DNA from: Candidatus Micrarchaeota archaeon
Lineage (GTDB): Archaea > Micrarchaeota > Micrarchaeia > Anstonellales > Bilamarchaeaceae
DNA length: 64,000 nucleotides
NCBI GenBank assembly: GCA_043812915.1
Contig: JBDRLQ010000004.1
Span: forward strand, 949 to 64,948
Reading direction: 5' to 3'
Shown: positions 1 to 64,000 of the stretch, one piece after another
How positions within the stretch are numbered: the first letter of the stretch is position 1
How the letters are laid out: every line of letters begins with the position of its first letter
Program-made: the position numbers and the translations under genes
Notes under the pieces: generated by a model
What the model was told of the DNA's origin: nothing
Seen by the model: only the letters and a program-made list of their open reading frames with translations
Database searches by the model: none

Positions 1-1
1 C

Positions 2-1210
2 GCGGTCGAGGCGAAAAAGAGGGAGGAGCTGGCAGGGGCGGTCTCATCGCTGCGCGCGACCGCGCAGGGCCGCCTGAACGAGCAGGAGCTCCGAAAGAAG
101 GAACTTCGGCAGAAGGAGGAGCGCCTGAAGCAGGTGGATGCCGGGCAGAAGGACGCGCTGGACCGGATTACCGAGGCTAAAAGGCTGATAGCGGCCGAGC
201 GGCAGGAGCTTGCCGGGCTTGAGGAGAAGATTGCAAGCGCCAGCAAGGCAATCGAGAAGATATTCGAGAGGATGAAATCCTATGAGGACGAATTGCAGGT
301 CCTGGGCAAGGAGATGGGCGAAAGCCGCATAGGGCTCGAGCGCCTCTCCAAGGACTTCAACCAGCTGAGCATAAGGAAGGCCACCAACTCCACGAGGCTC
401 GAGGACCTCAGGGCGGAATTTTCATCATACAATGATTTCACTTATCTTGAAGAGCCGAATGATGAGGACCTTCGGCGGGACATCGCCAGCTGCGAGAGGA
501 TGCTCTCCGAGATGGGCAATGTCAATATGGCCGCCATAGAGATGTATGACAAGAAGAAGGCCGAGATGGAGGAAATCCACGAGAGGATTGGCAAGCTCGC
601 CGATGAGCGCCGGGCAATCTTCCAGATGATATCCGAAATCGAGGAGCACAAGAAAGAGGCCTTCTTCGAGACCTTCTACGCGGTTTCAGAGAACTTCAAG
701 AAGATGTTCGAATACGTGCAGATCGGGGATGGCTACCTGTACCTGGACAAGCCGAACGAGCCCTTCGAGAGCGGGATGCACATCAAGATAAAGAGGAACA
801 ACCACGAGCACTCACTGAATTCCCTTTCTGGCGGGGAAACCACGATAGTGGCGCTGATGTTCATATTCGCGCTGCAGTTCTACAAGCCCTCGCCATTCTA
901 TATCCTTGACGAAGTGGATGCGGCGCTGGACAAGCCGAACAGCAGGAACCTTGCCGACATGGCAAAGAACATCTCCAAGGACAGCCAGGTGATAATGGTA
1001 TCGCACAATGACACCATAATGGCGAATGCGGATACCGTCCTTGGTGTCGCGAAGGTTGCCGGGGCATCAAAACTGGTTGGCGTGAAGCTGAAGCGGCCAT
1101 GGAAAACCGCTAGTACCGCTCACAGAACCCGGAGGGGTCCGCGCTTCCCTCTCTCCCTATCCTCCATCTTCTCTCAGTATAGGTGCCATGGCCGAAGAAA
1201 AGGTCGTTAA
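2..1210 (+). CDS. smc: SMC chromosome-segregation ATPase, C-terminal part (5' end outside window)
   Basis: Frame is open from the window edge. An E/K/L-rich coiled coil is followed by the ABC signature LSGGE and Walker B FYILDEVDAALD. The C-terminal ~45 aa overlap the convergent gene. Confidence 0.85.
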   Translation, partial: AVEAKKREELAGAVSSLRATAQGRLNEQELRKKELRQKEERLKQVDAGQKDALDRITEAKRLIAAERQELAGLEEKIASASKAIEKIFERMKSYEDELQVLGKEMGESRIGLERLSKDFNQLSIRKATNSTRLEDLRAEFSSYNDFTYLEEPNDEDLRRDIASCERMLSEMGNVNMAAIEMYDKKKAEMEEIHERIGKLADERRAIFQMISEIEEHKKEAFFETFYAVSENFKKMFEYVQIGDGYLYLDKPNEPFESGMHIKIKRNNHEHSLNSLSGGETTIVALMFIFALQFYKPSPFYILDEVDAALDKPNSRNLADMAKNISKDSQVIMVSHNDTIMANADTVLGVAKVAGASKLVGVKLKRPWKTASTAHRTRRGPRFPLSLSSIFSQYRCHGRRKGR

Positions 1211-1724
1211 GGCAGCGCCCCACTTCAACCGAGGTTTCCCTTGTCTCCCCATCCACGGTGTATTGAATTATTACGGGCTTCTCCTGGTCAAGGGGCACAA
1301 TCTCTATCCGCCTGCCGTCATCCTGGAATGGCGAAGCCCCGGACCCGTTGAACGGCTGGGATATCCTGGCAGTCACGATGATTGATGTCGCCAAGGACAT
1401 CTCCCCCGGCAGGTCATAGCTTCTGCCGAGCACTTCCAGGAAGGTCGATATTCCAGTAATCCTGAACCTGAAGGTTCCGCGCTGCACCTGCGCGCCGATG
1501 TCCATCTCGACATCGGAAACCCCCCCTATTCTCTCAAATACCTCCCTTTGGGAGTCGAACACTTCCTGCAGCCCGCACATGTCGCAATAAACTATATCCT
1601 CCCCTGGCATGCCTCCTAGCCTATCGCTGATTGCCGAGCCGCAGGATAGCATGAAAACTGCCGCGGCGGCAACGGCGGCGCGGGATAAGCGCCTTCCAGG
1701 GCTTCTGGAGGCTTGCACTTGCAT
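1110..1724 (-). CDS. hypothetical lipoprotein
   Basis: ORF 1110..1775. The internal ATG at 1724 gives MQVQASRSPGRRLSRAAVAAAAVFMLSCGS, an R-rich n-region, hydrophobic core and lipobox-like L-S-C. No recognised domain. Confidence 0.55.
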   Translation of the reverse strand: MQVQASRSPGRRLSRAAVAAAAVFMLSCGSAISDRLGGMPGEDIVYCDMCGLQEVFDSQREVFERIGGVSDVEMDIGAQVQRGTFRFRITGISTFLEVLGRSYDLPGEMSLATSIIVTARISQPFNGSGASPFQDDGRRIEIVPLDQEKPVIIQYTVDGETRETSVEVGRCLNDLFFGHGTYTERRWRIGREGSADPSGFCERY

Positions 1725-1932
1725 TTTTCCTGGCTTGCAGTCACTTGTTTTCGCTGGTTTCCGTTGAAAGCGCAAAGTATCACTTGTTCCTAGGTTTTAA
1801 GTCGTTTCAAGAACTCTTTTATCTGCTTATTAAAACATTTGTTAAAGTATGTGTTAGTATTTATATATGTTTGCGTATAATATAATATGTGCAGACTATA
1901 ACTTTTATAACTCTCGCGGGTATGTGATTTTC

Positions 1933-2490
1933 ATGGCAAAAAAGAAAGGTAGAGCATTATTCATCGGTCGCTTCCAGCCGTTTCATAAGGGGCACCAGAA
2001 TGCAATCGGCGATCTTCTCAAGAAGCATGATGAAGTGATAGTGGTTATCGGCAGCGCAGAGGATTCCTTCACCGGGCCGAACCCGTTCACCACTGGCGAG
2101 CGCATGGACATGATTCGCGCCTCGTTCAGCAAGGGCGACCGGAGCAGGCTGATAATCGTCCCAGTCCGTGATATCAATGATAACCGGGTATGGATTGACC
2201 ATGTGGTTTCCTATGTCCCGCCCTTCACGGAAGTATACTCAAACAACATGCTAGTGAAGATGCTTTTCTCCCAGGTCGGAATCCTCGTGAATCCCACGAA
2301 GATGCTCGAGAGGGAAGGGAATGAGGGCACTTATCTTCGGACCCTGATGGCAGAGGGGAATCCGGAATGGCAGAAGCACATCCCGGCCAAGACCATCGAG
2401 TACCTCACAGACATCAGGGCAGAAGAAAGAATGAAAAAGATAGCCAGGATGGGTGGTCTGAGGCTACCCAGGCGGCCTTGCTCCCACTGA
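1933..2490 (+). CDS. nadM: nicotinamide-nucleotide adenylyltransferase (archaeal NMNAT)
   Basis: GRFQPFHKGH nucleotidyltransferase motif close to the N-terminus. Size and layout are typical of archaeal NMNAT. ATG at 1933 chosen. Confidence 0.85.
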   Translation: MAKKKGRALFIGRFQPFHKGHQNAIGDLLKKHDEVIVVIGSAEDSFTGPNPFTTGERMDMIRASFSKGDRSRLIIVPVRDINDNRVWIDHVVSYVPPFTEVYSNNMLVKMLFSQVGILVNPTKMLEREGNEGTYLRTLMAEGNPEWQKHIPAKTIEYLTDIRAEERMKKIARMGGLRLPRRPCSH

Positions 2491-3561
2491 GGCTATCGAG
2501 ACAACAGTGCTTCCGATTGCCTTCCCCTTAACAACAACAGGGATGACATCCCCTGCATCATATGATGCGTCTGTTTCTATTTCGAATTCCCGGTCCTCCA
2601 GGGCATATATCCCGGCTGTCTGGGGAAGCGTTATGCTGTAGCTCCTCATGGAAACCCCATCGTACGGAAGCTCGAGCGTTTCATTGCTGAGCACTCTTAG
2701 CGTGGAGTCAGGCAGCTCATAGCCGATTTCACCGAAGTCCGCCTCAAGGCTCTCATTGTCCACGAAATCAGGAGAAACTCCTGCGCTGTACTGGTCTATA
2801 TACTCCACATAGGAAAGCTCCCGGAACCGCATTACCTCGTCAACCGTGAGGCTCCTGCTGAAATAGACAATGTCGTTCTGCGTGATGGAGAATTCATAGC
2901 CTGTGAGGTTGGAAGTGTCCAGGCTGTTCCTCTCGGACCATGGGATGCTGTATGAATATGATATGAAATTCAGCTTCTCAACAATTGCGTCCACTTCCTC
3001 CTCCAGCTCATCCGCAAGGATGGCGGCGTTGGTGGTGTTTACCAGCACATTGTCATACGCCAGCCCCACGAACTGCACGGATACCTGGCTGTCCTCCTCA
3101 AGGAATGGCTCCATTATCACCCTGACTATCCCGCCCCTGCTCTGGGCATCGATGGTGGAGCCGTTCTCAAGCATGAGCTCCACAGTTCCTGGAAGCGCGA
3201 TGTTGGCGATTGTCACTGTGGTGACGTTCGCTTCCCTTAGCATCTGCGCCAGCGGATAGACATCATCCCTGGTGGTGGTCTCAAGGAGCCAGCCGTCAGG
3301 CAGCTGGGTAAGTTCCCTGAATCCCTCATCATCACGTACCGAATCGAAGGATGACTCGTTGTAATCAAGCGATGCTATCAGCACCGGGTCGTAGGTCCGT
3401 ATGGTGCCGTTTATCACGGCAAGCCCATACATGCCAGTCCCGCTTGCTTTCGTTGTGGAGCCGAGGTTGCCAAGCATCTGGGGGGCAACCATGCTCCCGA
3501 ACATCACAATCACACCTACGAGTGCCAGAATCTTTATCTTGTCCTGTTTGTCCATGAACAT
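2464..3561 (-). CDS. hypothetical membrane-anchored/secreted protein
   Basis: 365-aa ORF with an N-terminal hydrophobic helix (ILALVGVIVMFGSMVAP). The rest is acidic and T/S-rich with no recognised domain. Confidence 0.55.
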   Translation of the reverse strand: MFMDKQDKIKILALVGVIVMFGSMVAPQMLGNLGSTTKASGTGMYGLAVINGTIRTYDPVLIASLDYNESSFDSVRDDEGFRELTQLPDGWLLETTTRDDVYPLAQMLREANVTTVTIANIALPGTVELMLENGSTIDAQSRGGIVRVIMEPFLEEDSQVSVQFVGLAYDNVLVNTTNAAILADELEEEVDAIVEKLNFISYSYSIPWSERNSLDTSNLTGYEFSITQNDIVYFSRSLTVDEVMRFRELSYVEYIDQYSAGVSPDFVDNESLEADFGEIGYELPDSTLRVLSNETLELPYDGVSMRSYSITLPQTAGIYALEDREFEIETDASYDAGDVIPVVVKGKAIGSTVVSIASVGARPPG

Positions 3562-3654
3562 CCTTCCGCATTAAGAAAAAAGCAGTATAGATACTGAACA
3601 AAAACCTTTAATTGCTTAGGCACGTCGTATCTATTGGATTCCAAGGTGCTGCAG

Positions 3655-4416
3655 ATGTCAATCTTCGATGAGAAAGCAAAGGCCGTTCCGGCTTACGATG
3701 CCCTGATAGCAAAGATGTACAAGGAAGACCTCGAGCGCATGGATTTCGCGGTGGGGCTCTCCAATGGGATAAGGCTTCTCCAGAGCGCGCTCTACAGCTC
3801 CATGCAATGGCCTGTCAAGTTCCACGAGCCAATGTTCGAGGCAAGGGCGATATACGCGGTCCCGCAGAACTATTACCAGAACATCTACCTTGACGGCGAG
3901 AAGCTCGGGGTCGCCTTCGCGCATGGCGCCATGAGGTCCATTTTTTTCGTCGGGGGGAACCTCGTCGCCCTCTCCAAGCAGGTGAACCATCGGGAAGGCA
4001 GGGAATTCTTCACCTCATACGTATTGCTGCACCTTGGGCCCGGGGAATTCTCCCACAAGGTGGATGGGGACAAGCTCTGGATAAGCGCGGATGTAAAGAA
4101 GCCCATGCTGAATCTCGCAACCGGAAAGCCGGAGATGAAGAGCGTTAAGTTCAACTTCGTGAACCAGTCCGTGATGAACCGGATTGTCAGCAAGGAGCAG
4201 GTCGTCCAGTCCGACAGGTTCAAGCAGGTGTACCAGAGGTTCGGGGGCGCGCGGGCGAAAGCGGCGTCCATAGACATCGAGGGATACGCGGTAACTGTTC
4301 CGCATTTCTCGCCTCACCCATACCTCCTGCAGCTGCACAAGGAATTCGGCTTCGAATCCAACCGCCAGATGCAGGAGCATGTGATTGACTATTTCAATGA
4401 GCATCTAGGCCTTTGA
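3655..4416 (+). CDS. hypothetical protein
   Basis: Long ORF. The ATG at 3655 is preceded by AAGGTG. No recognised motif. Confidence 0.55.
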   Translation: MSIFDEKAKAVPAYDALIAKMYKEDLERMDFAVGLSNGIRLLQSALYSSMQWPVKFHEPMFEARAIYAVPQNYYQNIYLDGEKLGVAFAHGAMRSIFFVGGNLVALSKQVNHREGREFFTSYVLLHLGPGEFSHKVDGDKLWISADVKKPMLNLATGKPEMKSVKFNFVNQSVMNRIVSKEQVVQSDRFKQVYQRFGGARAKAASIDIEGYAVTVPHFSPHPYLLQLHKEFGFESNRQMQEHVIDYFNEHLGL

Positions 4417-4507
4417 TTCTTTCTGATGTATTTTTTCTCTCCTGATGGGACTATTTATAAACACTAGGACACACTCAGGCTACCATCAACTATTATCCGG
4501 TGGGAGG

Positions 4508-5746
4508 ATGAACAGGACACTTAAGAGCAGAAGCATCAAGAGCGAGGGTTCGGCATGCCCAAATGGCCGGGCCACCGGCAGAATAAGGAATATCGCAGCA
4601 GCAGCGGTTCTTGCAGCGGGCCTGATGATGCCCGGAATGCTGCGCGCGCAGACCTGCCCAACCTCGGTCTCTTTCAGCGAGGCGGGGAAGATTGCAGCAA
4701 CAAGGTTCGAGTCCGCGGTCAAGTCATACGCCGACTTCTCGAAGATACGGCGGCTTGCGGGCTCGGCGCTTGACCAGCACATGGAGATGGCTACATTCAT
4801 TTATGTTGATGGGAGGGGCAGAGCCAAGCTCCGAGAGGCAACGGTCACTTCCATCTGCGGCACGTCCGGCATGGAATGCTCCAAGCAGCCGTCTCTGCCC
4901 GCCTGGACAGGAAGCCGGGTGGACTCACTGGCATTCCCCTCTGAAAATGTCCCGCCTGGCGGATGCATAATATCCCTTTCTGAAATCATACCCCGGATTG
5001 ACGAGTCCTCAGCCAAGGTGATTGCGGGCGCCCCGGAGAAGGTCCGCTCGCTCCCTCCGCGCAGGAAAGCAGAGAGCGTTCCTGCGGATAGCAGGCGCTT
5101 CGGGTTCGTGCAGGGCAAGCTGGTTCCAATTACTGAGAAGGGTTTCGTGGACCTTCCGTCCGGCCAGGCGCCTGACGGGAGAATGCAGGATGAATCCCAC
5201 ATCGACCCCAGGACAAGGGACGAGGCTGAGGCAGATGTGGTCCCGGCTGCGAAGATGGTCCTGGACAGGGACGGCTTCATATCGCATTTCGCTTCCGGAA
5301 AGCAGCTCGCGCAGATAAGGGAAACGGCACCTGCTGGCGGGAAGGCGGCCCGGCCTGCCGCATTGGACAAAGCCGCCGAAGCCCAATGTGGCGGAACAGG
5401 TTTCCAGCAGAGCGGCTTCTCATGGCTGGGCTGGATGGCGTATAGGAAGGGGATAGAGCCCTCGCTCTCCAAGCTCAGGGAAATCCTTGGCAGCAGGGCG
5501 ACGGAGGTCCGCTTCAGGGTGCGCCTTTACAAGGGCGGCTCAGTGACGCTTCTGGGAACGTATGGGATGCGGGGTGATGAGCGCATGGCGGATAGCGCAG
5601 AGATTGCCAAGGCCACGAACATAAGGACAATCCTTGATGAGCACACGCTCTCATATGCCGGCGGAACCTGCGAGTTTGTGATGGGCATCCCTCTTGAGAA
5701 GGGGCTCAAGCACAGGGACTTCACAAAGAATCTGGCTCTCCGCTGA
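4508..5746 (+). CDS. hypothetical secreted protein
   Basis: The ATG at 4508 is preceded by GGGAGG. A signal-like segment IAAAAVLAAGLMMPGMLRAQTC is present. No recognised domain. Confidence 0.5.
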   Translation: MNRTLKSRSIKSEGSACPNGRATGRIRNIAAAAVLAAGLMMPGMLRAQTCPTSVSFSEAGKIAATRFESAVKSYADFSKIRRLAGSALDQHMEMATFIYVDGRGRAKLREATVTSICGTSGMECSKQPSLPAWTGSRVDSLAFPSENVPPGGCIISLSEIIPRIDESSAKVIAGAPEKVRSLPPRRKAESVPADSRRFGFVQGKLVPITEKGFVDLPSGQAPDGRMQDESHIDPRTRDEAEADVVPAAKMVLDRDGFISHFASGKQLAQIRETAPAGGKAARPAALDKAAEAQCGGTGFQQSGFSWLGWMAYRKGIEPSLSKLREILGSRATEVRFRVRLYKGGSVTLLGTYGMRGDERMADSAEIAKATNIRTILDEHTLSYAGGTCEFVMGIPLEKGLKHRDFTKNLALR

Positions 5747-6608
5747 CTTGGCGCAGCAGCGAGTATCCGAGCATCTTGTAGGCGAGTTTCGCTGCGAAGA
5801 ATTCGGACTGGACAGAACCTGGGATCGGTATTAGTTCTACAATGTCAAACCCAACAACGTTTTTTTTCTCCGCGACCTTTCTTAGGAGCTCAATCCCCTG
5901 CTTCCAGTGAATCCCCCCGGGCTCTGGAGTGCCAACCCCCGGGACTTCGGAGGGGTCGAAGCCGTCCAGGTCGATTGTGACATAGACATTTTCAGAGAGC
6001 TGCCCAACGACCTTATCGGCCTCGAAGTCCGGCCCGTGCACGAACTCCTCCAGCCTGCTCCGCTTTATCCTGGCCATCTCCTCGCGTTCCATGCTCCTTA
6101 TTCCGACCTGCACCGCCCTGTCCACCTGCTCCCTTATCCTTGCCATCACGCAGGCGTGGCTGTGATTATCCCCATGATATTCCTCCCGCAAATCCGCGTG
6201 AGCGTCAATCTGCAGGACGGACAAATCAGAGTATTTCTCCTTCAGCGCGAGGACCGGCCCTGTGCTTATGCTGTGCTCGCCCCCAAAGACAATCGGGAAT
6301 TTGCCATCCCTGACAATCCCCCCAATGGCATCGCGCACCTTCATCATCGTCTTCTCAGATGTTTTTTCAGGCTCGAGGGGCTCGGCGGTACGTATCCCGA
6401 ATTCAAGAGCTGGTTCCTTGTCCAGCTCGATGTCATATAACTCAACCTGGTTGCTTGCGCTGATTATCGCGCCAGGGCCTTTCGCGGTGCCTTCCATGTA
6501 TGAGACTGTCCCTTCATAAGGAACCTGAAGCACTACTGCCCTGCTGTCAGCTGGTTCGTGCTGGAAACCCATGAATGCCTTTTTTGAGCTGGTGCCGGTG
6601 AATGTCAT
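5721..6608 (-). CDS. speB: agmatinase / ureohydrolase (arginase family)
   Basis: Arginase-family metal-binding motifs GGEHSIS, QIDAHADLR and TIDLDGFDP..PGVGTPEPGG. Confidence 0.85.
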   Translation of the reverse strand: MTFTGTSSKKAFMGFQHEPADSRAVVLQVPYEGTVSYMEGTAKGPGAIISASNQVELYDIELDKEPALEFGIRTAEPLEPEKTSEKTMMKVRDAIGGIVRDGKFPIVFGGEHSISTGPVLALKEKYSDLSVLQIDAHADLREEYHGDNHSHACVMARIREQVDRAVQVGIRSMEREEMARIKRSRLEEFVHGPDFEADKVVGQLSENVYVTIDLDGFDPSEVPGVGTPEPGGIHWKQGIELLRKVAEKKNVVGFDIVELIPIPGSVQSEFFAAKLAYKMLGYSLLRQVSGEPDSL

Positions 6609-6647
6609 AATTAGATATGCGCAGCGAATCTTTTTATTGCACCCAGA

Positions 6648-7004
6648 TTACCCGACCAGGCCGTTTTCCCTGGCGAATTCCTCAAACCTTTCAATCGTCT
6701 TCGGGCCGCATGGGGATTTGGACCTGGAGCGCAGGAGTTTGCGCCAGTCAGAATTGGCATCTATGAATCTTTTGAAGTCAACCAGGCTCGGATGCTCCAT
6801 CTTCAGGGCCTGCCGAAGAATATTGAAGAGCCTCACATCCATCCCCGGAATGACCCTCATCTTCCCGTATTCCGTTTCCCGTTCGACAATCTCCTTGGCC
6901 CTCATGGCGCTAACCTTGAAGTCCCGCCCGAGCTGGGCATAGGTGGCGCCTTTTTTCCTTTCTGCAAGAATTTGCCTGTTCCTCTTTTCTGTAGGATGCC
7001 CCAT
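6648..7004 (-). CDS. small putative HTH DNA-binding protein
   Basis: ORF 6648..7061. The ATG at 7004 follows the upstream gene's stop at 7009. RNRQILAERKKGATYAQLGRDFKVSAMRAKEIVERE resembles a sigma-70 region-4/LuxR-type HTH. Confidence 0.5.
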   Translation of the reverse strand: MGHPTEKRNRQILAERKKGATYAQLGRDFKVSAMRAKEIVERETEYGKMRVIPGMDVRLFNILRQALKMEHPSLVDFKRFIDANSDWRKLLRSRSKSPCGPKTIERFEEFARENGLVG

Positions 7005-7008
7005 CCAA

Positions 7009-7959
7009 TCAGCCCTGCGTGAGCTTCTTGAGCCTTGCGAGGCTTTTTGCCGGGGTCTCAATTGTATTCAGCAGGTAGACCGGGACGCGGCTGAAGAGCT
7101 CCCTGAAGAAAGCCACCCTTTTTGCTTTCTTTGCCCTGGTCCGTATCAGCTGGTGCGGGTTGCAGAAATCTGTCTTCACCATGTATCTGACCGCGTCAGC
7201 CGCCGTCAGCTTCTTGAGCGCAGGCTTCCCTTTCTCCCTGGCGAGTATCACGAAGACGGTAAGCGTGGAGTTCTGCCTAATCCTCCCGCCCCCGAAGAAC
7301 TTCTTGACATCCACGATTGCGCGCTGATTGTTGTCCATCCTGAGCCCCTTGAGCTTCTTGGCGAGCGCGGGCCAGCTCTCCGCAAGGTCATCGCGGATGT
7401 AGGAATTCTTCTCGGACGAATGCACTAGTATGTCTCCATCGGTCAATCGGACGAAGAACCAGTCATCCGTCAGGAAATTGTACCTCCTGTCAAGGAGCAG
7501 GCCATAGGTGAGCGTTGTCTTCCCGCTCTTCGAGGGCCCCGCGATGGCAACCCCCCTCCCGCCGAAATCTACGAAGGAGCCGTGAATCGAGTATCTCCTG
7601 TGCTCTGAAGTGAAATCCTCGAAGAAATCGGCGACAAGCGCAAGGGCGATGGACTTCACCCACCCGTAGTAATCGCAATTATGTACAATCACGGTCTTTG
7701 AAGATGGCTCATAGAGAACCCTGAGCTTCCTCCCGTTTCCGCAGACCGCAAAGAGCCTGGCGTGCGGCCTAATGGAATCCGGCATCGATTCGAAGTTGTC
7801 CTCCCACATCTCCTTGAACTCACTGGAATCCGTGAAGAACTTAACGCAAGTCCCGTGGATATTCGCTTTCATCTCAAAAAGCGAGGATGAATAAATCCGG
7901 TGCATCAGCTTCTCCTTCTTTTCCGGAGAAATCAGCTCCACTCCATATTTTTCTGCCAT
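7009..7959 (-). CDS. HPr-kinase-like P-loop protein (HprK C-terminal-domain-like)
   Basis: HGSFVDFGGRGVAIAGPSKSGKTTLTYGLL..YNFLTDDWFFV resembles the HprK catalytic core (HG..v...g.GvLi.G.SG.GKS...L......L.aDD). Confidence 0.6.
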   Translation of the reverse strand: MAEKYGVELISPEKKEKLMHRIYSSSLFEMKANIHGTCVKFFTDSSEFKEMWEDNFESMPDSIRPHARLFAVCGNGRKLRVLYEPSSKTVIVHNCDYYGWVKSIALALVADFFEDFTSEHRRYSIHGSFVDFGGRGVAIAGPSKSGKTTLTYGLLLDRRYNFLTDDWFFVRLTDGDILVHSSEKNSYIRDDLAESWPALAKKLKGLRMDNNQRAIVDVKKFFGGGRIRQNSTLTVFVILAREKGKPALKKLTAADAVRYMVKTDFCNPHQLIRTRAKKAKRVAFFRELFSRVPVYLLNTIETPAKSLARLKKLTQG

Positions 7960-8038
7960 GGCGTTCTATCCAAGCCATTGTTTAAAATAATAATGTCGCC
8001 CGCCGCTCCAGATAGTTTTTTTAAATTCCCTCACGCTT

Positions 8039-8911
8039 ATGCAGAGCATGGGATTCCTCAAGGAGCTCTATACACTGACAAGATTCGAGCATGCCCTCAT
8101 GCTCGCTATCGCGGTGCTTATCGCGATTGTGATTGTCCAGGGCGGCCTCCCATCCTGCCCCTGCATTCTCCTGGTGCTTCTGGTCCCCATATTCAGCGAG
8201 ATGGGCTCATTCGCCCTCAATGATTACCTTGACATAGAGGCTGACAAGGCAAACCGGATGGGCGGGCGCCCGCTTGTGAAGGGGACTCTATCACCGCGCT
8301 TCGCCCTGCAGTTCTCAATAGTCTGCCTGCTAGGCTCCACAATAATCGCGCTCTTCATCAATCCATATGCCTTCGTGATTGCGCTCGCCTTCAATGTGCT
8401 GGCCGTCCTCTACAACTGGAAACTGAAGGACCTCCCGCTTCTTGGCAACATTTACATCGGCACCACGATGGCAATCCCATTCATATTCGGGAACTACGTG
8501 GTTTCCCCGCAGCTTTCCGTGATGGCGGTCATCCTGGCACTTCTCGGATTCGTTGCCGGCCTTGCCAGGGAGATTGTGAAATCCGTGGAGGATATGGAAG
8601 GCGATATCAAGGCAAGGGCTTCAAGGACCCTGCCGGTCATAATCGGAGAGCGGCCGGCACTGATAATCGCGGCTCTCCTATACCTAATATTCATAGCGCT
8701 AACCGCCGCTCCAATCGCCTTCGGGATGAAAATCGCCATAATCCCAGCAATCATCATTCTGGCTGCGGACGCGGGGATACTCATTGTAGCATTCAGGCTT
8801 CTGACCATGAATAAGAGAAACCGGGGCAAAGCCCTCAAAGACGCGAGGAAGCAGAGCCTTGCCTTCCTTTTCCTCGGATTAATTGGCCTCCTGCTCGCTT
8901 CCTTACTTTAG
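8039..8911 (+). CDS. UbiA-family prenyltransferase, probable digeranylgeranylglyceryl-phosphate synthase
   Basis: Multi-TM protein with the UbiA Asp-rich motif NDYLDIEADKANRMGGRPL and a second acidic motif REIVKSVEDMEGD. Confidence 0.8.
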   Translation: MQSMGFLKELYTLTRFEHALMLAIAVLIAIVIVQGGLPSCPCILLVLLVPIFSEMGSFALNDYLDIEADKANRMGGRPLVKGTLSPRFALQFSIVCLLGSTIIALFINPYAFVIALAFNVLAVLYNWKLKDLPLLGNIYIGTTMAIPFIFGNYVVSPQLSVMAVILALLGFVAGLAREIVKSVEDMEGDIKARASRTLPVIIGERPALIIAALLYLIFIALTAAPIAFGMKIAIIPAIIILAADAGILIVAFRLLTMNKRNRGKALKDARKQSLAFLFLGLIGLLLASLL

Positions 8912-9013
8912 TTAACACCATGACGACTAATGTCGAAACATCTGCCGTCTTTCTGCAACCTTTATTAATCTTACCTTCTTCTTTAGAGAGCAATATTTCC
9001 CAATTGAGGTGAT

Positions 9014-9418
9014 ATGGATATGACAGAAAAATACGGAGAATGGGCATTCCTTCTTGGTGTGCTTCTTGCCGTAATTATCGGTCTGTTCTCAAGCAGCCTG
9101 GGAAGCGAAGTCATCACATACGTCTATGCGGTGCTTGTGCTCCTTGGTCTTGTGGTCGGACTGCTGAACATCCGGGAAAAGGAGATCAACTCCTTCCTGA
9201 TAGCAACAATAGCACTCATTGCAGTTGCGAGCTCGTGGCAGCCCGTCACGGCGATACTGACAACTGTATTGCAGGCAACCCCAGTCACGGCCGACCTCGG
9301 CTTGGCACTGGTCGCCTGGATGCAGGGATTCTTCGGAGCGCTTGTTGCTTTCGTCTCTCCGGCCGCGTTCGTCGTGGCGCTGAAGGCGGTATATAACCTC
9401 GCCGCAAGGGCGAGGTAA
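9014..9418 (+). CDS. hypothetical integral membrane protein
   Basis: 134 aa containing about four hydrophobic helices. No motif recognised. Confidence 0.55.
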   Translation: MDMTEKYGEWAFLLGVLLAVIIGLFSSSLGSEVITYVYAVLVLLGLVVGLLNIREKEINSFLIATIALIAVASSWQPVTAILTTVLQATPVTADLGLALVAWMQGFFGALVAFVSPAAFVVALKAVYNLAARAR

Positions 9419-9433
9419 TTTTTTCTTTTTCCC

Positions 9434-9901
9434 CTATTCTTTTTCCAGCGGGTTGAATTCTGCGGGGTGCTTGTGCGTAGTCAGTATGTGATTGCTTATC
9501 GTGCCGACAACCCCCCGCATATGCCTCACCGCCTTAATAACCCTCAATAACTCATCCTTGTCCCTTGCCCTAACCATTATTTGCGCATCACTCTTCCCGG
9601 TAATCTCATATAGCGCTTCCACACATGGGATTTTCTTGATTTCCGACATCAAATCGCCGTTCTCCGGGCTCTCGTCTATTTTTATCGTTACTATCGCCTG
9701 CGTCTCATAGCCTAGCCGCTCGAAATCAATGTCAATCCTGTGGCTGCGGATTATCCCCAGCCCCTCCAGTCTCTTCACCCTTTTGAGCAGGGTATTCTGG
9801 TGGACGTCAAGCTCATTTGCCATATTCTTAATCTGAGCTTTGGAATTCCTCCTCAGGCGGCATAATATCTCAATGTCTATGTGATCCAATTTCGCCTCCA
9901 T
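9434..9901 (-). CDS. lrp: Lrp/AsnC family transcriptional regulator
   Basis: N-terminal HTH (LDHIDIEILCRLRRNSKAQIKNMANELDVHQNTLLKRVKRLE..GII) followed by a RAM-like C-terminal domain. Confidence 0.9.
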   Translation of the reverse strand: MEAKLDHIDIEILCRLRRNSKAQIKNMANELDVHQNTLLKRVKRLEGLGIIRSHRIDIDFERLGYETQAIVTIKIDESPENGDLMSEIKKIPCVEALYEITGKSDAQIMVRARDKDELLRVIKAVRHMRGVVGTISNHILTTHKHPAEFNPLEKE

Positions 9902-10187
9902 CTAGTCACCCTTCAGGTAATGGGAAATTTTGTTGTTTATATTCATTTTCGGTGGCAGAATGTCTCCATCAACAGTCCCCTTAAAAAGGCGCTGTCGATA
10001 ACAACTTTCCGGGCTATTGAAGGAAACTCCCTCTCCCCTCCCCGTCAGGAAACCGTTTATAAACATTTCTTTTCATACTTCTCCTTTACTTATTAATTCC
10101 GGCGCGGTGGGTTCGTACCCACACCACGAGGGCGCAAGCTCTTGTCGGTCCCAATGTATCCAACCGGGGAGGGATTCTCTCTCTGTG

Positions 10188-10195
10188 TTATATTA
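10188..10195 (+). promoter_or_regulatory. TATA-box-like element upstream of the L3 operon
   Basis: TTATATTA lies about 90 nt upstream of the rpl3 ATG, in an otherwise GC-richer spacer. Confidence 0.35.
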
Positions 10196-10284
10196 GCGCT
10201 TCCAACGAGGTGTCAACCTCTGGAGAAACGCTATTGGAACCGTTTCGGTTCCCAATGGGCTCCGCGATAAGCAGGTGCGATAAG

Positions 10285-11223
10285 ATGGACATACAGAAAC
10301 CTAGAAAGGGCTCAATGGCATACAGGCCAAGGAAAAGGGCAAGAAGTCAGAATGCGAGGACATACTGGCAGCCCCACGAAGAGCAGAGAGTTATGGGGAT
10401 TGCGGGATTCAAGGCAGGGATGACTCATGTTTCCATGGTGGACAAGACAGAATCTCCATCAAAGGGGCAGGAAGTGGTCAACTCCGCGACCATAATAGAA
10501 ATCCCTCCGATGATTGTTTACGGGCTGAGGTGCTATGATGGCGCCCGCTCGCTCTACGACATCTTTACCACTGACGCGAAGGTGCTCGAGAATGCAGGCA
10601 TCACGAAGGCGAAAAGCCCGAAGGCGTCCAAAGAGGGCGAGCTTAAGAACGTCCGCCTGCTCGTGCACACACAGCCGGCGATGACCGGGATAGGCAAGAA
10701 GAAGTGCGAGCGGATGGAAATCGGCATCGGCGGAGCTGACGCTAATGCCAAGCTTGAGTATGCGAAGGGCATGCTCGGCAAAGAGCTCAAAATCTCCGAG
10801 GTTTTCAAGCCCGGGGAGAAGGTGGATATAATCGCGGTCACAAGAGGCAAGGGATGGCAGGGCCCGGTCAAGAGATTCGGGGTGAACTGCCAGAGAAGGA
10901 AAGCCACCGGAAAGAGGAGGCACGTGGGTACTCTCGGTCCGTTCCACCCTGCATATGTATTATATACGGTGCCGCAGGCCGGGCAGACCGGATACCACAC
11001 ACGGACAGAGCTCAACAAGGAGATACTCAAAGTAAGTGACAAGGTTGAGGAGGTTAACCCCTCGGCAGGATTCCCGAACTACGGATTCGTAAAAACCGAC
11101 TACGTGGTAGTGAAGGGCTCGATACCAGGGCCTGTCAAGAGGATGGTGAAGCTGAGGCTAGCAAGCCGTGGAAAAGCGGGAGAGGAGCCGCAGCTGATCG
11201 AAATCTCCCTCGACCCCAAGTAG
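10285..11223 (+). CDS. rpl3: 50S ribosomal protein L3 (uL3)
   Basis: MDIQKPRKGSMAYRPRKRA is a typical archaeal uL3 N-terminus. The ATG at 10285 is preceded by AGGTG. The upstream GTG at 10210 is judged unlikely. Confidence 0.95.
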   Translation: MDIQKPRKGSMAYRPRKRARSQNARTYWQPHEEQRVMGIAGFKAGMTHVSMVDKTESPSKGQEVVNSATIIEIPPMIVYGLRCYDGARSLYDIFTTDAKVLENAGITKAKSPKASKEGELKNVRLLVHTQPAMTGIGKKKCERMEIGIGGADANAKLEYAKGMLGKELKISEVFKPGEKVDIIAVTRGKGWQGPVKRFGVNCQRRKATGKRRHVGTLGPFHPAYVLYTVPQAGQTGYHTRTELNKEILKVSDKVEEVNPSAGFPNYGFVKTDYVVVKGSIPGPVKRMVKLRLASRGKAGEEPQLIEISLDPK

Positions 11224-11232
11224 GTGATAATC

Positions 11233-11994
11233 ATGAAAGCAACCGTTTACTCTGTTGAAGGGAAGGCCGTTAAGGAGATTGATTTGCCATCTCAGTTCGA
11301 GGCAGCGGCAAGGGATGACCTTGTCAAGAGGGCTGTCCTCTCCGAGGAGAGCAAGAATTACCAGCCCAAGGGAAGCTATAAATGGGCGGGCCTTGAGACA
11401 TCCGCTAGATACCGCGGAAGGAAGGAAGACTTCGGCTCTGGTAAGAACAAGGGCATCTCGCACCTGCCTCACGAAGTGCAGCCGGGCGGGCAGCTTGGTA
11501 AGGTCAAGCGCGTTCCCCATGCCATGCACGGGCGCAGGGCACACCCTCCGAAAGTGGAGAAGAAAATCGTCGAGAATATCAACAAGAAGGAATATCTCCG
11601 CGCGCTTGAGAGTGCGCTCGCATTCGCCGCCCAGAGGAAGGCCGTATGCGGAAGGAGCAACGCGGACATAGGCGTATCTATACCCGTTGTAATGGAAGAC
11701 TCATTCGAAGCGCTCAAGAAGACCGCGGAAGTATCCAAGGTCTTCGAGGCACTGAACCTTCTTAAGTTCGTTGAGAAGTCAAAGCGCACCGGGGCAAAAG
11801 CCCCGCTCGTAGTTGCTTCATCCGGAAGCAGCGTGATAAAGGCGGCGGCGAACCTTGCGGGCGTTGACGCGGTCAGCGCCAAGGAGCTTCAGGTTAGGCA
11901 CCTTGCGCCGGGAACACACCCGGGTAGGCTCACTCTCTTTACTGAGAAGGCCCTTGGCGAAATCGCCGGAAGGTTTACGGAGGGAAAACAATGA
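11233..11994 (+). CDS. rpl4: 50S ribosomal protein L4 (uL4)
   Basis: Sits after rpl3 in the conserved order. Sequence is uL4-like (VYSVEGK...GRRAHPPK). The start could be GTG 11224 or ATG 11233. Confidence 0.92.
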   Translation: MKATVYSVEGKAVKEIDLPSQFEAAARDDLVKRAVLSEESKNYQPKGSYKWAGLETSARYRGRKEDFGSGKNKGISHLPHEVQPGGQLGKVKRVPHAMHGRRAHPPKVEKKIVENINKKEYLRALESALAFAAQRKAVCGRSNADIGVSIPVVMEDSFEALKKTAEVSKVFEALNLLKFVEKSKRTGAKAPLVVASSGSSVIKAAANLAGVDAVSAKELQVRHLAPGTHPGRLTLFTEKALGEIAGRFTEGKQ

Positions 11995-12242
11995 TACTGA
12001 TAGGACCCGTCAAGACGGAAAAAGCAATATTGATGATAGACAATGACAATGCGCTCACTTTCGAAGTGGCGCTTCGGTCTACCAAGAAGCAGGTTCAGGA
12101 GGAAGTTGAGCGCCTCTTCGAGGTCAAGGTTGCCTCGGTCCGGACGTTCATAACCTCAAAGGGCAATAAGAGGGCAGTCGTGCGCCTTGAGAAGGGATTC
12201 AAGGCAGATGATGTGGCCACCAAGCTGAAGATTGTCGCGTAA
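11991..12242 (+). CDS. rpl23: 50S ribosomal protein L23 (uL23)
   Basis: 83 aa. Start overlaps the rpl4 stop. TEKA...NALTFEV...KKQV..EVERLF.VKV is the uL23 pattern. Confidence 0.92.
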   Translation: MILIGPVKTEKAILMIDNDNALTFEVALRSTKKQVQEEVERLFEVKVASVRTFITSKGNKRAVVRLEKGFKADDVATKLKIVA

Positions 12243-12256
12243 CAAGGTGAACACTT

Positions 12257-13018
12257 ATGGGTAAGAGATTAAAGCAGCAGAAAAGAGGTGGGGGCTCCCC
12301 GAAGTACAGGGCACCAACTAGAAGATCGAAGGTCAACCTGGTATACAGGAACTATGACGACATTGAGAAAACGGGCGTGCTCAACGCCACCGTCGTCTCT
12401 TTCCTGGACGATCCGGGGCATGACGCAATCCTCATGAAAGTGAGGTATGACAATGACGAGACCGGGTATCTGCTCGCCCCTGAGGGCATCGCCGTGGGCG
12501 ACTCCCTTGAAATCGGCGCGCAGGGAAAGCTCCTTCTTGGCTCCGTTCTTCCGCTCTATCTCATTCCGGATGGCGCGTACATCTTCAACCTCGAGAGGAA
12601 TCCGGGGGACGGCGGAAAGCTGGTGCGCTCACCGGGCTCTTACGCCACCATCATATCCAAGGAGGGAAAAATCGCTTACGTTAAGCTGCCCAGCAAGGCA
12701 ACGCTGGTCCTATCCAGCGAGTGCAGGGCCCAGCTCGGAGTGGTCTGCGGAGGGGGAAGGCTTGAAAAACCTCTTCTGAAGGCTGGCACTGCGCACTACA
12801 AGCACAAGGCCAAGCACAGGCTTTGGCCCAAGGTACGTGGTGTGCACATGTCCGCATACGACCACCCGCACGGCGGAAAGCAGCACCATGTTGGTAAGCC
12901 CACAACGATTGCCAGGGGCGCACCGCCAGGCTCGAAGGTCGGGCACATTGCTGCAAGGACGACCGGAAGGAAGAAAGGTAAGAGGGTTGCCGACAAGGGC
13001 AAGGCAGGTAAAAGGTGA
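12257..13018 (+). CDS. rpl2: 50S ribosomal protein L2 (uL2)
   Basis: The conserved C-terminal block SAYDHPHGGKQHHVGKPTTIARGAPPGSKVG is present. Confidence 0.95.
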   Translation: MGKRLKQQKRGGGSPKYRAPTRRSKVNLVYRNYDDIEKTGVLNATVVSFLDDPGHDAILMKVRYDNDETGYLLAPEGIAVGDSLEIGAQGKLLLGSVLPLYLIPDGAYIFNLERNPGDGGKLVRSPGSYATIISKEGKIAYVKLPSKATLVLSSECRAQLGVVCGGGRLEKPLLKAGTAHYKHKAKHRLWPKVRGVHMSAYDHPHGGKQHHVGKPTTIARGAPPGSKVGHIAARTTGRKKGKRVADKGKAGKR

Positions 13019-13023
13019 AAATC

Positions 13024-13422
13024 ATGGTCAGGAAAGATACCTGGAAAGGATACGACGATGAAACGATTAAGGGAATAAGCCACGAGGATTTCCTCAGGCT
13101 GACAACCTCCAGGAACAGGAGGACTCTTGCCAGGCTGAAGAACAACCCTAAACTCAAGAGGTTTATGGACAAGGTTCGGAAGGCCAGGGAGAGCGGAAAG
13201 GGGAAGATGATCAAGACCCATATCCGGGACGCGGTCATCATGCCTGAATGGCTCGGCCTCATGTTCGGCGTATACAATGGAAAGGAGTACAGGAAGGTGG
13301 AGATATCCATCAAGAAAATTGGCAAAAGGCTAGGCGACTTCTCGCACAGCACCACCAGGGTTCTGCATTCTGGTCCGGGTGTCGGTGCCACAAGAGGCTC
13401 CAAGTTCGTGCCGCTCAAGTGA
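13024..13422 (+). CDS. rps19: 30S ribosomal protein S19 (uS19)
   Basis: Conserved order. Contains GKEY..VEI..IGKRLGDFSHSTTRV and HSGPGVGATRGSKFVPLK. The ATG at 13024 is preceded by GGTG; GTG 13015 is an alternative start. Confidence 0.92.
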   Translation: MVRKDTWKGYDDETIKGISHEDFLRLTTSRNRRTLARLKNNPKLKRFMDKVRKARESGKGKMIKTHIRDAVIMPEWLGLMFGVYNGKEYRKVEISIKKIGKRLGDFSHSTTRVLHSGPGVGATRGSKFVPLK

Positions 13423-14168
13423 TGACCATGAAAGGATACTCTTGTGATTTTTCAGAACAGGATTTCGCTTCTGCCAGGATTGAGGATGTGAACGCATCCT
13501 ACAAGGACCTGACGGAAGTGTGCGGAGTAATCAGGAACAAGAAGGCCGATTGGGCAGTCGACTTCCTGACGAAGGCGGCGGCAGGCGAAGTGCCGGTGTT
13601 CTTCCGCAGGCACAACAAGAGGCTCGGCCACAGGAAAGAGCTTGGCGGAAAGAAGGGCAGGTACCCCAAGAAGTCCGCGGCAATCGTCCTGAAGGTCGTC
13701 AAAAGCGCGATGGCAAACGGCACGGTCAAGGGCCTTGGCGAGGGATTCGTCATTGTGCATGCAACAGCCAACAAGAAGCGCACTTATCCGAGGATGGCCC
13801 CCAAGGGAAGGCAGGCGCGCTCATTCCTTGTGACCTCAAGGGTTGAGATAGTGCTCAAGCCGACCGATGCCGCCCCCAAGGGCGTTGAGGTGAGGGCCCC
13901 CAAGAAGCCGGACGCAAAGCCTGTGGAGAAGAAGGCGGAAGCGAAGGTCCCGAAGAGGGAAGAGAAGCCCGCTCCGAAGAAAGAGGCCCCTAAGCCCGAA
14001 GAGAAAAAGGCCGAGGAGAAGGAAGATCCTCCGCACGATGCCCTGAAGAAGGAGGGCCTCAAGGAGCAGCAGCACAAGCATTCCGAGGAGAATGCGGTCC
14101 ACCACGAGCACCCGAAGATGGAGCACGACCACGGGCAGGCCAGGAAGACGGAGATAAAAAAGGAATAA
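13422..14168 (+). CDS. rpl22: 50S ribosomal protein L22 (uL22) with a ~100-aa K/E/P/H-rich C-terminal extension
   Basis: The ATG overlaps the rps19 TGA (ATGA-type coupling). The uL22 core reaches ...SRVEIVLKP, then a low-complexity tail runs to the stop. Confidence 0.9.
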   Translation: MTMKGYSCDFSEQDFASARIEDVNASYKDLTEVCGVIRNKKADWAVDFLTKAAAGEVPVFFRRHNKRLGHRKELGGKKGRYPKKSAAIVLKVVKSAMANGTVKGLGEGFVIVHATANKKRTYPRMAPKGRQARSFLVTSRVEIVLKPTDAAPKGVEVRAPKKPDAKPVEKKAEAKVPKREEKPAPKKEAPKPEEKKAEEKEDPPHDALKKEGLKEQQHKHSEENAVHHEHPKMEHDHGQARKTEIKKE

Positions 14169-14180
14169 TACAGAGGTGTT

Positions 14181-14981
14181 ATGATGCTTTATCAAGAAAA
14201 ACTGATTGAAGAACAACTCGGAAGATACAAGATAATGAAGTACCTCGAGAAGAAACTGGACCGCGCCGGCCTGGCTAGCGTGGAAATCCAGAGGACTCCG
14301 CTGGTAACTAGGATTACCCTTGAGGTTACCAACCCGGCAAGGATTATCGGGAAGCGGGGAAGGCTCATCAACGAGCTCACCGACACCATCAAGAAGGAAT
14401 TCAGCATCGAGAACCCTCAGGTCAGCGTTATCGAAGTGCGCGAGCCGTTCCTCGAGCCGCGCATGGTCGCAAAGCGCGCCGCGAAGTACATCGAGATGGG
14501 GAAGAAGGTGCGCGCGGTGCTGCACTACATGCTCAGGGAAATCATCCGCTCAGGAGCTTTGGGAGCAGAGATAGTCGCCTCAGGAAAAATCGGCGCCAAA
14601 GGAGCCCGTGGAAAGAGGCTTCGTGTGTCCGCCGGATACATCCCCAAGGCTGGAGAGCCGGCAAGGCTCCTTAGGGTCGCGCACATCAATGCCAACACTC
14701 GCTCCGGGGTAATCGGCGTTCTGGTCAGGCTCGTCCCTCCAGGAACAGTGTTCCCGGACAAGGTGACATCCGCGGTCGTTCTTCCGAAAGTCATCGAGGC
14801 TGCCCGCTCGTTCGGCGGCAGGCGTGAAGGTGAAGAAGGCGCCGGAAGGGCTGGCGGCGAGCGCAGGGGACCGCCCGGAGGGCGTGGTCCTGGCGGATTC
14901 AAGAGAGGCCCGCCCAGAAGGGGCGGCTTCGGAGGCCCGGGCGGCTTCGGAGGCCCTAAAAGGGGCCCGCCCAGAAGGTGA
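14181..14981 (+). CDS. rps3: 30S ribosomal protein S3 (uS3) with an RGG/GFGGP-rich C-terminal tail
   Basis: KH-domain region (IIGKRGRLINELT) in the conserved position. Tail: GGRREGEEGAGRAGGERRGPPGGRGPGGFKRGPPRRGGFGGPGGFGGPKRGPPRR. Confidence 0.93.
   Translation: MMLYQEKLIEEQLGRYKIMKYLEKKLDRAGLASVEIQRTPLVTRITLEVTNPARIIGKRGRLINELTDTIKKEFSIENPQVSVIEVREPFLEPRMVAKRAAKYIEMGKKVRAVLHYMLREIIRSGALGAEIVASGKIGAKGARGKRLRVSAGYIPKAGEPARLLRVAHINANTRSGVIGVLVRLVPPGTVFPDKVTSAVVLPKVIEAARSFGGRREGEEGAGRAGGERRGPPGGRGPGGFKRGPPRRGGFGGPGGFGGPKRGPPRR
14907..14978 (+). repeat. short direct repeats inside the rps3 tail
   Basis: GGCCCGCCCAGAAGG occurs at 14907-14921 and 14964-14978. GGCGGCTTCGGAGGCCC occurs at 14922-14938 and 14940-14956 (18-nt period). 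Confidence 0.9.
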
Positions 14982-14986
14982 TTTTG

Positions 14987-15232
14987 ATGGCTGCAATCAG
15001 GAAGAGTGATTTTGAGAAGATGAGCAGGAAGGAGATGGAAGCCAAAGTCTTAGAACTCGAGAGGCTCATCCTGGAGTTCCAGGGCGAGGGCAAGAGGGAT
15101 AAGGCAAGGCCTCTTCGCAAGGCCATCGCCTCACTGAAGACGCGCCTGGGCTCTGCACAATCTTTAAATACAGGCTCTGCGCCCAATATTTCAGCAAAAC
15201 CTGAAACAAAAAAGGTGACTGGACAAAAATGA
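14987..15232 (+). CDS. rpl29: 50S ribosomal protein L29 (uL29)
   Basis: MAAIRKSDFEKMSRKEMEAKVLELERLILEF is uL29-like. The ATG at 14987 is preceded by GGTGA. A short unconserved C-terminal extension is present. Confidence 0.85.
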   Translation: MAAIRKSDFEKMSRKEMEAKVLELERLILEFQGEGKRDKARPLRKAIASLKTRLGSAQSLNTGSAPNISAKPETKKVTGQK

Positions 15233-15534
15233 TGGATAAATGCCCGAAATGCGGAATGCTCATGGATCTCTGCGTTTGCGAGATTCTTGACAAACAACAG
15301 GCTCAGAAAATAAAGATTTACACAACACGGAAAAAGTTCAAGAAACTTGTGACCATCGTTGAAGGCATAGATAAGAAGCGCCTCAACGATACCGCGAAGG
15401 CTCTCAAGAACAAGCTCGCCTGCGGCGGGAGCGCCAAAGAGGGCGTAATCATCCTGCAGGGGACGCACAAGAACAAGATTCCGCCCATCCTGAAGGCGAT
15501 GGGATATCCTGAGGAGAGCATCGAGGTCTGCTAG
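15229..15534 (+). CDS. sui1: translation initiation factor aIF1 / SUI1
   Basis: ATGA overlap with rpl29. N-terminal CPKCG..CVC followed by the SUI1 fold signature KKLVTIVEGID...LACGGS. Confidence 0.9.
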   Translation: MMDKCPKCGMLMDLCVCEILDKQQAQKIKIYTTRKKFKKLVTIVEGIDKKRLNDTAKALKNKLACGGSAKEGVIILQGTHKNKIPPILKAMGYPEESIEVC

Positions 15535-15552
15535 GCCTCATTTTCTCATTTT

Positions 15553-16635
15553 TTATCTGTAAGGCCCTTCGACATCTCCGATTTTGCCAACTTTCATCTC
15601 TATCGCATGCTTTACTCTACCCAGTCTTAACTCTGCCTCGGCTTCCGTTCCATTGCAGGTTCCTTTCCATTCCTTTGCTCCAAGCTCCATATGCGAATGG
15701 AAGCCTCTCATCATCTCATCATAATAGTTGTGCTCAAGGATAATCAGGAGCGCCTTCTCGGCCATGTGCCTGACAATCTCTTCCGGGTCTGCAAGCGCCT
15801 TTGACAGAGGTGTGGCGGCCCGATAGTCATGGGTATATCCAAGCAGCCTTACAATGACTGCCTTGCATTCGGCATCCTCTGCAGCTTCCATCGCATCTGA
15901 TAGCGGCGAAATGAATGTCTTTCCGAACCATATGCCGAGATTGTTCGGATGATGTTCCTCGATAAACATCGCCAGGGCCTCGAAAGTCCTTGTTCGGACC
16001 ATTCCGTTCTCATCATTCAGAAGGGCTGCGAGCTTCGGGCCAGAGTCGCTATGGAACAGTTTTTCAATTGCAAGTACTCCCCCATGCCTCTGCCACTCAT
16101 CTCCATTCATCAGCTTCTCTGCGTACTCTACCATTCTACTGTTTCCAATCCCGACAGCCGGAATTGCGGCCATTGCTTCTGCAGCTGCAATTCGCATCTC
16201 TTCATTCCTGTGTCCGAGGCAATTGGACAGCTTTCCTTCTATGCCAGGCAGGAATGTTGCCAGCTCCTGGCCTTCAATCTTATCTCCAACTGGCAAGTGA
16301 GCCATTATGAACATGCGAAATGCGACCAGGTTTGTTATTGTGGCGTGCGGGTTATGGTCCGGATCGATTGCATGCATAATCCCATGCAGTTTCTTCAGGC
16401 CATTCTCGCGTATCTTCGGATCATCTCCGTTGGATGCAAAGAGGACGGTTTTGAGCGCAATATCTCTCCAGCCCGAGAGCTTCGGCTTCTTTCTTGCGAC
16501 AATCCCGTAGATGCCCTCTCCGGAAGGCGCGAATTTTCTTTCTATCTTTCTTCTTGCCATTTCAAATCTGGCCCTGGCAATGCCGCTGCTGGCATTTGTC
16601 TTGATAAATTCCCCTGCCTTTTTGAAAATCGCCAT
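15553..16635 (-). CDS. HEAT/PBS-lyase-like repeat protein
   Basis: Repeated helical units: DPKIRENGLKKL, NEEMRIAAAEAMAAI, ENGMVRTRTFEALAMF, DPEEIVRHMAEKALLII. Confidence 0.6.
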   Translation of the reverse strand: MAIFKKAGEFIKTNASSGIARARFEMARRKIERKFAPSGEGIYGIVARKKPKLSGWRDIALKTVLFASNGDDPKIRENGLKKLHGIMHAIDPDHNPHATITNLVAFRMFIMAHLPVGDKIEGQELATFLPGIEGKLSNCLGHRNEEMRIAAAEAMAAIPAVGIGNSRMVEYAEKLMNGDEWQRHGGVLAIEKLFHSDSGPKLAALLNDENGMVRTRTFEALAMFIEEHHPNNLGIWFGKTFISPLSDAMEAAEDAECKAVIVRLLGYTHDYRAATPLSKALADPEEIVRHMAEKALLIILEHNYYDEMMRGFHSHMELGAKEWKGTCNGTEAEAELRLGRVKHAIEMKVGKIGDVEGPYR

Positions 16636-16715
16636 GATTTGCCCTCAAGCTCTCTTACTAATAACTGGTTTGCAGGGAAGAGTTTTTAAAGTTGTTTTAA
16701 ATGTAAAAAAAAGAG

Positions 16716-17822
16716 TTATTTATTGAAGAACTGCCTTATGCTGCTGCACACGAAGTCCAAATCATTCAGGTCCATGAAAGGGTAGGTCGGCAGAGAAAGC
16801 GTGGTCCTCGCGTATTCTTCGGCTCCCGGATACTTCTTCTTCCCGTATCCAAGCTCCTTGTAAATCGGGTGCATGTGGATTGGCACCCTGAAATGGGCGT
16901 CTGTCGCGATTCCAAGACCCCACAAATGGTCTTTCAGCCTGTCCCGCCCTTCCTTCACCGTTATCACGAACTTGTTGTAGGCCGATTTCCTGCCCTTCTG
17001 CTCTTCGGGCAATTCTATCCCGTCGATTCCCCCGAGCCCCTTAAAGTATTCCGAAGCGACAAATCTCCGGTCCTCGTTCCATTCCCTGAGCTTCCGCAGC
17101 TGCACGCGCCCGATTGCCGCATTGACCGTGTTCAGCCTGCCAGTATACCCGATGCAGGTGTGCTCATGGTCATAGCAGGACTTGCGCCCTGTATCCGCAA
17201 GCACCCTTACTTTCTGCGCGAGCTCCTGGTCATCCGTTACGACCATGCCCCCATCTCCGCCGACGGTCATGTTCTTCATCGGGTTGAATGAGAAGCAGCC
17301 CGCATCGCCAATGCTGCCAACCAGCTTCCCACCGTATTCCGCGCCATGCGCCTGGCAGGCATCCTCAATCACAAAGACGCCTTTCTCCTTGGCAATCTCG
17401 CATATCTCATCCATCTCGGCGGGATTCCCGTGCAGGTGCACCGGTATCAGGGCGTGGGTCTTCCCGTTGGCGAGCTTCCCTATTTTTGACGGGTCTATGT
17501 TCCCGTCCTTCTGCACATCGCAGAGCACCGGCTTCCCCTCGGCGTGGAAAACACAGTTGGCGCTGGCGATGAAGCTCATGTCGGTCGTGATGGCTTCCTG
17601 TCCCCTTCTCATCCCTGTTGCAAGGAGGGAGAAAAAAAGTGCGCTTGTCCCGGAATTGGTGGAGACTGCGTATTTTGTGCCGCAGAACCTGGCGAATTCC
17701 TCCTCGAACTTGTACACGCTCTCACCGAGTATGAGCCGCTCATTCAATAGCGCGCCCTGCGCGGCGGCCAGCATCTCCTGGCTCATCACCGGCTTGTATA
17801 TCGGGATATACCTCTCTGCCAT
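16716..17822 (-). CDS. DegT/DnrJ/EryC1/StrS-family PLP-dependent sugar aminotransferase
   Basis: Typical N-terminus MAERYIPIYKPVMSQEM..A...L, and the FSFNPMKNMT segment carries the PLP lysine. ATG at 17822 chosen. Confidence 0.85.
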   Translation of the reverse strand: MAERYIPIYKPVMSQEMLAAAQGALLNERLILGESVYKFEEEFARFCGTKYAVSTNSGTSALFFSLLATGMRRGQEAITTDMSFIASANCVFHAEGKPVLCDVQKDGNIDPSKIGKLANGKTHALIPVHLHGNPAEMDEICEIAKEKGVFVIEDACQAHGAEYGGKLVGSIGDAGCFSFNPMKNMTVGGDGGMVVTDDQELAQKVRVLADTGRKSCYDHEHTCIGYTGRLNTVNAAIGRVQLRKLREWNEDRRFVASEYFKGLGGIDGIELPEEQKGRKSAYNKFVITVKEGRDRLKDHLWGLGIATDAHFRVPIHMHPIYKELGYGKKKYPGAEEYARTTLSLPTYPFMDLNDLDFVCSSIRQFFNK

Positions 17823-17887
17823 ATTTTTCATTTCTCTCCAAGGGCTTAAATACATTCTGAGCAGTATCTTCCTTGGGTAGTTTCTTT

Positions 17888-18157
17888 ATGAGAAACAAGG
17901 AAAATATCAAGTATTCAACTTTCATAGGGCTTAAGGTGGAGATATCCAATTCGAGCCAGCAGGGGCTCGTAGGCCTTACGGGGATTGTCATTGATGAGAC
18001 CAAGAACCTTCTTGTAATCGAGGGCAAGGATGGCAAGGAGAGGAAAATCCCAAAGGCATCCTGCACATTCAGGTTCACGCTGGATAACCTGGAGCATGTC
18101 GAAATCGACGGGAAGGACATCGCCTTCCGCCCTCACGAGCGCCCGAAAAAGGTGTGA
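17888..18157 (+). CDS. rnp1: RNase P protein component 1 (Rpp29/Pop4)
   Basis: GLKVEISNSSQQGLVGLTGIVIDETKNLLVIEGKDGKERKIPK is an Rpp29 Sm-like barrel signature. Confidence 0.85.
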   Translation: MRNKENIKYSTFIGLKVEISNSSQQGLVGLTGIVIDETKNLLVIEGKDGKERKIPKASCTFRFTLDNLEHVEIDGKDIAFRPHERPKKV

Positions 18158-18159
18158 GG

Positions 18160-18771
18160 ATGGAAGCAAAGCCGGTTTCAGTCGGGGAGATGCGCGGAAT
18201 GGAGGAGAAGGCATTCTCTTCAGGCACAACTGTCCTTGAGCTCATGGAGAAAGCGGGCAGGGAATGCGCGCGCCTGATTGTAGAAAAAGCCGGCCCTGGC
18301 AAAAAGATAGTTATCTTATGCGGGCCCGGGAACAACGGGGGGGATGGGCTGGTGTGCGCCAGATATCTTTCTGAAAACAATGATGTCAGCCTTGTCCTTC
18401 CGATTGAGCCCAAGACTGATGCGGCAAAGGAGAATCTTGAGAAGGCAAAAGGCACGCCAGTCAAATTCGTTCCATTCAAGAATGCCGGGCCTATCCTGGA
18501 AAGCGCCGAGATTGCTGTGGATGCCCTCCTTGGAATAGGGGCAAAAGGAGGGCTGCGCTCTCCGATAAAAGAAGCCTGCCAGCTGTTCAATTCCTCAGAA
18601 GCCTTCAAGATATCGATAGATGTTCCAACCGGGATGGATGCAGACACGGGGGAAAGGGATGAAAACGCGGCCCTTCCGGATGCCACAATATGCATCCAGT
18701 CCCCTAAAACCGGAGTAGCAAAGAACTGGGAAAACTCGGGCCGGCTCTGGATTGCTGATGTCGGCCTGTAG
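18160..18771 (+). CDS. nnrE: NAD(P)H-hydrate epimerase (YjeF N-terminal domain protein)
   Basis: ILCGPGNNGGDGLVCARYL motif. The ATG at 18160 is preceded by GGTGTGAGG. Confidence 0.8.
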   Translation: MEAKPVSVGEMRGMEEKAFSSGTTVLELMEKAGRECARLIVEKAGPGKKIVILCGPGNNGGDGLVCARYLSENNDVSLVLPIEPKTDAAKENLEKAKGTPVKFVPFKNAGPILESAEIAVDALLGIGAKGGLRSPIKEACQLFNSSEAFKISIDVPTGMDADTGERDENAALPDATICIQSPKTGVAKNWENSGRLWIADVGL

Positions 18772-18775
18772 GCAA

Positions 18776-19408
18776 CTATCCACTCTCTTTTACTTTCACA
18801 AGCTTGATCCAGGTTCCCCTGACCCACTCCTCCTTTCCAAGGGCGAGCGTGGTGAATCCCATTCCTTTCTCGTCATTCCATTCAAGTGAGGCTGTGGTGC
18901 TGGTGATATCGGATACTCTCAGCCCCCTGCCGACATATCCGCCGACATCCGCTGCGTCGGGAAGGCCGTCAACCTCGAACCTTGCCCTTCCATTTACCAG
19001 CTTGGAGTTGTCGAAAAACTCCCTGTTACAGTCAACCATGTGGTGGAGAAGCTCAATGTTCCGAAGCATCGTGACATCCATATCCTCCAGGATTTCCAGG
19101 ATGAGCGGGTCGCTAACTCCCGCCATCCTCTCGATTGCCTCGCCTACGATTTCGCTCCTGAATGCCTTTGCGGCCTCATACCCGGCAATCCCCCTGCCAT
19201 TGTGGAACGAGGTCAGCATATAGAGCTCAATATCCCGCAGCAGCCTCTCCGAGACGCTCTCATTCCATCTGCCGACAGTGCCGGTCAAATCAAGGAACCT
19301 GAGCTTTATCATCCCCTTCTCGCCAGCCCACGCAAATTTTCCCTTTGTCTTGGCAGGTTCGGCCTTATCCCCTCTTTTGGGAGTAATGTCTCTGGTCGCG
19401 CTTGACAT
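18776..19408 (-). CDS. hypothetical protein
   Basis: 210-aa ORF in a codon-consistent region. No motif recognised. Confidence 0.5.
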   Translation of the reverse strand: MSSATRDITPKRGDKAEPAKTKGKFAWAGEKGMIKLRFLDLTGTVGRWNESVSERLLRDIELYMLTSFHNGRGIAGYEAAKAFRSEIVGEAIERMAGVSDPLILEILEDMDVTMLRNIELLHHMVDCNREFFDNSKLVNGRARFEVDGLPDAADVGGYVGRGLRVSDITSTTASLEWNDEKGMGFTTLALGKEEWVRGTWIKLVKVKESG

Positions 19409-19430
19409 GTTACTTCATATGTTAAGAAAT

Positions 19431-19438
19431 GTTTATAA
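19431..19438. promoter_or_regulatory. palindromic TATA box (TTTATAAA) in a divergent spacer
   Basis: AT-rich element between the divergent genes 18776..19408(-) and orc1(+). Confidence 0.4.
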
Positions 19439-19468
19439 ATCCATATTTCTGTGGTTTAAAGCGGCGGT

Positions 19469-19484
19469 TTTTTCCGCGGAAAAA
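19469..19484. promoter_or_regulatory. perfect 16-bp palindrome TTTTTCCGCGGAAAAA upstream of orc1/cdc6
   Basis: Read directly from the sequence. A half-site-like TTTCCGCAGGA follows at 19490-19500. The TTCC..GGAA dyad resembles mini-ORB cores. Confidence 0.35.
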
Positions 19485-19535
19485 CCTGATTTCCGCAGGA
19501 TATATAAGCGTTAGCAGCGTTTCAATCTAAGGGTA

Positions 19536-20603
19536 GTGAAAATGACTGATTATTTCGGGTTCAGGCGCGATGAGCCGGCGATAATTGCCAAGGAGGAAGT
19601 GCTGATGACCAGCCACCTGCCCGACGAGATGCTCTACCGCGACGCTGAGCTGCAGGCGACTGCTGACGCGGTAAAGCCCCTATTCAAGAAGCGCTACCCG
19701 GACAATCTTTTCATCCATGGAAAGTCCGGGACTGGCAAGACCTCGTGCGTGAAATATATAATGAGGCAGCTTACCGAGCACTCGGATAATGTCCTTCCTG
19801 TTTATGTCAACTGCTGGGAGAACTACACCCAGCTTGCGGTCTACAACCGGATAATCGAGGATATGAGGCTCCCATTGCCGCGCAGGGGGATGGCGACAGA
19901 TGAGATATTCGACAGGATACTGCAGTATGTCAAGAACTACAGCAAGCCCGTCCTGCTTATCCTGGATGAGCTGGACGGCCTCAGGCACCCGGAGCTCCTT
20001 TACGCCGTTTCAAGGGCGAATGAGAAACCCGGAATCCTGTTTGGCATAATCGCGATTACGAACAACAGCGCCCTTCTTGCCGGCCTTGATGCCAGGGTGA
20101 GGGGCTCTCTCCGCTTTTCTGAGCGGGAATTCAAGCCTTATTCGGAGGACCAGATATTCGGGATTTTGAGGAGCAGGGCTGAGGCGGGCCTGGTCCCTGG
20201 CAGCTGGGATGAGAAGCTGCTCCGGAAGATTGCAAGGGGGGCAAAAGACGGCTCTGCCCGCGTTGCGCTGCACCAGCTCTGGAAGGCGGCAAAGAAGGCC
20301 GAGAACCGCAGCCAGAAGAAGATTACAATCCAGGACCTGGAGGACGTCATTGCCGAGGAGGAATCCTCGCTCAGGCTACAGGAACTGAATCTCTCCCCTG
20401 AAGAGCAGCTGATTGTCGGGCTCCTCAAGAATGGCCAGATGCGCTCATCTGACCTTTATGATAAGTTCAAGAAGAAGATTCCGAAGACAAAGAGGCAGAT
20501 AAGGAATTATCTGGAGCGTCTTGAGAAGAAGGAATTGATAGAGTCAGAGGAGCTTGAAGCCGAGGGCATGCTCAGGCCCAGGGTCTTCAGGCTGAAGAGC
20601 TAG
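19536..20603 (+). CDS. orc1: Orc1/Cdc6 replication initiator
   Basis: AAA+ Walker A IHGKSGTGKTS, Walker B LLILDELD, and a C-terminal winged-helix region. The start is GTG 19536 or ATG 19542. Confidence 0.9.
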   Translation: MKMTDYFGFRRDEPAIIAKEEVLMTSHLPDEMLYRDAELQATADAVKPLFKKRYPDNLFIHGKSGTGKTSCVKYIMRQLTEHSDNVLPVYVNCWENYTQLAVYNRIIEDMRLPLPRRGMATDEIFDRILQYVKNYSKPVLLILDELDGLRHPELLYAVSRANEKPGILFGIIAITNNSALLAGLDARVRGSLRFSEREFKPYSEDQIFGILRSRAEAGLVPGSWDEKLLRKIARGAKDGSARVALHQLWKAAKKAENRSQKKITIQDLEDVIAEEESSLRLQELNLSPEEQLIVGLLKNGQMRSSDLYDKFKKKIPKTKRQIRNYLERLEKKELIESEELEAEGMLRPRVFRLKS

Positions 20604-21074
20604 CTATCTTGAAATCTCAATCTCATATCTCTCTATTCTGCTCTTGCCCGGCGGGAACTTCACGTTCCTAAGAGGCACAAATTCCCTGATTGTTTCGGTT
20701 ATGTCAGTCCTTCCAAGGCCGCCCTTTCCTGTCTTTGCGGTAGCGCTGGATATCTCCGCGCTTCCATCGCCTTTTATTGCCACGGTGACGGAAACCACCG
20801 CGCTTTTCGGAGAGCCAGGCATTAGTCGCAGTATCTCTCCTCTTTTGCTCCTTATAGGTCTGCCCAATGAGCCGCCGATGACTGCGCGCCGGTAGCTGCC
20901 GCTTGGGCCAGTTGGGGAATCATGCGTAGAATCGGAAGACGGCGCCCCATTGCAGTTTGGCATGTCCGGGCCAAGCTGCCACGCCGCAAGGCCTGCGAGG
21001 GTAAAAGACGTGGCGGTCATTAGGCCAACAAGAACCTTGGTTGCGCGCGATGTCTCCCTCCTTCTCTGCCGCAT
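20604..21074 (-). CDS. hypothetical exported protein
   Basis: N-terminal RRRETSRATKVLVGLMTATSFTLAGLAA, an R-rich n-region followed by a hydrophobic helix. No domain recognised. Confidence 0.45.
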   Translation of the reverse strand: MRQRRRETSRATKVLVGLMTATSFTLAGLAAWQLGPDMPNCNGAPSSDSTHDSPTGPSGSYRRAVIGGSLGRPIRSKRGEILRLMPGSPKSAVVSVTVAIKGDGSAEISSATAKTGKGGLGRTDITETIREFVPLRNVKFPPGKSRIERYEIEISR

Positions 21075-21128
21075 GCAATTACATATCCATGAAAATGTTT
21101 ATAACATAACAACTCATCCTGGAAATAT

Positions 21129-21371
21129 TCATTTCCCAGAAGCTTTCCGGAGAAGTTCCTTCAGCTTGTCAGAATCAGGAATCCCGTCCTCGCAGAGCAC
21201 CTTGCCATTCACTATTATCGCCGGCGCGTGCGCCATGCACGCCTCCATGGTCCTCTCCCCCATGACAAACGCGATGCTCGCTCTGAGCCCCAGCTCTGAA
21301 ACAGCGAAATGGAGCTCCTTCTCAATCTTCTTGGTGTCCGACCAGGTCGTGGTGACAACTGTGATTTCCAT
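21129..21371 (-). CDS. small thioredoxin-fold protein (redox-active-disulfide-protein-2-like) lacking CxxC
   Basis: 80 aa. PAIIVNGKVLCEDGIPDSDKLKELL is typical of Thioredoxin_3-type proteins. The N-terminal CxxC position reads TTWSDTKK. Confidence 0.55.
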   Translation of the reverse strand: MEITVVTTTWSDTKKIEKELHFAVSELGLRASIAFVMGERTMEACMAHAPAIIVNGKVLCEDGIPDSDKLKELLRKASGK

Positions 21372-21379
21372 AAGACCAA

Positions 21380-22006
21380 CTACAACCGAATTGCAAATGA
21401 CGTGCGGTAGGCTTTCCGGCCGCCCTCCTTGACCCCGACGAGCTTTGTGGTTATCTTGGCATTCAGCCCAAGCTCCCGCACAAGCTCGAGCACCGCCTTG
21501 CTGTTGCCGACATACAGGTCAATCCCGCCTTTCTGCGGCGTCTCCTTCGTTATGAACGTCCTCTTGGAGAGCCTGCCCTCAAAGAGCTTCCGGTTTTTCT
21601 CCACCTTCTCATCCTTTCCGCGCAACTGAACGATGGCCTCGAAGTATCCGCCGCTTACCCTAGAGCAGGTCGGGCAGGTGACGGTAACACTCTCAATGGC
21701 ATACTTTCTGCCGACCTTTATCTCCGAGCCCCGCTTCTCGATAATGAAATTGACAATCCCGTTCTCAAGGTCATACTCAGCCGATTTGAAATCCCCCCTG
21801 CACTTGCTCACCACCTGCTCCCTGATTTTTTTGTCGCTATGGCGCATCCACTCGCCCTTGAGGAACATCTTGTTGCAGTGCTTGCATATCTGCACGGTTA
21901 TTTTCTTTTCCGGGACCTTGACATTTACCGGGTAACAGTCAACGCAGAACGATTCGATGAACTTGACCGCGTCATCCGTCTTCCCGCACTTGGGACATAT
22001 TAGCAT
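21380..22006 (-). CDS. NMD3-family protein (archaeal homologue)
   Basis: Cys clusters CPKCG, CVDC, CKHC and CPTC plus GGYFEAIVQLRG, which resembles the NMD3 core motif. Confidence 0.75.
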   Translation of the reverse strand: MLICPKCGKTDDAVKFIESFCVDCYPVNVKVPEKKITVQICKHCNKMFLKGEWMRHSDKKIREQVVSKCRGDFKSAEYDLENGIVNFIIEKRGSEIKVGRKYAIESVTVTCPTCSRVSGGYFEAIVQLRGKDEKVEKNRKLFEGRLSKRTFITKETPQKGGIDLYVGNSKAVLELVRELGLNAKITTKLVGVKEGGRKAYRTSFAIRL

Positions 22007-22041
22007 GCTTTATATAGGTTAGACATCGATATAAAAAACTA

Positions 22042-23823
22042 ATGAGTGCCAAGAACATCAAGAGTGCGGTCAGTCTCACGAGTTATTTCTTCTCATTGCC
22101 GCCAGCCCATCTTCTTCTGCTCGGAATAATCGGCATTGGAATAGTCTTTGGGCTGTTCATAGATTTCGGGAAATACGGCGCGGCAGACTATCTCATGCAT
22201 GCCATAATCGACGGCACGACCCTTCTGATTGCCCCGGTGCTGCTATCGGCACTTGTAATTAAGCTGCTCATAAGGAAGATGCCGGCCAGGAGGATTCTCG
22301 CAACCGCGCTGGGCGGGGAATTCGTATATGCCACGGCGTATTCATTGAGCCTGCTAATCATGGATGTCAACATTTTCATGGCAGAGCTGGTGCTTCTTAT
22401 CGGCGCCGCGGTGGTATTCGTGTTCTGGTATGCGATTGCCCGGCTGGTGTTCATCCTGAAATACCGCTCGATACTTTTCGCAATAATACAGCTGCTCTTC
22501 TACCTGGTGTTCTTCTTCGGGAACCAGGCGATGTACTTCACCGACGAGCCGCTGCAGGAGCTTGCGCTCAAGATGGGCCTCTCATCCTTCGTTCTTCTTG
22601 CGGCCCTCATGATATTCTTCCAGATAATCAACGCGCCCATGAAGAAGAGCTTCGGCTTCAGCAGCACAGATGCCGCCACATACTTCATCAACCAGTGGCT
22701 CTACAGCAACAAGGACCTGGAGCGGGCGTTCGCCTCTGTCGGCCAGAAGGTGAAGACCCTGGTATCAGTCATGGGATTCAAGAGGAAGAATGACACGGTA
22801 TTCTTCGTCACTCCATATGTCCACTACGGTCCCTTCGGGAACCTTGGCGGCAGCGAGTTCTCCTACCTTATCGCAAAGAAGATGGACATCAAGTACAATT
22901 CAAAGACCTTTGTGTTCCATGGGACAGTGACGCATGACCTCAATCCGGTCGCCTCATCGGAAATCACCAAAATCATGAAGACTATCGACGGCATAATCAC
23001 GGATGCCAAATACAAGCCGACGGATGTATCGCTTCAGATCGGCCAGGAGGATGAATGCCGGGCGGAAACGCTCGTCATCGGCGATAGCGCGTTCGTCGGA
23101 GTAAGCCGCGCCCCACTGGTGACGGAGGACATCAACTTCGGGCTGGGCCTGTCCATGATGTACAGTGCGGAGCGCTATGCGAAGAATGTCATGCTGGTTG
23201 ACCAGCACAATGCCGAGACGGGTGAAATCACAAGCTTCGAGCCGGGGGAGCCGGTCGGCTACAGCTACCTGCGCGCCGTGCGCAATTCGATGGAGGCAAA
23301 GCCGAACAGGAAGAAGCTGCAGGTCGGCGCCTCCTATACGGCATCCGATTCCCAGGTCCTTGGAAAAGGGGGAATCAAGACTGCGATAATCTCAAGCGAC
23401 CCGCCGTATGTCATGATTGTGCTGGACTGCAACGGTGTCACCCCGAAGTTCAGGAAAACTATCGAGGACAATATAATTGAACTCGGGAAATCAAAGGGCG
23501 AGGAATGGGCCGTCGGTGTGTTCACGACAGATACGCACCAGACCAATATCGTAAAAGGCGTCCTCAACCCGCTCAAGGAAGAGGAGAGCATTATCGATGA
23601 CATAAAGAAAGGGGTCATGGACGCCAGAAATGACATGCAGGATGCCCAGTTCTTCGGGGACAAGAGATGGTTCGACATAAACGTGCTCGGAGCCAAGCAG
23701 TCTATCGAGCTGGTATCCACTGTGAATTCAATCGTCGCGGTAGGGAAAATCACCGCGCCTCTAATAGCGCTTGGCGCGCTTCTTGCAATACTGGTAATAC
23801 TGGCAGTGCTTTCAAAACTATAG
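22042..23823 (+). CDS. large polytopic membrane protein (resembles the archaeal DUF2070 family, from memory)
   Basis: About 6-7 N-terminal TM helices, a ~350-aa soluble domain and a C-terminal TM helix. Confidence 0.55.
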   Translation: MSAKNIKSAVSLTSYFFSLPPAHLLLLGIIGIGIVFGLFIDFGKYGAADYLMHAIIDGTTLLIAPVLLSALVIKLLIRKMPARRILATALGGEFVYATAYSLSLLIMDVNIFMAELVLLIGAAVVFVFWYAIARLVFILKYRSILFAIIQLLFYLVFFFGNQAMYFTDEPLQELALKMGLSSFVLLAALMIFFQIINAPMKKSFGFSSTDAATYFINQWLYSNKDLERAFASVGQKVKTLVSVMGFKRKNDTVFFVTPYVHYGPFGNLGGSEFSYLIAKKMDIKYNSKTFVFHGTVTHDLNPVASSEITKIMKTIDGIITDAKYKPTDVSLQIGQEDECRAETLVIGDSAFVGVSRAPLVTEDINFGLGLSMMYSAERYAKNVMLVDQHNAETGEITSFEPGEPVGYSYLRAVRNSMEAKPNRKKLQVGASYTASDSQVLGKGGIKTAIISSDPPYVMIVLDCNGVTPKFRKTIEDNIIELGKSKGEEWAVGVFTTDTHQTNIVKGVLNPLKEEESIIDDIKKGVMDARNDMQDAQFFGDKRWFDINVLGAKQSIELVSTVNSIVAVGKITAPLIALGALLAILVILAVLSKL

Positions 23824-23825
23824 AA

Positions 23826-24287
23826 TCAGTAAGTCTTCCCGCCACCGTTCTTCCAGGCGATGAGGAGCTCCAGGCACTCTTCCCGCAGGAAATCCCCGGT
23901 AATCTTCAATTTTGAGCCGCCCCTCTTCTTCATATCATTGTTGTCTATCGTAAGCTCAGAAAAGCCAAGGTCCTGGACATCCTTTATCCTTGTGCCAAAG
24001 ACTATATGATTCATCTTCGCCCAGTGGATTGCGGAGAAGCACATCGGGCAGGGCTCGGTGGTGGAATATATTGTGCAGCCGCTAAGGTCATGCGTCTTGA
24101 GCTCCCTGCAGGCTGCCCGGATGGCGCTGATTTCCGCATGGTCGGTAGGATCGTTCCTTGAGAGCACGGTGTTATGCTCCACGGAAATGACCTTGCCGCC
24201 CTTAACGATGCAGGAGCCGAACGGGGACTCGCCGTTCCTCACCCCGTCTATCGCCTTCTCAATGGCCAGCCTCATATGTTTCTTCAT
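23826..24287 (-). CDS. CMP/dCMP-type zinc deaminase (guanine/nucleoside deaminase-like)
   Basis: Zinc motifs HAE(ISAI) and PCPMC(FSAI). Confidence 0.85.
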   Translation of the reverse strand: MKKHMRLAIEKAIDGVRNGESPFGSCIVKGGKVISVEHNTVLSRNDPTDHAEISAIRAACRELKTHDLSGCTIYSTTEPCPMCFSAIHWAKMNHIVFGTRIKDVQDLGFSELTIDNNDMKKRGGSKLKITGDFLREECLELLIAWKNGGGKTY

Positions 24288-25117
24288 CCGCCAACCACCA
24301 TCCTCAGCACATCCCTGATTCCGGGAGCGAATCCGATTATCATGAGCACCAGGGCAATAAAGTTCCTTTCATCAACTTCCATCTTCTCCTTCATGAGCAG
24401 GTATGCGGCTGCCGAGGCAATCGCCACCTTGAGAAGGTAGAATGTGAAGAAAGTGTCGAAAATCTCCCCAACGCCCGCCGAGAATACGTGCTGCTCCCCG
24501 TACCTGATGCCGCTAATCCCCGAGAAAAAGTCGATAACGAAGAATGTGGCGGCCCCGTCAAGCGCGTGCCCGGCGACAATGCCGGCAAGTATCCCGTCTT
24601 TCAGGTATCTGTGGACAAGGTAGGCGGGTATCGCGGCAAGGACAAGTATCGGCAATGCCCATACCGCGTATTCCATCAGGGGGAGGAGCAGCAGGAAATT
24701 GGGCAGCCAAAGCGCCAGGCCGACATGGCCAAGGAGCTCCATGCGCCTGATTCTGTAGAGAATGGACATGGAGACGAACAGCAGGAATGCGGTGACCAGG
24801 TAAATTCCCGGCGAAGTGGTGAGATAGCCGTAATCATAGATATGGCTGTCCAGGACCAGCTGGTGCACCTGGCTTACTGCCTTGAAAGCCCCGGTGTCGA
24901 TGGAGTCCGTCACCACTCTCATGGTGGAGCCCAGGAGGACGAAGCACAGGACGCTCCTGATGAACATCCCGTCAATCTTTATCCTGCTCCTAAGAATCCG
25001 GAAGATGAGAAATACTGCTAAAATCGCGATTGCGGCGTACGTGAGGGTATTCACAATGTTATAGCCGCTATGATCCCAGATGGGGGCAATAAAGTAATCG
25101 TTAATAAAGTTTTCCAT
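24284..25117 (-). CDS. polytopic membrane protein (DUF63-like, from memory)
   Basis: N-terminal FIAPIWDHSGYNIVNTLTYAAIA followed by about 7 TM helices. Confidence 0.55.
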   Translation of the reverse strand: MENFINDYFIAPIWDHSGYNIVNTLTYAAIAILAVFLIFRILRSRIKIDGMFIRSVLCFVLLGSTMRVVTDSIDTGAFKAVSQVHQLVLDSHIYDYGYLTTSPGIYLVTAFLLFVSMSILYRIRRMELLGHVGLALWLPNFLLLLPLMEYAVWALPILVLAAIPAYLVHRYLKDGILAGIVAGHALDGAATFFVIDFFSGISGIRYGEQHVFSAGVGEIFDTFFTFYLLKVAIASAAAYLLMKEKMEVDERNFIALVLMIIGFAPGIRDVLRMVVGG

Positions 25118-25129
25118 CGAACCAACTGC

Positions 25130-25429
25130 ATGAGTAAGAAGCCGAAAAAGATTATAAAGTCGAGCGTGCGCGACTCCATCAAAAAGCTCATCACGGAAGC
25201 GGGAAATGCATACAAGGCAGGAAAGAAGGACCGCTCAAAGAGGTATGTGCAGATGGCGATGGACCTCGTGAAAAAGCACAAGGCCCGGCTTCCTTCCGAA
25301 CTGCGCAACAGCTTCTGCAGGAAGTGCCGCCTGATGTGGTATCCGGGGAAGACGGCAACGATATCCTTCGACAAAAAGAACAACTGCCTTAGGGTAAAAT
25401 GCCAGTGCGGCCACTCCAAGCGGCTCTAA
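25130..25429 (+). CDS. rnp4: RNase P protein component 4 (Rpp21/Rpr2)
   Basis: Basic helical N-terminus and zinc ribbon FCRKCRLMW...CLRVKCQCGH. Confidence 0.85.
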   Translation: MSKKPKKIIKSSVRDSIKKLITEAGNAYKAGKKDRSKRYVQMAMDLVKKHKARLPSELRNSFCRKCRLMWYPGKTATISFDKKNNCLRVKCQCGHSKRL

Positions 25430-25460
25430 TTTAAAATATTTCTTTTCCTATACGCTCCGT

Positions 25461-26447
25461 ATGGAATTCTATGAACGCTCCAGGCCCCAGCTGGAACTGG
25501 TGGAAGGGCAGATGAAGGAGATGCTCGAGGGTGAGCGTGAAGATGTCTACGGCATGCTCTACCCGTTCATCCAAAGAGGCGGAAAGAGGATAAGGCCGCT
25601 TCTTGCAATCCTGGCGTGCGAGGCTGTCGGCGGGGACGTGCGGAGCGTCATCAGGCCCGCGGCCGCGGTGGAGCTTTTCCACAACTTCACCCTAATCCAT
25701 GATGATATCGCCGATGATTCGCAGTTCAGGCGCGGGGAGCATACTCTCCACGTGACCTATGGCATTCCGATAGCGCTCAATTCCGGGGACGCGCTCTATA
25801 CTATCGTCTGGAAGAACATCGTTAGCATGGAGATTGAGCCTGAAAGGCTGCTGTCCCTCCAGGCGCTTTACGCAGACACATTCAAGCTCGTGGTCGAAGG
25901 CCAGGGGATGGAGCTGGACTGGTACCGCAGGAACAGCTTCGATGTCACCGAGAAGGACTACTTCGAGATGATTAACAGGAAGACCGCCGCCTTGATTGGC
26001 CTTTCATGCCAGCTGGGGGGATTCATGGCAGGGGCAGATGAGAATATTTTGCAGGCGCTATGGAATTTCGGCGAGAAAATCGGGACCGCATTCCAGATTC
26101 ATGATGACGTGCTCAACATAGTCGGAGATTTCAATAAATACCAGAAGGAAATCGGGGGCGACATCTCCGAGGGCAAGCGCTCGCTGATTATCGTGCATTT
26201 CCTCTCCCGCGCATCGGACGAGGAGCGGAAGAAGGTAGCTAGGGTCCTCTCAACCCACTCCAAGAGCGAGGAGGACATAAGGCACGTGATTGAGCTCCTC
26301 AAGAAGCACGGCTCAACCGACTATGCAAGCAGCGTCGCGAAAAAGCTTGTTGAAGAGGCCAAGAAGGAGCTGGAAGCCCTCCCAGGTTCAGAGGCTAAAA
26401 ATGCCATGCTCGCGGTGGCTGATTTCGTTGTGCTGAGGGAGAAGTAG
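25461..26447 (+). CDS. idsA: polyprenyl (geranylgeranyl) diphosphate synthase
   Basis: First and second Asp-rich motifs: LIHDDIADD and FQIHDDVLN. Confidence 0.88.
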   Translation: MEFYERSRPQLELVEGQMKEMLEGEREDVYGMLYPFIQRGGKRIRPLLAILACEAVGGDVRSVIRPAAAVELFHNFTLIHDDIADDSQFRRGEHTLHVTYGIPIALNSGDALYTIVWKNIVSMEIEPERLLSLQALYADTFKLVVEGQGMELDWYRRNSFDVTEKDYFEMINRKTAALIGLSCQLGGFMAGADENILQALWNFGEKIGTAFQIHDDVLNIVGDFNKYQKEIGGDISEGKRSLIIVHFLSRASDEERKKVARVLSTHSKSEEDIRHVIELLKKHGSTDYASSVAKKLVEEAKKELEALPGSEAKNAMLAVADFVVLREK

Positions 26448-26531
26448 CACCAACTCTTTTCCTTCCAGAAGCACACACAACCTCGTAAAACCGCCAAAAT
26501 ATTTAAATAGTCCCGTATACAATTCTTCTTC

Positions 26532-28643
26532 ATGTTGTCCCCCTCAAAATCCGTGCTCGCCCTGCTTTTCATGTTCGGGCTTGCCCTGGCCTCTTTCGAT
26601 ATTAGTGACTACCTGTATGATGATGAGACGGTCGATTCGGTATCCTATGAGGATTTCACCTATCTTGGTAACAATTACCGCATAGTCAGCCTTGCAGGAG
26701 AAGATATTTTCCTGCTCAGGAATGGCGAAATAATGGCGGATTCGGCGGAGGTTGAGGATGTCATCTACGAATATTATCTTGACACTTATTATCCGAGCGA
26801 CTCCGAAGTCGCTGAAATGAGGAGGCTTCTTGAGGATTATAACCGCAGCAGGAATGACGGCCAGAAGTTCATAGGAAGGGAAGAGTACACCTGCAGGGGA
26901 GTGCTCTTCATTGACGGAAGGGTGAAGTATGGCACAGAGCCGATTGTGTGCAGGACAGAAGCGGATGACCTGCTCTGCCAGTATGCCGGAAAGCTCATGT
27001 GGCAGTACCTCACCTCCGTAACCGGGGTCCCGCCTGTGGCATCCTGGGAGGACCTTTATGAGCCCATAAAGGAATTCGGCCTCTCAAGCCATAGCGCGGA
27101 TGTCATTTTTGAAACCGCCTTCTCAAAGCTGGATTCGGCCGAGGATGACCGCGGCAGGATGTACGATGCGCTATCCTATATCCATGGCGCTATCCCTGAT
27201 CTGGAGGAGCACATCGAGGTGATGGAGACCAACATGTTCGGCTGGACTCCTGAGAAATCCTGCGACAGCACCCACTGGTGCATGTGCCCCGATCTGGACC
27301 TGAACGACAGCATACTTGAGGATGTTGAGGATAAGGCTTCGGACCTGATGGACAAGATGGGCCCCTTCGCCAACTACCGCGGAGTATCCGGGGAACTTGG
27401 CAACAACACCGCTGACCGGATTGCGTTCGCGGCAGGCGAGCGCTCCGCAGGGACCTATGGCGAGCAGTTCGCAGCGCTACAGGTAGCCGGGCAGAATGCA
27501 ATCGCACTCGGAAGGCGCGCGGTGAGCCACACCACGAACCCAACGCTCGCATCAAAGCTCGACACGCTCGAATCCCTTGAAGCTACAATCCCCGCCAACA
27601 TAGATTCCCGTGAATTCAGCGCGATGGCATCAGACCTTGAGGACTATGCCAGACTCACAGGGGAGGTCCAGAGCCTTTCGGCATCATCGCTTTCTGTTTA
27701 CAATAATACGCTTGAAGAGAAGAACAACGCGGACACGCTCCTGCTGGTCCTTGAGACCAGGGAACTCGACCCGTTCTCCGCAACCGAGCTGGACAAGCTC
27801 AAGAATGACTCTTTTGATTTGGACGCGAAGTTCAGGGAGGGCCTTACCGCTGATGAGTGGGGGGCTCTTGCAGACGAATACCGGAATGTGAGCTCAAGGG
27901 CAACCACCCTCCTGCAGGACCAGGAGGAGAGCCCTGTGTACAACGCGTTCCTACTTTTCAGGGGATTCGCGCGCAAGATGAATGTTGGAATCGCGGACTT
28001 CGTAACCGCCACTGATCTTGCCACTCCGGCCGAGGTCCCTGACAACAAGTACCTGGCCTTCGGGGGATTCTCCCTGTTGGTGCTCCTTTCTTTCGGGGCG
28101 ATAATGCTTATCGCCTTCCTTTCAGTGCTGGTCTTCAAGAGACTGCACCTTTCAAGGAAGCGCTATGTCCTGATGGCCGCCTTTGTCGGCGGAATGGGCA
28201 TCCTTGTGCTCTTCTCAGGGCTGCTCTTCACTTACATGGAGAAGACCTGCTCAGATTCCTCGGTTGAGGAATATCTTGTCGATTTCGAGAGCCGGGATTC
28301 CACCGCCCTTGTAATCGACATGCGCAGCGTCACATTCAATGAGAACCCGATGATTGACTGCGCGAACTCCCTGGCATCGACATTCAGCAGCCAGAACAAG
28401 TCCGTTACCGTGTATGAATTGCGTGCCGGCACGTGCGATAAGAGGGTGTTTGGCGATACCGCATATCCGATGGGCATCTACTCCTGTATGGACGAGGCGT
28501 CCGGCATGGGCTCCATGTTCGTGCTGAACTACTCAAATGTGGTGGAGGAACCCCACTTCTCGACAATATATTTCAACAAGGCTGAAATCAGCGGCAATAC
28601 GGCATACTATGATTCGTGCCCGCTAACGGCCCTGTTCAACTGA
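26532..28643 (+). CDS. large hypothetical exported protein with C-proximal TM helices
   Basis: Signal-like N-terminus (VLALLFMFGLALASF), an acidic ~500-aa region, two TM helices (FGGFSLLVLLSFGAIMLIAFLSVLVF, VLMAAFVGGMGILVLFSGLLF), then a Cys-containing tail. Confidence 0.55.
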   Translation: MLSPSKSVLALLFMFGLALASFDISDYLYDDETVDSVSYEDFTYLGNNYRIVSLAGEDIFLLRNGEIMADSAEVEDVIYEYYLDTYYPSDSEVAEMRRLLEDYNRSRNDGQKFIGREEYTCRGVLFIDGRVKYGTEPIVCRTEADDLLCQYAGKLMWQYLTSVTGVPPVASWEDLYEPIKEFGLSSHSADVIFETAFSKLDSAEDDRGRMYDALSYIHGAIPDLEEHIEVMETNMFGWTPEKSCDSTHWCMCPDLDLNDSILEDVEDKASDLMDKMGPFANYRGVSGELGNNTADRIAFAAGERSAGTYGEQFAALQVAGQNAIALGRRAVSHTTNPTLASKLDTLESLEATIPANIDSREFSAMASDLEDYARLTGEVQSLSASSLSVYNNTLEEKNNADTLLLVLETRELDPFSATELDKLKNDSFDLDAKFREGLTADEWGALADEYRNVSSRATTLLQDQEESPVYNAFLLFRGFARKMNVGIADFVTATDLATPAEVPDNKYLAFGGFSLLVLLSFGAIMLIAFLSVLVFKRLHLSRKRYVLMAAFVGGMGILVLFSGLLFTYMEKTCSDSSVEEYLVDFESRDSTALVIDMRSVTFNENPMIDCANSLASTFSSQNKSVTVYELRAGTCDKRVFGDTAYPMGIYSCMDEASGMGSMFVLNYSNVVEEPHFSTIYFNKAEISGNTAYYDSCPLTALFN

Positions 28644-28653
28644 GGTCAAACAA

Positions 28654-29124
28654 ATGAAAGGCGTAGAAATGGTGAAGGTAATCGTGACTTTCCTGCTGCT
28701 GGTAGCCGCGGGCACGCTCGCATTTGTCTATCTGTTCCCTCCAGAGGAATACAAGCCGGGCGTGGAAGTCAACCAGGAGACATTCACCCACATCCTTGAG
28801 GAGGCGGCAGATGTCAACATAGTTATGGACATCCGCGACATTGAGGATCCAAATGATCGGTGGGCGGTCCTCCAGTGCGGCGTCGATTTTGCCGGAAGCC
28901 GCGGGCTTGTGACAAAGAGGGTGCATTACCTCTCGATAGATGATGATGGCTGCGTCGCCGAGGATGGGAGGCATCCGGCTGAATTCTGTTACAGCGCGAT
29001 GAAAGGCGGGCTCAACCTCTACATCCACAAGGGAACCGAGACCACCTTCCACACGGACGCGATGGCGGTGGGAGTGCAGCATGATTACATTGTCGGCCTG
29101 TGCAACATCGAGCCGATCGGCTGA
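28654..29124 (+). CDS. hypothetical N-terminally anchored protein
   Basis: VKVIVTFLLLVAAGTLAFVYLF TM helix. Begins 10 nt after the upstream gene, so co-transcription is likely. Confidence 0.5.
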   Translation: MKGVEMVKVIVTFLLLVAAGTLAFVYLFPPEEYKPGVEVNQETFTHILEEAADVNIVMDIRDIEDPNDRWAVLQCGVDFAGSRGLVTKRVHYLSIDDDGCVAEDGRHPAEFCYSAMKGGLNLYIHKGTETTFHTDAMAVGVQHDYIVGLCNIEPIG

Positions 29125-29186
29125 TTCTTTTTTTGATTTTTAGTGTTAATATGTGTTTATAATTCTATTGTTATAAATTCCATATA

Positions 29187-30713
29187 ATGGAGAGAAAGCT
29201 GCTAAATCACAAAGAGCTGCCAAAGGAAAGGCCATCCAGTCATAATTGGGCAAAAGCGGCAGCCGCGCTGCTAACTGCGCCCCTGGCTCTTCTTCCATGC
29301 TGCTCCCTGCAGGGCAGGCGGCCTGTCGCTCCAACCCCGAGCCAGGTCCGGGTTGTCCATAATGAGGAGCGCGACTGGTATGCTCTAGGATCGAACATTA
29401 ATGACTCTTCAGAATTCCGACCTTTCGAGGGAATTCTTCAGGAGATTGGCGGGATGCTGCCGGTCCCGGCTGAGAGGGTTTATCTGGTGACAAACGAGGA
29501 ACTTGAGAGGATCTGCAGCCCTGATGCTGGAGGTTGCTACCGGCGTTCCCAGCAAGACATATATATCGGAGAGGGGTACTTCACTCCCGGCCAGGACGAA
29601 AACCAGTACGGGACGGCCCATTGCAAGATCCAGGAACGCCCTTCCCTAAGGGATGACAACAGGCTGGATGTGTGGGCCCACGAGCAAGGCCACCATTTCG
29701 ATGATTATCTTGGGACCCGCTTGATGGACCGCTGGCCCAACGAGATTGAGGCCGAGGCGTTCGTGCTCTATTTCGGCGAGCACCTGGCCTTGCACTACGA
29801 CCGCAGGCTGGGAATCGATTTGATACATGTCAAGTTCTCAGGGCAGCTCTACGGGGAGGGCATCTCAACGCAGGAGGAAGCGGCTGAGCTTGCGCAGGAG
29901 TTGATTGATGATTACCGCAATGGGGAGAGGAACTCCCATAGGGACACGACCCTCGGGAGGCTCTCGATTATCGCCCTGCTAGGCTCCGGGGAATTCGATT
30001 CTTTCGGAAGCCTATGGTACTATGTCCATGCCAATTCGCACGGGCAGGTCATGCGGAAGGTCCGCCAAAACCTCCTGAATATGGGGGAGGGCCTGGAGGT
30101 TGCAGAGCGGCTGCAGCAGGAGCTAATTGGCGCCCACATGCAGGTATCGGATAGCTTCGATGCGGAATATCTTACAAATCTGGATCTGGGCGGGTATGGG
30201 GCGGGGGAGCTCCATGAGCCGCCATATCATTATACCGATGAGGAATTGCGGGTCGATGGCTTCATCTGGTCGAATGGGGTGGCAGGAGTCCATTTCAGGC
30301 ACTTCTCCAATACAGCCACAGGATATGAAATGTGGAGGCTGAGAATACGCGATAACTACGCTCCTTCCAGGACTCCCCTCTCAAGATACGATATCTATCT
30401 AGAGAGGGATGGGGAAGGTGCCACGCTCCGATTCTATGACAACGCGGCTGGCGAGGTGTCTCAGAGCCTTGAAATACCTGATCTCTCCAGGAATCGCGGC
30501 CTCATTACTGCAGGCTCGAACCCGCTGGAGCTAACATTCTGCGCGTTAGAGCACCTCGAGGTGGATGTGAATCCGTCCCGCTATCTTAACATCTTCACGA
30601 ATATGCTGAGGCGCCTTCGCACGGTCTTCGAGAGAATCGATTCTGATGAGGCGAGGGAGGCACTGGAATACCTGGATGCCCAGGTATCCGACATCCTCGG
30701 CAATCAGCCATAA
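29187..30713 (+). CDS. putative HExxH zinc-metallopeptidase lipoprotein (paralog of 43655..45178)
   Basis: Lipobox-like LALLPCCS. HEQGH at 29679-29693 within VWAHEQGHHFDDYLG. Full-length similarity to the second copy. Confidence 0.6.
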   Translation: MERKLLNHKELPKERPSSHNWAKAAAALLTAPLALLPCCSLQGRRPVAPTPSQVRVVHNEERDWYALGSNINDSSEFRPFEGILQEIGGMLPVPAERVYLVTNEELERICSPDAGGCYRRSQQDIYIGEGYFTPGQDENQYGTAHCKIQERPSLRDDNRLDVWAHEQGHHFDDYLGTRLMDRWPNEIEAEAFVLYFGEHLALHYDRRLGIDLIHVKFSGQLYGEGISTQEEAAELAQELIDDYRNGERNSHRDTTLGRLSIIALLGSGEFDSFGSLWYYVHANSHGQVMRKVRQNLLNMGEGLEVAERLQQELIGAHMQVSDSFDAEYLTNLDLGGYGAGELHEPPYHYTDEELRVDGFIWSNGVAGVHFRHFSNTATGYEMWRLRIRDNYAPSRTPLSRYDIYLERDGEGATLRFYDNAAGEVSQSLEIPDLSRNRGLITAGSNPLELTFCALEHLEVDVNPSRYLNIFTNMLRRLRTVFERIDSDEAREALEYLDAQVSDILGNQP

Positions 30714-30742
30714 ATGAAGAATGCGGGCACCTGAATCCTTGC

Positions 30743-31945
30743 TTACTTGTATCTTAGGAATGCGCCTATCCCGCCGAAACCTGTCAGGAACTGGGCGCCT
30801 TCAGTGGTATTAGTAGAAATAATCTCGACCGGAATCTCCATCTTCCTGGCCAAATCTGATAGCTCATCGACAAGGCTCTCATCCTCCTGCAGCCTCATCT
30901 GGGCGCGGCAGTTGGGGCACTGGATTTTCTCATCCGCTCTGTCCCTGAAAACCTTTTCCTCTTCGGTCTCGCAGGCCGGGCACTTGTACTTGCCCTTCAC
31001 GTGCGTCAGTCCTTCGGAGAGCAGCACCTTTTCCGCCTGCTTGCTTAGTATGGCGTTCCGCACCTGCTTCTCACCATAGGTCCCAAGTCCGTCGGAAACT
31101 ACTTCCTTGATGAATCTCTCCACAATAATCTTCTCCTTGACCGCCTCCTGCTCGGCAAGAATGGTGTCGCTCTTGGCCAGCACTTCGCGAATGCCGTACT
31201 CATCCGTATAGCCGGTATCCACGCAGCCGAGAATCTTGTGCTGGTAGTTGAACATCCTGGCCTTCAGGAAGAACTCCTTTGTCGGGCCCGGGCCGCCAAC
31301 CATTATTCCCTTCACCTTGTTCAGGAACGCGTCATCCATAGCCAGTCCCACGCGCTGATAATACTTCTCTATCTGCTCCTCCACAAGGCGCTGGTACCTC
31401 CTCTGCGACTGCCCTCCCTTGCGCACTTTGGCATGCGCGGTTGAGTGCAGTTTCTTTATTATGTGCAGCTGCGTTCCATGCACCGTCGCGAGCGTGGCGT
31501 CGCGTCCATCAAGCACTAAGATGCCGTATTTGTCCTTCGACTCGAGCATTCCCTCAAGCGGCTCAAGGAAGAACCTGCTGTCACAGCGGTAAGTGCCAAT
31601 CTTGAGCGGCTCCGGCGGCTCAAGCGAGAAAAGCTCAATATCCGTCTTGGCCGGATTGTCAGAGATGTTCCCTGCGAAAACCACAATTCCATTCTCAGGG
31701 GCCTTCCTGAAAATCTTCAGATGGTTGATTATCCTCTCCAGAGCGCCAGTGACATTGGTTTTTGTCTGCTTGGACTTGATGTTGCTGGCCTGGCTCATCT
31801 CCTCCCTGAGCTTCCCGGTCATTTCATGGACTGCAGAGCCTGCGGGTATATAGACAGAAATCAGCTGCGTTCCGCTGCCCCTGAAATTCGCAAGCTTTTT
31901 CAGCGCCTTCCGCAGCTCATAGAGCTTCTCGCTTTTCTCTGCCAT
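30743..31945 (-). CDS. prf1: peptide chain release factor aRF1
   Basis: NIKS motif (ASNIKSKQT) and GGQ motif (KGGQSQRRYQRL). The C-domain carries a CPAC...CPNC zinc-ribbon insert. Confidence 0.93.
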   Translation of the reverse strand: MAEKSEKLYELRKALKKLANFRGSGTQLISVYIPAGSAVHEMTGKLREEMSQASNIKSKQTKTNVTGALERIINHLKIFRKAPENGIVVFAGNISDNPAKTDIELFSLEPPEPLKIGTYRCDSRFFLEPLEGMLESKDKYGILVLDGRDATLATVHGTQLHIIKKLHSTAHAKVRKGGQSQRRYQRLVEEQIEKYYQRVGLAMDDAFLNKVKGIMVGGPGPTKEFFLKARMFNYQHKILGCVDTGYTDEYGIREVLAKSDTILAEQEAVKEKIIVERFIKEVVSDGLGTYGEKQVRNAILSKQAEKVLLSEGLTHVKGKYKCPACETEEEKVFRDRADEKIQCPNCRAQMRLQEDESLVDELSDLARKMEIPVEIISTNTTEGAQFLTGFGGIGAFLRYK

Positions 31946-31952
31946 AAAAGAA

Positions 31953-32522
31953 TCACTGGACAGGCTCTACCCGCCCGTCCTCAAAGAAATACCTCATGCC
32001 GACAATCCTTAGCTTCCCATCCGCCTCAAGGCCGGAGACTATTTCGCTCTTCTGCCTGATGGTTTCAATCATGCACTTGACATTCTCGTCCACGGTGCTC
32101 TCGACATCGCAGCCGCACTTCTCTTTCGAGGATTCTATCTTGTCCATAATCGACTGTATGTTCGGAGGGCACTGCCCGCCCTGGCACGCCGCGGTCACCG
32201 CGCCGCACTTCTCATGGCCCATCACCACCAGCAAAGGAGTATGCAGATGCTCGGTGCCATACTCTATGCTGCCAAGCACAACTTCATCGACCACATTGCC
32301 GGCATTCCTTATTACGAATATCTCGCCTACATTGGCATCGAATATCAGTTCGGGCACAACTCTCGAGTCCGAGCAGGTAAGGATTGTCACGAACGGCTTC
32401 TGTACGTTTTTTGTGGATTCCCTTGCAGAGCCGACGTCTTTTTCCGCAAGCTTTCCTGACATGTATCTTCTGTTCCTCTCATTCAGTTTATTCATTGCCT
32501 CTTCTGCATTCATAGCATTCAC
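31953..32522 (-). CDS. beta-class carbonic anhydrase
   Basis: CSDSR...RNAGN...HEKCGAV give the zinc ligands and the Asp-Arg dyad. Confidence 0.85.
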   Translation of the reverse strand: MNAMNAEEAMNKLNERNRRYMSGKLAEKDVGSARESTKNVQKPFVTILTCSDSRVVPELIFDANVGEIFVIRNAGNVVDEVVLGSIEYGTEHLHTPLLVVMGHEKCGAVTAACQGGQCPPNIQSIMDKIESSKEKCGCDVESTVDENVKCMIETIRQKSEIVSGLEADGKLRIVGMRYFFEDGRVEPVQ

Positions 32523-32577
32523 CCAGAAGTATGGTGGAAATATCCAATGAAGGTTTAAAATAATAAGTGGTGGGTGG

Positions 32578-33732
32578 CTATTTTGCCCTCGCCCGCACCG
32601 GGTTTATGGGCGTCGCGTGCAGCGGCAGGGTCCTGGCCCTCCGAAGATTCGCTGGAGTCTCTTTTTTATCCATCCCATCCATCTCCCTTTTGATTCTCCG
32701 TGAGAGCAGCCATGTTATTCTGCTCTCCCGTGTGCTGGCCCCCATGAAATCCATCCTCCTCTCATCCACTTTCGGCGGAATCGGACACCCCATTTTCTCA
32801 AGGGCGGCTATCACCATGTTAAGCACCTGCGGGTCGCTTTCATTCTCAATCCGCTCCCCCAGTGCATCCTCAACTTCAGGGCCCGCTCCTTTCCCGAAGG
32901 CCTTCAGGGCCTCTGCCGCGAAGAATCTAACTTCCGGGCTCTCATCCTTCAGGCAATTGATGAGCGTGGTCTTGGCTCTCTCCTCTTTCTTCTCGCCCAT
33001 CCTCATGATGAATATCGCCCGGATTATCTCATCAGTTGTTATCGCCCTGGAGAGTGCGCTCTTGGAAGTTATTGTCTTTATTGAAAACAGGAACTCTGCA
33101 GCATCGCACTTCTCATCGCTTGAGCCCCATTGCATAACGCGCGCGGCAGCCCTTTCCACCCTCGGGGAGAATCTCCCGATTGCCTCCTTGCAGAATTCCG
33201 GGTCCCTCTGCAATGCGCGCACAACCGCCTTTTCCGCCCTGATATCCTGCATGTTGAGCAGGCTCTCCAGGGCTGCCAGCCTCGTCTCCGGAGTATTTAG
33301 GTCCAGAGCCTTCTCAAGAATCGGTATCGATTCCATCCCGTTCTTGCCATCAAGCGAAGTGGTCAGTTTCCTGTCGAACAGCAATTCCGCGGCCCCTTTC
33401 CTTTCTTCAGGGGTTCCCCTTTCGATTATCAGCACTGCCGCGGCCTCAATCCGGGGGGACATCTCATCTGCGGCGAGCTCCCGCAACTCCTTGTCCTCAA
33501 TAAGCCTCCTGAAAACCGCCATCTGGGCCCTTGGCAGGCTGATGTCCAGGAGTGAGTCGACCGCCGCCAGCCGGACCGCAATCTCGTAATCAGAAAGTGC
33601 CTTTTCAAGGGCCGGGACCGCGTCCGCCCCGAAGGGGCACAGCATGCGCGCGCCATATGCCCTCATGTCCGCAAGCGGGTGGCTTAGCATGTTGGCGTAT
33701 TCGAATAGCTTATGGTCTGTCCCTCGCGGCAA
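32578..33732 (-). CDS. HEAT-repeat protein
   Basis: Repeated units such as DESPEVRFFAAEALKAFG, SDPQVLNMVIAALEKMG and YEIAVRLAAVDSLLDI. Confidence 0.65.
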   Translation of the reverse strand: MPRGTDHKLFEYANMLSHPLADMRAYGARMLCPFGADAVPALEKALSDYEIAVRLAAVDSLLDISLPRAQMAVFRRLIEDKELRELAADEMSPRIEAAAVLIIERGTPEERKGAAELLFDRKLTTSLDGKNGMESIPILEKALDLNTPETRLAALESLLNMQDIRAEKAVVRALQRDPEFCKEAIGRFSPRVERAAARVMQWGSSDEKCDAAEFLFSIKTITSKSALSRAITTDEIIRAIFIMRMGEKKEERAKTTLINCLKDESPEVRFFAAEALKAFGKGAGPEVEDALGERIENESDPQVLNMVIAALEKMGCPIPPKVDERRMDFMGASTRESRITWLLSRRIKREMDGMDKKETPANLRRARTLPLHATPINPVRARAK

Positions 33733-33841
33733 AAGATATCACCCACTCTCCAAGTTTTTTTCTGCGCACTGATTGTCGACTAACTGGTCACAATCCATTA
33801 TTCTGCAATATTTAAAAACACTTTCAGCAACCAATATCACT

Positions 33842-34975
33842 ATGTCAGGCACAGTTATCCGCAGTAAAACCGGGAGCCCTCAAGAGAGCGCTCCAAGGGC
33901 AGGAAAAAATTTTGAGAAGTCCGGCAGTCCCGGAATTGAGGAGCTAAGGCGCTCCATGATTGGCGGCAGGCTCACGCCCGAGAATTCGCTTATGGTGATT
34001 TTTCTGGGCAACGAGGAGCATGTAAGGGAAGTGGAGGACTCGGGAATAACCCCTAGGCAGAGGCTCGAAGCCGCGAGAAATGGCCAGGTCGATGCGGTCA
34101 TTCTCTATTGCTCGGATGCAAGGATGGTGGGGATGGACAATGCACGGAATCCAGAAATCTTCATACACATCAGGGTAGCCGGAAACTCAATGCCCGACTC
34201 CGGGGCCTCGCTCGAGGAAATCCAGGATGCGGTATCGCTTCTGAAGCCGGACGGGGTTTTGGTGGTAGCTTCGCATGTCCACTGCGGGGCCATTACGGAA
34301 TACGTTAAATGGGACAAATCAAGCAGCACCGGGAGTGAAAGCCTTGATTACCTCCTTAAGGCAATCGCAGGGGATACCCCGGAGGAGAACGCCCTTGCGC
34401 AGGTCGAGAGGGCATCATCCGTGCTGGACCTTGGCGGGCGCAAAGCGGTGGCGCTTCATTATGACTGGACGACCGAAAACGGGATGAGCTCCCTCTCGGA
34501 AGATGTTCCTGAACCCGTAAGGCATATCATAGATGTCGCAATCAAGAATCACGCTTCGGCTAATGCGGGGGGGCAGCTGACGGAAAAGCTGGCAAAGCAG
34601 ACTCCTCATGTTATGATTGTTGCCGCTGATGACCTGCCGATGGGCGTGCCCTCGATTGTCGCTTCAAAGCAGAATGAAGTGTTCGTGACGACCGGCTCTA
34701 AGCACGGGTTGGATATGATGGACATCGCCTCGGACTTTTATGCGGCAACCCACATGGGCCAGAACCACATCGCCTTCATCGCCCCTGGCGCAAAAGAGGA
34801 TGAGCCGGAGGTTTCCAGGCTATTCATGAAATGGGAATCTGATTTGAGGGTGGAGCCTGAACTCGCCAAGAGGATTGATGACGGGCGGCTGACAGTCAGC
34901 AGGCTCAGGTATGATCTCGATTCCGGGAGGCTTTCGCTTCTTGGCTCCGGCATGCAATCCCCAAACACTATCTAA
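33842..34975 (+). CDS. divergent beta-carbonic-anhydrase-like protein (intact N-terminal CA-like half, degenerate second half)
   Basis: CSDAR at 34109-34123, RVAGN, and HVHCG at 34274-34288 align with the canonical CA 2 kb upstream. The C-terminal half keeps the spacing but lacks the Cys ligands. Confidence 0.55.
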   Translation: MSGTVIRSKTGSPQESAPRAGKNFEKSGSPGIEELRRSMIGGRLTPENSLMVIFLGNEEHVREVEDSGITPRQRLEAARNGQVDAVILYCSDARMVGMDNARNPEIFIHIRVAGNSMPDSGASLEEIQDAVSLLKPDGVLVVASHVHCGAITEYVKWDKSSSTGSESLDYLLKAIAGDTPEENALAQVERASSVLDLGGRKAVALHYDWTTENGMSSLSEDVPEPVRHIIDVAIKNHASANAGGQLTEKLAKQTPHVMIVAADDLPMGVPSIVASKQNEVFVTTGSKHGLDMMDIASDFYAATHMGQNHIAFIAPGAKEDEPEVSRLFMKWESDLRVEPELAKRIDDGRLTVSRLRYDLDSGRLSLLGSGMQSPNTI

Positions 34976-35052
34976 AACTCTTTTTCCCTTTTTTATCCTC
35001 TTTTTCCACCCATAACAATAGGTTTAAAAACAGAAAACGCGCTAATTAGTGC

Positions 35053-35676
35053 ATGGCACAGGCATTTGAGGTGGGAAGTGGCAGCCGGGGCAGCGGGAAG
35101 GTATGTGCAGAAGGCACAAAACTAACTCTGCACAGGTCTAATCTATCCTCCCAGAGGAATCTCAGGGACAGGAGATTCACTCACCCAGCAGCCGGAGAGC
35201 TTCTCAAAAGAGTGCTGGAAAACCATCCAAGGGCTGACGAGCTCAAGAAATGGAGGGCAATGAGCACCGAGGAGCGCCAAGACCTTGTCGAGACCATGAA
35301 AACCCAGGCCGCGAATCTGGTCACCGGGAACATGCTCAAGGCACTTGGAAAGCCAAATGTTGATACTGCTAAAGAGGCTCTTGCAACTGGCATGAAGGCT
35401 AGCGGCGCCACAGTAAGCGAGATGTCAGCAACTATCGCGCTAATTGAAGGCTGCGGAGATGACGCATTCATGCTCATGGACAGCGCAGTCAGAACTGAAT
35501 ACTCCGGGGGAATCAGGACAAAAGCGCCTGGATTCGCCCCTAAGAATGTCCTTATTGTCACTCCTGAGGCTGTCACTGCGCTCGGGGACGAAGTAGAATG
35601 CTCAGAGAACCCTGCAGCTGCACTTACAAGGCTTGTAAAAGAAGTTGGCGACTACAGGCAGGCAATGAGCGCCTAG
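35053..35676 (+). CDS. hypothetical protein
   Basis: 207-aa ORF. Its 3' end overlaps the convergent 766-aa gene by 4 nt. No motif recognised. Confidence 0.45.
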   Translation: MAQAFEVGSGSRGSGKVCAEGTKLTLHRSNLSSQRNLRDRRFTHPAAGELLKRVLENHPRADELKKWRAMSTEERQDLVETMKTQAANLVTGNMLKALGKPNVDTAKEALATGMKASGATVSEMSATIALIEGCGDDAFMLMDSAVRTEYSGGIRTKAPGFAPKNVLIVTPEAVTALGDEVECSENPAAALTRLVKEVGDYRQAMSA

Positions 35677-37973
35677 TTCCTTCTGCTTTTAGTTAAGTCA
35701 ACCAAATGCCTTTTTGCAGTCTTAATCAGCATGGTTTCGAAGAGCTTCATGAAAGTCTCCATGGCCCCGCCGTATCTCTTTAATCCGAATCTTCTGATGA
35801 GAGCAACTACCTCGTAGGGGTCGTGGTTTGAAGGGACCTGCTTCAGAATCTCCACTAAATCAAGCCCGATTGCCCCCTTTGTCTTTGCAACGAATTCAGC
35901 CACTACAGAGTCGGCAACTTCGGGCACGAAGATATTGTTCCCTCGCACCTGCCCGTTCTTTGCCCTCTCCGCTTCAAATAGCGTGACTATGGAAGTTGCA
36001 CCCTCGCCATATACGAGCTCTGCGATGAGCTTCGCCTCGGCATATGGGTCTTTGGGCCTTCCCCTCCCTTCGAGCTCTTGAAGGATGTCCGGATGCCCCT
36101 CAAGCATGCTCCTTGAGAATTCCTCAATCATCGGATTCGCCGGAGCTTCCCTTGCTCCGAGGTTCCTCTGCAAGAGCGGATTCCTGCTCCTCCCAAGCCC
36201 GCCTGCCCTGTGCGCGAAGTTTGAAACCCTCGACAAAAGAATCCTGACCGCGGGCGCCACTTGGGAGATTGATTTTCTTGTAACGAGTATAAGGTTCCCA
36301 TCCCTCTTGGCGTCACCGCCATAAAGGACCGGAAGGAGATTCGGCATCTGGATTGAGTGAATGGCCTCATCAATGTCATCGCCAACATCTGCTGCTGTTT
36401 CGCTCCGGACTGGGCATGCGATGAACAGGGGCCTGATAGTTCCTGTCGACACGCTCTTTAGGTCCTGCTCGATTTCCTTTGCCCTTTCGCTCAGGCGCCG
36501 CACATCCTCCATCATCCTCTCCCTGCTAAGGTACCTGAAGATGGCTCCGGATGAGCCTAGCCTGACAAATCCTCTGTTGTTGCCTGGCGCGCTGAGGAAT
36601 AAGTATACGAATCCGTTGACTGCCTTGTGGTCGCAGAGGAGCCGGAGGGCTCGCAGCCGTACAACCCCAATCTGCCCCGAGACCATCCACTTGCCCCTTT
36701 CATGGGCCCTGTTGATGAATATCCTCTGCATATCGCCCCCAATCTCATAGACATGCTTGACGACAAGGAGGTATCTGTCTTTTACCGGACTCATCCCATA
36801 GGAGAGCGCAGCCTCGGTCTCATGGAACTGCTGCTCTTTCTCCCGGGTAAGCGATGAGAGCGCTTCCCCCCATCCGTTCCCTCCATTCTCAATCGGTATG
36901 TGGAATGAGGCGGATTCGATCCCTTCCCTGCATTCCCTTATTGCCCCCTTTAGGGCATTTGCAATCTCCTGCGGCGCCTTCCCCCTGATTCCAACGAAGG
37001 ATGAGTGCTCCCTTACCGAGAAGAAGTTCTCCATCAGGTGGCTTGCCGTTGTATCATCAATTTTGCTCCCATCCGGGAACCTGAATGTCTTGAGGAATCC
37101 CCTAACCCTCGAGAGCATCGTTTTCTCTGCCTCGTACATGACCGGCCCGAGGGCCTTTGCCCCGAAGCTGACCGTAATCAGCTCGCCGCTTCCCCTGCTT
37201 CCGACCATGGAGGCCGCAAGATAAGCGTCATCGCTCCCCCAGAGAGTCTTGCGCAGCTCATCAGTGAATTCCTTGTAGAAATAAGCGAGCTTCAAGTCCC
37301 CCATCTTCCTTCCCCCAAGATAGTTGACCTCGTCCATGCAGCCGCAGTCGAAGAGCGTTATGTATACCTCCTCAGGCAGGCCATGCTCCATCTCAGTTCC
37401 AAGCACATTGCCAAGAATCTGGCAGCAGTTGTCCAGGGACTGGGAGGCGAGGGCGACCTTTATTGTGGAGCTCAGTATATTCAGGCTGTATGGCGCCTTT
37501 CCGTAAGGGATTTCAATCTCCTCGTTGTCCAGCAGCCTGCTGCAGTCAACATCGTTCCCCCTCAGCAGGGAATCGAGCATGAGCAGGGAGCCCTCCGTGG
37601 TTGTGTGCTCCAGCACCCCGTCCACGATAAGCGGCAGGATGTCCGGGTGGACTTCGATTTCATGGTCTGCCATGAACTGGCTGAAAAGGTTGTAATAGTA
37701 GTAGAAATTGCCTTTGAGCTCCCCTTCCAGGGCTGCCTGCTCTACAGTGAGCGCCTCCACGGTGAGCTTCTGCCCGGTCAGCTCCTCGAACTGCTTGGCC
37801 AGCGGGCTCTCCTGCGGCTTCCTGCTCTTTAGCGCCGCCCACATCTTGTCCAGGAGCTCCCTGCGCCTTTGCTTGGATTCCTTTATGGCGCGTATCCTAT
37901 CGAAGCCGGGGCTCTCCTTTACCGTGAATGCGAGCTTGAGCCGGTTGCCGTTGTCATTTGCCATGGGAAGCAC
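35673..37973 (-). CDS. large hypothetical cytosolic protein (766 aa)
   Basis: Uninterrupted 2.3-kb ORF with a TATA box ~35 nt upstream of the ATG. No signal peptide, TM helix or motif recognised. Confidence 0.6.
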   Translation of the reverse strand: MLPMANDNGNRLKLAFTVKESPGFDRIRAIKESKQRRRELLDKMWAALKSRKPQESPLAKQFEELTGQKLTVEALTVEQAALEGELKGNFYYYYNLFSQFMADHEIEVHPDILPLIVDGVLEHTTTEGSLLMLDSLLRGNDVDCSRLLDNEEIEIPYGKAPYSLNILSSTIKVALASQSLDNCCQILGNVLGTEMEHGLPEEVYITLFDCGCMDEVNYLGGRKMGDLKLAYFYKEFTDELRKTLWGSDDAYLAASMVGSRGSGELITVSFGAKALGPVMYEAEKTMLSRVRGFLKTFRFPDGSKIDDTTASHLMENFFSVREHSSFVGIRGKAPQEIANALKGAIRECREGIESASFHIPIENGGNGWGEALSSLTREKEQQFHETEAALSYGMSPVKDRYLLVVKHVYEIGGDMQRIFINRAHERGKWMVSGQIGVVRLRALRLLCDHKAVNGFVYLFLSAPGNNRGFVRLGSSGAIFRYLSRERMMEDVRRLSERAKEIEQDLKSVSTGTIRPLFIACPVRSETAADVGDDIDEAIHSIQMPNLLPVLYGGDAKRDGNLILVTRKSISQVAPAVRILLSRVSNFAHRAGGLGRSRNPLLQRNLGAREAPANPMIEEFSRSMLEGHPDILQELEGRGRPKDPYAEAKLIAELVYGEGATSIVTLFEAERAKNGQVRGNNIFVPEVADSVVAEFVAKTKGAIGLDLVEILKQVPSNHDPYEVVALIRRFGLKRYGGAMETFMKLFETMLIKTAKRHLVDLTKSRRN

Positions 37974-38005
37974 TCTGCACTATATATTAATTGTGGGCAA
38001 AAGTG

Positions 38006-38013
38006 TTTATAAA
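38006..38013 (-). promoter_or_regulatory. TATA box (TTTATAAA) for the 766-aa gene
   Basis: Lies 33-40 nt upstream of the ATG at 37973, implying a very short leader or a leaderless mRNA. Confidence 0.45.
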
Positions 38014-38068
38014 TAAATGTTAATAACTTATTCCAACACTTTTTTTGAGTTAGAATATGTCCTAATGG

Positions 38069-38077
38069 TTATATAAA
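38069..38077 (+). promoter_or_regulatory. TATA box (TTATATAAA) for glmS
   Basis: About 39 nt upstream of the glmS ATG at 38116. Confidence 0.45.
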
Positions 38078-38115
38078 GAATTTCTCCCATTAATTTTTCT
38101 CATTCAGTGATGCTA

Positions 38116-39855
38116 ATGTGCGGGATAATCGGATATGTGGGCAGCAGGAAGGCCTCGGAGGTTCTTACCGAGGGTCTGAAGCGCCTTGAATACCGTGGAT
38201 ACGATTCTGTGGGCATAGCAGTTGCCAAGGAAGGCAATGTGGAAATGAAAAAGGAGAAGGGCATGGTGGAGCATGTCTCCAATGCCCTCGACTTCGTCTC
38301 CCTGGACGGCGGGATAGGGATAGGCCACACAAGGTGGGCGACCCACGGCGCCCCGTGCAGGCTGAATGCGCATCCCCACTCGAGTTGCCATAATGAGGTT
38401 GTGCTGGCGCACAATGGAGTTATTGAGAATTTCGCCTCACTCAAGAAAGCGCTTGCTGGGAAGGGCCATAAATTCGAGTCAGAAACCGATTCAGAGGTCA
38501 TCGCCCATCAGATTGAGGAGAATGCGAAGACGATGCACGCCACGCAGGCGTTCATGAAAACCGTCAAGGAGCTGGAAGGCTCTTATGCCATCGTCGCCAT
38601 GCTCTCCAAGGACAAGGAGGAGCGCCTGTTCGCGGCAAGGCGCCACAGCCCGCTTATCCTGGGAATCGGGAAAGGGGAGATGTTCTGCGCTTCGGACATC
38701 CCGGCGATGCTCAAATACACAAAGACATTCGTGCCTCTTGAGGATGGCGATGTGGCTGTGCTCTCTGAAAACGGCTACAGGATATATGATTCGGACAGCA
38801 ACCATGTGGAAAGGGAGCCAATCACCGTGGACTGGGATGTCAAGATGGCCCAGAAAGGCGGTTATCCTCATTTCATGCTCAAGGAGATAAACGACCAGAG
38901 GCATTTCATCAACGACACAATCACTTCCGATGTCACTGCGGCCAAAGCGCTGATTGGTTCCCATGAGCGGATAGACATTGTCGCATGCGGAACTTCATAT
39001 CACGCGGGCCTGATGCTAAGCTATCTACTGCAGGCGCAGGGAAAGAACTCGCAGGCGTTCATAGCCAGCGATTATCCCTATATTGTGAAGCCGAGCGGCA
39101 AGACCCTGATAGTCACAATCACCCAAAGCGGGGAGACTGCGGATGTGCTTCAGGCTTTACGATACGCCAAAGGGAAGGGCTGCCGGATTCTTGCGATTAC
39201 GAATGTCGTCGGCTCGACTGTCACCAACCTTGCCGATGAGGTGATTTTCCTGAACTCCGGCCCGGAAATCGGCGTTGCGGCGACAAAGACCTTCACCGCG
39301 CAATTGGCGATAATCTACAAGCTCATCTACGGGAAGGCGAAGGTTGACGGGCTATCCGCATTGTTCTTGCAGATGCTCGGTAAAGAGAACGACATCAAGG
39401 AAATAGCTGCGGCAATCAAGGACAAGCAGAGCATGTTCTTCATCGGCCGGGGCCTCTCAGTTCCCGTGGCGTACGAGGGCTCGCTGAAACTCAAGGAGAT
39501 TTCCTACATCCACTCGGAAGCGTATCCTGGCGGCGAGCTGAAGCATGGGACCCTGAGCTTAATAGAGGATGGTGTCCCCGTTGTCGTCCTTGCCCCCAAG
39601 GATGAGACGCTAACCAAGCTCTTCGGGAACCTGAAAGAGGCGAAAACAAGGGGCGCGATGATAATATCTCTCACAAACGATGAGGGGATAAAGGGCGAAT
39701 CTGATTTCTCTATCGAGCTTCCGGAAATCGACAAGGACCTCTATCCTTTTGCCATGATGATTCCATTGCAGCTCTTAGCCTATCATGTCAGCGTATTAAA
39801 AGGAATTAATCCAGACCGCCCGCGCAATCTGGCAAAATCGGTTACTGTGGAATAA
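38116..39855 (+). CDS. glmS: glutamine--fructose-6-phosphate aminotransferase
   Basis: N-terminal MCGIIGY (Ntn Cys), two SIS domains, and C-terminal ...PRNLAKSVTVE. Confidence 0.93.
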   Translation: MCGIIGYVGSRKASEVLTEGLKRLEYRGYDSVGIAVAKEGNVEMKKEKGMVEHVSNALDFVSLDGGIGIGHTRWATHGAPCRLNAHPHSSCHNEVVLAHNGVIENFASLKKALAGKGHKFESETDSEVIAHQIEENAKTMHATQAFMKTVKELEGSYAIVAMLSKDKEERLFAARRHSPLILGIGKGEMFCASDIPAMLKYTKTFVPLEDGDVAVLSENGYRIYDSDSNHVEREPITVDWDVKMAQKGGYPHFMLKEINDQRHFINDTITSDVTAAKALIGSHERIDIVACGTSYHAGLMLSYLLQAQGKNSQAFIASDYPYIVKPSGKTLIVTITQSGETADVLQALRYAKGKGCRILAITNVVGSTVTNLADEVIFLNSGPEIGVAATKTFTAQLAIIYKLIYGKAKVDGLSALFLQMLGKENDIKEIAAAIKDKQSMFFIGRGLSVPVAYEGSLKLKEISYIHSEAYPGGELKHGTLSLIEDGVPVVVLAPKDETLTKLFGNLKEAKTRGAMIISLTNDEGIKGESDFSIELPEIDKDLYPFAMMIPLQLLAYHVSVLKGINPDRPRNLAKSVTVE

Positions 39856-39864
39856 AAAAAGAAA

Positions 39865-41523
39865 TCACCTTTTTCTCCTGAAAGGCTTAATCAGCCGCGT
39901 CCACATGAACCAGATGATGGCCAGTATCAGCAGAATCCCGCCGCCAAGATAGAGCGGGTTTATTCCTGTGGCGAAGACCTCGACACTCGAGCTGTATTTT
40001 TTAAAGCCGGTCTTCTCCACGCTGAATTGGTAGGTGCCAGCTGGAAGAGTGAGGTTCACGCTTCCGTCTCCGATGTGCTCCTCGCCCCCGATTGTGAGCT
40101 TGAACTGGTTCACCTGAGAGCCGTCATCGCCGTCATTGACGTATATGCTGAACGGCTCCTCCTCCATGCGGGAAGGCGAGAGCGTCACATACATGTCACT
40201 GGGCGGGATGCTGGAATCATAGGATATTCCGACAGAGGTATACTTAGCCCCGGTCTCCTCCCCAGCAGCGTCAACAACCTTGCAGGATATGACATTCAGC
40301 CCTGACCTGAGGTCATCCTCAGGGGTGACTATATATGTCCAGCCTCCATCAACGCTCGCCTCCGCGGCGTCGTATATCCCGTTGTTCAGGCTGACATACA
40401 CTTTCGCGCCTCCTGATTCAGAGACATATTTTCCCGTGACGACGACTTCCTTCCTGCCGACCACATCCGCCTCCTTCGGGTATGTAATCGAGCAGGCCCT
40501 CTCTGTGCTGTAGGCGTAGACAGAGCCGTCATAAGAGCCGAAAATTACCATGTTCTGGTGGAAGAGCGGACTCCCTGCCCAGTCTGTTGCAGAGCCCTTC
40601 CATACGATTTCACCGCCGCTGGTTTCCATCGCATAAATGTTCTTGTCGGTGCTTCCAACGAACACCACCTCGTGGCCTCCCATGAAGCCTGGCTCAGGGG
40701 TGCTCTCCACCGCAAGCCGCGTGTCTGAAATCCATTTTATCTCCCCGCTGCCGTCATAGATGGCATACACGGAGCCGTCATTGCTCCCGGCATAGACTAC
40801 TCCTCCTTTGACAACAGGAGTACTGAGCACCCAGTTGCGGGTCAGGGTGTCCCACCTGTTGTAGCCGCCCTGGAGCTGATATGCGTGCACCCTGTTGTCC
40901 AGCGCGCCCACATACACCGATGTGCCGTCTACCACAGGCCTTGAGAGCCAGAAATAACCGTCATTCAACTTGGCTTTCCATTCCACGCTCCCGGAAGCCT
41001 TCATCTTCACGAGCGTGTCCCACACGCCGAAAATAATGTAATTCTCCCCGCTTGCCGGAGGGGAAAGAGTCCCTTCAGCCTTGTAGATTAAGCCCGCGCC
41101 TGTCGCTGTCCGGTTCATTACGAAGACTCCTTTGTCGGTTGTCGCGAAAAGCTGGTTGCCCGAATACGCGAGCCCGTAAACATAGCTTGCGTTGAACTCG
41201 ATGTCGGAAAGGTCCACCTCCCACATCAGGGTGCCGCTCTTGCTGATTTTGACGACCTTGCCCCCGGCTGTGGATGCTCCTATTGCACCATCAAAAGCCA
41301 GGAGGTCTGTGAATGTCCCGCCGATTTCCGTCTTCCAGTCAACCCCCCCATTCGAAGGGTTGAGCGCGTACAGGTTGCCGTCGGCTGAGCCTACAACAAC
41401 CTTGCTGTCAATGACAAGCGGCTTGGTCGTCACCGCGCCGTCCGTGCTGGTCTCCCACACGAGGGAAGAGAAAGAAACGGAAAAAAGTGCAAGGAGAAAG
41501 AGAAGGCGCCGCATAGGAATCAC
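39865..41523 (-). CDS. exported PQQ-like beta-propeller repeat protein with a C-terminal TM anchor
   Basis: Signal peptide, many repeats of the (V/I)(Y/F)(V/A)GS.DG.(L/V)YA(L/I) type, an Ig-like region, then the TM helix LYLGGGILLILAIIWFMW and RRKR. Confidence 0.75.
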   Translation of the reverse strand: MIPMRRLLFLLALFSVSFSSLVWETSTDGAVTTKPLVIDSKVVVGSADGNLYALNPSNGGVDWKTEIGGTFTDLLAFDGAIGASTAGGKVVKISKSGTLMWEVDLSDIEFNASYVYGLAYSGNQLFATTDKGVFVMNRTATGAGLIYKAEGTLSPPASGENYIIFGVWDTLVKMKASGSVEWKAKLNDGYFWLSRPVVDGTSVYVGALDNRVHAYQLQGGYNRWDTLTRNWVLSTPVVKGGVVYAGSNDGSVYAIYDGSGEIKWISDTRLAVESTPEPGFMGGHEVVFVGSTDKNIYAMETSGGEIVWKGSATDWAGSPLFHQNMVIFGSYDGSVYAYSTERACSITYPKEADVVGRKEVVVTGKYVSESGGAKVYVSLNNGIYDAAEASVDGGWTYIVTPEDDLRSGLNVISCKVVDAAGEETGAKYTSVGISYDSSIPPSDMYVTLSPSRMEEEPFSIYVNDGDDGSQVNQFKLTIGGEEHIGDGSVNLTLPAGTYQFSVEKTGFKKYSSSVEVFATGINPLYLGGGILLILAIIWFMWTRLIKPFRRKR

Positions 41524-41990
41524 GAGAGTTGAGAATCGTGCTTTCCCTCGTCAATTTCCCTGATTGCGTCTCGTCCCTTTTTCCCGTCAACGGTAACTCC
41601 CATGCTCACGCATGTGCCGATGACTTCCTTGAGCGCTTCCTTTGTGCCTTTTCCAAGCGAGTTGCCCCTCGCCTTTGCGATGCCGATGAGCTTTGCCATC
41701 GCGATATCGCCAGCGGGAGCTTCCCTGTTGCCTGCCCCCTTCTCGATTCCGGCTTCCTTCTTGATAAGCTCCGCCGTCGGCGGGCTTCCGACTTCAACAG
41801 TGAAGCTCTTCGTGTCAGTGTTAACCACTACCTTCACCGGGACCTTCATCCCGCTGAATGCCTTGGTCGCCTCATTGATTTTCGCGACCACCTGCCCAAT
41901 GTTCACTCCCATAGGAGCGAGCGCGGGTGCCAGGGGCGGGCCCGCAGTTGCCTTTCCGCCTTCGACTATGACGTCTAATGTCTTTTCCAT
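41520..41990 (-). CDS. rpl11: 50S ribosomal protein L11 (uL11)
   Basis: VEGGKATAGPPLAPALAPMGVNIGQVV signature. ATG at 41990; GTG 41999 is an alternative start. Confidence 0.93.
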   Translation of the reverse strand: MEKTLDVIVEGGKATAGPPLAPALAPMGVNIGQVVAKINEATKAFSGMKVPVKVVVNTDTKSFTVEVGSPPTAELIKKEAGIEKGAGNREAPAGDIAMAKLIGIAKARGNSLGKGTKEALKEVIGTCVSMGVTVDGKKGRDAIREIDEGKHDSQLS

Positions 41991-42058
41991 GCTAATCACT
42001 TAGGTTAGTGTTATGAGCAGTATTCCGAGGTTTGTTTTATAAACATATTCAGTGCGGC

Positions 42059-43594
42059 CTAAGAAAGCGATTTTGCCTTGGTCTTGATTGTCCAGTAGTT
42101 GGCGGCTTTTCCACCTGGGAATCGTTCATTCAGCCTGTCCGCCACAACATAGAAGCTCGGTCTCGGCTCAGCTTCAAGCAATTCCCTCATGAATGCCTCT
42201 TTCCTAGCGGTCCATCCGTATGAAGAGCCTTTGGTTGAATGCTGGAGGACTATCGGCTTTAGGTCCGGCTCCTGCTTTGCCAGGCGGCCGAGCCTGTTCC
42301 GGACTGTATTGATATCCGGCTTCACTTTTGTATCAAACCTCCGCTCGAGCATCCGCGCAATCAGGGCGTGCCCAAGCCCGGGCATCCTGTACATAAGGGT
42401 TATCAGGAATTCATCCTTCTCGTCATCCCAGGGATATCTGCTATTCTCCATTGCAATAGGCCTGAGCGCATCTGCCTCATCCGGCCTCGCTTTCAGAAGC
42501 TCCCGAAGCATCCTGCGGATTGTCTTATCATCAGCTTTCCTTGCGCCTGGAAACTTCTGATTCATCATCCTGGCAAGCTCCTGGCAGGTCCTGGACGGAT
42601 TCTCCTTTTTTATCGAAATCAGGTAATCTCTCCTGCCACCTGTCCAATCATATGCTGAGCGGGGCCTCTGCTCTCTTGGAAGATGCTTCTTCAGGAAATT
42701 ACGGACTGTCGATGGCCTTGCCTTAATTGCCTGGCCCTCATCGAATTGGCCATTAAGCCTTTTTGCTATCTCCATGGAACTTTTGCCCTCCCTGGCAAGG
42801 GACAGGGCGAATTCTCCCTTCGCATCATCCCACAGATACCTCTGGCTCAGCTTCCTCCTTTTCGGAGCCTTTTTGCCTTCCCTCTCCATCCTCTGGAAAA
42901 GCGTGTCAACCATGTTCGCTGTGGCGCGCGGCTCCCCTGGAAAAACGTCATTGACGGCCTCCGCAACCTCTCTGTAGGTAAAGCCTTCCTCCCTGAGCCT
43001 TAGCGCAAGGTCTTCCCTTCCTGGGGCGGACCAGTCATATTCGAATCTCAACTCTGGATGCTCTCCTGAAAGGTGCTGGATTTTCCTCCTGACCTTTTCC
43101 GGGGTTATATCCGAGGCGCTTGCAAACTTCGTGCTTAGGGACAGTGCCAGCCTCCAGCAGTTCCAGTTCGGGTTCCTGCGCCGCTGGGAAATAAGGTAGT
43201 CGGTTTCACCATCCGTCCAGTTATGCTGTTTCCCTTTGCCCAATTCTCTGGCAATTGCCCTTGCCCGCGCCAGCACGGCCTCAAATTCCCGGTTGATGTC
43301 GCTCTGAAGAAATCTATCCCATTCATTTTTTCGAGGGACGATCTGAGCCACTTTATCCGCGATGTCCTCCGCGGCAGCCCGGCCGGCAGGGTATGCCCCA
43401 TTCAGAATCCTGGCCAGGCCGGCAAAATCCGCAGGGTCATGGCCATCTTTCAGCATTTCGCTGAGCAGGGCCAGCCTGTTGGGGCTCCAGGCATATGGTT
43501 CCCCGTTCTTCCTGCGCCCTGGGGGCGTTGCGGCAGCTTCCCTGGCTACTGCTGAAGAATGCGCTAAAACTCTCCCTCTCTGACTTGCACTCAT
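42059..43594 (-). CDS. protein built of about seven Myb/SANT-like helix-turn-helix repeats
   Basis: Repeating ~65-aa units: (Y/N)xW(T/S/D)...(L/F)(I/A)(S/L)... then ...(L/M)Nxx(F/Y)... then T(V/I)RN(F/R)L. Examples: YDWTGGRRDYLISIKKENPSRTCQELARMMNQKF and YPWDDEKDEFLITLMYRMPGLGHALIARMLERRF. Confidence 0.6.
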   Translation of the reverse strand: MSASQRGRVLAHSSAVAREAAATPPGRRKNGEPYAWSPNRLALLSEMLKDGHDPADFAGLARILNGAYPAGRAAAEDIADKVAQIVPRKNEWDRFLQSDINREFEAVLARARAIARELGKGKQHNWTDGETDYLISQRRRNPNWNCWRLALSLSTKFASASDITPEKVRRKIQHLSGEHPELRFEYDWSAPGREDLALRLREEGFTYREVAEAVNDVFPGEPRATANMVDTLFQRMEREGKKAPKRRKLSQRYLWDDAKGEFALSLAREGKSSMEIAKRLNGQFDEGQAIKARPSTVRNFLKKHLPREQRPRSAYDWTGGRRDYLISIKKENPSRTCQELARMMNQKFPGARKADDKTIRRMLRELLKARPDEADALRPIAMENSRYPWDDEKDEFLITLMYRMPGLGHALIARMLERRFDTKVKPDINTVRNRLGRLAKQEPDLKPIVLQHSTKGSSYGWTARKEAFMRELLEAEPRPSFYVVADRLNERFPGGKAANYWTIKTKAKSLS

Positions 43595-43654
43595 ATTTTG
43601 TAATTATTATACACAATAAGTTAAAATACCTTAAGGACTGCCCGCTTCCAGCAG

Positions 43655-45178
43655 TCATTCCCCAAAAATCAGGCGCTCTTTCCGTTCCAGGAAGTCTAGC
43701 AGCCATTGCGCATCTTCCCCTTCCCCCTGCTCCAGATTTCCTCTCAACACTGAAAGCACGTGCCTTGCGGTTGCCACATATTCCTGCGGATTAACTTCAA
43801 TCTCCCGGCTGCTGCTGAAACAGAAGCTGAGGTTGAGGGGATTGGAATTGGTCACCAGCATGGCGCGGCTCGCGGAAGTATCAGGTATGCCAAGAACATT
43901 GATTGGGTCCACTCTGTCCGGGCCGACAAACTCAAGGCTAACAACTCCTGAGGCACTCCTGCGCATTGTCAGCCTGAAGATGGAAGAACCGCTAAAGCCC
44001 CGGATGCGGTTGATGAATTCTTGGCGCGCCGAAGCCCCGCGCCCCACACCGCGCCTGGTGCTTATCTCCAGCGTCCGGTTCCCGTCCTCTTCCCGATACC
44101 GAGCGGTTGTCCATCCAGCTTCGTTAACCCATTGAATTCCGTTGTCAATCGAAGTTTCTTCCCATCTTGGATGGCGGTAGCTGGTGCTATGTTCTGAAAG
44201 GGCGAATTCACTGAAAGGAGACATGTCAAAGGAACCCGGATATTCCCTCTCAACGCCTGCAAGGCTGCGCATTATCTCATCTTCCCTATCGAAACCTTCA
44301 TCTATCCTCCCTATATTTGCCCGCACCCTCGCCAAGACTTCTGAGTGCCTGTGCCCATGGACATAATACCACATTTCCCCGAATGATTGGAAACCGGTTC
44401 CCATAAGCGCGCTAACTGAAATATTTCCCAGGGTGGTATCCCTTGCAGAGCTTGCCTGCCTGGAAACAAGTTCCCTGAATGCGTCTTCTGCAACTGCAGG
44501 ATCACCAGTCCGCACCAGGGCGTTGTGGATAAGGCTGATTCCAATCCTCGCATCATAGTGCCTGGCGATATGCTCCCCAAGATACATCACGAATGCCTCC
44601 GCCTCAATCTCATTGGCCCATTTGTCATTGGCGTTGTGCCCAAGGTATCCGTCGAAGGAATGGCCCTGCTCATGGGCCCATACCTCCAGCCTAGAATTCG
44701 CCTCGATAATTGAGCCTGGCATAACCCTGCAGTGGTCCCTGTATCTGATGCCTGCTTGCTGGCTTATCCCCTCCCGGAACATTCCCTCCCCGATGAATAT
44801 GTCCCTTGGCCCGGGCCGGAAGCATCCTCCTGCCTCATTACTGCATATTGCCCGAAGCTCCTCGTCTGAAACAAGGCTCACCCGCTCACTTGGTATCGGC
44901 TCGCGCCCAGAAATCTCACGGGCAATCGGCTCCCATATCCTGAAATCCGACGCCTCGATGATGTTCGCCGCCCGGAACCAGTCGTTCTCCTCGGATACTG
45001 TTCTTCGCACTTCCACAGGATCTGGCGCCGCCCTGGTCCCTCTGGGGGTGCCCGCGCAGGCGGGGAGCAGCAATAGCCCTGCCGCTAACGGAGCGACAAT
45101 CCTTCTGGCAACTTTCCCGACCTTCTCCCGCCTGGCTTCCTTCTTCAGGCAGGTGGAAACAAGCTTCCTATTTTTCAT
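43655..45178 (-). CDS. putative HExxH zinc-metallopeptidase lipoprotein (paralog of 29187..30713)
   Basis: Lipobox LLLLPACAG. HEQGH encoded at 44660-44674 (WAHEQGHSFDGYLG). Collinear similarity with the first copy over the full length. Confidence 0.6.
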   Translation of the reverse strand: MKNRKLVSTCLKKEARREKVGKVARRIVAPLAAGLLLLPACAGTPRGTRAAPDPVEVRRTVSEENDWFRAANIIEASDFRIWEPIAREISGREPIPSERVSLVSDEELRAICSNEAGGCFRPGPRDIFIGEGMFREGISQQAGIRYRDHCRVMPGSIIEANSRLEVWAHEQGHSFDGYLGHNANDKWANEIEAEAFVMYLGEHIARHYDARIGISLIHNALVRTGDPAVAEDAFRELVSRQASSARDTTLGNISVSALMGTGFQSFGEMWYYVHGHRHSEVLARVRANIGRIDEGFDREDEIMRSLAGVEREYPGSFDMSPFSEFALSEHSTSYRHPRWEETSIDNGIQWVNEAGWTTARYREEDGNRTLEISTRRGVGRGASARQEFINRIRGFSGSSIFRLTMRRSASGVVSLEFVGPDRVDPINVLGIPDTSASRAMLVTNSNPLNLSFCFSSSREIEVNPQEYVATARHVLSVLRGNLEQGEGEDAQWLLDFLERKERLIFGE

Positions 45179-45236
45179 CCATACTTATATTGCTTGGATA
45201 TCTTTAAAAACAAGTATTAACACACATTCCAACAGA

Positions 45237-45935
45237 TTATCCCCAGCCCTCGAACTTGACTGCTGATTGGTCGACTCCCTCTTTTATGAGCAAATCCCTC
45301 ATCGTCATAGTCATCTTCAGCGGGCCGCAGAGGAACCACTGGCGCTCATCGAGGGGTCCTGCGTATTTGAGGAGCATTGCCTCGTTTATCCTCCCGCATT
45401 CGCCCTCCCAGCTCTTGGGCTCCTCGCGCGTGAGGGTGATCACCACATCCACGGATTTGCTCCTTGCAAGCTCTTCCAGCTCCCTTGCGTATAGAATCAG
45501 GCTCCTTTTCCTCGCGCTGAAGAATAGCGTGAACTGCCCCTTGATTTTCTCATCACGGATGTACCTGAGCATGCTCATGAAGGGTGCAATGCCCGTTCCT
45601 CCAGCAATGAACGCGCACTTCTCCTGCTTCTCGTAGATGAAATGCCCCATCGGGCCGGAGACTCCGTAGACATCGCCTTCCTTGGCCTTCTTCATTATGG
45701 ATGTCATCTGCCCGTCAATCATCTTGATGCAGAACTCTAGGTATGGCTGGGTAGGCGAGGAAGCAAGGGAATATGGCCTTTTGACCATTTCATTCCCGTC
45801 CTTGTCCAGGGCGTGGAGCATCACGAAATGCCCCGGGAGGTATTCCAGGGGTTCGCCCTCGGCTTCCATGCGGATAATCCTGATGTCCTTTGCCTGCTTC
45901 TCAACGGATGTTACCCTGTATCTAAGAATGTCCAT
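45237..45935 (-). CDS. FAD/NAD(P)-binding oxidoreductase (ferredoxin-NADP reductase/PyrK-like fold)
   Basis: RPYSLAS FAD-binding motif and GGTGIAPF NAD(P)-binding motif. No Fe-S Cys cluster at the C-terminus. Confidence 0.8.
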   Translation of the reverse strand: MDILRYRVTSVEKQAKDIRIIRMEAEGEPLEYLPGHFVMLHALDKDGNEMVKRPYSLASSPTQPYLEFCIKMIDGQMTSIMKKAKEGDVYGVSGPMGHFIYEKQEKCAFIAGGTGIAPFMSMLRYIRDEKIKGQFTLFFSARKRSLILYARELEELARSKSVDVVITLTREEPKSWEGECGRINEAMLLKYAGPLDERQWFLCGPLKMTMTMRDLLIKEGVDQSAVKFEGWG

Positions 45936-46014
45936 TAACCCACTTTCCGCTTGTATGGATAACCTCTAAAGAAGTCTAAGATAAGGTTAAAAAACACACA
46001 CCCTAAATCCCTAC

Positions 46015-46752
46015 ATGGCAGATAATTTCCAACATGTATTCCAGCAAGCCTGGAGATTCTACCTGAGCCGGCTGAAGCTGATACTGGTCTTCTCAGTGCC
46101 ATTCCTCCTGGCCCTCATAATACCTGTGCTTGTGGCAGCGCCCACCTATCTTGCCCTCGGAGGGGTTTTCCTTAGGACAGGAAGCATCCCCGAGCTTTCT
46201 ATTCTCGATGCCCTGATGACTGCGGCGGCATATTTCTTCACGGTGTTCCTGATTTCGGACACTATAGTCAATGTGAACCTAATCGTGAAATCCAGGCGGA
46301 CGCTCACTGAAATCAAGAAGAGCGTTATAACCGGAATCGGAACATATGCAATGAGGATATTCTTCATCTACACGATCATGCTCCTGCTGATGTTCGTTTT
46401 CCAGCTGATAACCTATGACAACCCGCTGCAGTCCTGGCTGTATCCGCTCTTCGTGCTTGCGCTTTCATTCCTGCTATTCTTCGTTGCTCCAGCAATCGTC
46501 ATCGACCATTCGGACACGCCCACCGCCATGAGGCGCTCGGCCCGCATGGCAATGGAGAAGCCGGTTTATGTCCTTCTATGGGCAATCACAGGGCTGGTGA
46601 TGGTTTCAGCGACCGAACTAATCGGCCTGCTGATCTTCTCCAGCCCGTTCTCGCAGTTCTTCGTGATGCTGGTGAATTCGTTCTTCATCCTGCCGCTCCT
46701 TGTGATACTGCAGACGATGATGTATATGGAGAAATACCCGCTTTCAAGGTGA
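46015..46752 (+). CDS. hypothetical polytopic membrane protein
   Basis: About six hydrophobic helices. No motif recognised. Confidence 0.55.
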   Translation: MADNFQHVFQQAWRFYLSRLKLILVFSVPFLLALIIPVLVAAPTYLALGGVFLRTGSIPELSILDALMTAAAYFFTVFLISDTIVNVNLIVKSRRTLTEIKKSVITGIGTYAMRIFFIYTIMLLLMFVFQLITYDNPLQSWLYPLFVLALSFLLFFVAPAIVIDHSDTPTAMRRSARMAMEKPVYVLLWAITGLVMVSATELIGLLIFSSPFSQFFVMLVNSFFILPLLVILQTMMYMEKYPLSR

Positions 46753-46758
46753 GATCTT

Positions 46759-47745
46759 TTGAATTCAAAGACCCAGTCACGCAAGAAGGACCACATCGAC
46801 GTAGTCCTCGGAAAGGACGTCCAGTACTCATCCAGCGCCGGCTTTGACTCTGTTCGTTTCCTTCACAACGCATTGCCCGAGCTGGACCTGGCGAAAGTCG
46901 ACCTTTCATGCGAGTTCCTCGGAAAGAGCATGAAATTCCCCCTCATCATCGAGGCTATGACCGGAGGATATCCAGAAGCCGGGGGGATTAACCGCGCCCT
47001 GGCCAAAGCAGCGCAGGAAGCCGGCGTGGCAATGGGCCTTGGCTCGCAGAGGGCCATGCTTGAGAATCCTGGTTTGACGGAGACCTTCCAGATTCGGAAA
47101 GTCGCCCCGGACATCCCCCTTATCGCGAACATCGGGGCCGTCCAGCTGAATCATTATCCTGTTCCTGAAATCGGTAAGCTTGTCTCATCCGTTGATGCCG
47201 ATGCCCTCGCGGTGCATTTGAATGCGTTGCAGGAGATCATCCAGCCTGAGGGGGACCATGATTTCTCAGGCGCTTTGGATGCGATTTCAAAGCTGTGCGA
47301 CAAGATTGATGTCCCGGTCATTGTGAAAGAGACTGGCGCCGGGATAAGCCGGGACGTCGCTGAGAAGCTCAGGGATGCCGGCGTCGCCTGGATAGATGTG
47401 GCCGGCTCAGGAGGAACCTCCTGGAGCAAGGTGGAGTACATGCGCAGGGGCACAATCCCGGGTTTCGAGGAGTGGGGGATACCGACAGTCGAGAGCATCA
47501 GGATGTGCAGGGGGATACTTCCCCTCATCGCCAGCGGAGGGCTCCGGAGCGGGGTTGATGCGGCCAAGGCGATTGCCCTCGGCGCGGACATGGCAGGGGC
47601 GGCATTCCCGTTCCTGAAGGCGTACAAGGAGAATAATCTTGCTGAGGAGCTCTCCTTATGGGGAAAACAGATGAAAGTGGCCGCTTTCCTGACAGGAAGC
47701 AGCAATTACAATGAGCTTGGTAATGCCAAACTGCTCACAAGCTGA
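46759..47745 (+). CDS. fni: isopentenyl-diphosphate delta-isomerase, type 2 (FMN-dependent)
   Basis: N-terminal RKKDHIDVVL, PLIIEAMTGG, and a TIM-barrel glycine-rich C-terminus IASGGLRSG. The apparent start is TTG at 46759, with no nearby ATG. Confidence 0.88.
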   Translation: MNSKTQSRKKDHIDVVLGKDVQYSSSAGFDSVRFLHNALPELDLAKVDLSCEFLGKSMKFPLIIEAMTGGYPEAGGINRALAKAAQEAGVAMGLGSQRAMLENPGLTETFQIRKVAPDIPLIANIGAVQLNHYPVPEIGKLVSSVDADALAVHLNALQEIIQPEGDHDFSGALDAISKLCDKIDVPVIVKETGAGISRDVAEKLRDAGVAWIDVAGSGGTSWSKVEYMRRGTIPGFEEWGIPTVESIRMCRGILPLIASGGLRSGVDAAKAIALGADMAGAAFPFLKAYKENNLAEELSLWGKQMKVAAFLTGSSNYNELGNAKLLTS

Positions 47746-47836
47746 GCGTTTTCCATCCCGATCCGATTCCCGCTTTTTTGTGACATCCCTTTTTAAGCTT
47801 TCCAACATAGTTTTAGACCTAATTAACACCATATGT

Positions 47837-47886
47837 TTCCACCGGGTAGACCTCCCACGGCATCGTCATAGTGGTTTTTGGTGGAA
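47837..47886. repeat. 7-bp inverted repeat TTCCACC...GGTGGAA flanked by direct ATATGTTT repeats
   Basis: Arms at 47837-47843 and 47880-47886. CATATGTTT occurs on both sides. Lies ~40 nt upstream of the RSH-like gene. Confidence 0.4.
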
Positions 47887-47925
47887 AAACATATGTTTAA
47901 ATACAACAAGAGGTATAAATAACAT

Positions 47926-49674
47926 ATGGCCAGAAGCAAGCTCCCCCCCAGACGGAGGACCATAGAAGCCCCTGACGGGCCTTACTCCCAGTACCCCGGG
48001 CAGCTTGCGAGGGGAATGAAAAAGATTTTCGGCACTATGGAGCAGTTCCCCGGAGGCGCTCAGGCTGTGCCCCACGCCAAGAGGCTTGTTGACAGGCTTA
48101 TCCATTATAACATTCTCGAGCCTGATAAGATAGGCGACAGGAAGGCAGACCCAAAATCCCTCAACCTCAAGCTGGGCTATCTTGCGGCAATGCACAGCTT
48201 CAAGGAATCCGCGGTTTCCAAGGGAATCCTCCCACCATCCATTTTCTCCAAGCACAAGCACGTCGTAGACGGGCATGATGTCCTCTGCGCCCTCCGTGAC
48301 AATGACCTTGGAACCCAGAGCAGCGCAATAACTTCAGCCCTTCTTGAGAATCCGTCGCTTGGTCTCCTAGTCTGGATGGCCGACCTCACACAGTGCTATG
48401 AGGCAGAAGCAGGAATAGCGAAGAAGGAGCTTGGCAACCTCGATCCGCACGTGTTCCACACCCATGGTGTAGGCGAGGGCAGCATGGAATACCGGAAGCT
48501 TGCAAGGCAGGCATTAAACGTCTATTCACAGCTTGCCGATGCCCTCGATTACCGTGAGCTTTCAGGAGACCTCATGAAGATGGCATATTTCCACCTCAAC
48601 AGGGAGCTCCACGACTATGTCGAGCAGGCCTTCGAGCTAACCACGTTCATGGCTGACAATACCCTCGCAGTATATCAGAAAGCAAAGCCGATAATCGAGG
48701 AGGAGCTTCGTCGCCTGGGCTATGATGTGGAATTCCACGTGAGGGAAGACAAGAACCTCGGAAAGGCGATGGGCAAGGTCGAGAAGAAGCTCCGCGAGAA
48801 AGGCATGTGCGCAACGCCGGGCGCCGTTCTCGATGAGGTTATGGACCTCAATGACCGGGTCGCATTTACCATTGAAGTCAAGAAGTATGATGGCAAGACT
48901 GTCGGGCAGAAGGACATGGAGCGCTTCGACGAAGTTCTTCTTGTGGCAATGACTGCCATAAACAGCATAACAGAGCTCAGGGACGTCGACCCGGAAAAGC
49001 TCATAATGGGCATCTTGGACAAGGAGGCGCTCATGAGGAAGCGCATTGGAAAGGACGGTTCTCTTGAAGAAGGCCTCTACAGGGATTACATATCAAGCCC
49101 GAAGCCTAACGGCTACCAGTCCCTCCACGGGGATATGAGGTTCGTTGATGCAGACAACTTTGCCAACCTTGAAATCCACGTAGAGAACAGCACGATGCAT
49201 GGGAACTCCAAGACCGGAAGCGCGGCCCACGCACTCTACAAAGGGGGAGGCCCGCTTGCAAGAAGGGCACAGAGGAACTACAGGAATGTCCTCGAGGCGA
49301 TAGCGCGCGGCGGAAATGGCAATGGCTCTGCAGGCGTAATCCGGACGATAAATGTCCAGGTCGTCGAAATAAACGGCAAATGCAAGACCAAGGAAGTCGT
49401 GCTCCCTGAGCACGCCTCGGTCGCTGACGCGCTCGCGGAGGCTGACATAGATGACTTCCTAAACGGGCTCGCGCTTACGCCGCCCCTCAGGCTCACCGAC
49501 AAGCTCGGGGATGTCAGAAAGCTTGAGGTTAGGCACAGCGAAGGCAGCGGCCACCTTGTAGGCGCGATGTTCGATGTGGCGTCAGCGGCCACAGAAGCTG
49601 GGCAGAGAGCCCTCAAGAAGGCGAGGCAGGCTGTCCCGGGCCTCTTCCAAAAGCGCAACGGCAACTGCAAGTAG
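47926..49674 (+). CDS. RelA/SpoT-homologue (RSH): (p)ppGpp-synthetase-like domain plus TGS-like C-terminus
   Basis: DYISSPKPNGYQSLHGDMRF and LEIHVENSTMHGNSKTGSAAHALYKGG match RSH synthetase motifs (PKxNGYQSLHT; EvQIRT..MH..AE.G.AAHW.YK). A TGS-like LPEHASVADALAE...LGDVRKLEV is present. No clear HD signature in the N-terminal ~270 aa. Confidence 0.7.
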   Translation: MARSKLPPRRRTIEAPDGPYSQYPGQLARGMKKIFGTMEQFPGGAQAVPHAKRLVDRLIHYNILEPDKIGDRKADPKSLNLKLGYLAAMHSFKESAVSKGILPPSIFSKHKHVVDGHDVLCALRDNDLGTQSSAITSALLENPSLGLLVWMADLTQCYEAEAGIAKKELGNLDPHVFHTHGVGEGSMEYRKLARQALNVYSQLADALDYRELSGDLMKMAYFHLNRELHDYVEQAFELTTFMADNTLAVYQKAKPIIEEELRRLGYDVEFHVREDKNLGKAMGKVEKKLREKGMCATPGAVLDEVMDLNDRVAFTIEVKKYDGKTVGQKDMERFDEVLLVAMTAINSITELRDVDPEKLIMGILDKEALMRKRIGKDGSLEEGLYRDYISSPKPNGYQSLHGDMRFVDADNFANLEIHVENSTMHGNSKTGSAAHALYKGGGPLARRAQRNYRNVLEAIARGGNGNGSAGVIRTINVQVVEINGKCKTKEVVLPEHASVADALAEADIDDFLNGLALTPPLRLTDKLGDVRKLEVRHSEGSGHLVGAMFDVASAATEAGQRALKKARQAVPGLFQKRNGNCK

Positions 49675-49677
49675 GCT

Positions 49678-50139
49678 TTAGACCTGCGAGAACTCGCTCA
49701 TTTTTTTCATTACATTGAGGACAACGCTTGTATTCGTCTTGTCCACGCCCGGAATCCCGAGTATGCCCTTGACCAGGGCCGAGAATTCCTGGCGGCTCTT
49801 GCACATCACGATGGCGATTGAGTCGTACTGGCCAGTCGTGTCATATACCGCGGCGACTCCCTGGAGCTTCGCAATCTTCTCCTGCACCTTGAGGATGTCC
49901 CCGGATATGCTTATCTGGAGTACTGCCATGAAATCGAATCCGAGGGCAAGGTAGTCAAAATTCGCTGAGTAGCCGGCAATTATTCCTCCCTTCTCCAGGC
50001 GGTTCATCCTCTCTATGAGCGCAGCCGGGCTCATCCCCACACTCGCAGCTATCTCCCGGTATGAACGCCTGCAGTTTCGTCTGAGTTCCAGAAGGATCTG
50101 CCTGTCTGTCGAATCTAGCCCCAAATGTTTGGTTTTCAT
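49678..50139 (-). CDS. lrp: Lrp/AsnC family transcriptional regulator
   Basis: LDSTDRQILLELRRNCRRSYREIAASVGMSPAALIERMNRLEKGGII HTH plus a RAM domain. Divergent from glnA. Confidence 0.88.
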   Translation of the reverse strand: MKTKHLGLDSTDRQILLELRRNCRRSYREIAASVGMSPAALIERMNRLEKGGIIAGYSANFDYLALGFDFMAVLQISISGDILKVQEKIAKLQGVAAVYDTTGQYDSIAIVMCKSRQEFSALVKGILGIPGVDKTNTSVVLNVMKKMSEFSQV

Positions 50140-50275
50140 TCATTTTCACCATCATAAGCTAAACATTTGTAAGCAATATTTATATAAATATCGAATTTTT
50201 GTTTTGGAAAATAAGGATAAACAATATAAAAAGGTCGAAACCAAGCTATCCAAAGAACAAATGGAAGGCGGTACC

Positions 50276-51604
50276 ATGGAAAAAGAAGAAATTTTCGAAA
50301 GGATAGAAAAGGACAAGGTGAGATTCGTGAGCCTACAGTTCACGGACATATTCGGAATCGTGAAATCGATTACCATCCCGGCAAAGCACCTTGGCGACTC
50401 GCTGACGCACGGGACCTGGTTCGATGGCTCCTCGGTCGAGGGCTTTGCCAGGATACACGAGAGCGACATGTACCTGAAGCCGGATCAGGATACTTATGCC
50501 CTACTGCCATGGCACAATTCCAATGACGGCAACACCGCCCGCTTCATATGCGACGTGCACAAGCCGGACGGAGCTCCCTTCGGGGGAGATCCCCGGGCAA
50601 TCCTCAAGAAGGCGATGGCAGAGGCGAAGGCGATGGGTTTCGAGTACAATGTCGGGCCCGAGCTGGAATTCTTCCTTTTCAGGAGGGAAAATGGGAAGCT
50701 TCTGCCTCTTCCCCATGACAATGGGAATTACTTCGATTTGACAACTGACCAGGCATATGAAATTAGGAGGGACATGAGCACCGCCCTGGAGCAGTTCGGA
50801 ATCAATGTGGAGGCGAGCCATCACGAGGTCGCGCTTGGCCAGCATGAGATTGACTTCCGATATGCGGACGCGCTTTCCACTGCGGACTCCGGGACTACCA
50901 TGCGATTCGTGCTGAAAGCGGTTGCGCAGCAGCACGGGCTGCACGCAACGTTCATGCCCAAGCCCATAACCGGCATAAACGGCTCCGGCATGCATGTCCA
51001 CCAGAGCCTTTTCAAAGATGGCAAGAACGTGTTTTACGACGGGTCGGACAGGTACAGGCTCTCAAATACCGCATATAGCTTCATCGCCGGGCAGCTGGCC
51101 CACGCCAAAGGGATGTCAGCCATACTCTCGCCAACGGTCAACTCCTACAAGCGGCTTGTCCCTGGATATGAGGCGCCAGCCTACATAAGCTGGGCGGGCG
51201 TTAACCGCTCGGCACTAATCAGGATACCCAGGTATTCCGAAGGCAGAACCAGTTCCACAAGGTGCGAGCTCCGCTGCCCGGACCCCAGCTGCAACCTCTA
51301 TCTTGCCTTCGCCGTGATGCTGAAGACCGGCCTTGAAGGGATAAAAAGCGGGCTCGAGCCTCCTGAGCCGGTGGAGGAGGACCTATACCATTTCGACGAC
51401 CGGAAGCTGAAGGAGAGGAAGATAGATATGCTGCCATACTCGCTGTGGCAGGCCCTGTGCGCGCTCAGGGAGGATAAGGTGGTGCAGGAAGCCCTGGGGA
51501 CCCATACTTATGAGAGATATCTGGCAGCCAAAACGAAGGAATGGGATTCCTACCGGCTGCAGGTCACACCCTGGGAAATCGAGAATTACCTGGAGAAGTA
51601 TTAG
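50276..51604 (+). CDS. glnA: glutamine synthetase, type I
   Basis: VRFVSLQFTDIFG beta-grasp N-terminus and the NGSGMHVHQS ATP-binding region. The ATG is at 50276; 50261 is an alternative. The ORF-track start at 50015 overlaps lrp and is unlikely. Confidence 0.93.
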   Translation: MEKEEIFERIEKDKVRFVSLQFTDIFGIVKSITIPAKHLGDSLTHGTWFDGSSVEGFARIHESDMYLKPDQDTYALLPWHNSNDGNTARFICDVHKPDGAPFGGDPRAILKKAMAEAKAMGFEYNVGPELEFFLFRRENGKLLPLPHDNGNYFDLTTDQAYEIRRDMSTALEQFGINVEASHHEVALGQHEIDFRYADALSTADSGTTMRFVLKAVAQQHGLHATFMPKPITGINGSGMHVHQSLFKDGKNVFYDGSDRYRLSNTAYSFIAGQLAHAKGMSAILSPTVNSYKRLVPGYEAPAYISWAGVNRSALIRIPRYSEGRTSSTRCELRCPDPSCNLYLAFAVMLKTGLEGIKSGLEPPEPVEEDLYHFDDRKLKERKIDMLPYSLWQALCALREDKVVQEALGTHTYERYLAAKTKEWDSYRLQVTPWEIENYLEKY

Positions 51605-52575
51605 GCGACGGAGCGCATCAGGATGTCCACAGACTCGTTGAATCGTTCGGGGTACGAGAGCATGGGGAAATGTGCGCAGTCGGGGAATTCCTCGTACAAG
51701 GCGCCGGGGATGCGCTCTGCGAGCCTTTTTACCGCATCGGCCGAAACGAGCGGGTCATCGCTTCCTGCAATCAGGTAGGTCGGAACGCTTATCTCCGGGG
51801 CCCTTTCCCAGAGCATATCATCCATCAGGAACATCGCCTGCATGGAAACTGCCATCGCGCTCAGGTTCGCCCTAAGGGCGTTCTTGACCATCTTCAGTGC
51901 GTGCGTGGGGTTCTGGGCCTTCTTCATGTACGTCATCAGCAGTGCCTTGTGGAGCAGCTCCCAGGCAATCCTGCTCTCACCAAGGCTCTCCCGCTTGAAT
52001 GCGTCCAGCGGCTCCAGCCTTTCCGCGTTCCGGGCCAGGAAATCAATCAGCGGATGCAGTTTTTGATACTCCCGAAGGAAGCCCAGCTCCAAAGGGTTCC
52101 GGTACGCTGGCGCGACGAGCACAAGGCCGGAAACCCTCTCCGGGAACATATGGTAGAAGCGCATCGCGTTTCCGCCCCACATGGAGTGGCCGCAGATTAT
52201 TGCTCTAGGGATTTGCTCCCTGTCCATGACGGCCTTTAGGTCAAGTGCCATGTCATCAAGATATGTTTTCGGAGTGCTCTCCCCAAGTTCGGTCCCCCAG
52301 TGCCCCCGGTTCTCCTTGGTGATTACCCCATGCCTTTTCTTGAACTCCTTTATCTGCCCCATCCAGGCTGCCGGGTGCGTGGTATATCCCCCCTGCAGAA
52401 CAAGTGTGCCGCTGTCCTTTGGCCTGTCTTTGAATTCCCATAATGTCGGTCCCCTGTACCTATAAAAGACCTTGGCGCCGGCCCTTTCAATGAATCTGTT
52501 TTTCCTTGAAATCCGCGCTTCCATTTTCGGATGGTCATTCCACCTTGGCCTTCCATTCTTTCCAAGAATTATCAT
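51601..52575 (-). CDS. alpha/beta-fold hydrolase
   Basis: Nucleophile elbow GHSMWGG and a C-terminal His region (FPDCAHFPM). Confidence 0.8.
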   Translation of the reverse strand: MIILGKNGRPRWNDHPKMEARISRKNRFIERAGAKVFYRYRGPTLWEFKDRPKDSGTLVLQGGYTTHPAAWMGQIKEFKKRHGVITKENRGHWGTELGESTPKTYLDDMALDLKAVMDREQIPRAIICGHSMWGGNAMRFYHMFPERVSGLVLVAPAYRNPLELGFLREYQKLHPLIDFLARNAERLEPLDAFKRESLGESRIAWELLHKALLMTYMKKAQNPTHALKMVKNALRANLSAMAVSMQAMFLMDDMLWERAPEISVPTYLIAGSDDPLVSADAVKRLAERIPGALYEEFPDCAHFPMLSYPERFNESVDILMRSVA

Positions 52576-52602
52576 CAGAGAATCAGTATTGCGGGAAGGT
52601 TT

Positions 52603-52929
52603 TTATTTCCTTAATTCCTCAGGCTCATGCTTCCTCGCATTCCCTTCGGTTATGAAATGGGACTTCGATTTGTTCGGGTCCTCGATAACAACCGCGATAC
52701 CGCCGATTTCTCCCTTCAGCCCAGCAAGGTCCGAACTATCGGCATCGAACATCATAAGCGCGGCAACCGCGCTGAGCTCGATTACTTTTCTGGAGGGGCC
52801 TCCGTTTCCTGGCTTTGAATGCTTGTCCGGCTCCATCTCTTTGCCGAAGGGCGCGGTTCCATTCGTGCCACTGTTTCTAGCATTTTTTGAGAAAATGCCT
52901 CTCTTCTTTTGAATGGGAGTGTGTGCCAT
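52603..52929 (-). CDS. hypothetical small protein
   Basis: 108-aa ORF with no motif. It competes with an overlapping + strand ORF. Confidence 0.35.
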   Translation of the reverse strand: MAHTPIQKKRGIFSKNARNSGTNGTAPFGKEMEPDKHSKPGNGGPSRKVIELSAVAALMMFDADSSDLAGLKGEIGGIAVVIEDPNKSKSHFITEGNARKHEPEELRK

Positions 52930-53055
52930 ACTGGTATTTCATCAATGAAGAATTTATAAAACTAATGTTCTGAATTGCGGGCAGAAATGGCAGAAAAATT
53001 CTACCGGCAAAACAGATAAATATGTTCACATCTATCTTTGCGCTGGGTAATTGTT

Positions 53056-53352
53056 ATGGATATCAAACCATTTTCATTCGCAGCGTTCGGATTGGGGGTC
53101 ATGACCGGATTCCTCGTTGTCCTGGTCGGGATTCTCGCGATTTTCGTTTTCGCGATTCTCGGGGCGGTTATGGGAGCAATCGCAGGATGGCTGGTTGATT
53201 TGACTCCATTCCTGGGGGAAGCCGTCAAGCACGGATTCAGTTCCGTATTCGGGGTGTACAACCCGAACCTTGTTGAAATCGGCGCCATGCTAGGATTCAT
53301 CGGAGGATTCTTCAAGAACTGGGGGCATGGGGACAACAAGTGCATGCAATGA
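53056..53352 (+). CDS. small glycine-rich membrane protein
   Basis: Two or three TM helices (FGLGVMTGFLVVLVGILAIFVFAILGAVMGAIAGWLV). Confidence 0.5.
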   Translation: MDIKPFSFAAFGLGVMTGFLVVLVGILAIFVFAILGAVMGAIAGWLVDLTPFLGEAVKHGFSSVFGVYNPNLVEIGAMLGFIGGFFKNWGHGDNKCMQ

Positions 53353-53442
53353 TTCAGTAAACTGGCCCGCGCGGGCCTTTCCTGATTTTTTCCTATTGCG
53401 GCAGCTCATGCATTTATTAATCACAGTAACGAATGCGTTTTC

Positions 53443-53820
53443 ATGAAATCCGCATTCGTTCTTTTCGCAATTGGACTGCTCGTCTTTGCCGGCTGCACCT
53501 GGCCAACGCCTCCTGCCGGGCCCGGACCAGAGCCTCAGATGATGTGCGTGCGCCCCTGTCATATCTCGCTTTCCGATTATGACAATGCGGAATTCCTTCC
53601 ATCCTGCATCGAAAGTACGGAGCCGATAGCATGCACCGAGGAATACAGGCTCGGCGACGCCTGCCTTTCACTAATAAGCTGCAAGATTGAGAATGATTCC
53701 TGCACAACAACTCTACAGCCGGAATTCACCGAATGCATCTCCTGCTTCAGGGACTGCATGGACATTTCAGAGGACCCTGCGGACTTCATGGTCTGCGAGG
53801 AGATGTGCAATCTAGAATGA
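53443..53820 (+). CDS. small cysteine-rich lipoprotein
   Basis: Signal peptide plus lipobox LLVFAGC. About 12 Cys in the mature part. Confidence 0.5.
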   Translation: MKSAFVLFAIGLLVFAGCTWPTPPAGPGPEPQMMCVRPCHISLSDYDNAEFLPSCIESTEPIACTEEYRLGDACLSLISCKIENDSCTTTLQPEFTECISCFRDCMDISEDPADFMVCEEMCNLE

Positions 53821-53827
53821 GCTCAAG

Positions 53828-53901
53828 CGGGCCTAGAGGGATTTGAACCCTCGACCTGCGGATTAAAAGTCCGTCGCTCTACCAAGCTGAGCTATAGGCC
53901 C
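53828..53901 (-). tRNA. tRNA-Lys (anticodon UUU)
   Basis: Folded by hand as a 74-nt cloverleaf: acceptor GGGCCTA/TAGGCCC, D arm GCTC-AGCTTGGTA-GAGC, anticodon loop CT-TTT-AA, T arm GAGGG-TTCAAAT-CCCTC, discriminator G. No encoded CCA. Confidence 0.92.
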
Positions 53902-53935
53902 AAAAAACGCTGAGAGAACAGATAACCGATGAAAC

Positions 53936-53945
53936 AATTTAAAAT
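53936..53945. promoter_or_regulatory. near-palindromic TATA element AATTTAAAAT between divergent tRNA genes
   Basis: 26 nt from the 5' end of tRNA-Cys and 34 nt from the 5' end of tRNA-Lys. Confidence 0.4.
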
Positions 53946-53971
53946 GTCTTCCCCGTTTATCAAAAGAACAA

Positions 53972-54083
53972 GCCGGGCTGGCAGATCGGCTATGCGGCCG
54001 CCTGCAGTTATTCGCTTTTCTGAGACTTTTGGTCTGTGAATGGCATAAAGCGGCATAGAGGGGTTCAACTCCCTTGCCCGGCT
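53972..54083 (+). tRNA. tRNA-Cys (anticodon GCA) with a 41-nt canonical-position intron (54008-54048)
   Basis: Acceptor GCCGGGC/GCCCGGC, anticodon stem GCCGC/GCGGC, loop CT-GCA-G|intron|A, T arm AGGGG-TTCAACT-CCCTT, discriminator T. A BHB is readable: inner helix TATTC/GAATG, 3-nt bulges AG|T and AA|A, central helix TGC/GCA. Confidence 0.85.
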
Positions 54084-54144
54084 TATTCTATTCCTCGGCT
54101 TTCCTAACATATCTTAATTAACATTTCATTTCTAACATAGGCTA

Positions 54145-54411
54145 ATGGCAGGTATCAAGAGGCTGGTTCTGGACGTATTGATTCCTATCAATTTTCCGAC
54201 ACCGGATTTGACAAAAAGGATTGCGCTTATCAAAGGCATTGAGGCAGTGGATGTCCTCATCCAGGAAGTGGAGAGGAAGGTTGAGACTGCCAAGATTACG
54301 ATTGAGGGGGAAGATTTAGACTTCGAAAAAATCAGGGAGCTCATTGAATCAACTGGCAGTTCCTTACAGAGCATTGACCGTGTGACATGCGGCAAGCGGC
54401 TTACCGGGTAG
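54145..54411 (+). CDS. DUF211-like small protein
   Basis: RLVLDVLIP...IKGIEAVDV...KITIEGEDLDFEKIRELIESTG..LQSIDRV matches my recollection of the archaeal DUF211 family. Confidence 0.65.
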   Translation: MAGIKRLVLDVLIPINFPTPDLTKRIALIKGIEAVDVLIQEVERKVETAKITIEGEDLDFEKIRELIESTGSSLQSIDRVTCGKRLTG

Positions 54412-54417
54412 TATGTT

Positions 54418-55014
54418 TTGTTAGGGACCTTTATCCAGAAGCAGAGAGAGAAGTTCAAGTATTACGACTCCATAACCGGGATGAGCGAAATACTTAGAAG
54501 ATACTTCGTTATGAATGCCTTCGACGGCGCCCTCACCATACTCGGAGTTCTGCTCGGGAGCTTCATCGCGGATATCGACAATCCGGTTTTTGTGCTCAAG
54601 ATAGGTATTGCCACTTCTATCGCAGTTGGGATTTCCGGCCTTACTGGCGCCATGTTCGCAGAGCGCGCGGAGAGGAAGCGTGAAATCAGGGCGATGGAAG
54701 ATGCGCTACACCGGAAACTTGACAATACCGAGATGAAGGCCGCCTATGACACGGCAAGCACGCTCATAGCCCTTGTCGATGGCATTTCCCCTTTGCTTGC
54801 CTCAATGTTCATCCTCCTTCCATTCTTCTTCTTTAGCGTGGCAGACGTGCATCTGGCTTATCAGGTATCCATGTGCCTTGCCCTTGTGGTCTTTTTCCTT
54901 CTTGGGATGTTCCTAGGGAGGATATCAAAAGAGTCACTGTTCTTTACCGGAATAAAGCTGGTGATGGCGGGCCTGGTCTGTATGCTATTCATCTTCCTGC
55001 TTGAGGGGCTATGA
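54418..55014 (+). CDS. VIT1/CCC1-like (DUF125-type) membrane protein
   Basis: LRRYFVMNAFDGALTILGVLLGSF, then an ERAERKREIRAMEDAL helix and three more TM helices. The start is TTG 54418 or ATG 54481. Confidence 0.5.
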   Translation: MLGTFIQKQREKFKYYDSITGMSEILRRYFVMNAFDGALTILGVLLGSFIADIDNPVFVLKIGIATSIAVGISGLTGAMFAERAERKREIRAMEDALHRKLDNTEMKAAYDTASTLIALVDGISPLLASMFILLPFFFFSVADVHLAYQVSMCLALVVFFLLGMFLGRISKESLFFTGIKLVMAGLVCMLFIFLLEGL

Positions 55015-55078
55015 AGAACAATAAAACTTAGGCGTCTGTCTAATATTAGACACCCGTCTAACTATTTCTAATAACATT

Positions 55079-55086
55079 TAAATACT
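55079..55086 (+). promoter_or_regulatory. TATA box TTTAAATA upstream of a noncoding GC-rich segment
   Basis: AT-rich element immediately 5' of the structured region. A second TTATATAC lies at 55096-55103. Confidence 0.4.
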
Positions 55087-55108
55087 CAGGATGCGTTATA
55101 TACTCCGG

Positions 55109-55121
55109 GCATCCGGGCTTT
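55109..55121 (+). repeat. 13-nt exact direct repeat GCATCCGGGCTTT, copy 1
   Basis: Identical to 55285-55297. Forms the 5' arm and loop of hairpin CATCCGG-GCTTT-CCGGGTG. Confidence 0.9.
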
Positions 55122-55284
55122 CCGGGTGTAGCTGCGTTGGCATTCGGTCGGGTTAAAACCATCCTGACTGCGGACCTTTCCCCCTGAGGGCTCGTCCCGT
55201 AGGTGGCTGACTCGAAGGATATGGAATGTCTTTGCGGTTTTCGGGCTTTAGTGGGTCGCCCTAAAAAGCGGCTCTACCATGCTC

Positions 55285-55297
55285 GCATCCGGGCTTT
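55285..55297 (+). repeat. 13-nt exact direct repeat GCATCCGGGCTTT, copy 2
   Basis: Identical to 55109-55121. Forms hairpin CATCC-GGGCTTTTA-GGATG. Confidence 0.9.
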
Positions 55298-55584
55298 TAG
55301 GATGCCCTGCACCTGAGCAGACCCGTTGTAGATAAGCGCAATGCGTTTTGGAAGATTTTCTCCCTTGCTTTGCGGGGACATTCGGGGTAACCCTTATGCC
55401 TGTTGTCTCTTCGGGCTCACAAGGTGCACCTACTTATCTTTGAAAAAGAATATTGCCAGGATTATCGTTGCCATAAGCATCTCTGCCGATAGTTGTCCTT
55501 TCATGTTCCCCGATAAGAAGTAGTCGTAATGATCTATAACTCCCCCGAACGGGTTGGATTGAGTTCATTCAAAGCAAGGGAAAA

Positions 55585-56154
55585 TCACCCTGTTTTTGCC
55601 TCTCTTAGGGCCTGATTGATCTCTTCCTTGACTATCCTTATACTATCTGAAATTGGAGTATGAATGATGCACACATCCTCCCCTTCGTATAGTAGTGATT
55701 TGAGTGGGGCCATCACAAGTTCGAAAGTGGAATACATGTTTCCTAGCATGCTCATTGTATCAGAGCTTATCCCGATATCTTTCTCCAGGTCTTTTCGGAG
55801 GGCCCCCAAGGCGATTTTTCCCATCGCGAGAATCGCATGCCCCCTGATTTCTGAATTCAGGTCATTCAAAACCAGTTTTGTGAGCCCCTCGATAGCGGAA
55901 ACGTCCTTTCTTCGGCCAAGCTCCATAATAATAACTATGCGATTTTTGACATCTTTGTGCCCAAGCTCAGCAATCAGCCGTTCGATATCCCACTTTGTAA
56001 TCGAGAAATTCTGCGCGCTGCCCTCCATAATTGTCGATCTGCCCATCACCACAGCCCGATGTCGGATATCATCTACGCTCAAGGTTTTTCTCTGGCCCAT
56101 AATTATCCACAAAACCATTGTCTGAGACCCTTTAATAACCAATCGCCGACACAA
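55585..56154 (-). CDS. HEAT/PBS-lyase-like repeat protein (small)
   Basis: LGHKDVKNRIVIIMELGRRKDVSAIEGLTKLVLNDLNSEIRGHAILAMGKI is a HEAT-like repeat. The start codon is uncertain. Confidence 0.5.
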   Translation of the reverse strand: MCRRLVIKGSQTMVLWIIMGQRKTLSVDDIRHRAVVMGRSTIMEGSAQNFSITKWDIERLIAELGHKDVKNRIVIIMELGRRKDVSAIEGLTKLVLNDLNSEIRGHAILAMGKIALGALRKDLEKDIGISSDTMSMLGNMYSTFELVMAPLKSLLYEGEDVCIIHTPISDSIRIVKEEINQALREAKTG

Positions 56155-56333
56155 CTTCTTCTCTATAAAAATGATGGCAATTCAGGTGTGGTAAGCTTGC
56201 CATCCGGAAAAAATGCCGTATCCATGAGGCACAATCGCCTGACATTACTATATTTAAACCTTCCTCAATCATAACATGTAACTTATGACTAGCAGTTCCT
56301 CTTCTAGGGGGGCGAGCCTAAGGTGGCGAGGAT

Positions 56334-56681
56334 ATGGCAAGAGTAAAAGATAACCAGCTTCTTGTTTCGCTCATGGATTTGCTGAGCAGAGATAAGAAAC
56401 CAATCTGGAAAAAAGTTAGGAAAGAACTGGACAGGCCCAGAAGGAATAGGGTTGAGGTCAACCTCAGCAAGCTTCAGGCCTACGGAGCCGACAATGGCAC
56501 TGTGCTGGTCCCCGGGAAGGTTCTTGGTGCGGGCGAGATTAGCAAGAAGCTCACTGTAGCGGCGTTCTCTTTCTCCGACAGCGCAAAGAAGCTCATTACG
56601 GCTGCCGGCGGAAGGATAATCTCAATCGAGGCGCTCCACAAGGCGAATCCGGAAGGACGGGATGTGAGGATACTCAAATAA
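56334..56681 (+). CDS. rpl18e: 50S ribosomal protein L18e (eL18)
   Basis: IWKKV...RRNRVEVNLSKL....GTVLVPGKVLGAGEI.KKLTVAAFSFS.SA...I..AGG is the eL18 pattern. First gene of the L18e-L13-S9-RpoN cluster. Confidence 0.88.
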   Translation: MARVKDNQLLVSLMDLLSRDKKPIWKKVRKELDRPRRNRVEVNLSKLQAYGADNGTVLVPGKVLGAGEISKKLTVAAFSFSDSAKKLITAAGGRIISIEALHKANPEGRDVRILK

Positions 56682-56686
56682 AGGTG

Positions 56687-57109
56687 ATGCTCATGATAGT
56701 CATTGATTGCAAAAACCTGATTTTCGGAAGAGTCGCAAGCCATGCGGCAAAGCAGGCCCTCAACGGTGAGGAAGTCCACCTCATAAATGCAGAGCAGATG
56801 GTGGTGTGCGGCAATCCTACACAGATTTCTGATAGATACAAACAGAAGAGGAGGCTGCAGAACAAGGGTACTCCGGAGCACTCGCCCAGATGGCCGAGGG
56901 TTCCCCACATGCTCGTCAAGAGGATGGTGAGGGGTATGCTCCCGAGGAAGACCATGAGAGGCAGGGAAGCCATGAAGAGGCTGATGGTATATGCCGGAAA
57001 CCCAAAGAACCTTGAGGGAAACGCGAAGCTTGCGAAGGCTGAGTATGATGGCGTGACCAAGCACATAACCATTCTGGGGTTGTGCAAGAGCCTTGGATAC
57101 ACAGGTTGA
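56687..57109 (+). CDS. rpl13: 50S ribosomal protein L13 (uL13)
   Basis: VIDCKNLIFGRVASHAAKQALNGEEVHLINAE is a uL13 N-terminus. Possible starts: GTG 56684, ATG 56687, ATG 56693. Confidence 0.92.
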   Translation: MLMIVIDCKNLIFGRVASHAAKQALNGEEVHLINAEQMVVCGNPTQISDRYKQKRRLQNKGTPEHSPRWPRVPHMLVKRMVRGMLPRKTMRGREAMKRLMVYAGNPKNLEGNAKLAKAEYDGVTKHITILGLCKSLGYTG

Positions 57110-57756
57110 TGTTTATGACAGAAAAAGAGAAGAAAGCGGAAAAAGAGGCCCCTGAAGAGAAAACGAAGAAGGCCGCAAAGAAGAAGACTACCAAGGCAGC
57201 CAAGAAAAAGGAGACAATCCAAGAGCCGAAGAAGGAAGAGAAATCGGTTCCTGAGGGGCCTTCCCCCGAGCAACCTAATCCCTTAACTCCCGAGCCCGTG
57301 GAGGCGATGCCTGAAAAAAAATCCTCAAAGAAGAAAAAGAGAGCCAAAAAGAAGGCACCTAAGGTCTTTGTGGTAAGAGGAAAAAGGAAGGAGAGCGTTG
57401 CCAGGGCAACAATAAAAGCCGGGAGGGGCATTGTACGGATTAACAGCATATCCCTTTCTGCAATGAACAACAAGTACGTCCGGGAAATAATACGCGAGCC
57501 GCTCAGGTATGTAGGGCCCGAAGTGGACACTGTGGACATTTCCGTAAACGTCTATGGCGGGGGTCTTATGGGCCAGGCGCAGGCGTCAAGGACTGCCATT
57601 GCCAAGGCTCTGGCCATGTACTTCGAGGAGCTCAAGCTTAAAGAGAAATTCATCTCCATAGACAGGTCCCTCATGATTGAGGACACGAGACGTGTGGAGA
57701 GCAAGAAAGACTGCGGACCGAAGGCAAGAGCCAGATATCAGAAATCGTACCGGTGA
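57109..57756 (+). CDS. rps9: 30S ribosomal protein S9 (uS9) with an ~85-aa K/E/P-rich N-terminal extension
   Basis: The ATG overlaps the rpl13 TGA. The core begins at ...VVRGKRKESVARATIKAGRG and ends ...KARARYQKSYR. The N-terminus is lysine-rich low complexity. Confidence 0.92.
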   Translation: MFMTEKEKKAEKEAPEEKTKKAAKKKTTKAAKKKETIQEPKKEEKSVPEGPSPEQPNPLTPEPVEAMPEKKSSKKKKRAKKKAPKVFVVRGKRKESVARATIKAGRGIVRINSISLSAMNNKYVREIIREPLRYVGPEVDTVDISVNVYGGGLMGQAQASRTAIAKALAMYFEELKLKEKFISIDRSLMIEDTRRVESKKDCGPKARARYQKSYR

Positions 57757-57760
57757 TGTA

Positions 57761-57955
57761 TTGGAATTTCCAGTAAGATGCTTTACGTGCGGAAACGTTA
57801 TCGGGCAGCTGTATGAGCAGTACAAGGAAATGCTCAATACAACGTCTGCGGAGGGAGCCCTGGACAGCCTCGGCATCCACCGCTACTGCTGCAGGAAGAT
57901 GTTCGTCGCCCATGTGGACACCGTGGATACAATCCTGCGGTACCCGAGAGTATAG
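57761..57955 (+). CDS. rpoN: DNA-directed RNA polymerase subunit N (Rpo10/RpoN)
   Basis: (M)EFPVRCFTCGNVIG...YCCRKMF..HVD matches Rpb10. The only in-frame start next to the motif is TTG at 57761, 5 nt after the rps9 stop. Confidence 0.85.
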   Translation: MEFPVRCFTCGNVIGQLYEQYKEMLNTTSAEGALDSLGIHRYCCRKMFVAHVDTVDTILRYPRV

Positions 57956-58078
57956 AGGCATTTTTGCCTTTTCTCTTTTTCTTTTACTCCAGTTTTTCTC
58001 ATTTTTGATTCTCATTAACATCTGGGAATGGCCTCTTTTAATAAGTTGTAGTTAATATATATTAGTGTTATATTGATT

Positions 58079-58260
58079 CCTGCATTGTGAAATGCAGGAC
58101 TGATGTCATGGCAAGACTGAAAATGACATGTTCGCAAACCCCGCGGAAGCAAATGTGCGGAAACCTCTTACTAAGGCGGATTCAAACCGCATAGTCAGCC
58201 AGGCCCGGGCAGGGGATGTTCATCTCCGGTCCCGCTCGTGGTGCAGAACCTGTTGATTTT
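58079..58260 (+). ncRNA. unassigned hairpin-rich noncoding segment (ncRNA candidate)
   Basis: No ORF. An AT-rich TTAATATATATTA lies at ~58052-58064. Five consecutive hairpins: 58079-58098 (7 bp), 58103-58129 (7 bp), 58141-58160, 58176-58190 (GCGG-ATTCAAA-CCGC, T-arm-like), 58212-58227. Ends at a T-run at 58257-58260. Confidence 0.25.
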
Positions 58261-58307
58261 AGTGATATCGCAAGGACGATGTGCCTCTGAAGCGACCGCA
58301 TAGAGGG

Positions 58308-58315
58308 TATATAAA
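58308..58315 (+). promoter_or_regulatory. TATA box TATATAAA for tRNA-Pro
   Basis: 35 nt upstream of the tRNA 5' end at 58350. Confidence 0.5.
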
Positions 58316-58349
58316 TCCTTCTACCGATAAAATCTCTTTAGATACCATT

Positions 58350-58496
58350 GGGGCCGTAAGGTAACCTGGTATCCTGCGTCCTTGGGGTGGACGTTATCTG
58401 AGAAAATCTCTCAGCTTTATTGCTGTGGGGTTTCAGGAATTCAATCCTCCGGTTATCAACGCCTGCGGCCGGACGGAATAAATCTCGGCGGCCCCA
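58350..58496 (+). tRNA. atypical tRNA-Pro (anticodon GGG) with a ~74-nt insertion in the T-arm/acceptor region
   Basis: Canonical 5' part: GGGGCCG-TA-AGGT-AACCTGGTA-TCCT-G-CGTCC-TTGGGGT-GGACG (58350-58393). The matching 3' acceptor strand CGGCCCC plus discriminator A is at 58489-58496, followed by a T-run. In between are CTGAG-AAAATCT-CTCAG (58398-58414) and about 74 extra nt. Confidence 0.55.
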
Positions 58497-58501
58497 TTTT
58501 T
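58497..58501 (+). terminator. oligo-T tract after tRNA-Pro
   Basis: TTTTTGTTT lies immediately 3' of the discriminator base, typical of archaeal termination. Confidence 0.4.
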
Positions 58502-58526
58502 GTTTCAGGCGAAAAGGTGAAAACGA

Positions 58527-59432
58527 ATGGCAGAAGAAGAAACTGAAAAAGTGGATGAAGAGAAGAGTGGCATGCCTGTCAAGCAGGAAATGTTCCTTGA
58601 GGCGGGTATGCATATAGGTACGAAGATTCGTACGAATGATATGAGGGATTTCGTCTTCAAGAGAAGGGATGACGGGCTGTTCATTCTGGACCTTCGGAAG
58701 AGCGCTGAGCGGCTCATGTCGGCAGCGAAGATGATCTCCCAGTTCAGGCCAGAGGATGTGCTTGTAGTCGCATCGCGTGTGTACTCAAGCAACCCTGCAA
58801 CCAAGTTCTCACAGCTGACTTCCATACCCCTTGTCAAGGGGAGGTTTGTCCCAGGCACCATGACCAACATGATGTGCGCGAGCTTCAAGGAGCCCAAGCT
58901 TGTCATGGTCTGCGATCCGAAGGGGGAGAGGGAAGCAATCCTCGAGAGCGCCAAGAACGGCGTTCCTGTAATCGCGCTCTGCGACACTGACAACGAGACA
59001 AAGTTCATCGACCTGATTGTGCCCATCAACAACAAGGGCAAGCGCTCGCTGGCACTGACCTTCTACATCCTTGCCAGGGAGCTTATGCTTTCCCAGGGCA
59101 AGATAAAGGACTACTCAGAATTCCCATTCGAGGTCCACCACTTCGAGCAGCCGCCTCCTGAAAAGAAGGAGGAGGCGAAGGCTGAGGAAGCTGTTGAAGC
59201 CGCAAAGGAAGAGGCAGCAAAAGAGGAAGCCGAGAAGGAAGAAAAGGCCGCAAAGGACAAGGAAGAGGAGAAGAAGGCCGAGGAAGCCCTCAAGGTGGCC
59301 AAGGACGAGAAGGAGTCCAAGGAGAAGCCGAAGAAAGAAGAGAAGCCGGAAAAGAAGGCCGAAGAGAAGAAAGAGGCCGCAAAGGAAGGGAAGCTGGCAA
59401 AAGAAGACGCTTCAGAAGAGAAAAAGGAGTAA
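58527..59432 (+). CDS. rps2: 30S ribosomal protein S2 (uS2) with a ~95-aa E/K/A-rich C-terminal extension
   Basis: The uS2 core (LEAGMHIGTK...VCDPKGEREAILESAKNGVPVIALCDTDN) is followed from PPPEKKEE to the stop by a low-complexity tail. Confidence 0.92.
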   Translation: MAEEETEKVDEEKSGMPVKQEMFLEAGMHIGTKIRTNDMRDFVFKRRDDGLFILDLRKSAERLMSAAKMISQFRPEDVLVVASRVYSSNPATKFSQLTSIPLVKGRFVPGTMTNMMCASFKEPKLVMVCDPKGEREAILESAKNGVPVIALCDTDNETKFIDLIVPINNKGKRSLALTFYILARELMLSQGKIKDYSEFPFEVHHFEQPPPEKKEEAKAEEAVEAAKEEAAKEEAEKEEKAAKDKEEEKKAEEALKVAKDEKESKEKPKKEEKPEKKAEEKKEAAKEGKLAKEDASEEKKE

Positions 59433-59456
59433 TCTCCTTTTCCCTTTTTTTCATTT

Positions 59457-61328
59457 TTACCAGTCGCAGATATTTTCATCCCGCGGATCCATTGGATTGT
59501 CAACATCGAACTCCCTGAATGTGCTCTGGATTCCACCGCCTTCTGTTTTATGGCAGATATTTCTCAGTTTCGAGATTCTCATTCTCCGCTCCATTACGCT
59601 TGGCAACTTCTGGATTTCTCCGATTGCAAGCCTTTTCCTGAATCTCCTCTCAGCCGCGTATCTCATGCTCATCTCTATATTGCCTCCATATCTTGAGAGC
59701 CGGGAAATCTCTGCAAAGAGCTCGAGCTCCTCCTGGGTGAGCTCCTCAATGCTCCGCACTTGTTTTTCGGGAGGGCTGCCAACCTCGAATATCTCCCTGC
59801 TTGGAATGGCCTTTAGCATCCGGGAGAACTCCTCAGCGCTTATTTCTCCATCCTCATCCTCGTCGGCTGCCTGCCTTGCACCTGCGATGGCGCGCTCCAG
59901 CCTCAATCTCCGTTCCATCACGCTGGGAAGCCCCTGGAACTCTCCAGACAAATAGCTTTTCCTGAATCTTGCCTCAAGCTCCTCATGCCTCTCATGGCGG
60001 GAGACCTCAGTGAAATATTCGAGCTCTTCCTGGGTGAGATCCAGAATATCGCCGACATAGATGCCGCCCGGGTTTTCTGGGCGTGAGCCGTCTCTTCCAG
60101 GCAACATCCTCAGCATACGCACGAACTCCCCGGAGTCAACCCTGCCGTCGTTGTCCCTGTCTGCCATGTGAGTTGCCTCTGCAACCACCCTATCAAGCAT
60201 CTCATATTCCACCTGCTGGACAAGCTCCTGCCTCTGGAGCTCCAGGAACCGGTTCTGGCTCTCTATATAGTTCCTGTATAGAGAAACGCCATAGGCCATC
60301 GCTATTCCAAGCGCGACTGCCGCGACGAATTTCACCGCCCGCAAGGCCCTTCTCCTCCAGAGCTTGTCAACTGCCTTTTGGTCATAGTTGCCCTTTCCGG
60401 TATTCACTATGACGACCGTGTCGCTGGGCCCAAGGTCGAATTTCTCTGCACCGCAGAATGCAACCGCTGCGGATGGCTCGACAGCAATCCCGATTTTGTT
60501 GAGGTACTTGTATTCCTTTGCAATCTCTCTTTCGCTGATTGCATCTACCAGCTCCACCCTCCCGTTCTTGACTAAGTTGAGAAGCAATTCCTTGAATTTC
60601 GAATATCCATTGACAAGCTTGTCTGCAATGCTCTTTCCAGGCCTTTTGAGGAACTCCTCGGCCTTCACGATAGTGTTCTGGGCAATGGTGACTCCGACAA
60701 CCATCGGCGCTTCATCTCCCCAGATTTCATTCGCGCCTTCTGCAAGCTCGACTGCAAGCTCCCCTTCCCCGACAGGGCAGAATATGTAGTCAGGCTTAAC
60801 GCCCGTATCGAAAATCTCACGAACGATAGTACGGTAGCCGTTGGCAAGCCCGTAATCCTCAACGCCGACAATATTCTCTTCCGGACCATCAAAGCCAGTT
60901 GCTTTTCTGGCAATCTCCTTCATCTCATCCTGCGTGATTATCCGCTTTCCAAGGCCCAGCTCAACAACTATTGAGCAGCCCTCAAGGGCCTCCCGCACTT
61001 CCCTTGAAATCCCTTTGGGGACTATGTTGACCACCTGGATTTCCAATCCGGTTTCCTTTACTCTTTCCTTTGCCATATGCCCCAGGCTGAATCCTGAATT
61101 CCCCGAGGTGATATGGACAAACAGCAGGCCATCTGATTTCCCCCCGCATGCCCCGGCCTTCGCAGCTAGCTTCCTCATTTCCCTATCGAGAATTGCCGAG
61201 CACCGCCTGTCCTTGAATGTCTTGAAAGGATTCATGCTCTCGTGCTTGACCAGCACAGTAGCCCCGTTGCAGCGCCCGCACATCTCGATGCTCTTTTGCA
61301 GAGGTGTCATGCCAACTTTTAGCCTCAT
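59457..61328 (-). CDS. fold-type-II PLP-enzyme domain + TM helix + two EF-hand loops (623 aa)
   Basis: NPFKTFKDRR (PLP Lys), HITSGNSGFSLG, CPVGEGELA, VEPSAAVAF. TM helix AVKFVAAVALGIAMAYGV. EF-hand loops DRDNDGRVDSGE and DEDEDGEISAEE. An internally duplicated LTQEELE.F.E.SR...LPSVMERR.R module. Confidence 0.65.
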   Translation of the reverse strand: MRLKVGMTPLQKSIEMCGRCNGATVLVKHESMNPFKTFKDRRCSAILDREMRKLAAKAGACGGKSDGLLFVHITSGNSGFSLGHMAKERVKETGLEIQVVNIVPKGISREVREALEGCSIVVELGLGKRIITQDEMKEIARKATGFDGPEENIVGVEDYGLANGYRTIVREIFDTGVKPDYIFCPVGEGELAVELAEGANEIWGDEAPMVVGVTIAQNTIVKAEEFLKRPGKSIADKLVNGYSKFKELLLNLVKNGRVELVDAISEREIAKEYKYLNKIGIAVEPSAAVAFCGAEKFDLGPSDTVVIVNTGKGNYDQKAVDKLWRRRALRAVKFVAAVALGIAMAYGVSLYRNYIESQNRFLELQRQELVQQVEYEMLDRVVAEATHMADRDNDGRVDSGEFVRMLRMLPGRDGSRPENPGGIYVGDILDLTQEELEYFTEVSRHERHEELEARFRKSYLSGEFQGLPSVMERRLRLERAIAGARQAADEDEDGEISAEEFSRMLKAIPSREIFEVGSPPEKQVRSIEELTQEELELFAEISRLSRYGGNIEMSMRYAAERRFRKRLAIGEIQKLPSVMERRMRISKLRNICHKTEGGGIQSTFREFDVDNPMDPRDENICDW

Positions 61329-62920
61329 CTCGCATTCACCTCCCTTGCAGCAGATGCGACACTCCTACGCTTATCATATATGCCCTCGGCGATTCTCCTT
61401 AAGAGAACCGGCCTACCGAAACTGTCTGGGCTGGCACGGAATTCCCTGCGCATGTCATCTGCCCACATGATGCTGAACTGCCCCATGCCTGTTCTCTCCT
61501 GATTTGCCAAACGAACGTAGAAATTGAGTTCTGCCTCAGTAAAATCATCTAGGTGGAGGCGCCCCTCTGCATTCCCAGTCCTGCACCTTCCGGCCCTTCT
61601 CCCAGGAATCTTCCCGCAGATTCTAGCAATCTCATCTTCGTTCAGCCTGCCATTGCCGTTTCCATCGGCAATTTCCATTACCTGCGCCCGCAGTTTCTGC
61701 AGCCTGAACAATTCGGCGTCATTCGCATGCATCTTCGCGCTGATTGAAAGGGTATGGTTTTCAGCTTCAAGCATCAATCTGTCCCGCTTTATGCTCAAGT
61801 CATATGTGCGGATTCCGAGTATGGCAACAGTAGCAATAAATGCAACGGCGGCCCACCTGGCGCTCTTCCAGATGAATCTCCTCCACATCTTCCTGACCGC
61901 ATGCCGATCGTAAATCCCCTGCCCCGTATTCACTATGACAATTGGCTCATCAGGATTGAGATTGCACCTCTTTGCGCCTGCGAATGCTACTGCCGCTGAA
62001 GGCTCGAGAGCCATGAGTTCTGAAACATGCTCGTATTCCTTGGCAATCTCAAACTCATTGACGGTAATCATAATCATCTTTCTTTCCTTTACCAGGCTCT
62101 CAATAATCGCCTTGAATTTCGAATATGCAGTTACCAGCTTGTCGGCAATGCTCTCCTTGGGCTTCCTGACGAATGCCTTTTTTTGGACTATGGGGTTGCC
62201 GGGTATTGTGACCCCGATAATTTTCGGGTAGTAATCCCCCCAGATGGCCTCCTCCAGGCCAAATCCTGGTGCAGTGGAGCCGTATTCGAATCCCCAGGCC
62301 TCCCTGCCATCTGCCAGTTGCTCTTCCTTTGACCACACTTCCTCCACGCCGCGCGCAAGGTCGACTGCGAGTTCTCCCCCTCCCACAGGCACAAAAATAT
62401 GCCTGGGCTTGATGCCCTCCGCATGAATCTCGCGGATAATCTCCTCATACCCGTTTCCGAGCCCGGATGACTCCACAACGACAATATCACTGTCCGGGCC
62501 ATCGAATGCAGCGGCCGTTTTCGCTATGTCAATTAGTTCGTCCTCGCCAATCTGTTCCTTATCCAGATTCATCTCACGGACGATTGAGCACTTCCTGAGC
62601 CTCCTCTTTATGGGCGTTGCCAGCTTTTTTGAAACTATATTTACAACTGTTCTCTCCTTGCCGGTCTCCTCCTGCCAGTCGGCAGCAAGCTTCGCCAGGC
62701 TGTATCCTGAGTTTCCTGATGTTATATGGACAAAAAGCACCTTTTCCTTGGAGGCATGGGCTTCAAGCAAGGCAGCACACCTTCTGGCCTTTACTGTTCC
62801 GGACTGGTTCCTGCTCTCATCCTTTACAAAGACCCTGGCGCGCCCGTATCTTCCGCACAGCTCATGGCTTATTGCGCAGCGTGTCTTGCCTACAGCTAAC
62901 CTTCTCATGTACCCCGGCAT
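61325..62920 (-). CDS. fold-type-II PLP-enzyme domain + TM helix + one EF-hand loop (531 aa), paralog of the downstream gene
   Basis: VKDESRNQSGTVKARR (PLP Lys), HITSGNSGYSLA, VPVGGGELA, LEPSAAVAF. TM helix ARWAAVAFIATVAILGI. EF-hand loop DGNGNGRLNEDE. 4-nt ATGA overlap with the next gene. Confidence 0.65.
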   Translation of the reverse strand: MPGYMRRLAVGKTRCAISHELCGRYGRARVFVKDESRNQSGTVKARRCAALLEAHASKEKVLFVHITSGNSGYSLAKLAADWQEETGKERTVVNIVSKKLATPIKRRLRKCSIVREMNLDKEQIGEDELIDIAKTAAAFDGPDSDIVVVESSGLGNGYEEIIREIHAEGIKPRHIFVPVGGGELAVDLARGVEEVWSKEEQLADGREAWGFEYGSTAPGFGLEEAIWGDYYPKIIGVTIPGNPIVQKKAFVRKPKESIADKLVTAYSKFKAIIESLVKERKMIMITVNEFEIAKEYEHVSELMALEPSAAVAFAGAKRCNLNPDEPIVIVNTGQGIYDRHAVRKMWRRFIWKSARWAAVAFIATVAILGIRTYDLSIKRDRLMLEAENHTLSISAKMHANDAELFRLQKLRAQVMEIADGNGNGRLNEDEIARICGKIPGRRAGRCRTGNAEGRLHLDDFTEAELNFYVRLANQERTGMGQFSIMWADDMRREFRASPDSFGRPVLLRRIAEGIYDKRRSVASAAREVNAR

Positions 62921-63106
62921 AATATTGTATAATTGTCCTTAAAAATGTACCTTTATGGTAATATTTATGTAAAATTGTGAGAATCACCGCTCCAGAACGG
63001 CTCTATCGATATATACGTGTTCCAACCGATATAATAATGTGACAAAGAGTATTCGGGGCAGCTAGAGCGGGGGGATAAGCGCCCTGCAAGTTTATGGGTG
63101 TGCGAG

Positions 63107-64000
63107 ATGGATGTGCGAGAGATGCACCTCTACTCTGCGAAAGTGGGGGATGAGGACATAAAGAACTTCTTCAATCTGGTAGTGAAAGCCAAGTTTCCGA
63201 TACTGGGCTTCATATCATTCTCAGATATATTCTCGCCAAATGCCCTTGGCCTGGTCCTGAAGCGGAAGGAGAACACACTCAAGATTTTTGTCAAAGATAA
63301 GCCGTGCCTCAAAAATCTGTCAGCCTTGATATTCCCGTTCAGGATGTGCGAGGCAACTAGACTTGAAAGGTCGGCAGGCTCGTTCTTCCCGTTCCCGAAA
63401 TTCTATTTCATAGGAGGCGGGAGGCACGATGCCCTTGATTTCATCCTCAAGGCGGATATTGAGGAGATTTCAATCGGGATAACCAAAGTACTGGGAAGGT
63501 TCATCGGAATCGGCAGCGTCACGAATACAAATGGAAAGAAGGGCATTACGATAATCTTCAGCCCTCAGAAGTTCTTCAGGATTGACCTTGAGAAGAACCC
63601 TTCCATCTATGTTGAGCTCCTGGAGCCGTTGCCCAAGAAGATGCACATGAGCTCAAAATACCCGGTATTCGAGGAAACCGGGATGAGCCTCGGCACTGAC
63701 AACTACGACCCGCTCCAGCACAGCCTTATAGTCGGAACTTCGGGAGCCGGAAAGAGCAAGGGACTGTACATCCTGCTAAAAGCGATAGAGGCCAGGTTCA
63801 GGGACAACACCCGGACTGTCATAATAGATCCTCATGGCGAGTTCGCCCACATGATGCCGCACTCAGGAATCATCGACTTCATAAAGAACTATGTGGAGCC
63901 CCTGGATGTCGGGCAGGAGAAATCGCCGATGCTCACCCAATTGATAGCGCAGCTTATATCGTCAGCAATAGGCAAGGAGAATAAATATTCAGAGAGGGTG
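63107..64000 (+). CDS. HerA/VirB4-like (DUF87-type) P-loop ATPase, N-terminal part (3' end outside window)
   Basis: Not in the ORF track because it runs off the window. Frame is open from the TAA at 63077-63079, with ATG at 63107. Walker A HSLIVGTSGAGKSKG followed by VIIDPHGEF, as in HerA/VirB4-type ATPases. Confidence 0.7.
   Translation, partial: MDVREMHLYSAKVGDEDIKNFFNLVVKAKFPILGFISFSDIFSPNALGLVLKRKENTLKIFVKDKPCLKNLSALIFPFRMCEATRLERSAGSFFPFPKFYFIGGGRHDALDFILKADIEEISIGITKVLGRFIGIGSVTNTNGKKGITIIFSPQKFFRIDLEKNPSIYVELLEPLPKKMHMSSKYPVFEETGMSLGTDNYDPLQHSLIVGTSGAGKSKGLYILLKAIEARFRDNTRTVIIDPHGEFAHMMPHSGIIDFIKNYVEPLDVGQEKSPMLTQLIAQLISSAIGKENKYSERV

Follow-up and report, generated by a model that had tools for sequence, protein, structure and literature searches.

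Two adjacent non-canonical introns very likely split the T loop of a tRNA-Pro(GGG) gene in a Micrarchaeote

What kind of gene begins as a textbook archaeal tRNA-Pro, but carries the 3' strand of its acceptor stem displaced by about 74 nt? The locus in question lies at 58350-58496 on the plus strand of the window, i.e. the whole stretch of 64,000 nt that was analysed (C4:949-64948 of a 26-contig MAG of 1.30 Mb with 53% G+C, from a groundwater metagenome). A sequence-only reading of this DNA had left three options: one non-canonical intron in or after the T arm, multiple introns, or a decaying or rearranged gene. Only multiple introns hold, while the single intron and the decaying gene are rejected on the basis of a scan for splice motifs, of covariation and of the lack of another GGG copy. 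Our data indicate with high confidence a genuine tRNA-Pro(GGG) gene whose T loop is split by two non-canonical introns flanking a mini-exon.

Re-reading of the sequence confirmed the 5' part of the tRNA as it had been described before, with acceptor, D and anticodon arms all in place. Exon 1 (58350-58402, 53 nt, tRNA positions 1-53) starts with the acceptor 5' strand GGGGCCG (58350-58356), followed by the D arm AGGT/AACCTGGTA/TCCT and the anticodon arm CGTCC-TTGGGGT-GGACG, which ends at 58393 and whose loop TTGGGGT provides the anticodon GGG and G37. The variable loop consists of four nucleotides (TTAT) and leads into CTGAG (58398-58402), the 5' strand of the T stem. Upstream, the previously noted TATA box TATATAAA was found at 58308-58315 on the same strand, 35-42 nt before the tRNA, and is taken as its promoter. 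The element GGTATA(T)AAATCCT is also present upstream of the orthologue in the same-family genome G016.

The remaining 94 nt are arranged as follows. Intron 1 (58403-58439, 37 nt) is inserted at position 53/54. It is followed by the micro-exon TTCAA (58440-58444), corresponding to positions 54-58 (T54-Psi55-C56-A57-A58), and by intron 2 (58445-58481, again 37 nt) at position 58/59. Exon 3 (58482-58496, 15 nt) is identical to that of the same-genus orthologue and comprises A59 and T60, the T-stem strand CTCGG, the acceptor 3' strand CGGCCCC (58489-58495) and the discriminator A73 (58496). The stretch 58480-58488 reads AAATCTCGG. CCA is not encoded. Directly behind the discriminator follows TTTTT (58497-58501), an archaeal termination signal that is shared by most orthologues. 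The distal acceptor strand, discriminator and oligo-T had been recognised correctly in the sequence-only reading, as had the element GGAATTCAATCC at 58436-58447, within which the micro-exon is located. All exons are colinear on one strand within 147 nt, which rules out a split or permuted tRNA gene.

The gene lies behind the L18e-uL13-uS9-RpoN cluster and directly upstream of the ribosomal protein gene uS2 (58527-59432, plus strand), which starts 30 nt downstream of the tRNA. This neighbourhood is conserved across Micrarchaeota and served as synteny anchor; the syntenic relatives all carry Candidatus Micrarchaeota titles. Between rpoN and the tRNA promoter about 390 nt (57956-58349) are devoid of an ORF. 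An E-value search of 57940-58360 against Rfam gave no credible match, and RNA contigs cover 58159-58308 at low depth.

Removal of both introns in silico yields a 73-nt cloverleaf that is called as tRNA-Pro(GGG) by ARAGORN. The only part missing from the T loop of the unspliced gene is TTC(A), and TTCAA occurs exactly once at the right place (58440-58444). The spliced T arm, CUGAG-UUCAAAU-CUCGG, matches that of the Pro(CGG) and Pro(UGG) genes of the same genome (CTGAG-TTCRAAT-CTCGG/CTCAG). Hence the join of CTGAG, TTCAA, AT and CTCGG, already proposed from the sequence, restores a canonical T arm exactly. The raw locus in contrast resulted in spurious ARAGORN calls only, whether or not introns were searched for and also when thresholds were lowered, and neither singly spliced form was called. 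Rfam showed no tRNA match at the locus at gathering or E-value threshold, nor was the locus listed in a search of the whole genome with RF00005 up to E=1. Both programs miss the gene due to the two non-canonical T-loop introns. The same applies to any finder limited to introns at 37/38.

ARAGORN with intron search additionally reported a tRNA-Ser(GCT) and a tRNA-Arg(CCT) (G000 C3:177820-178822 and C20:83810-84811) with introns of ~910 nt; these calls probably arise artificially from allowing introns of up to 3000 nt. Several expected tRNAs such as His, Trp and Ile-GAU were absent from the calls. Further genes with non-canonical introns are therefore likely in this genome.

The splice sites were then considered as bulge-helix-bulge (BHB) motifs, i.e. 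two 3-nt bulges flanking a 4-bp central helix. Both introns show this geometry, contrary to the earlier impression that no convincing BHB could be folded. BHB1 has the central helix TCTG (58397-58400)/CAGG (58434-58437), the bulges AG|A (58401-58403) and AA|T (58438-58440) and an inner helix of 7 bp (AAATCTC 58404-58410/GGGGTTT 58427-58433). Its outer helix is weak, consisting of one base pair, a mismatch and another base pair. BHB1 thus is of the relaxed type and, having nearly no outer helix, appears to lean on an endonuclease of relaxed specificity (ε2, see below). BHB2 is composed of the central helix ATTC (58439-58442)/GAAT (58476-58479), which becomes GTTC/GAAT once intron 1 is gone, the bulges AA|T (58443-58445) and AA|A (58480-58482), and the inner helix CCTCCGGTT (58446-58454)/GGCCGGACG (58467-58475) with 8/9 pairs. 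The outer helix GGA (58436-58438)/TCT (58483-58485) comprises 3 bp in the precursor and 2 bp after removal of intron 1, the GGA strand being the tail of this intron. At sequence level the second join is ambiguous among 56/57 to 58/59, with 59/60 excluded; BHB geometry assigns it to 58/59.

Scanning with loose criteria produced many chance matches, so BHB geometry alone was not counted as evidence. Weight was put instead on restoration of the cloverleaf, shuffling and comparative data. When the 79-nt insert was shuffled, 39/300,000 sequences gave two 4/4 central helices around TTCRA, and 0/300,000 also had inner helices with ≥6/7 pairs, as compared to 7/7 and 6/7 in the real sequence. The 53-nt 5' exon moreover shows 96% identity to relatives (E=7e-19). 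Taken together, the exon/intron arrangement is well beyond chance.

Would one intron be sufficient? A single long non-canonical intron of ~74-79 nt, removed in one step, is the simpler model, and a local hairpin CTGAG-AAAATCT-CTCAG at 58398-58414 is indeed present, as the sequence-only reading had pointed out. Its role as T arm however does not hold: the 3' strand lies inside intron 1 and the hairpin is missing in orthologues. The mature tRNA would furthermore have a non-standard T loop, e.g. CUGAG-AAUAAAU-CUCGG or, with the intron at 65/66, CUGAG-AAAAUCU-CUCAG. T54-Psi55-C56 would be missing from these loops, in spite of G18-G19 being retained in the D loop. In the BHB scan, the 5' splice site at 58402 finds its only partner in a 3' exon start at 58440, and none near 58476 or 58489. 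Relatives without one of the introns read GAG|TTCAA or TTCAA|AT directly. We consider a one-step model hardly tenable, and the same goes for either of the T loops it implies. The duplications of GTTATC (58393-58398 and 58452-58457) and AAATCTC are present as reported, but appear coincidental and have no role in the two-intron model.

The comparison with related genomes, which the sequence-only reading had suggested, revealed conserved exons, variable intron presence and covarying helices. The same-genus genome G001 shares both outer exons at 100% identity (53/53 in exon 1). It lacks intron 1 exactly (CTGAG|TTCAA) and has a different 37-nt intron at the identical 58/59 site. Both introns are present in the complete genome G016, a member of the same family, around an identical micro-exon; their helices are different in sequence but complementary. 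L047 lacks intron 2, again exactly, and L040, L042, L052 and L053 lack both; these intronless orthologues have the same layout as our spliced product. Since relatives without one or both introns represent natural 'spliced' alleles, all four intron boundaries are fixed. In one intronless orthologue (L040/L075, JAZDDV010000005.1) the T loop reads TCCAAAT; position 55, nearly always U (pseudouridine 55), is a C here.

To assess covariation, 16 two-intron orthologues were aligned, all of which (16/16) have an invariant micro-exon, and four helices with 24 pairs were evaluated. Across these, 92.4% of the cells are paired, compared to 34-57% if the partner strand is slid. Changes on both sides were seen in 13/24 pairs, and the observed values were reached in 0/500 shuffles. 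Pairing amounts to 100% in helix 1 (the BHB1 central helix), 94.6% in helix 2, 93.8% in helix 3 (the BHB2 central helix) and 86.7% in helix 4 of intron 2, the latter with double changes in 8/9 pairs.

The distribution of introns was surveyed in 64 Micrarchaeota species representatives sharing the 5' exon; counts derive from a BHB-guided parse which left three genes unparsed, and alignment-based positions are approximate. Both T-loop introns around TTCRA were found in about 33 species, i.e. about half, a single T-loop intron in about 17 and no intron in 11, while 5 carry a further intron, located at 37/38 or in the variable region. The two-intron layout always adjoins uS2. In some species, e.g. 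L049 and L050, the second intron resides at 59/60. Intron 1 varies from 20 to 144 nt between species, the maximum being reached in L029/L090 and L098. Deviating layouts were noted in the set L026/L104, L039/L072, L050/L078, L030/L080, L046 and L048: some genes have three introns, combining one at 37/38 or in the variable region with both T-loop sites, L030/L080 carries two introns at 37/38 and 58/59, and others have a D-loop intron.

These data also bear on the possibility that the locus is a decaying or rearranged pseudogene, in which the 79-nt insert is junk and the tRNA no longer made. That standard finders do not call the locus would fit, as would the RNA data, which showed unspliced RNA or DNA only. 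In a pseudogene, however, one would hardly expect exons that are 100% identical to the same-genus orthologue next to introns that are diverged or absent, BHB helices that covary across genera, or a layout that about half of 64 species keep beside uS2. The promoter is intact as well, and so is the terminator. The search for other tRNA-Pro genes, likewise proposed beforehand, identified the CGG and UGG isoacceptors, but no second tRNA-Pro(GGG) by ARAGORN and RF00005 in the ~90% complete assembly. As no second GGG copy is found in the assembled 90%, the gene is needed for the usual set of three proline isoacceptors. Overall, decay of the gene is very improbable.

RNA data are available from one metatranscriptome of the same study, the only RNA run in which the locus was found. 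It contains the locus as a single gap-free, unspliced contig (58352-58727) that runs into uS2. No splice joints were seen in this library, which is random-primed, kept as contigs and hardly captures mature tRNA. It thus contains the unspliced form or contaminating DNA and says nothing about the mature tRNA. The contig reaches from the tRNA 5' end across both introns and the T5 tract to 200 nt into uS2, with a word depth of 22.8, compared to about 3.7 in the flanks. The spacer between tRNA and uS2 is 30 nt long and has no visible promoter; given this and the single RNA contig, tRNA and uS2 may share a transcript. The sample also contains another Micrarchaeote (DNA contig depth 31), which likewise has a two-intron tRNA-Pro(GGG), seen at contig ends corresponding to 58363-58405. 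Its intron 1 matches that of L041, and its gene too is unspliced in RNA contigs.

The genome harbours a 391-aa EndA ORF (G000 C12:37029-38213) with Pfam matches to tRNA_int_endo and tRNA_int_endo_N. Residues 4-391 align to residues 5-387 of PDB 4FZ2 (E=1.1e-130), which is the three-unit ε2 EndA of ARMAN-2; enzymes of the ε2 type are known to cleave BHB motifs that are relaxed and lie at non-canonical positions (PMC3239211, PMC3488258). Judged by this alignment, the genome encodes a three-unit ε2-type endonuclease of broad specificity. The ligase RtcB is present as well (G000 C16:100989-102294) and is the only tRNA ligase gene. Its sequence is split between two overlapping frames, the change occurring at an A5 run (CTGGAAAAAGCGG, near 101530), which is probably an indel error of the MAG or its assembly rather than a real frameshift. 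Another short ORF of 165 aa (G000 C3:36929-37426, L065) matches the tRNA_int_endo catalytic domain (Pfam E=1.5e-11) and could be an extra endonuclease subunit or a paralogue.

Maturation might proceed as follows. Transcription from the TATA box at 58308-58315 would start ~10-12 nt upstream of the mature 5' end, so that RNase P would have a short leader to remove. The ε2-type endonuclease would cut each 3-nt bulge between its second and third nucleotide and RtcB would join the exons, while RNase P, RNase Z and the CCA-adding enzyme would complete the 73-nt tRNA. BHB1 requires nucleotides 58439-58440 to be bulged, BHB2 in contrast needs them for pairing in its central helix. The 3' strand of the BHB1 central helix moreover serves again in the outer helix of BHB2. 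Owing to the conflict at 58439-58440, BHB1 and BHB2 are mutually exclusive conformations and cannot coexist, which makes stepwise splicing necessary. In this manner the 5-nt exon would not be released as a free oligonucleotide.

Probably intron 1 goes first: G53 would be joined to U54, and BHB2 would form afterwards. This order is favoured since the G53-U54 join gives a BHB2 central helix of 4 bp in 18/19 orthologues examined. In L029, L038 and L043 this helix has 3/4 pairs in the precursor, the mismatch closing to 4/4 only upon removal of intron 1. The minimum-energy fold of our precursor, with the three other arms enforced, likewise contains the helices of BHB1 together with the hairpin of intron 2, and lacks the BHB2 central helix. 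Intron 2 may alternatively be removed first via a strict hBHBh', with intron 1 to follow, or no fixed order may exist. BHB2 is complete already in the precursor of the window, with the ATTC/GAAT helix at 4/4, an outer helix of 3 bp (GGA 58436-58438) and 8/9 inner pairs. The folds with BHB1 and BHB2 are moreover close in energy (-48.3 vs -46.9, a difference of 1.4 kcal/mol), so either order is structurally possible in the window. A fold in which the T stem persists and the intron hairpin sits within its loop is in turn predicted to be ~11 kcal/mol more stable than the BHB2 conformation. Considering the helix mismatch in the three relatives and the minimum-energy fold, another or no fixed order seems the less probable scenario, albeit one that carries appreciable weight.

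The hairpin loop of intron 2 (58455-58470; alignment columns 83-96) has the nearly invariant motif A..AA..ACCTGCGG across genera, which may also be written A..AA..ACCUGCGG and includes the conserved CCTGCGG, while the stem covaries. Intron 2 is 36-39 nt long in most species, as opposed to the variable intron 1. Loop motif and length being kept while the stem covaries suggests that constraint acts on the loop itself. Intron 2 could hence be more than a passive insert, its loop having a function of its own, although we rate this as rather unlikely. One possibility is that the CC of the loop docks on G18-G19 of the D loop in place of the disrupted T loop, such that the precursor stays L-shaped for processing. 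Another possibility is that the loop acts as a stable excised or circular small RNA. ACCTGCGG(CTGGAT) presumably resembles the 3' strand of helix 45 of 16S rRNA, but an 8-mer match easily arises by chance. A mobile intron family was considered and rejected, as CCTGCGG was found in no other tRNA-like context of this genome.

The closest known case is the pre-tRNA-Pro(GGG) of ARMAN-2 (Candidatus Micrarchaeum acidiphilum), for which T-loop introns at 53/54 and 59/60 were described and tied to the ε2 endonuclease (Fujishima et al. 2011, Nucleic Acids Res 39:9695, PMC3239211, Fig. 1C). Both organisms are Micrarchaeota, and the isoacceptor (GGG), the two adjacent T-loop BHB introns, the position of the first at 53/54 and a genome with the same ε2-type endonuclease agree. 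They differ in the second intron, 58/59 here versus 59/60 there as taken from the text of that paper, and hence in the micro-exon of 5 nt versus 6 nt. Moreover BHB1 has no real outer helix in our case, whereas the ARMAN-2 motifs are called strict hBHBh' (PMC3239211). The gene is thus an orthologous case in another Micrarchaeota lineage of a phenomenon that has been published since 2011 and is ordinary for the lineage. As such, the basic phenomenon will not surprise a specialist.

In Thermoproteales and other Crenarchaeota, too, a tRNA gene may carry as many as three BHB introns at non-canonical positions (Sugahara et al. 2008; reviewed in PMC4033280). The parallels are an endonuclease of broad specificity and intron numbers that differ between related species, but the crenarchaeal enzyme is an (αβ)2 heterotetramer and not of the ε2 type. 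Introns of such crenarchaeal genes usually reside in different arms, not 5 nt apart within one loop. With the canonical archaeal intron at 37/38 (Marck and Grosjean 2003) the locus shares the 3-nt bulges, the 4-bp helix, the cut between bulge nucleotides 2 and 3 and the pathway of EndA plus RtcB, but there the intron resides in the anticodon loop and here in the T loop.

For genome annotation the finding has a direct consequence. An automated pipeline would wrongly list tRNA-Pro(GGG) as absent from this MAG and from about half of the Micrarchaeota genomes, which might prompt the inference of an unusual decoding of CCC and CCU. If intron 2 has indeed a loop function, this combined with the exclusive BHB motifs would amount to an obligatorily ordered, intron-assisted maturation pathway. 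The locus could be used to ask how the ε2 endonuclease copes with two overlapping BHB motifs that are 5 nt apart. Finally, the same orthologous gene beside uS2 with 0, 1, 2 or 3 introns depending on the species constitutes a clean natural series, in which gain and loss of archaeal tRNA introns could be studied.

Follow-up and report, generated by a model that had tools for sequence, protein, structure and literature searches.

The closest described relatives of the two proteins considered here are fold-type-II PLP enzymes. Among these, threonine synthases carry a substrate-phosphate motif, N-P-x-R-[IL]-E-G-Q-K-T, while T-S-G-N-x-G is the motif form of CysK; serine racemase binds divalent cations, but does so at an intradomain site and not via an EF-hand. 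Threonine synthases are soluble and have neither a membrane helix nor an EF-hand, and CysK and CysM are likewise soluble and have no tail. Unlike them, two adjacent genes in the stretch of DNA analysed here (64,000 nucleotides from a member of the Micrarchaeota, a DPANN phylum; called the window below) join such an enzyme domain to one hydrophobic helix and a tail with EF-hand loops. A preliminary description of the locus had taken this architecture to be undescribed. No functional annotation of the design and no literature on it was found, and the databases hold generic automatic names only; the architecture itself, however, proved to be common in Micrarchaeota.

The overall best explanation, to which we assign a probability of about 0.55, is that the two genes, A and B, encode membrane-anchored dimeric PLP enzymes with an outside, Ca2+-dependent tail that would fix dimer geometry, stability or localisation. 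As part of this explanation, A and B would be two co-transcribed paralogous subunits belonging to a Micrarchaeota-specific family of membrane-anchored fold-type-II enzymes.

The gene pair and its enzyme domain

Both open reading frames lie on the minus strand where they had been placed before, and their 4-nt overlap (ATGA at 61325-61328) can be read directly (Table 1). Together with the one TATA box upstream, this overlap is a sign of an operon. The proteins are paralogs, as had been proposed, with 40% identity over 484 aa (E 4e-107). The NCBI annotation starts gene B at the second Met, giving 527 aa; the first ATG (62920) lies ~30 nt downstream of the conserved TATA-like box, so that a leaderless mRNA would fit a start at this codon.

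Table 1. Positions of the genes, domains, motifs and promoter elements in the window.
Feature	Position	Strand	Residues	Remarks
Gene A	59457..61328	(-)	623 aa	ORF; PLP domain, membrane helix, duplicated EF-hand tail; second gene
A C-terminal beta-hairpin unit	59460..59561	(-)	strands 590-594, 600-604	Cys pair (ICHK ... FREFDVDNPMDP ... ICDW)
A tail module copy 2	59595..59900	(-)	477-578	internal repeat
A EF-hand loop 2	59829..59864	(-)	489-500	DEDEDGEISAEE; Pfam EF-hand_5/8
A tail module copy 1	59919..60197	(-)	378-470	EF loop, LPGR turn, LTQEELEYF helix, LPSVMERRLR; internal repeat
A EF-hand loop 1	60126..60161	(-)	390-401	DRDNDGRVDSGE; Pfam EF-hand_1/6/7
A membrane helix (predicted)	60276..60329	(-)	334-351	FVAAVALGIAMAYGVSLY; KLWRRRALRAVK directly before; hydropathy and positive-inside bias
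A PALP domain	60396..61322	(-)	3-311	
A EPSAA	60465-60479	(-)	284-288	
A PVGEGEL phosphate loop	60756-60776	(-)	185-191	
A TSGNSG loop	61092-61109	(-)	74-79	
A Schiff-base K39	61212-61214	(-)	39	within FKTFKDRR, residues 35-42
Gene B	61325..62920	(-)	531 aa	ORF; PLP domain, membrane helix, EF-like tail; first gene of pair, divergent paralog
B FTEAELNFY	61508-61543	(-)		after Cys pair
B family Cys pair	61583-61621	(-)		ICGKIPGRRAGRC; after EF-like loop
B EF-hand-like loop	61631..61666	(-)	419-430	DGNGNGRLNEDE; canonical pattern; aligns with A loop 1
B membrane helix (predicted)	61811..61855	(-)	356-370 (start 353/356)	WAAVAFIATVAILGI; hydropathy
B PALP domain	61922..62899	(-)	8-333	
B insertion in PALP domain	62225-62335	(-)	196-232	31-37 aa
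B lysine motif GTVKARR	62780-62800	(-)	41-47	lysine is K44
TATA/BRE-like box	62937..62948	(-)		ACATTTTTAAGG; ~30 nt upstream of B start; family consensus AAACATTTAWAAAC
HerA/FtsK/TrwB-like P-loop ATPase, 5' part	63107..64000	(+)		runs off the window; Pfam DUF87, TrwB_AAD_bind

The assignment of the N-terminal domains to the fold-type-II enzymes is borne out by profile, alignment and structure searches. Pfam PALP (PF00291; cut-off 35 bits) matches A with 102.1 bits (E 4.6e-29, residues 3-311) and B with 81.3 bits (E 1e-22, residues 8-333), and it matches 47 of 47 family members tested. All motifs quoted in the preliminary description were located in both sequences; in B they fall at residues 67-72 (TSGNSG), 178-184 (PVGGGEL) and 306-310 (EPSAA). 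The Schiff-base lysine, K39 in A and K44 in B, aligns with the SFKDRG lysine of threonine synthase 2zsj. Across the 47 members, 41 columns are invariant, including, in the numbering of A, K39, T74/G76/N77/S78/G79, G187/G189/E190/L191 and E284/P285/S286; the Asn loop, the glycine-rich phosphate loop and the Ser near the cofactor ring nitrogen are all present as invariant residues. The phosphate loop, G-E-G-E-L, has two Glu, which is atypical for the superfamily. The AlphaFold2 model of A (mean pLDDT 84.8, mostly >90 in the PLP domain) has the two-domain alpha/beta fold, and Foldseek matches this domain with probability 1.0 and a target-normalised TM of 0.67-0.76 to threonine synthase, threonine deaminase, serine dehydratase, serine racemase and CysK. 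The evidence thus shows that the PLP-binding domain is complete in A and B, and PLP binding and catalysis are predicted for both.

A and B do not form a conserved pair. Of 104 highly conserved columns, B departs from the consensus at 15, more than any other member; no close ortholog of it was found, and in the closest relative it is reduced to a 59-aa stub. We infer that B serves as an auxiliary subunit, is specific to its lineage and is degenerating; it may be dispensable or degenerate. Tandem paralog pairs recur in independent lineages, at locus L020 (again with a 4-nt overlap) and at L033 (ankyrin-tailed), consistent with hetero-oligomers.

Membrane topology and the EF-hand tail

Each protein has one predicted membrane helix, as previously claimed, recognised by hydropathy (Kyte-Doolittle 17-residue means of 2.09 in A and 1.93 in B) and in the AlphaFold model of A. 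In both, a K/R cluster precedes it; in B, the K+R count falls from 6 ahead of the helix to 4 behind it. A hydrophobic segment with a 17-residue mean of at least 1.57 occurs in 48/48 tailed members scanned, starting ~10-25 residues past the NTGKG motif. Across the family, the 15 residues before the helix hold on average 5.4 K+R versus 3.1 after it, and the net charge is +4.3 before versus +0.5 after. The number of tail Cys is even in 38/48 members and zero in none (0/48). The N termini of A and B are hydrophilic, with no hydrophobic stretch or signal peptide. Judged solely by hydropathy, the charge bias and the parity of Cys, the topology proposed earlier is supported: flanking charge and Cys parity place the enzyme domain on the presumed cytoplasmic face and the tail outside the cell.

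An opposite arrangement, in which a cytoplasmic, Ca2+-regulated enzyme uses the helix for dimerisation or peripheral membrane association, or has the reversed orientation, and its EF-hands sense intracellular Ca2+, seems very improbable to us. EF-hands are classically cytoplasmic and the ankyrin-tailed relatives are evidently soluble, but essentially all tailed members have a segment of 17-26 uncharged residues with a hydropathy of ~1.6-2.5, and the strong positive-inside asymmetry and the even tail Cys point the other way. Reversal would moreover demand the unlikely export of an N-terminal domain of 310-330 aa that has no signal peptide.

All three EF-hand loops follow the canonical pattern: positions 1, 3, 5 and 12 hold ligand residues, position 6 is Gly and position 8 is hydrophobic. 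Profile searches back the earlier EF-hand assignment for one protein and not for the other: A is matched by EF-hand_1 over two stretches with 43.2 bits (E 1.7e-11; cut-off 25.4), well beyond chance, and by EF-hand_7 with 33.9 bits (cut-off 30), whereas B, although canonical by pattern, reaches 14.8 bits with EF-hand_1 (E 0.02), under the cut-off of 25.4. The loops of A are set in helix-loop-helix structure in its AlphaFold2 models, loop 1 between helices 317-389 and 399-408 and loop 2 between 470-490 and 498-507. The internal duplication noticed earlier in A is clear, residues 378-470 and 477-578 sharing 43% identity over ~100 aa (E 2e-15). Copy 1 is homologous to the single module of other family members, and copy 2 is an apparent insertion relative to the ~198-aa tails of P0003-P0008. 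The C-terminal hairpin motif is kept within the sub-clade of A (P0002-P0008 and L020 5789-7447). In 16 aligned tails, position 12 of the conserved loop is an invariant Glu and position 1 a nearly invariant Asp; a candidate EF partner site, DxTxxELxFY (D-F/L-T-x-x-E-L-x-F-Y), is degenerate. The model loses confidence in the second module of A, where pLDDT drops to 38-65, and Foldseek with a tail-only model of A gave no significant match for the whole tail, calmodulin and troponin C ranking top with a best E of 0.8. Dockerin type I (PF00404) was rejected: it scores 14.5 bits against a cut-off of 22.9 (E 0.042), and the loops lie 99 residues apart, not ~22.

How might such a tail act on the enzyme? 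Fold-type-II enzymes are generally dimeric, and we therefore propose that the proteins act as dimers, either A2 or, where a tandem paralog exists, A/B heterodimers with B as an auxiliary subunit. The AlphaFold2 model of A predicts one continuous helix, residues 317-389, that contains the membrane segment; this ~70-residue helix would start where the PLP domain ends, cross the membrane and continue straight into the helix that enters the first EF-hand, coupling enzyme and outside module rigidly. The EF-hand modules, otherwise unpaired, could then be folded or brought together in pairs by Ca2+, which is abundant outside the cell, and this would in turn set how the cytoplasmic dimer is arranged, how stable it is or where it is located. 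A function as a Ca2+-linked enzyme or sensor, as the preliminary description suggested, is something that we likewise infer.

The family in Micrarchaeota and its ATPase neighbour

A and B are not an isolated pair but represent one instance of a Micrarchaeota-wide family of ~60 protein clusters, nearly confined to this phylum, with relatives also in Aenigmatarchaeota and Nanoarchaeia. Constant across it are a PLP domain, a membrane helix and a tail that varies; this tail is fast-evolving and Cys-paired and has an EF-like loop at a conserved position. The design of PLP enzyme, one membrane helix and probably extracellular tail is conserved throughout the phylum. Canonical EF-hands are a minority: Pfam detects them in 4/47 members and the full pattern occurs in 10/48, while 26/48 retain all four side-chain ligand positions. 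Other members carry a soluble ankyrin-repeat tail instead. The minority of canonical EF-hands and these ankyrin-tailed members suggest that Ca2+ probably does not define the family's function, and by the two counts of canonical loops Ca2+ control cannot be essential to its core.

The same variability lends some credence to another, less likely reading, in which an anchored, constitutive Ser/Thr/Cys-type lyase or synthase works, for instance, beside the amino-acid importers of a host-dependent archaeon, and the tail is only a stalk or adhesion piece, stabilised by Ca2+ and disulfides, which touches the S-layer or the host and passes no transmembrane signal. A fast-evolving tail in which most members have a degenerate EF loop, next to a conserved PLP domain, would fit such a role; Cys pairs and Ca2+ sites outside the cell commonly serve structural stabilisation, and the swap for ankyrin repeats suggests a C-terminal localisation or adaptor function. 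However, the unbroken helix from enzyme to EF-hand and the family-wide position of the tail module suggest more than a passive anchor, and no adhesion-type domain was detected by Pfam or by Foldseek of the tail.

The genomic neighbourhood raises a further option. In ~15 Micrarchaeota loci, and almost always for the family, the PLP gene is adjoined by a divergent ATPase gene; the ATPase in the window is 70% identical to that of another locus, L002. The TATA/BRE-like box lies 28-34 nt from the estimated start of the PLP gene in 11 of the 15 loci containing it, and a conserved palindrome stands at a constant distance from the TATA box on the ATPase side and not from the PLP promoter. The PLP proteins could be membrane partners of the ATPase in a Micrarchaeota-specific membrane machine, for example for DNA or substrate uptake or transfer at host contact, and would be the only products of the conserved cluster to span the membrane. 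We consider this unlikely. The divergent adjacency is accompanied by stronger conservation of the ATPases (65-73% identical versus 40-55% for the PLP proteins), no membrane helix is predicted in the other conserved cluster proteins (the ATPase, an HTH_10 regulator and Cys-rich paralogs of ~250 or 525 aa), and the ATPase matches TrwB/VirD4-, VirB4-, CedD- and HerA-type models, albeit at the P-loop level only. But the genes are divergent and not co-transcribed, the palindrome belongs by its spacing to the ATPase side, and the adjacency is absent from the ankyrin-tailed L033 pair and from the Aenigmatarchaeota and Nanoarchaeia relatives; synteny inside one phylum may be mere inheritance.

Substrate class and comparison with known enzymes and EF-hand proteins

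Threonine synthase, Ser/Thr dehydratases, racemases and cysteine synthase all lie at the same distance from the enzyme domain, and we therefore assign no substrate class. All NCBIfam equivalog scores are ~10-fold under their cut-offs. Threonine synthase (EC 4.2.3.1) was rejected at 19-41 bits against cut-offs of 167-421 (best 41 versus 301, PRK06450; TIGR00260 19.1 versus 167.1), and cysteine synthase CysK/CysM at 24-36 bits against 344-413 (36.5 versus 387, PRK10717; 28.8 versus 344, TIGR01136). For the membrane-anchored dimer that we favour, the chemistry would most likely be beta-elimination or beta-replacement on a small Ser/Thr/Cys-type or O-phospho amino acid from the host.

The best PDB sequence matches are the short, class I-type threonine synthases of Aquifex aeolicus (2zsj) and Thermus thermophilus (1uin/1v7c), which align end to end (phmmer E 3.6e-6; family profile E 4e-8); threonine synthase is also the best Foldseek match of A (E 1.4e-15). 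Common motifs include xFKDRx at the lysine, a GN-containing loop, PVGxxGx as phosphate loop, EPxSA and TGxG. The family is, however, only 19-22% identical to these enzymes, and where 2zsj has SVNPYRIEGQKT, which we take to be the substrate-phosphate motif, the printed alignment has VEDYGLxNGY for the A/B family, within a segment reading V-E-D-Y-G-L-x-N-G-Y-x-x-I. The N-terminal 80 residues match CysM (E 1.3e-7) almost as well as threonine synthase, and the TSGNSG loop has the CysK-type form, likening the family to the O-acetylserine and O-phosphoserine sulfhydrylases. To the Ser/Thr dehydratases and serine/aspartate racemases (TdcB 2gn0; human and rat SDH 4h27/1p5j/1pwh; serine racemase 3l6b/1v71) the likeness is one of fold, with Foldseek E-values of ~1e-15 to 1e-14 and a target-normalised TM of 0.69-0.76 that equal the threonine-synthase match; identity is 17-21%, and no subfamily-specific motif in common with them was identified.

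The tails, finally, resemble calmodulin, troponin C and the regulatory domains of CDPKs in their helix-flanked loops of 12 residues, in which D/N occupies positions 1, 3 and 5, position 6 is G, position 8 is hydrophobic and position 12 is E. They differ from canonical EF-hand proteins in spacing and in place: the loops of A lie 99 residues apart, one per repeated module and not in adjacent pairs, and the tails of A and B are predicted to be extracellular and tethered to a membrane helix.

The tandem gene pair and its protein family

The preliminary description proposed two overlapping paralogous genes, and both lie where it placed them (see the table). The products of gene A and gene B share 40% identity over 484 aa (E = 4e-107), all the motifs quoted for them occur in the translations, and the internal duplication ascribed to A is recovered (residues 378-470 versus 477-578, 43% identity, E = 2e-15). 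The N-terminal fold-type-II PLP enzyme domain it foresaw is detected by Pfam (PALP, PF00291) in both proteins, at 102.1 bits in A and 81.3 bits in B against a cut-off of 35. Identical proteins from Candidatus Micrarchaeota MAGs are deposited as 'pyridoxal-phosphate dependent enzyme' (MFH2101117.1, MFH1393694.1) and 'PLP-dependent lyase/thiolase' (MFH1393695.1). An archaeal ribosomal-protein cluster adjoins A, and a foreign origin of the locus was rejected, as its G+C content of 0.50-0.53 matches that of the rest of the uniform window. Rfam and tRNA scans gave nothing at the locus, their sole match being one distant tRNA-Lys.

Elsewhere in the window, two ribosomal ORFs carry Lys/Glu/Ala-rich low-complexity extensions, of ~100 aa at the C terminus of one (S2-like) and ~95 aa at the N terminus of the other (S9-like). 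A RelA/SpoT nucleotidyltransferase region (PF04607, E = 8.4e-9), unusual in an archaeal genome, is found in a 582-aa protein whose gene adjoins one for glutamine synthetase. The remaining side observations are listed in the table only.

Coordinates of the gene pair, of related features at homologous loci (L numbers) and of other features of the window
Locus	Feature	Position	Strand	Remark
Window	Gene A	59457-61328	-	623 aa
Window	Gene B	61325-62920	-	531 aa
Window	A/B overlap	61325-61328		ATGA, 4 nt
Window	ATATAT box and palindrome	62987-63016		palindrome 62987-63001; between B and ATPase gene
Window	ATPase gene	63107-64000	+	continues past window end
L002	ATPase gene	5813-7726		full length
L020	ATPase gene	3822-5642		full length
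L002	Cys-rich array	1195-5816
L004	Cys-rich array	2717-5873
L015	Cys-rich array	191-4847
L001	59-aa ORF	560-739		directly upstream of A ortholog
L020	PLP paralogs	5789-7447, 7444-8901		4-nt overlap
L020	Third PLP paralog	2224-3696
L033	Adjacent PLP pair	7001-9085, 9161-11038
Window	Ribosomal ORF, S2-like	58527-59432	+	L001 counterpart (310 aa) is Pfam Ribosomal_S2
Window	Ribosomal ORF, S9-like	57082-57756	+	L001 counterpart (209 aa) is Ribosomal_S9
Window	RelA/SpoT-region gene	47926-49674	+
Window	Glutamine synthetase gene	50015-51604
Window	511-aa protein beside 507-aa protein	42059-45178	-	HTH_32/Tc3 domain of transposase type in the former; no Pfam match in the latter
Window	Large ORFs	26532-28643, 29187-30713, 35673-37973		no Pfam match

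Searches with A and B returned ~60 protein clusters, nearly all of Micrarchaeota, 'ainarchaeum' or Bilamarchaeaceae origin. When one genome of each GTDB species was scanned, 28 loci emerged, 21 of them under titles of the Micrarchaeota lineage (Micrarchaeota, Micrarchaeia, 'ainarchaeum', Bilamarchaeaceae); weaker relatives lie in Aenigmatarchaeota and Nanoarchaeia. Judged by its sequences, the family is conserved across the phylum Micrarchaeota with an intact PLP active site: among the 41 invariant columns of a 47-sequence alignment are the Schiff-base lysine K39, T74/G76/N77/S78/G79, G187/G189/E190/L191 and E284/P285/S286, and E157, Y165, E171, E190, D236, K237, Y242 and S243 are invariant residues specific to the family.

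Which kind of fold-type-II enzyme is this? All NCBIfam equivalogs (threonine synthase, CysK/CysM, threonine dehydratase, OrtB, SbnA) score about ten-fold below their cut-offs. Threonine synthase ranks first in PDB sequence and profile searches (E = 3.6e-6 and 4e-8), but the threonine synthase 2zsj has SVNPYRIEGQKT, which we take to be the substrate-phosphate motif of that enzyme, where the family has V-E-D-Y-G-L-x-N-G-Y. The family loop TSGNSG, in turn, is CysK-like rather than threonine-synthase-like. Membership in either group was rejected on the NCBIfam cut-offs and motif. Foldseek searches of the PDB with the modelled PLP domain of A gave equally good matches to threonine synthase, threonine deaminase, serine dehydratase, serine and aspartate racemases and cysteine synthases (E of ~1e-15 to 1e-14, target-normalised TM 0.67-0.76, identity 17-22%). 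NCBIfam, PDB searches and Foldseek alike put threonine synthase, CysK/CysM, dehydratases and racemases at nearly the same, weak level of similarity, which allows no assignment to a subfamily. We conclude that the family forms a deep clade of its own among the fold-type-II enzymes, its cofactor site intact.

Within this clade B stands apart: it has no close ortholog, its next-best match being 40-45% identical. Of 104 highly conserved columns, 15 depart from consensus in B, more than in any other member, and 4 in A. Four of the B deviations surround the lysine (NPFGTFKDRR to NQSGTVKARR), and the B domain carries an insertion of ~31-37 aa. At L001, which holds the nearest A ortholog (73% identical), a 59-aa ORF directly upstream keeps the 4-nt overlap and is 78% identical to B residues 5-53, compared with 51% to the A N terminus. 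The ORF is the N-terminal remnant of a B ortholog and evidence of a large in-frame deletion in the sister lineage; the A/B duplication is therefore older than the lineage split, with B lost later in the sister lineage. Tandem pairs have arisen repeatedly and independently, in the window, at L020, where three membrane-anchored paralogs flank the ATPase gene, and at L033, where both members have ankyrin-repeat tails, lack a membrane helix and have no adjoining ATPase gene. The recurrence of translationally coupled pairs in an enzyme class that normally dimerises suggests that such pairs may form heterodimers.

Membrane helix, tail and topology

In nearly all family members the PLP domain is followed by a K/R-rich segment, one hydrophobic helix starting ~10-25 residues past an NTGKG motif, and a tail of 100-270 aa; a few have ankyrin repeats in place of the helix. 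An AlphaFold2 model of full-length A, built on the family alignment, has a mean pLDDT of 84.8, mostly above 90 in the PLP domain (residues 1-311). A single unbroken helix (317-389) then covers the K/R stretch beside the membrane, the membrane segment itself (334-351) and a stalk, leading straight into EF loop 1 (390-401), after which comes helix 399-408. EF loop 2 (489-500) lies between helices 470-490 and 498-507, and a small beta-hairpin forms the C terminus. Both loops of A are flanked by helices, and therefore the concern that they might lie outside a helix-loop-helix setting falls away in this model.

Aligned tails share a module of helix, EF-type loop, turn and second helix, of which A has two copies. 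Position 12 of the loop is an invariant Glu and position 1 nearly always Asp; the turn centres on I-P-G/D-R and in most lineages, B included (ICGKIPGRRAGRC), has a Cys of a pair on either side. The last helix, D-F/L-T/S-x-x-E-L-x-F/Y-Y, resembles the latter half of a degenerate partner EF-hand. EF-hands had been predicted for both proteins: Pfam recognises two in A (EF-hand_1, 43.2 bits, E = 1.7e-11) but none in B, whose one loop scores 14.8 bits against a cut-off of 25.4. Family-wide, Pfam detects EF-hands in 4 of 47 members; 10 of 48 have a fully canonical loop, and 26 of 48 keep the four side-chain ligand positions. Since the EF loops are degenerate in most relatives, Ca2+ probably serves as a structural or regulatory refinement of particular lineages rather than as the core function of the family. 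An ectodomain with a purely structural role, on which the same counts bear, is unlikely overall but a serious contender.

Apart from the EF-hand, Pfam matched no known domain in the tail, and a dockerin identity was rejected. Against 1.84 billion representatives, phmmer with A residues 325-623 returned two members of the family, two generic multi-EF-hand proteins (cluster representatives P0050 and P0051) and nothing else, and all three matches of a tail profile search run through a word prefilter belong to the family. Foldseek with a tail-only model of A (pLDDT 78.5) gave no match at E < 0.001; calmodulin and troponin C head its list, yet at E = 0.8 or worse.

On which side of the membrane does the tail lie? 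The translations of A and B contain no N-terminal signal sequence. Across 48 members, the 15 residues before the hydrophobic helix hold on average 5.4 K+R and 1.1 D+E, those past it 3.1 and 2.6, and the tail Cys count is even in 38 members and zero in none. The lack of a signal sequence, the charge bias and the even Cys counts together support a cytoplasmic enzyme with an extracellular, probably disulfide-bonded tail, and the outside placement first derived from the positive-inside rule gains support from charge averages and Cys parity. A tail remaining in the cytoplasm is highly improbable.

The divergent ATPase gene and its surroundings

In ~15 Micrarchaeota loci the PLP gene adjoins a divergent gene for a HerA/FtsK/TrwB-like P-loop ATPase. 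This ATPase is 65-73% identical across loci, compared with only 40-55% for the PLP proteins of the same loci, and its gene invariably neighbours that for the membrane-anchored PLP protein. Its matches are to DUF87 and TrwB_AAD_bind and, at the P-loop only, to CedD/VirB4/VirD4 models. A defence-system reading was rejected, with PADLOC giving generic HerA P-loop matches for the ATPase and none for A. Past the ATPase gene there is usually an HTH_10 regulator, together with an array in which 2-6 paralogous Cys-rich proteins are encoded convergently to the ATPase; the window counterpart falls past the window end. The Cys-rich proteins consist of ~250-aa units, at times fused to ~525 aa, with repeated C-x-x-C-like motifs (e.g. 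CFEVD..C..S..FCHNCE...DCMFCFNAKN), and have no Pfam, NCBIfam or PADLOC match. Neither they nor the HTH_10 regulator have a predicted membrane helix. The adjacency is suggestive of a shared function of PLP gene and ATPase; that the PLP protein serves as the membrane partner of the ATPase system is improbable.

The intergenic region contains a conserved TATA-like AAACATTTAWAAAC ~30 nt upstream of the PLP gene ATG, which fits a leaderless mRNA. A second element consists of an ATATAT box, ~8 nt and an imperfect palindrome, CCGYT-N4-AGCGG. The 64 kb contain a single copy, against a chance expectation of 0.08, and the element is conserved in ~15 Micrarchaeota loci (also L001, L002, L004, L005, L008, L010, L011, L013-L015, L017 and L020-L022), at a fixed spacing to the ATPase-side TATA box and, in most loci, ~46-50 nt from the ATPase start codon. 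The element looks like an operator directly upstream of the ATPase promoter, possibly bound by the cluster-encoded HTH_10 regulator.

A possible mechanism and its place among known systems

The mechanism we propose builds on observed features: the intact PLP-domain signature, the hydrophobic helix, EF-type loops in helix-loop-helix units, the operon, and the conservation of family and neighbourhood. The N terminus would lie inside and the C terminus outside, in a dimeric assembly, and Ca2+ bound by the outside module would stabilise or pair the single EF-hands. Through a rigid stalk helix, the Ca2+-bound module would then fix the geometry, stability or location of the cytoplasmic enzyme, whose chemistry would probably be beta-elimination or beta-replacement, with a small amino acid of Ser/Thr/Cys type or an O-phospho amino acid as substrate.

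Like other DPANN archaea, Micrarchaeota combine tiny genomes with a life at the expense of host cells. Little is understood of how such archaea perceive and use the host, and only a minority of the conserved genes peculiar to their lineages has been given a function. At roughly one chance in eight, the family represents a new kind of single-pass transmembrane enzyme in these host-dependent archaea, receptor-type or lipid-remodelling, perhaps acting with the ATPase. As a receptor-type PLP enzyme, it could let extracellular Ca2+ or host contact switch a cytoplasmic amino-acid lyase/synthase via the continuous stalk helix. Alternatively, because the domain would sit on the inner membrane face and resembles enzymes of O-phospho amino acids (threonine synthase and, in the cysteine synthase family, O-phosphoserine sulfhydrylases), it could be a lyase remodelling phosphoserine-type head groups of host-scavenged lipids. 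In either case it might work jointly with the conserved HerA/FtsK-like ATPase.

The intact PLP active site offers a clear biochemical handle on a phylum-conserved family whose architecture joins an outside Ca2+-type module to an inside enzyme and which is tied genomically to a highly conserved ATPase cluster. Solving its function could bring to light a new way of controlling an enzyme across a membrane, or a step in the processing of host-derived nutrients or lipids. Full-text literature searches found no description of the family or of a membrane-anchored fold-type-II PLP enzyme, and we know of no enzyme of this fold type with an outside Ca2+-type module linked to an inside enzyme. The PALP domain, the EF-hand and the protein sequences, under generic names, are known already; what is new is their combination and the phylum-wide family that carries it.
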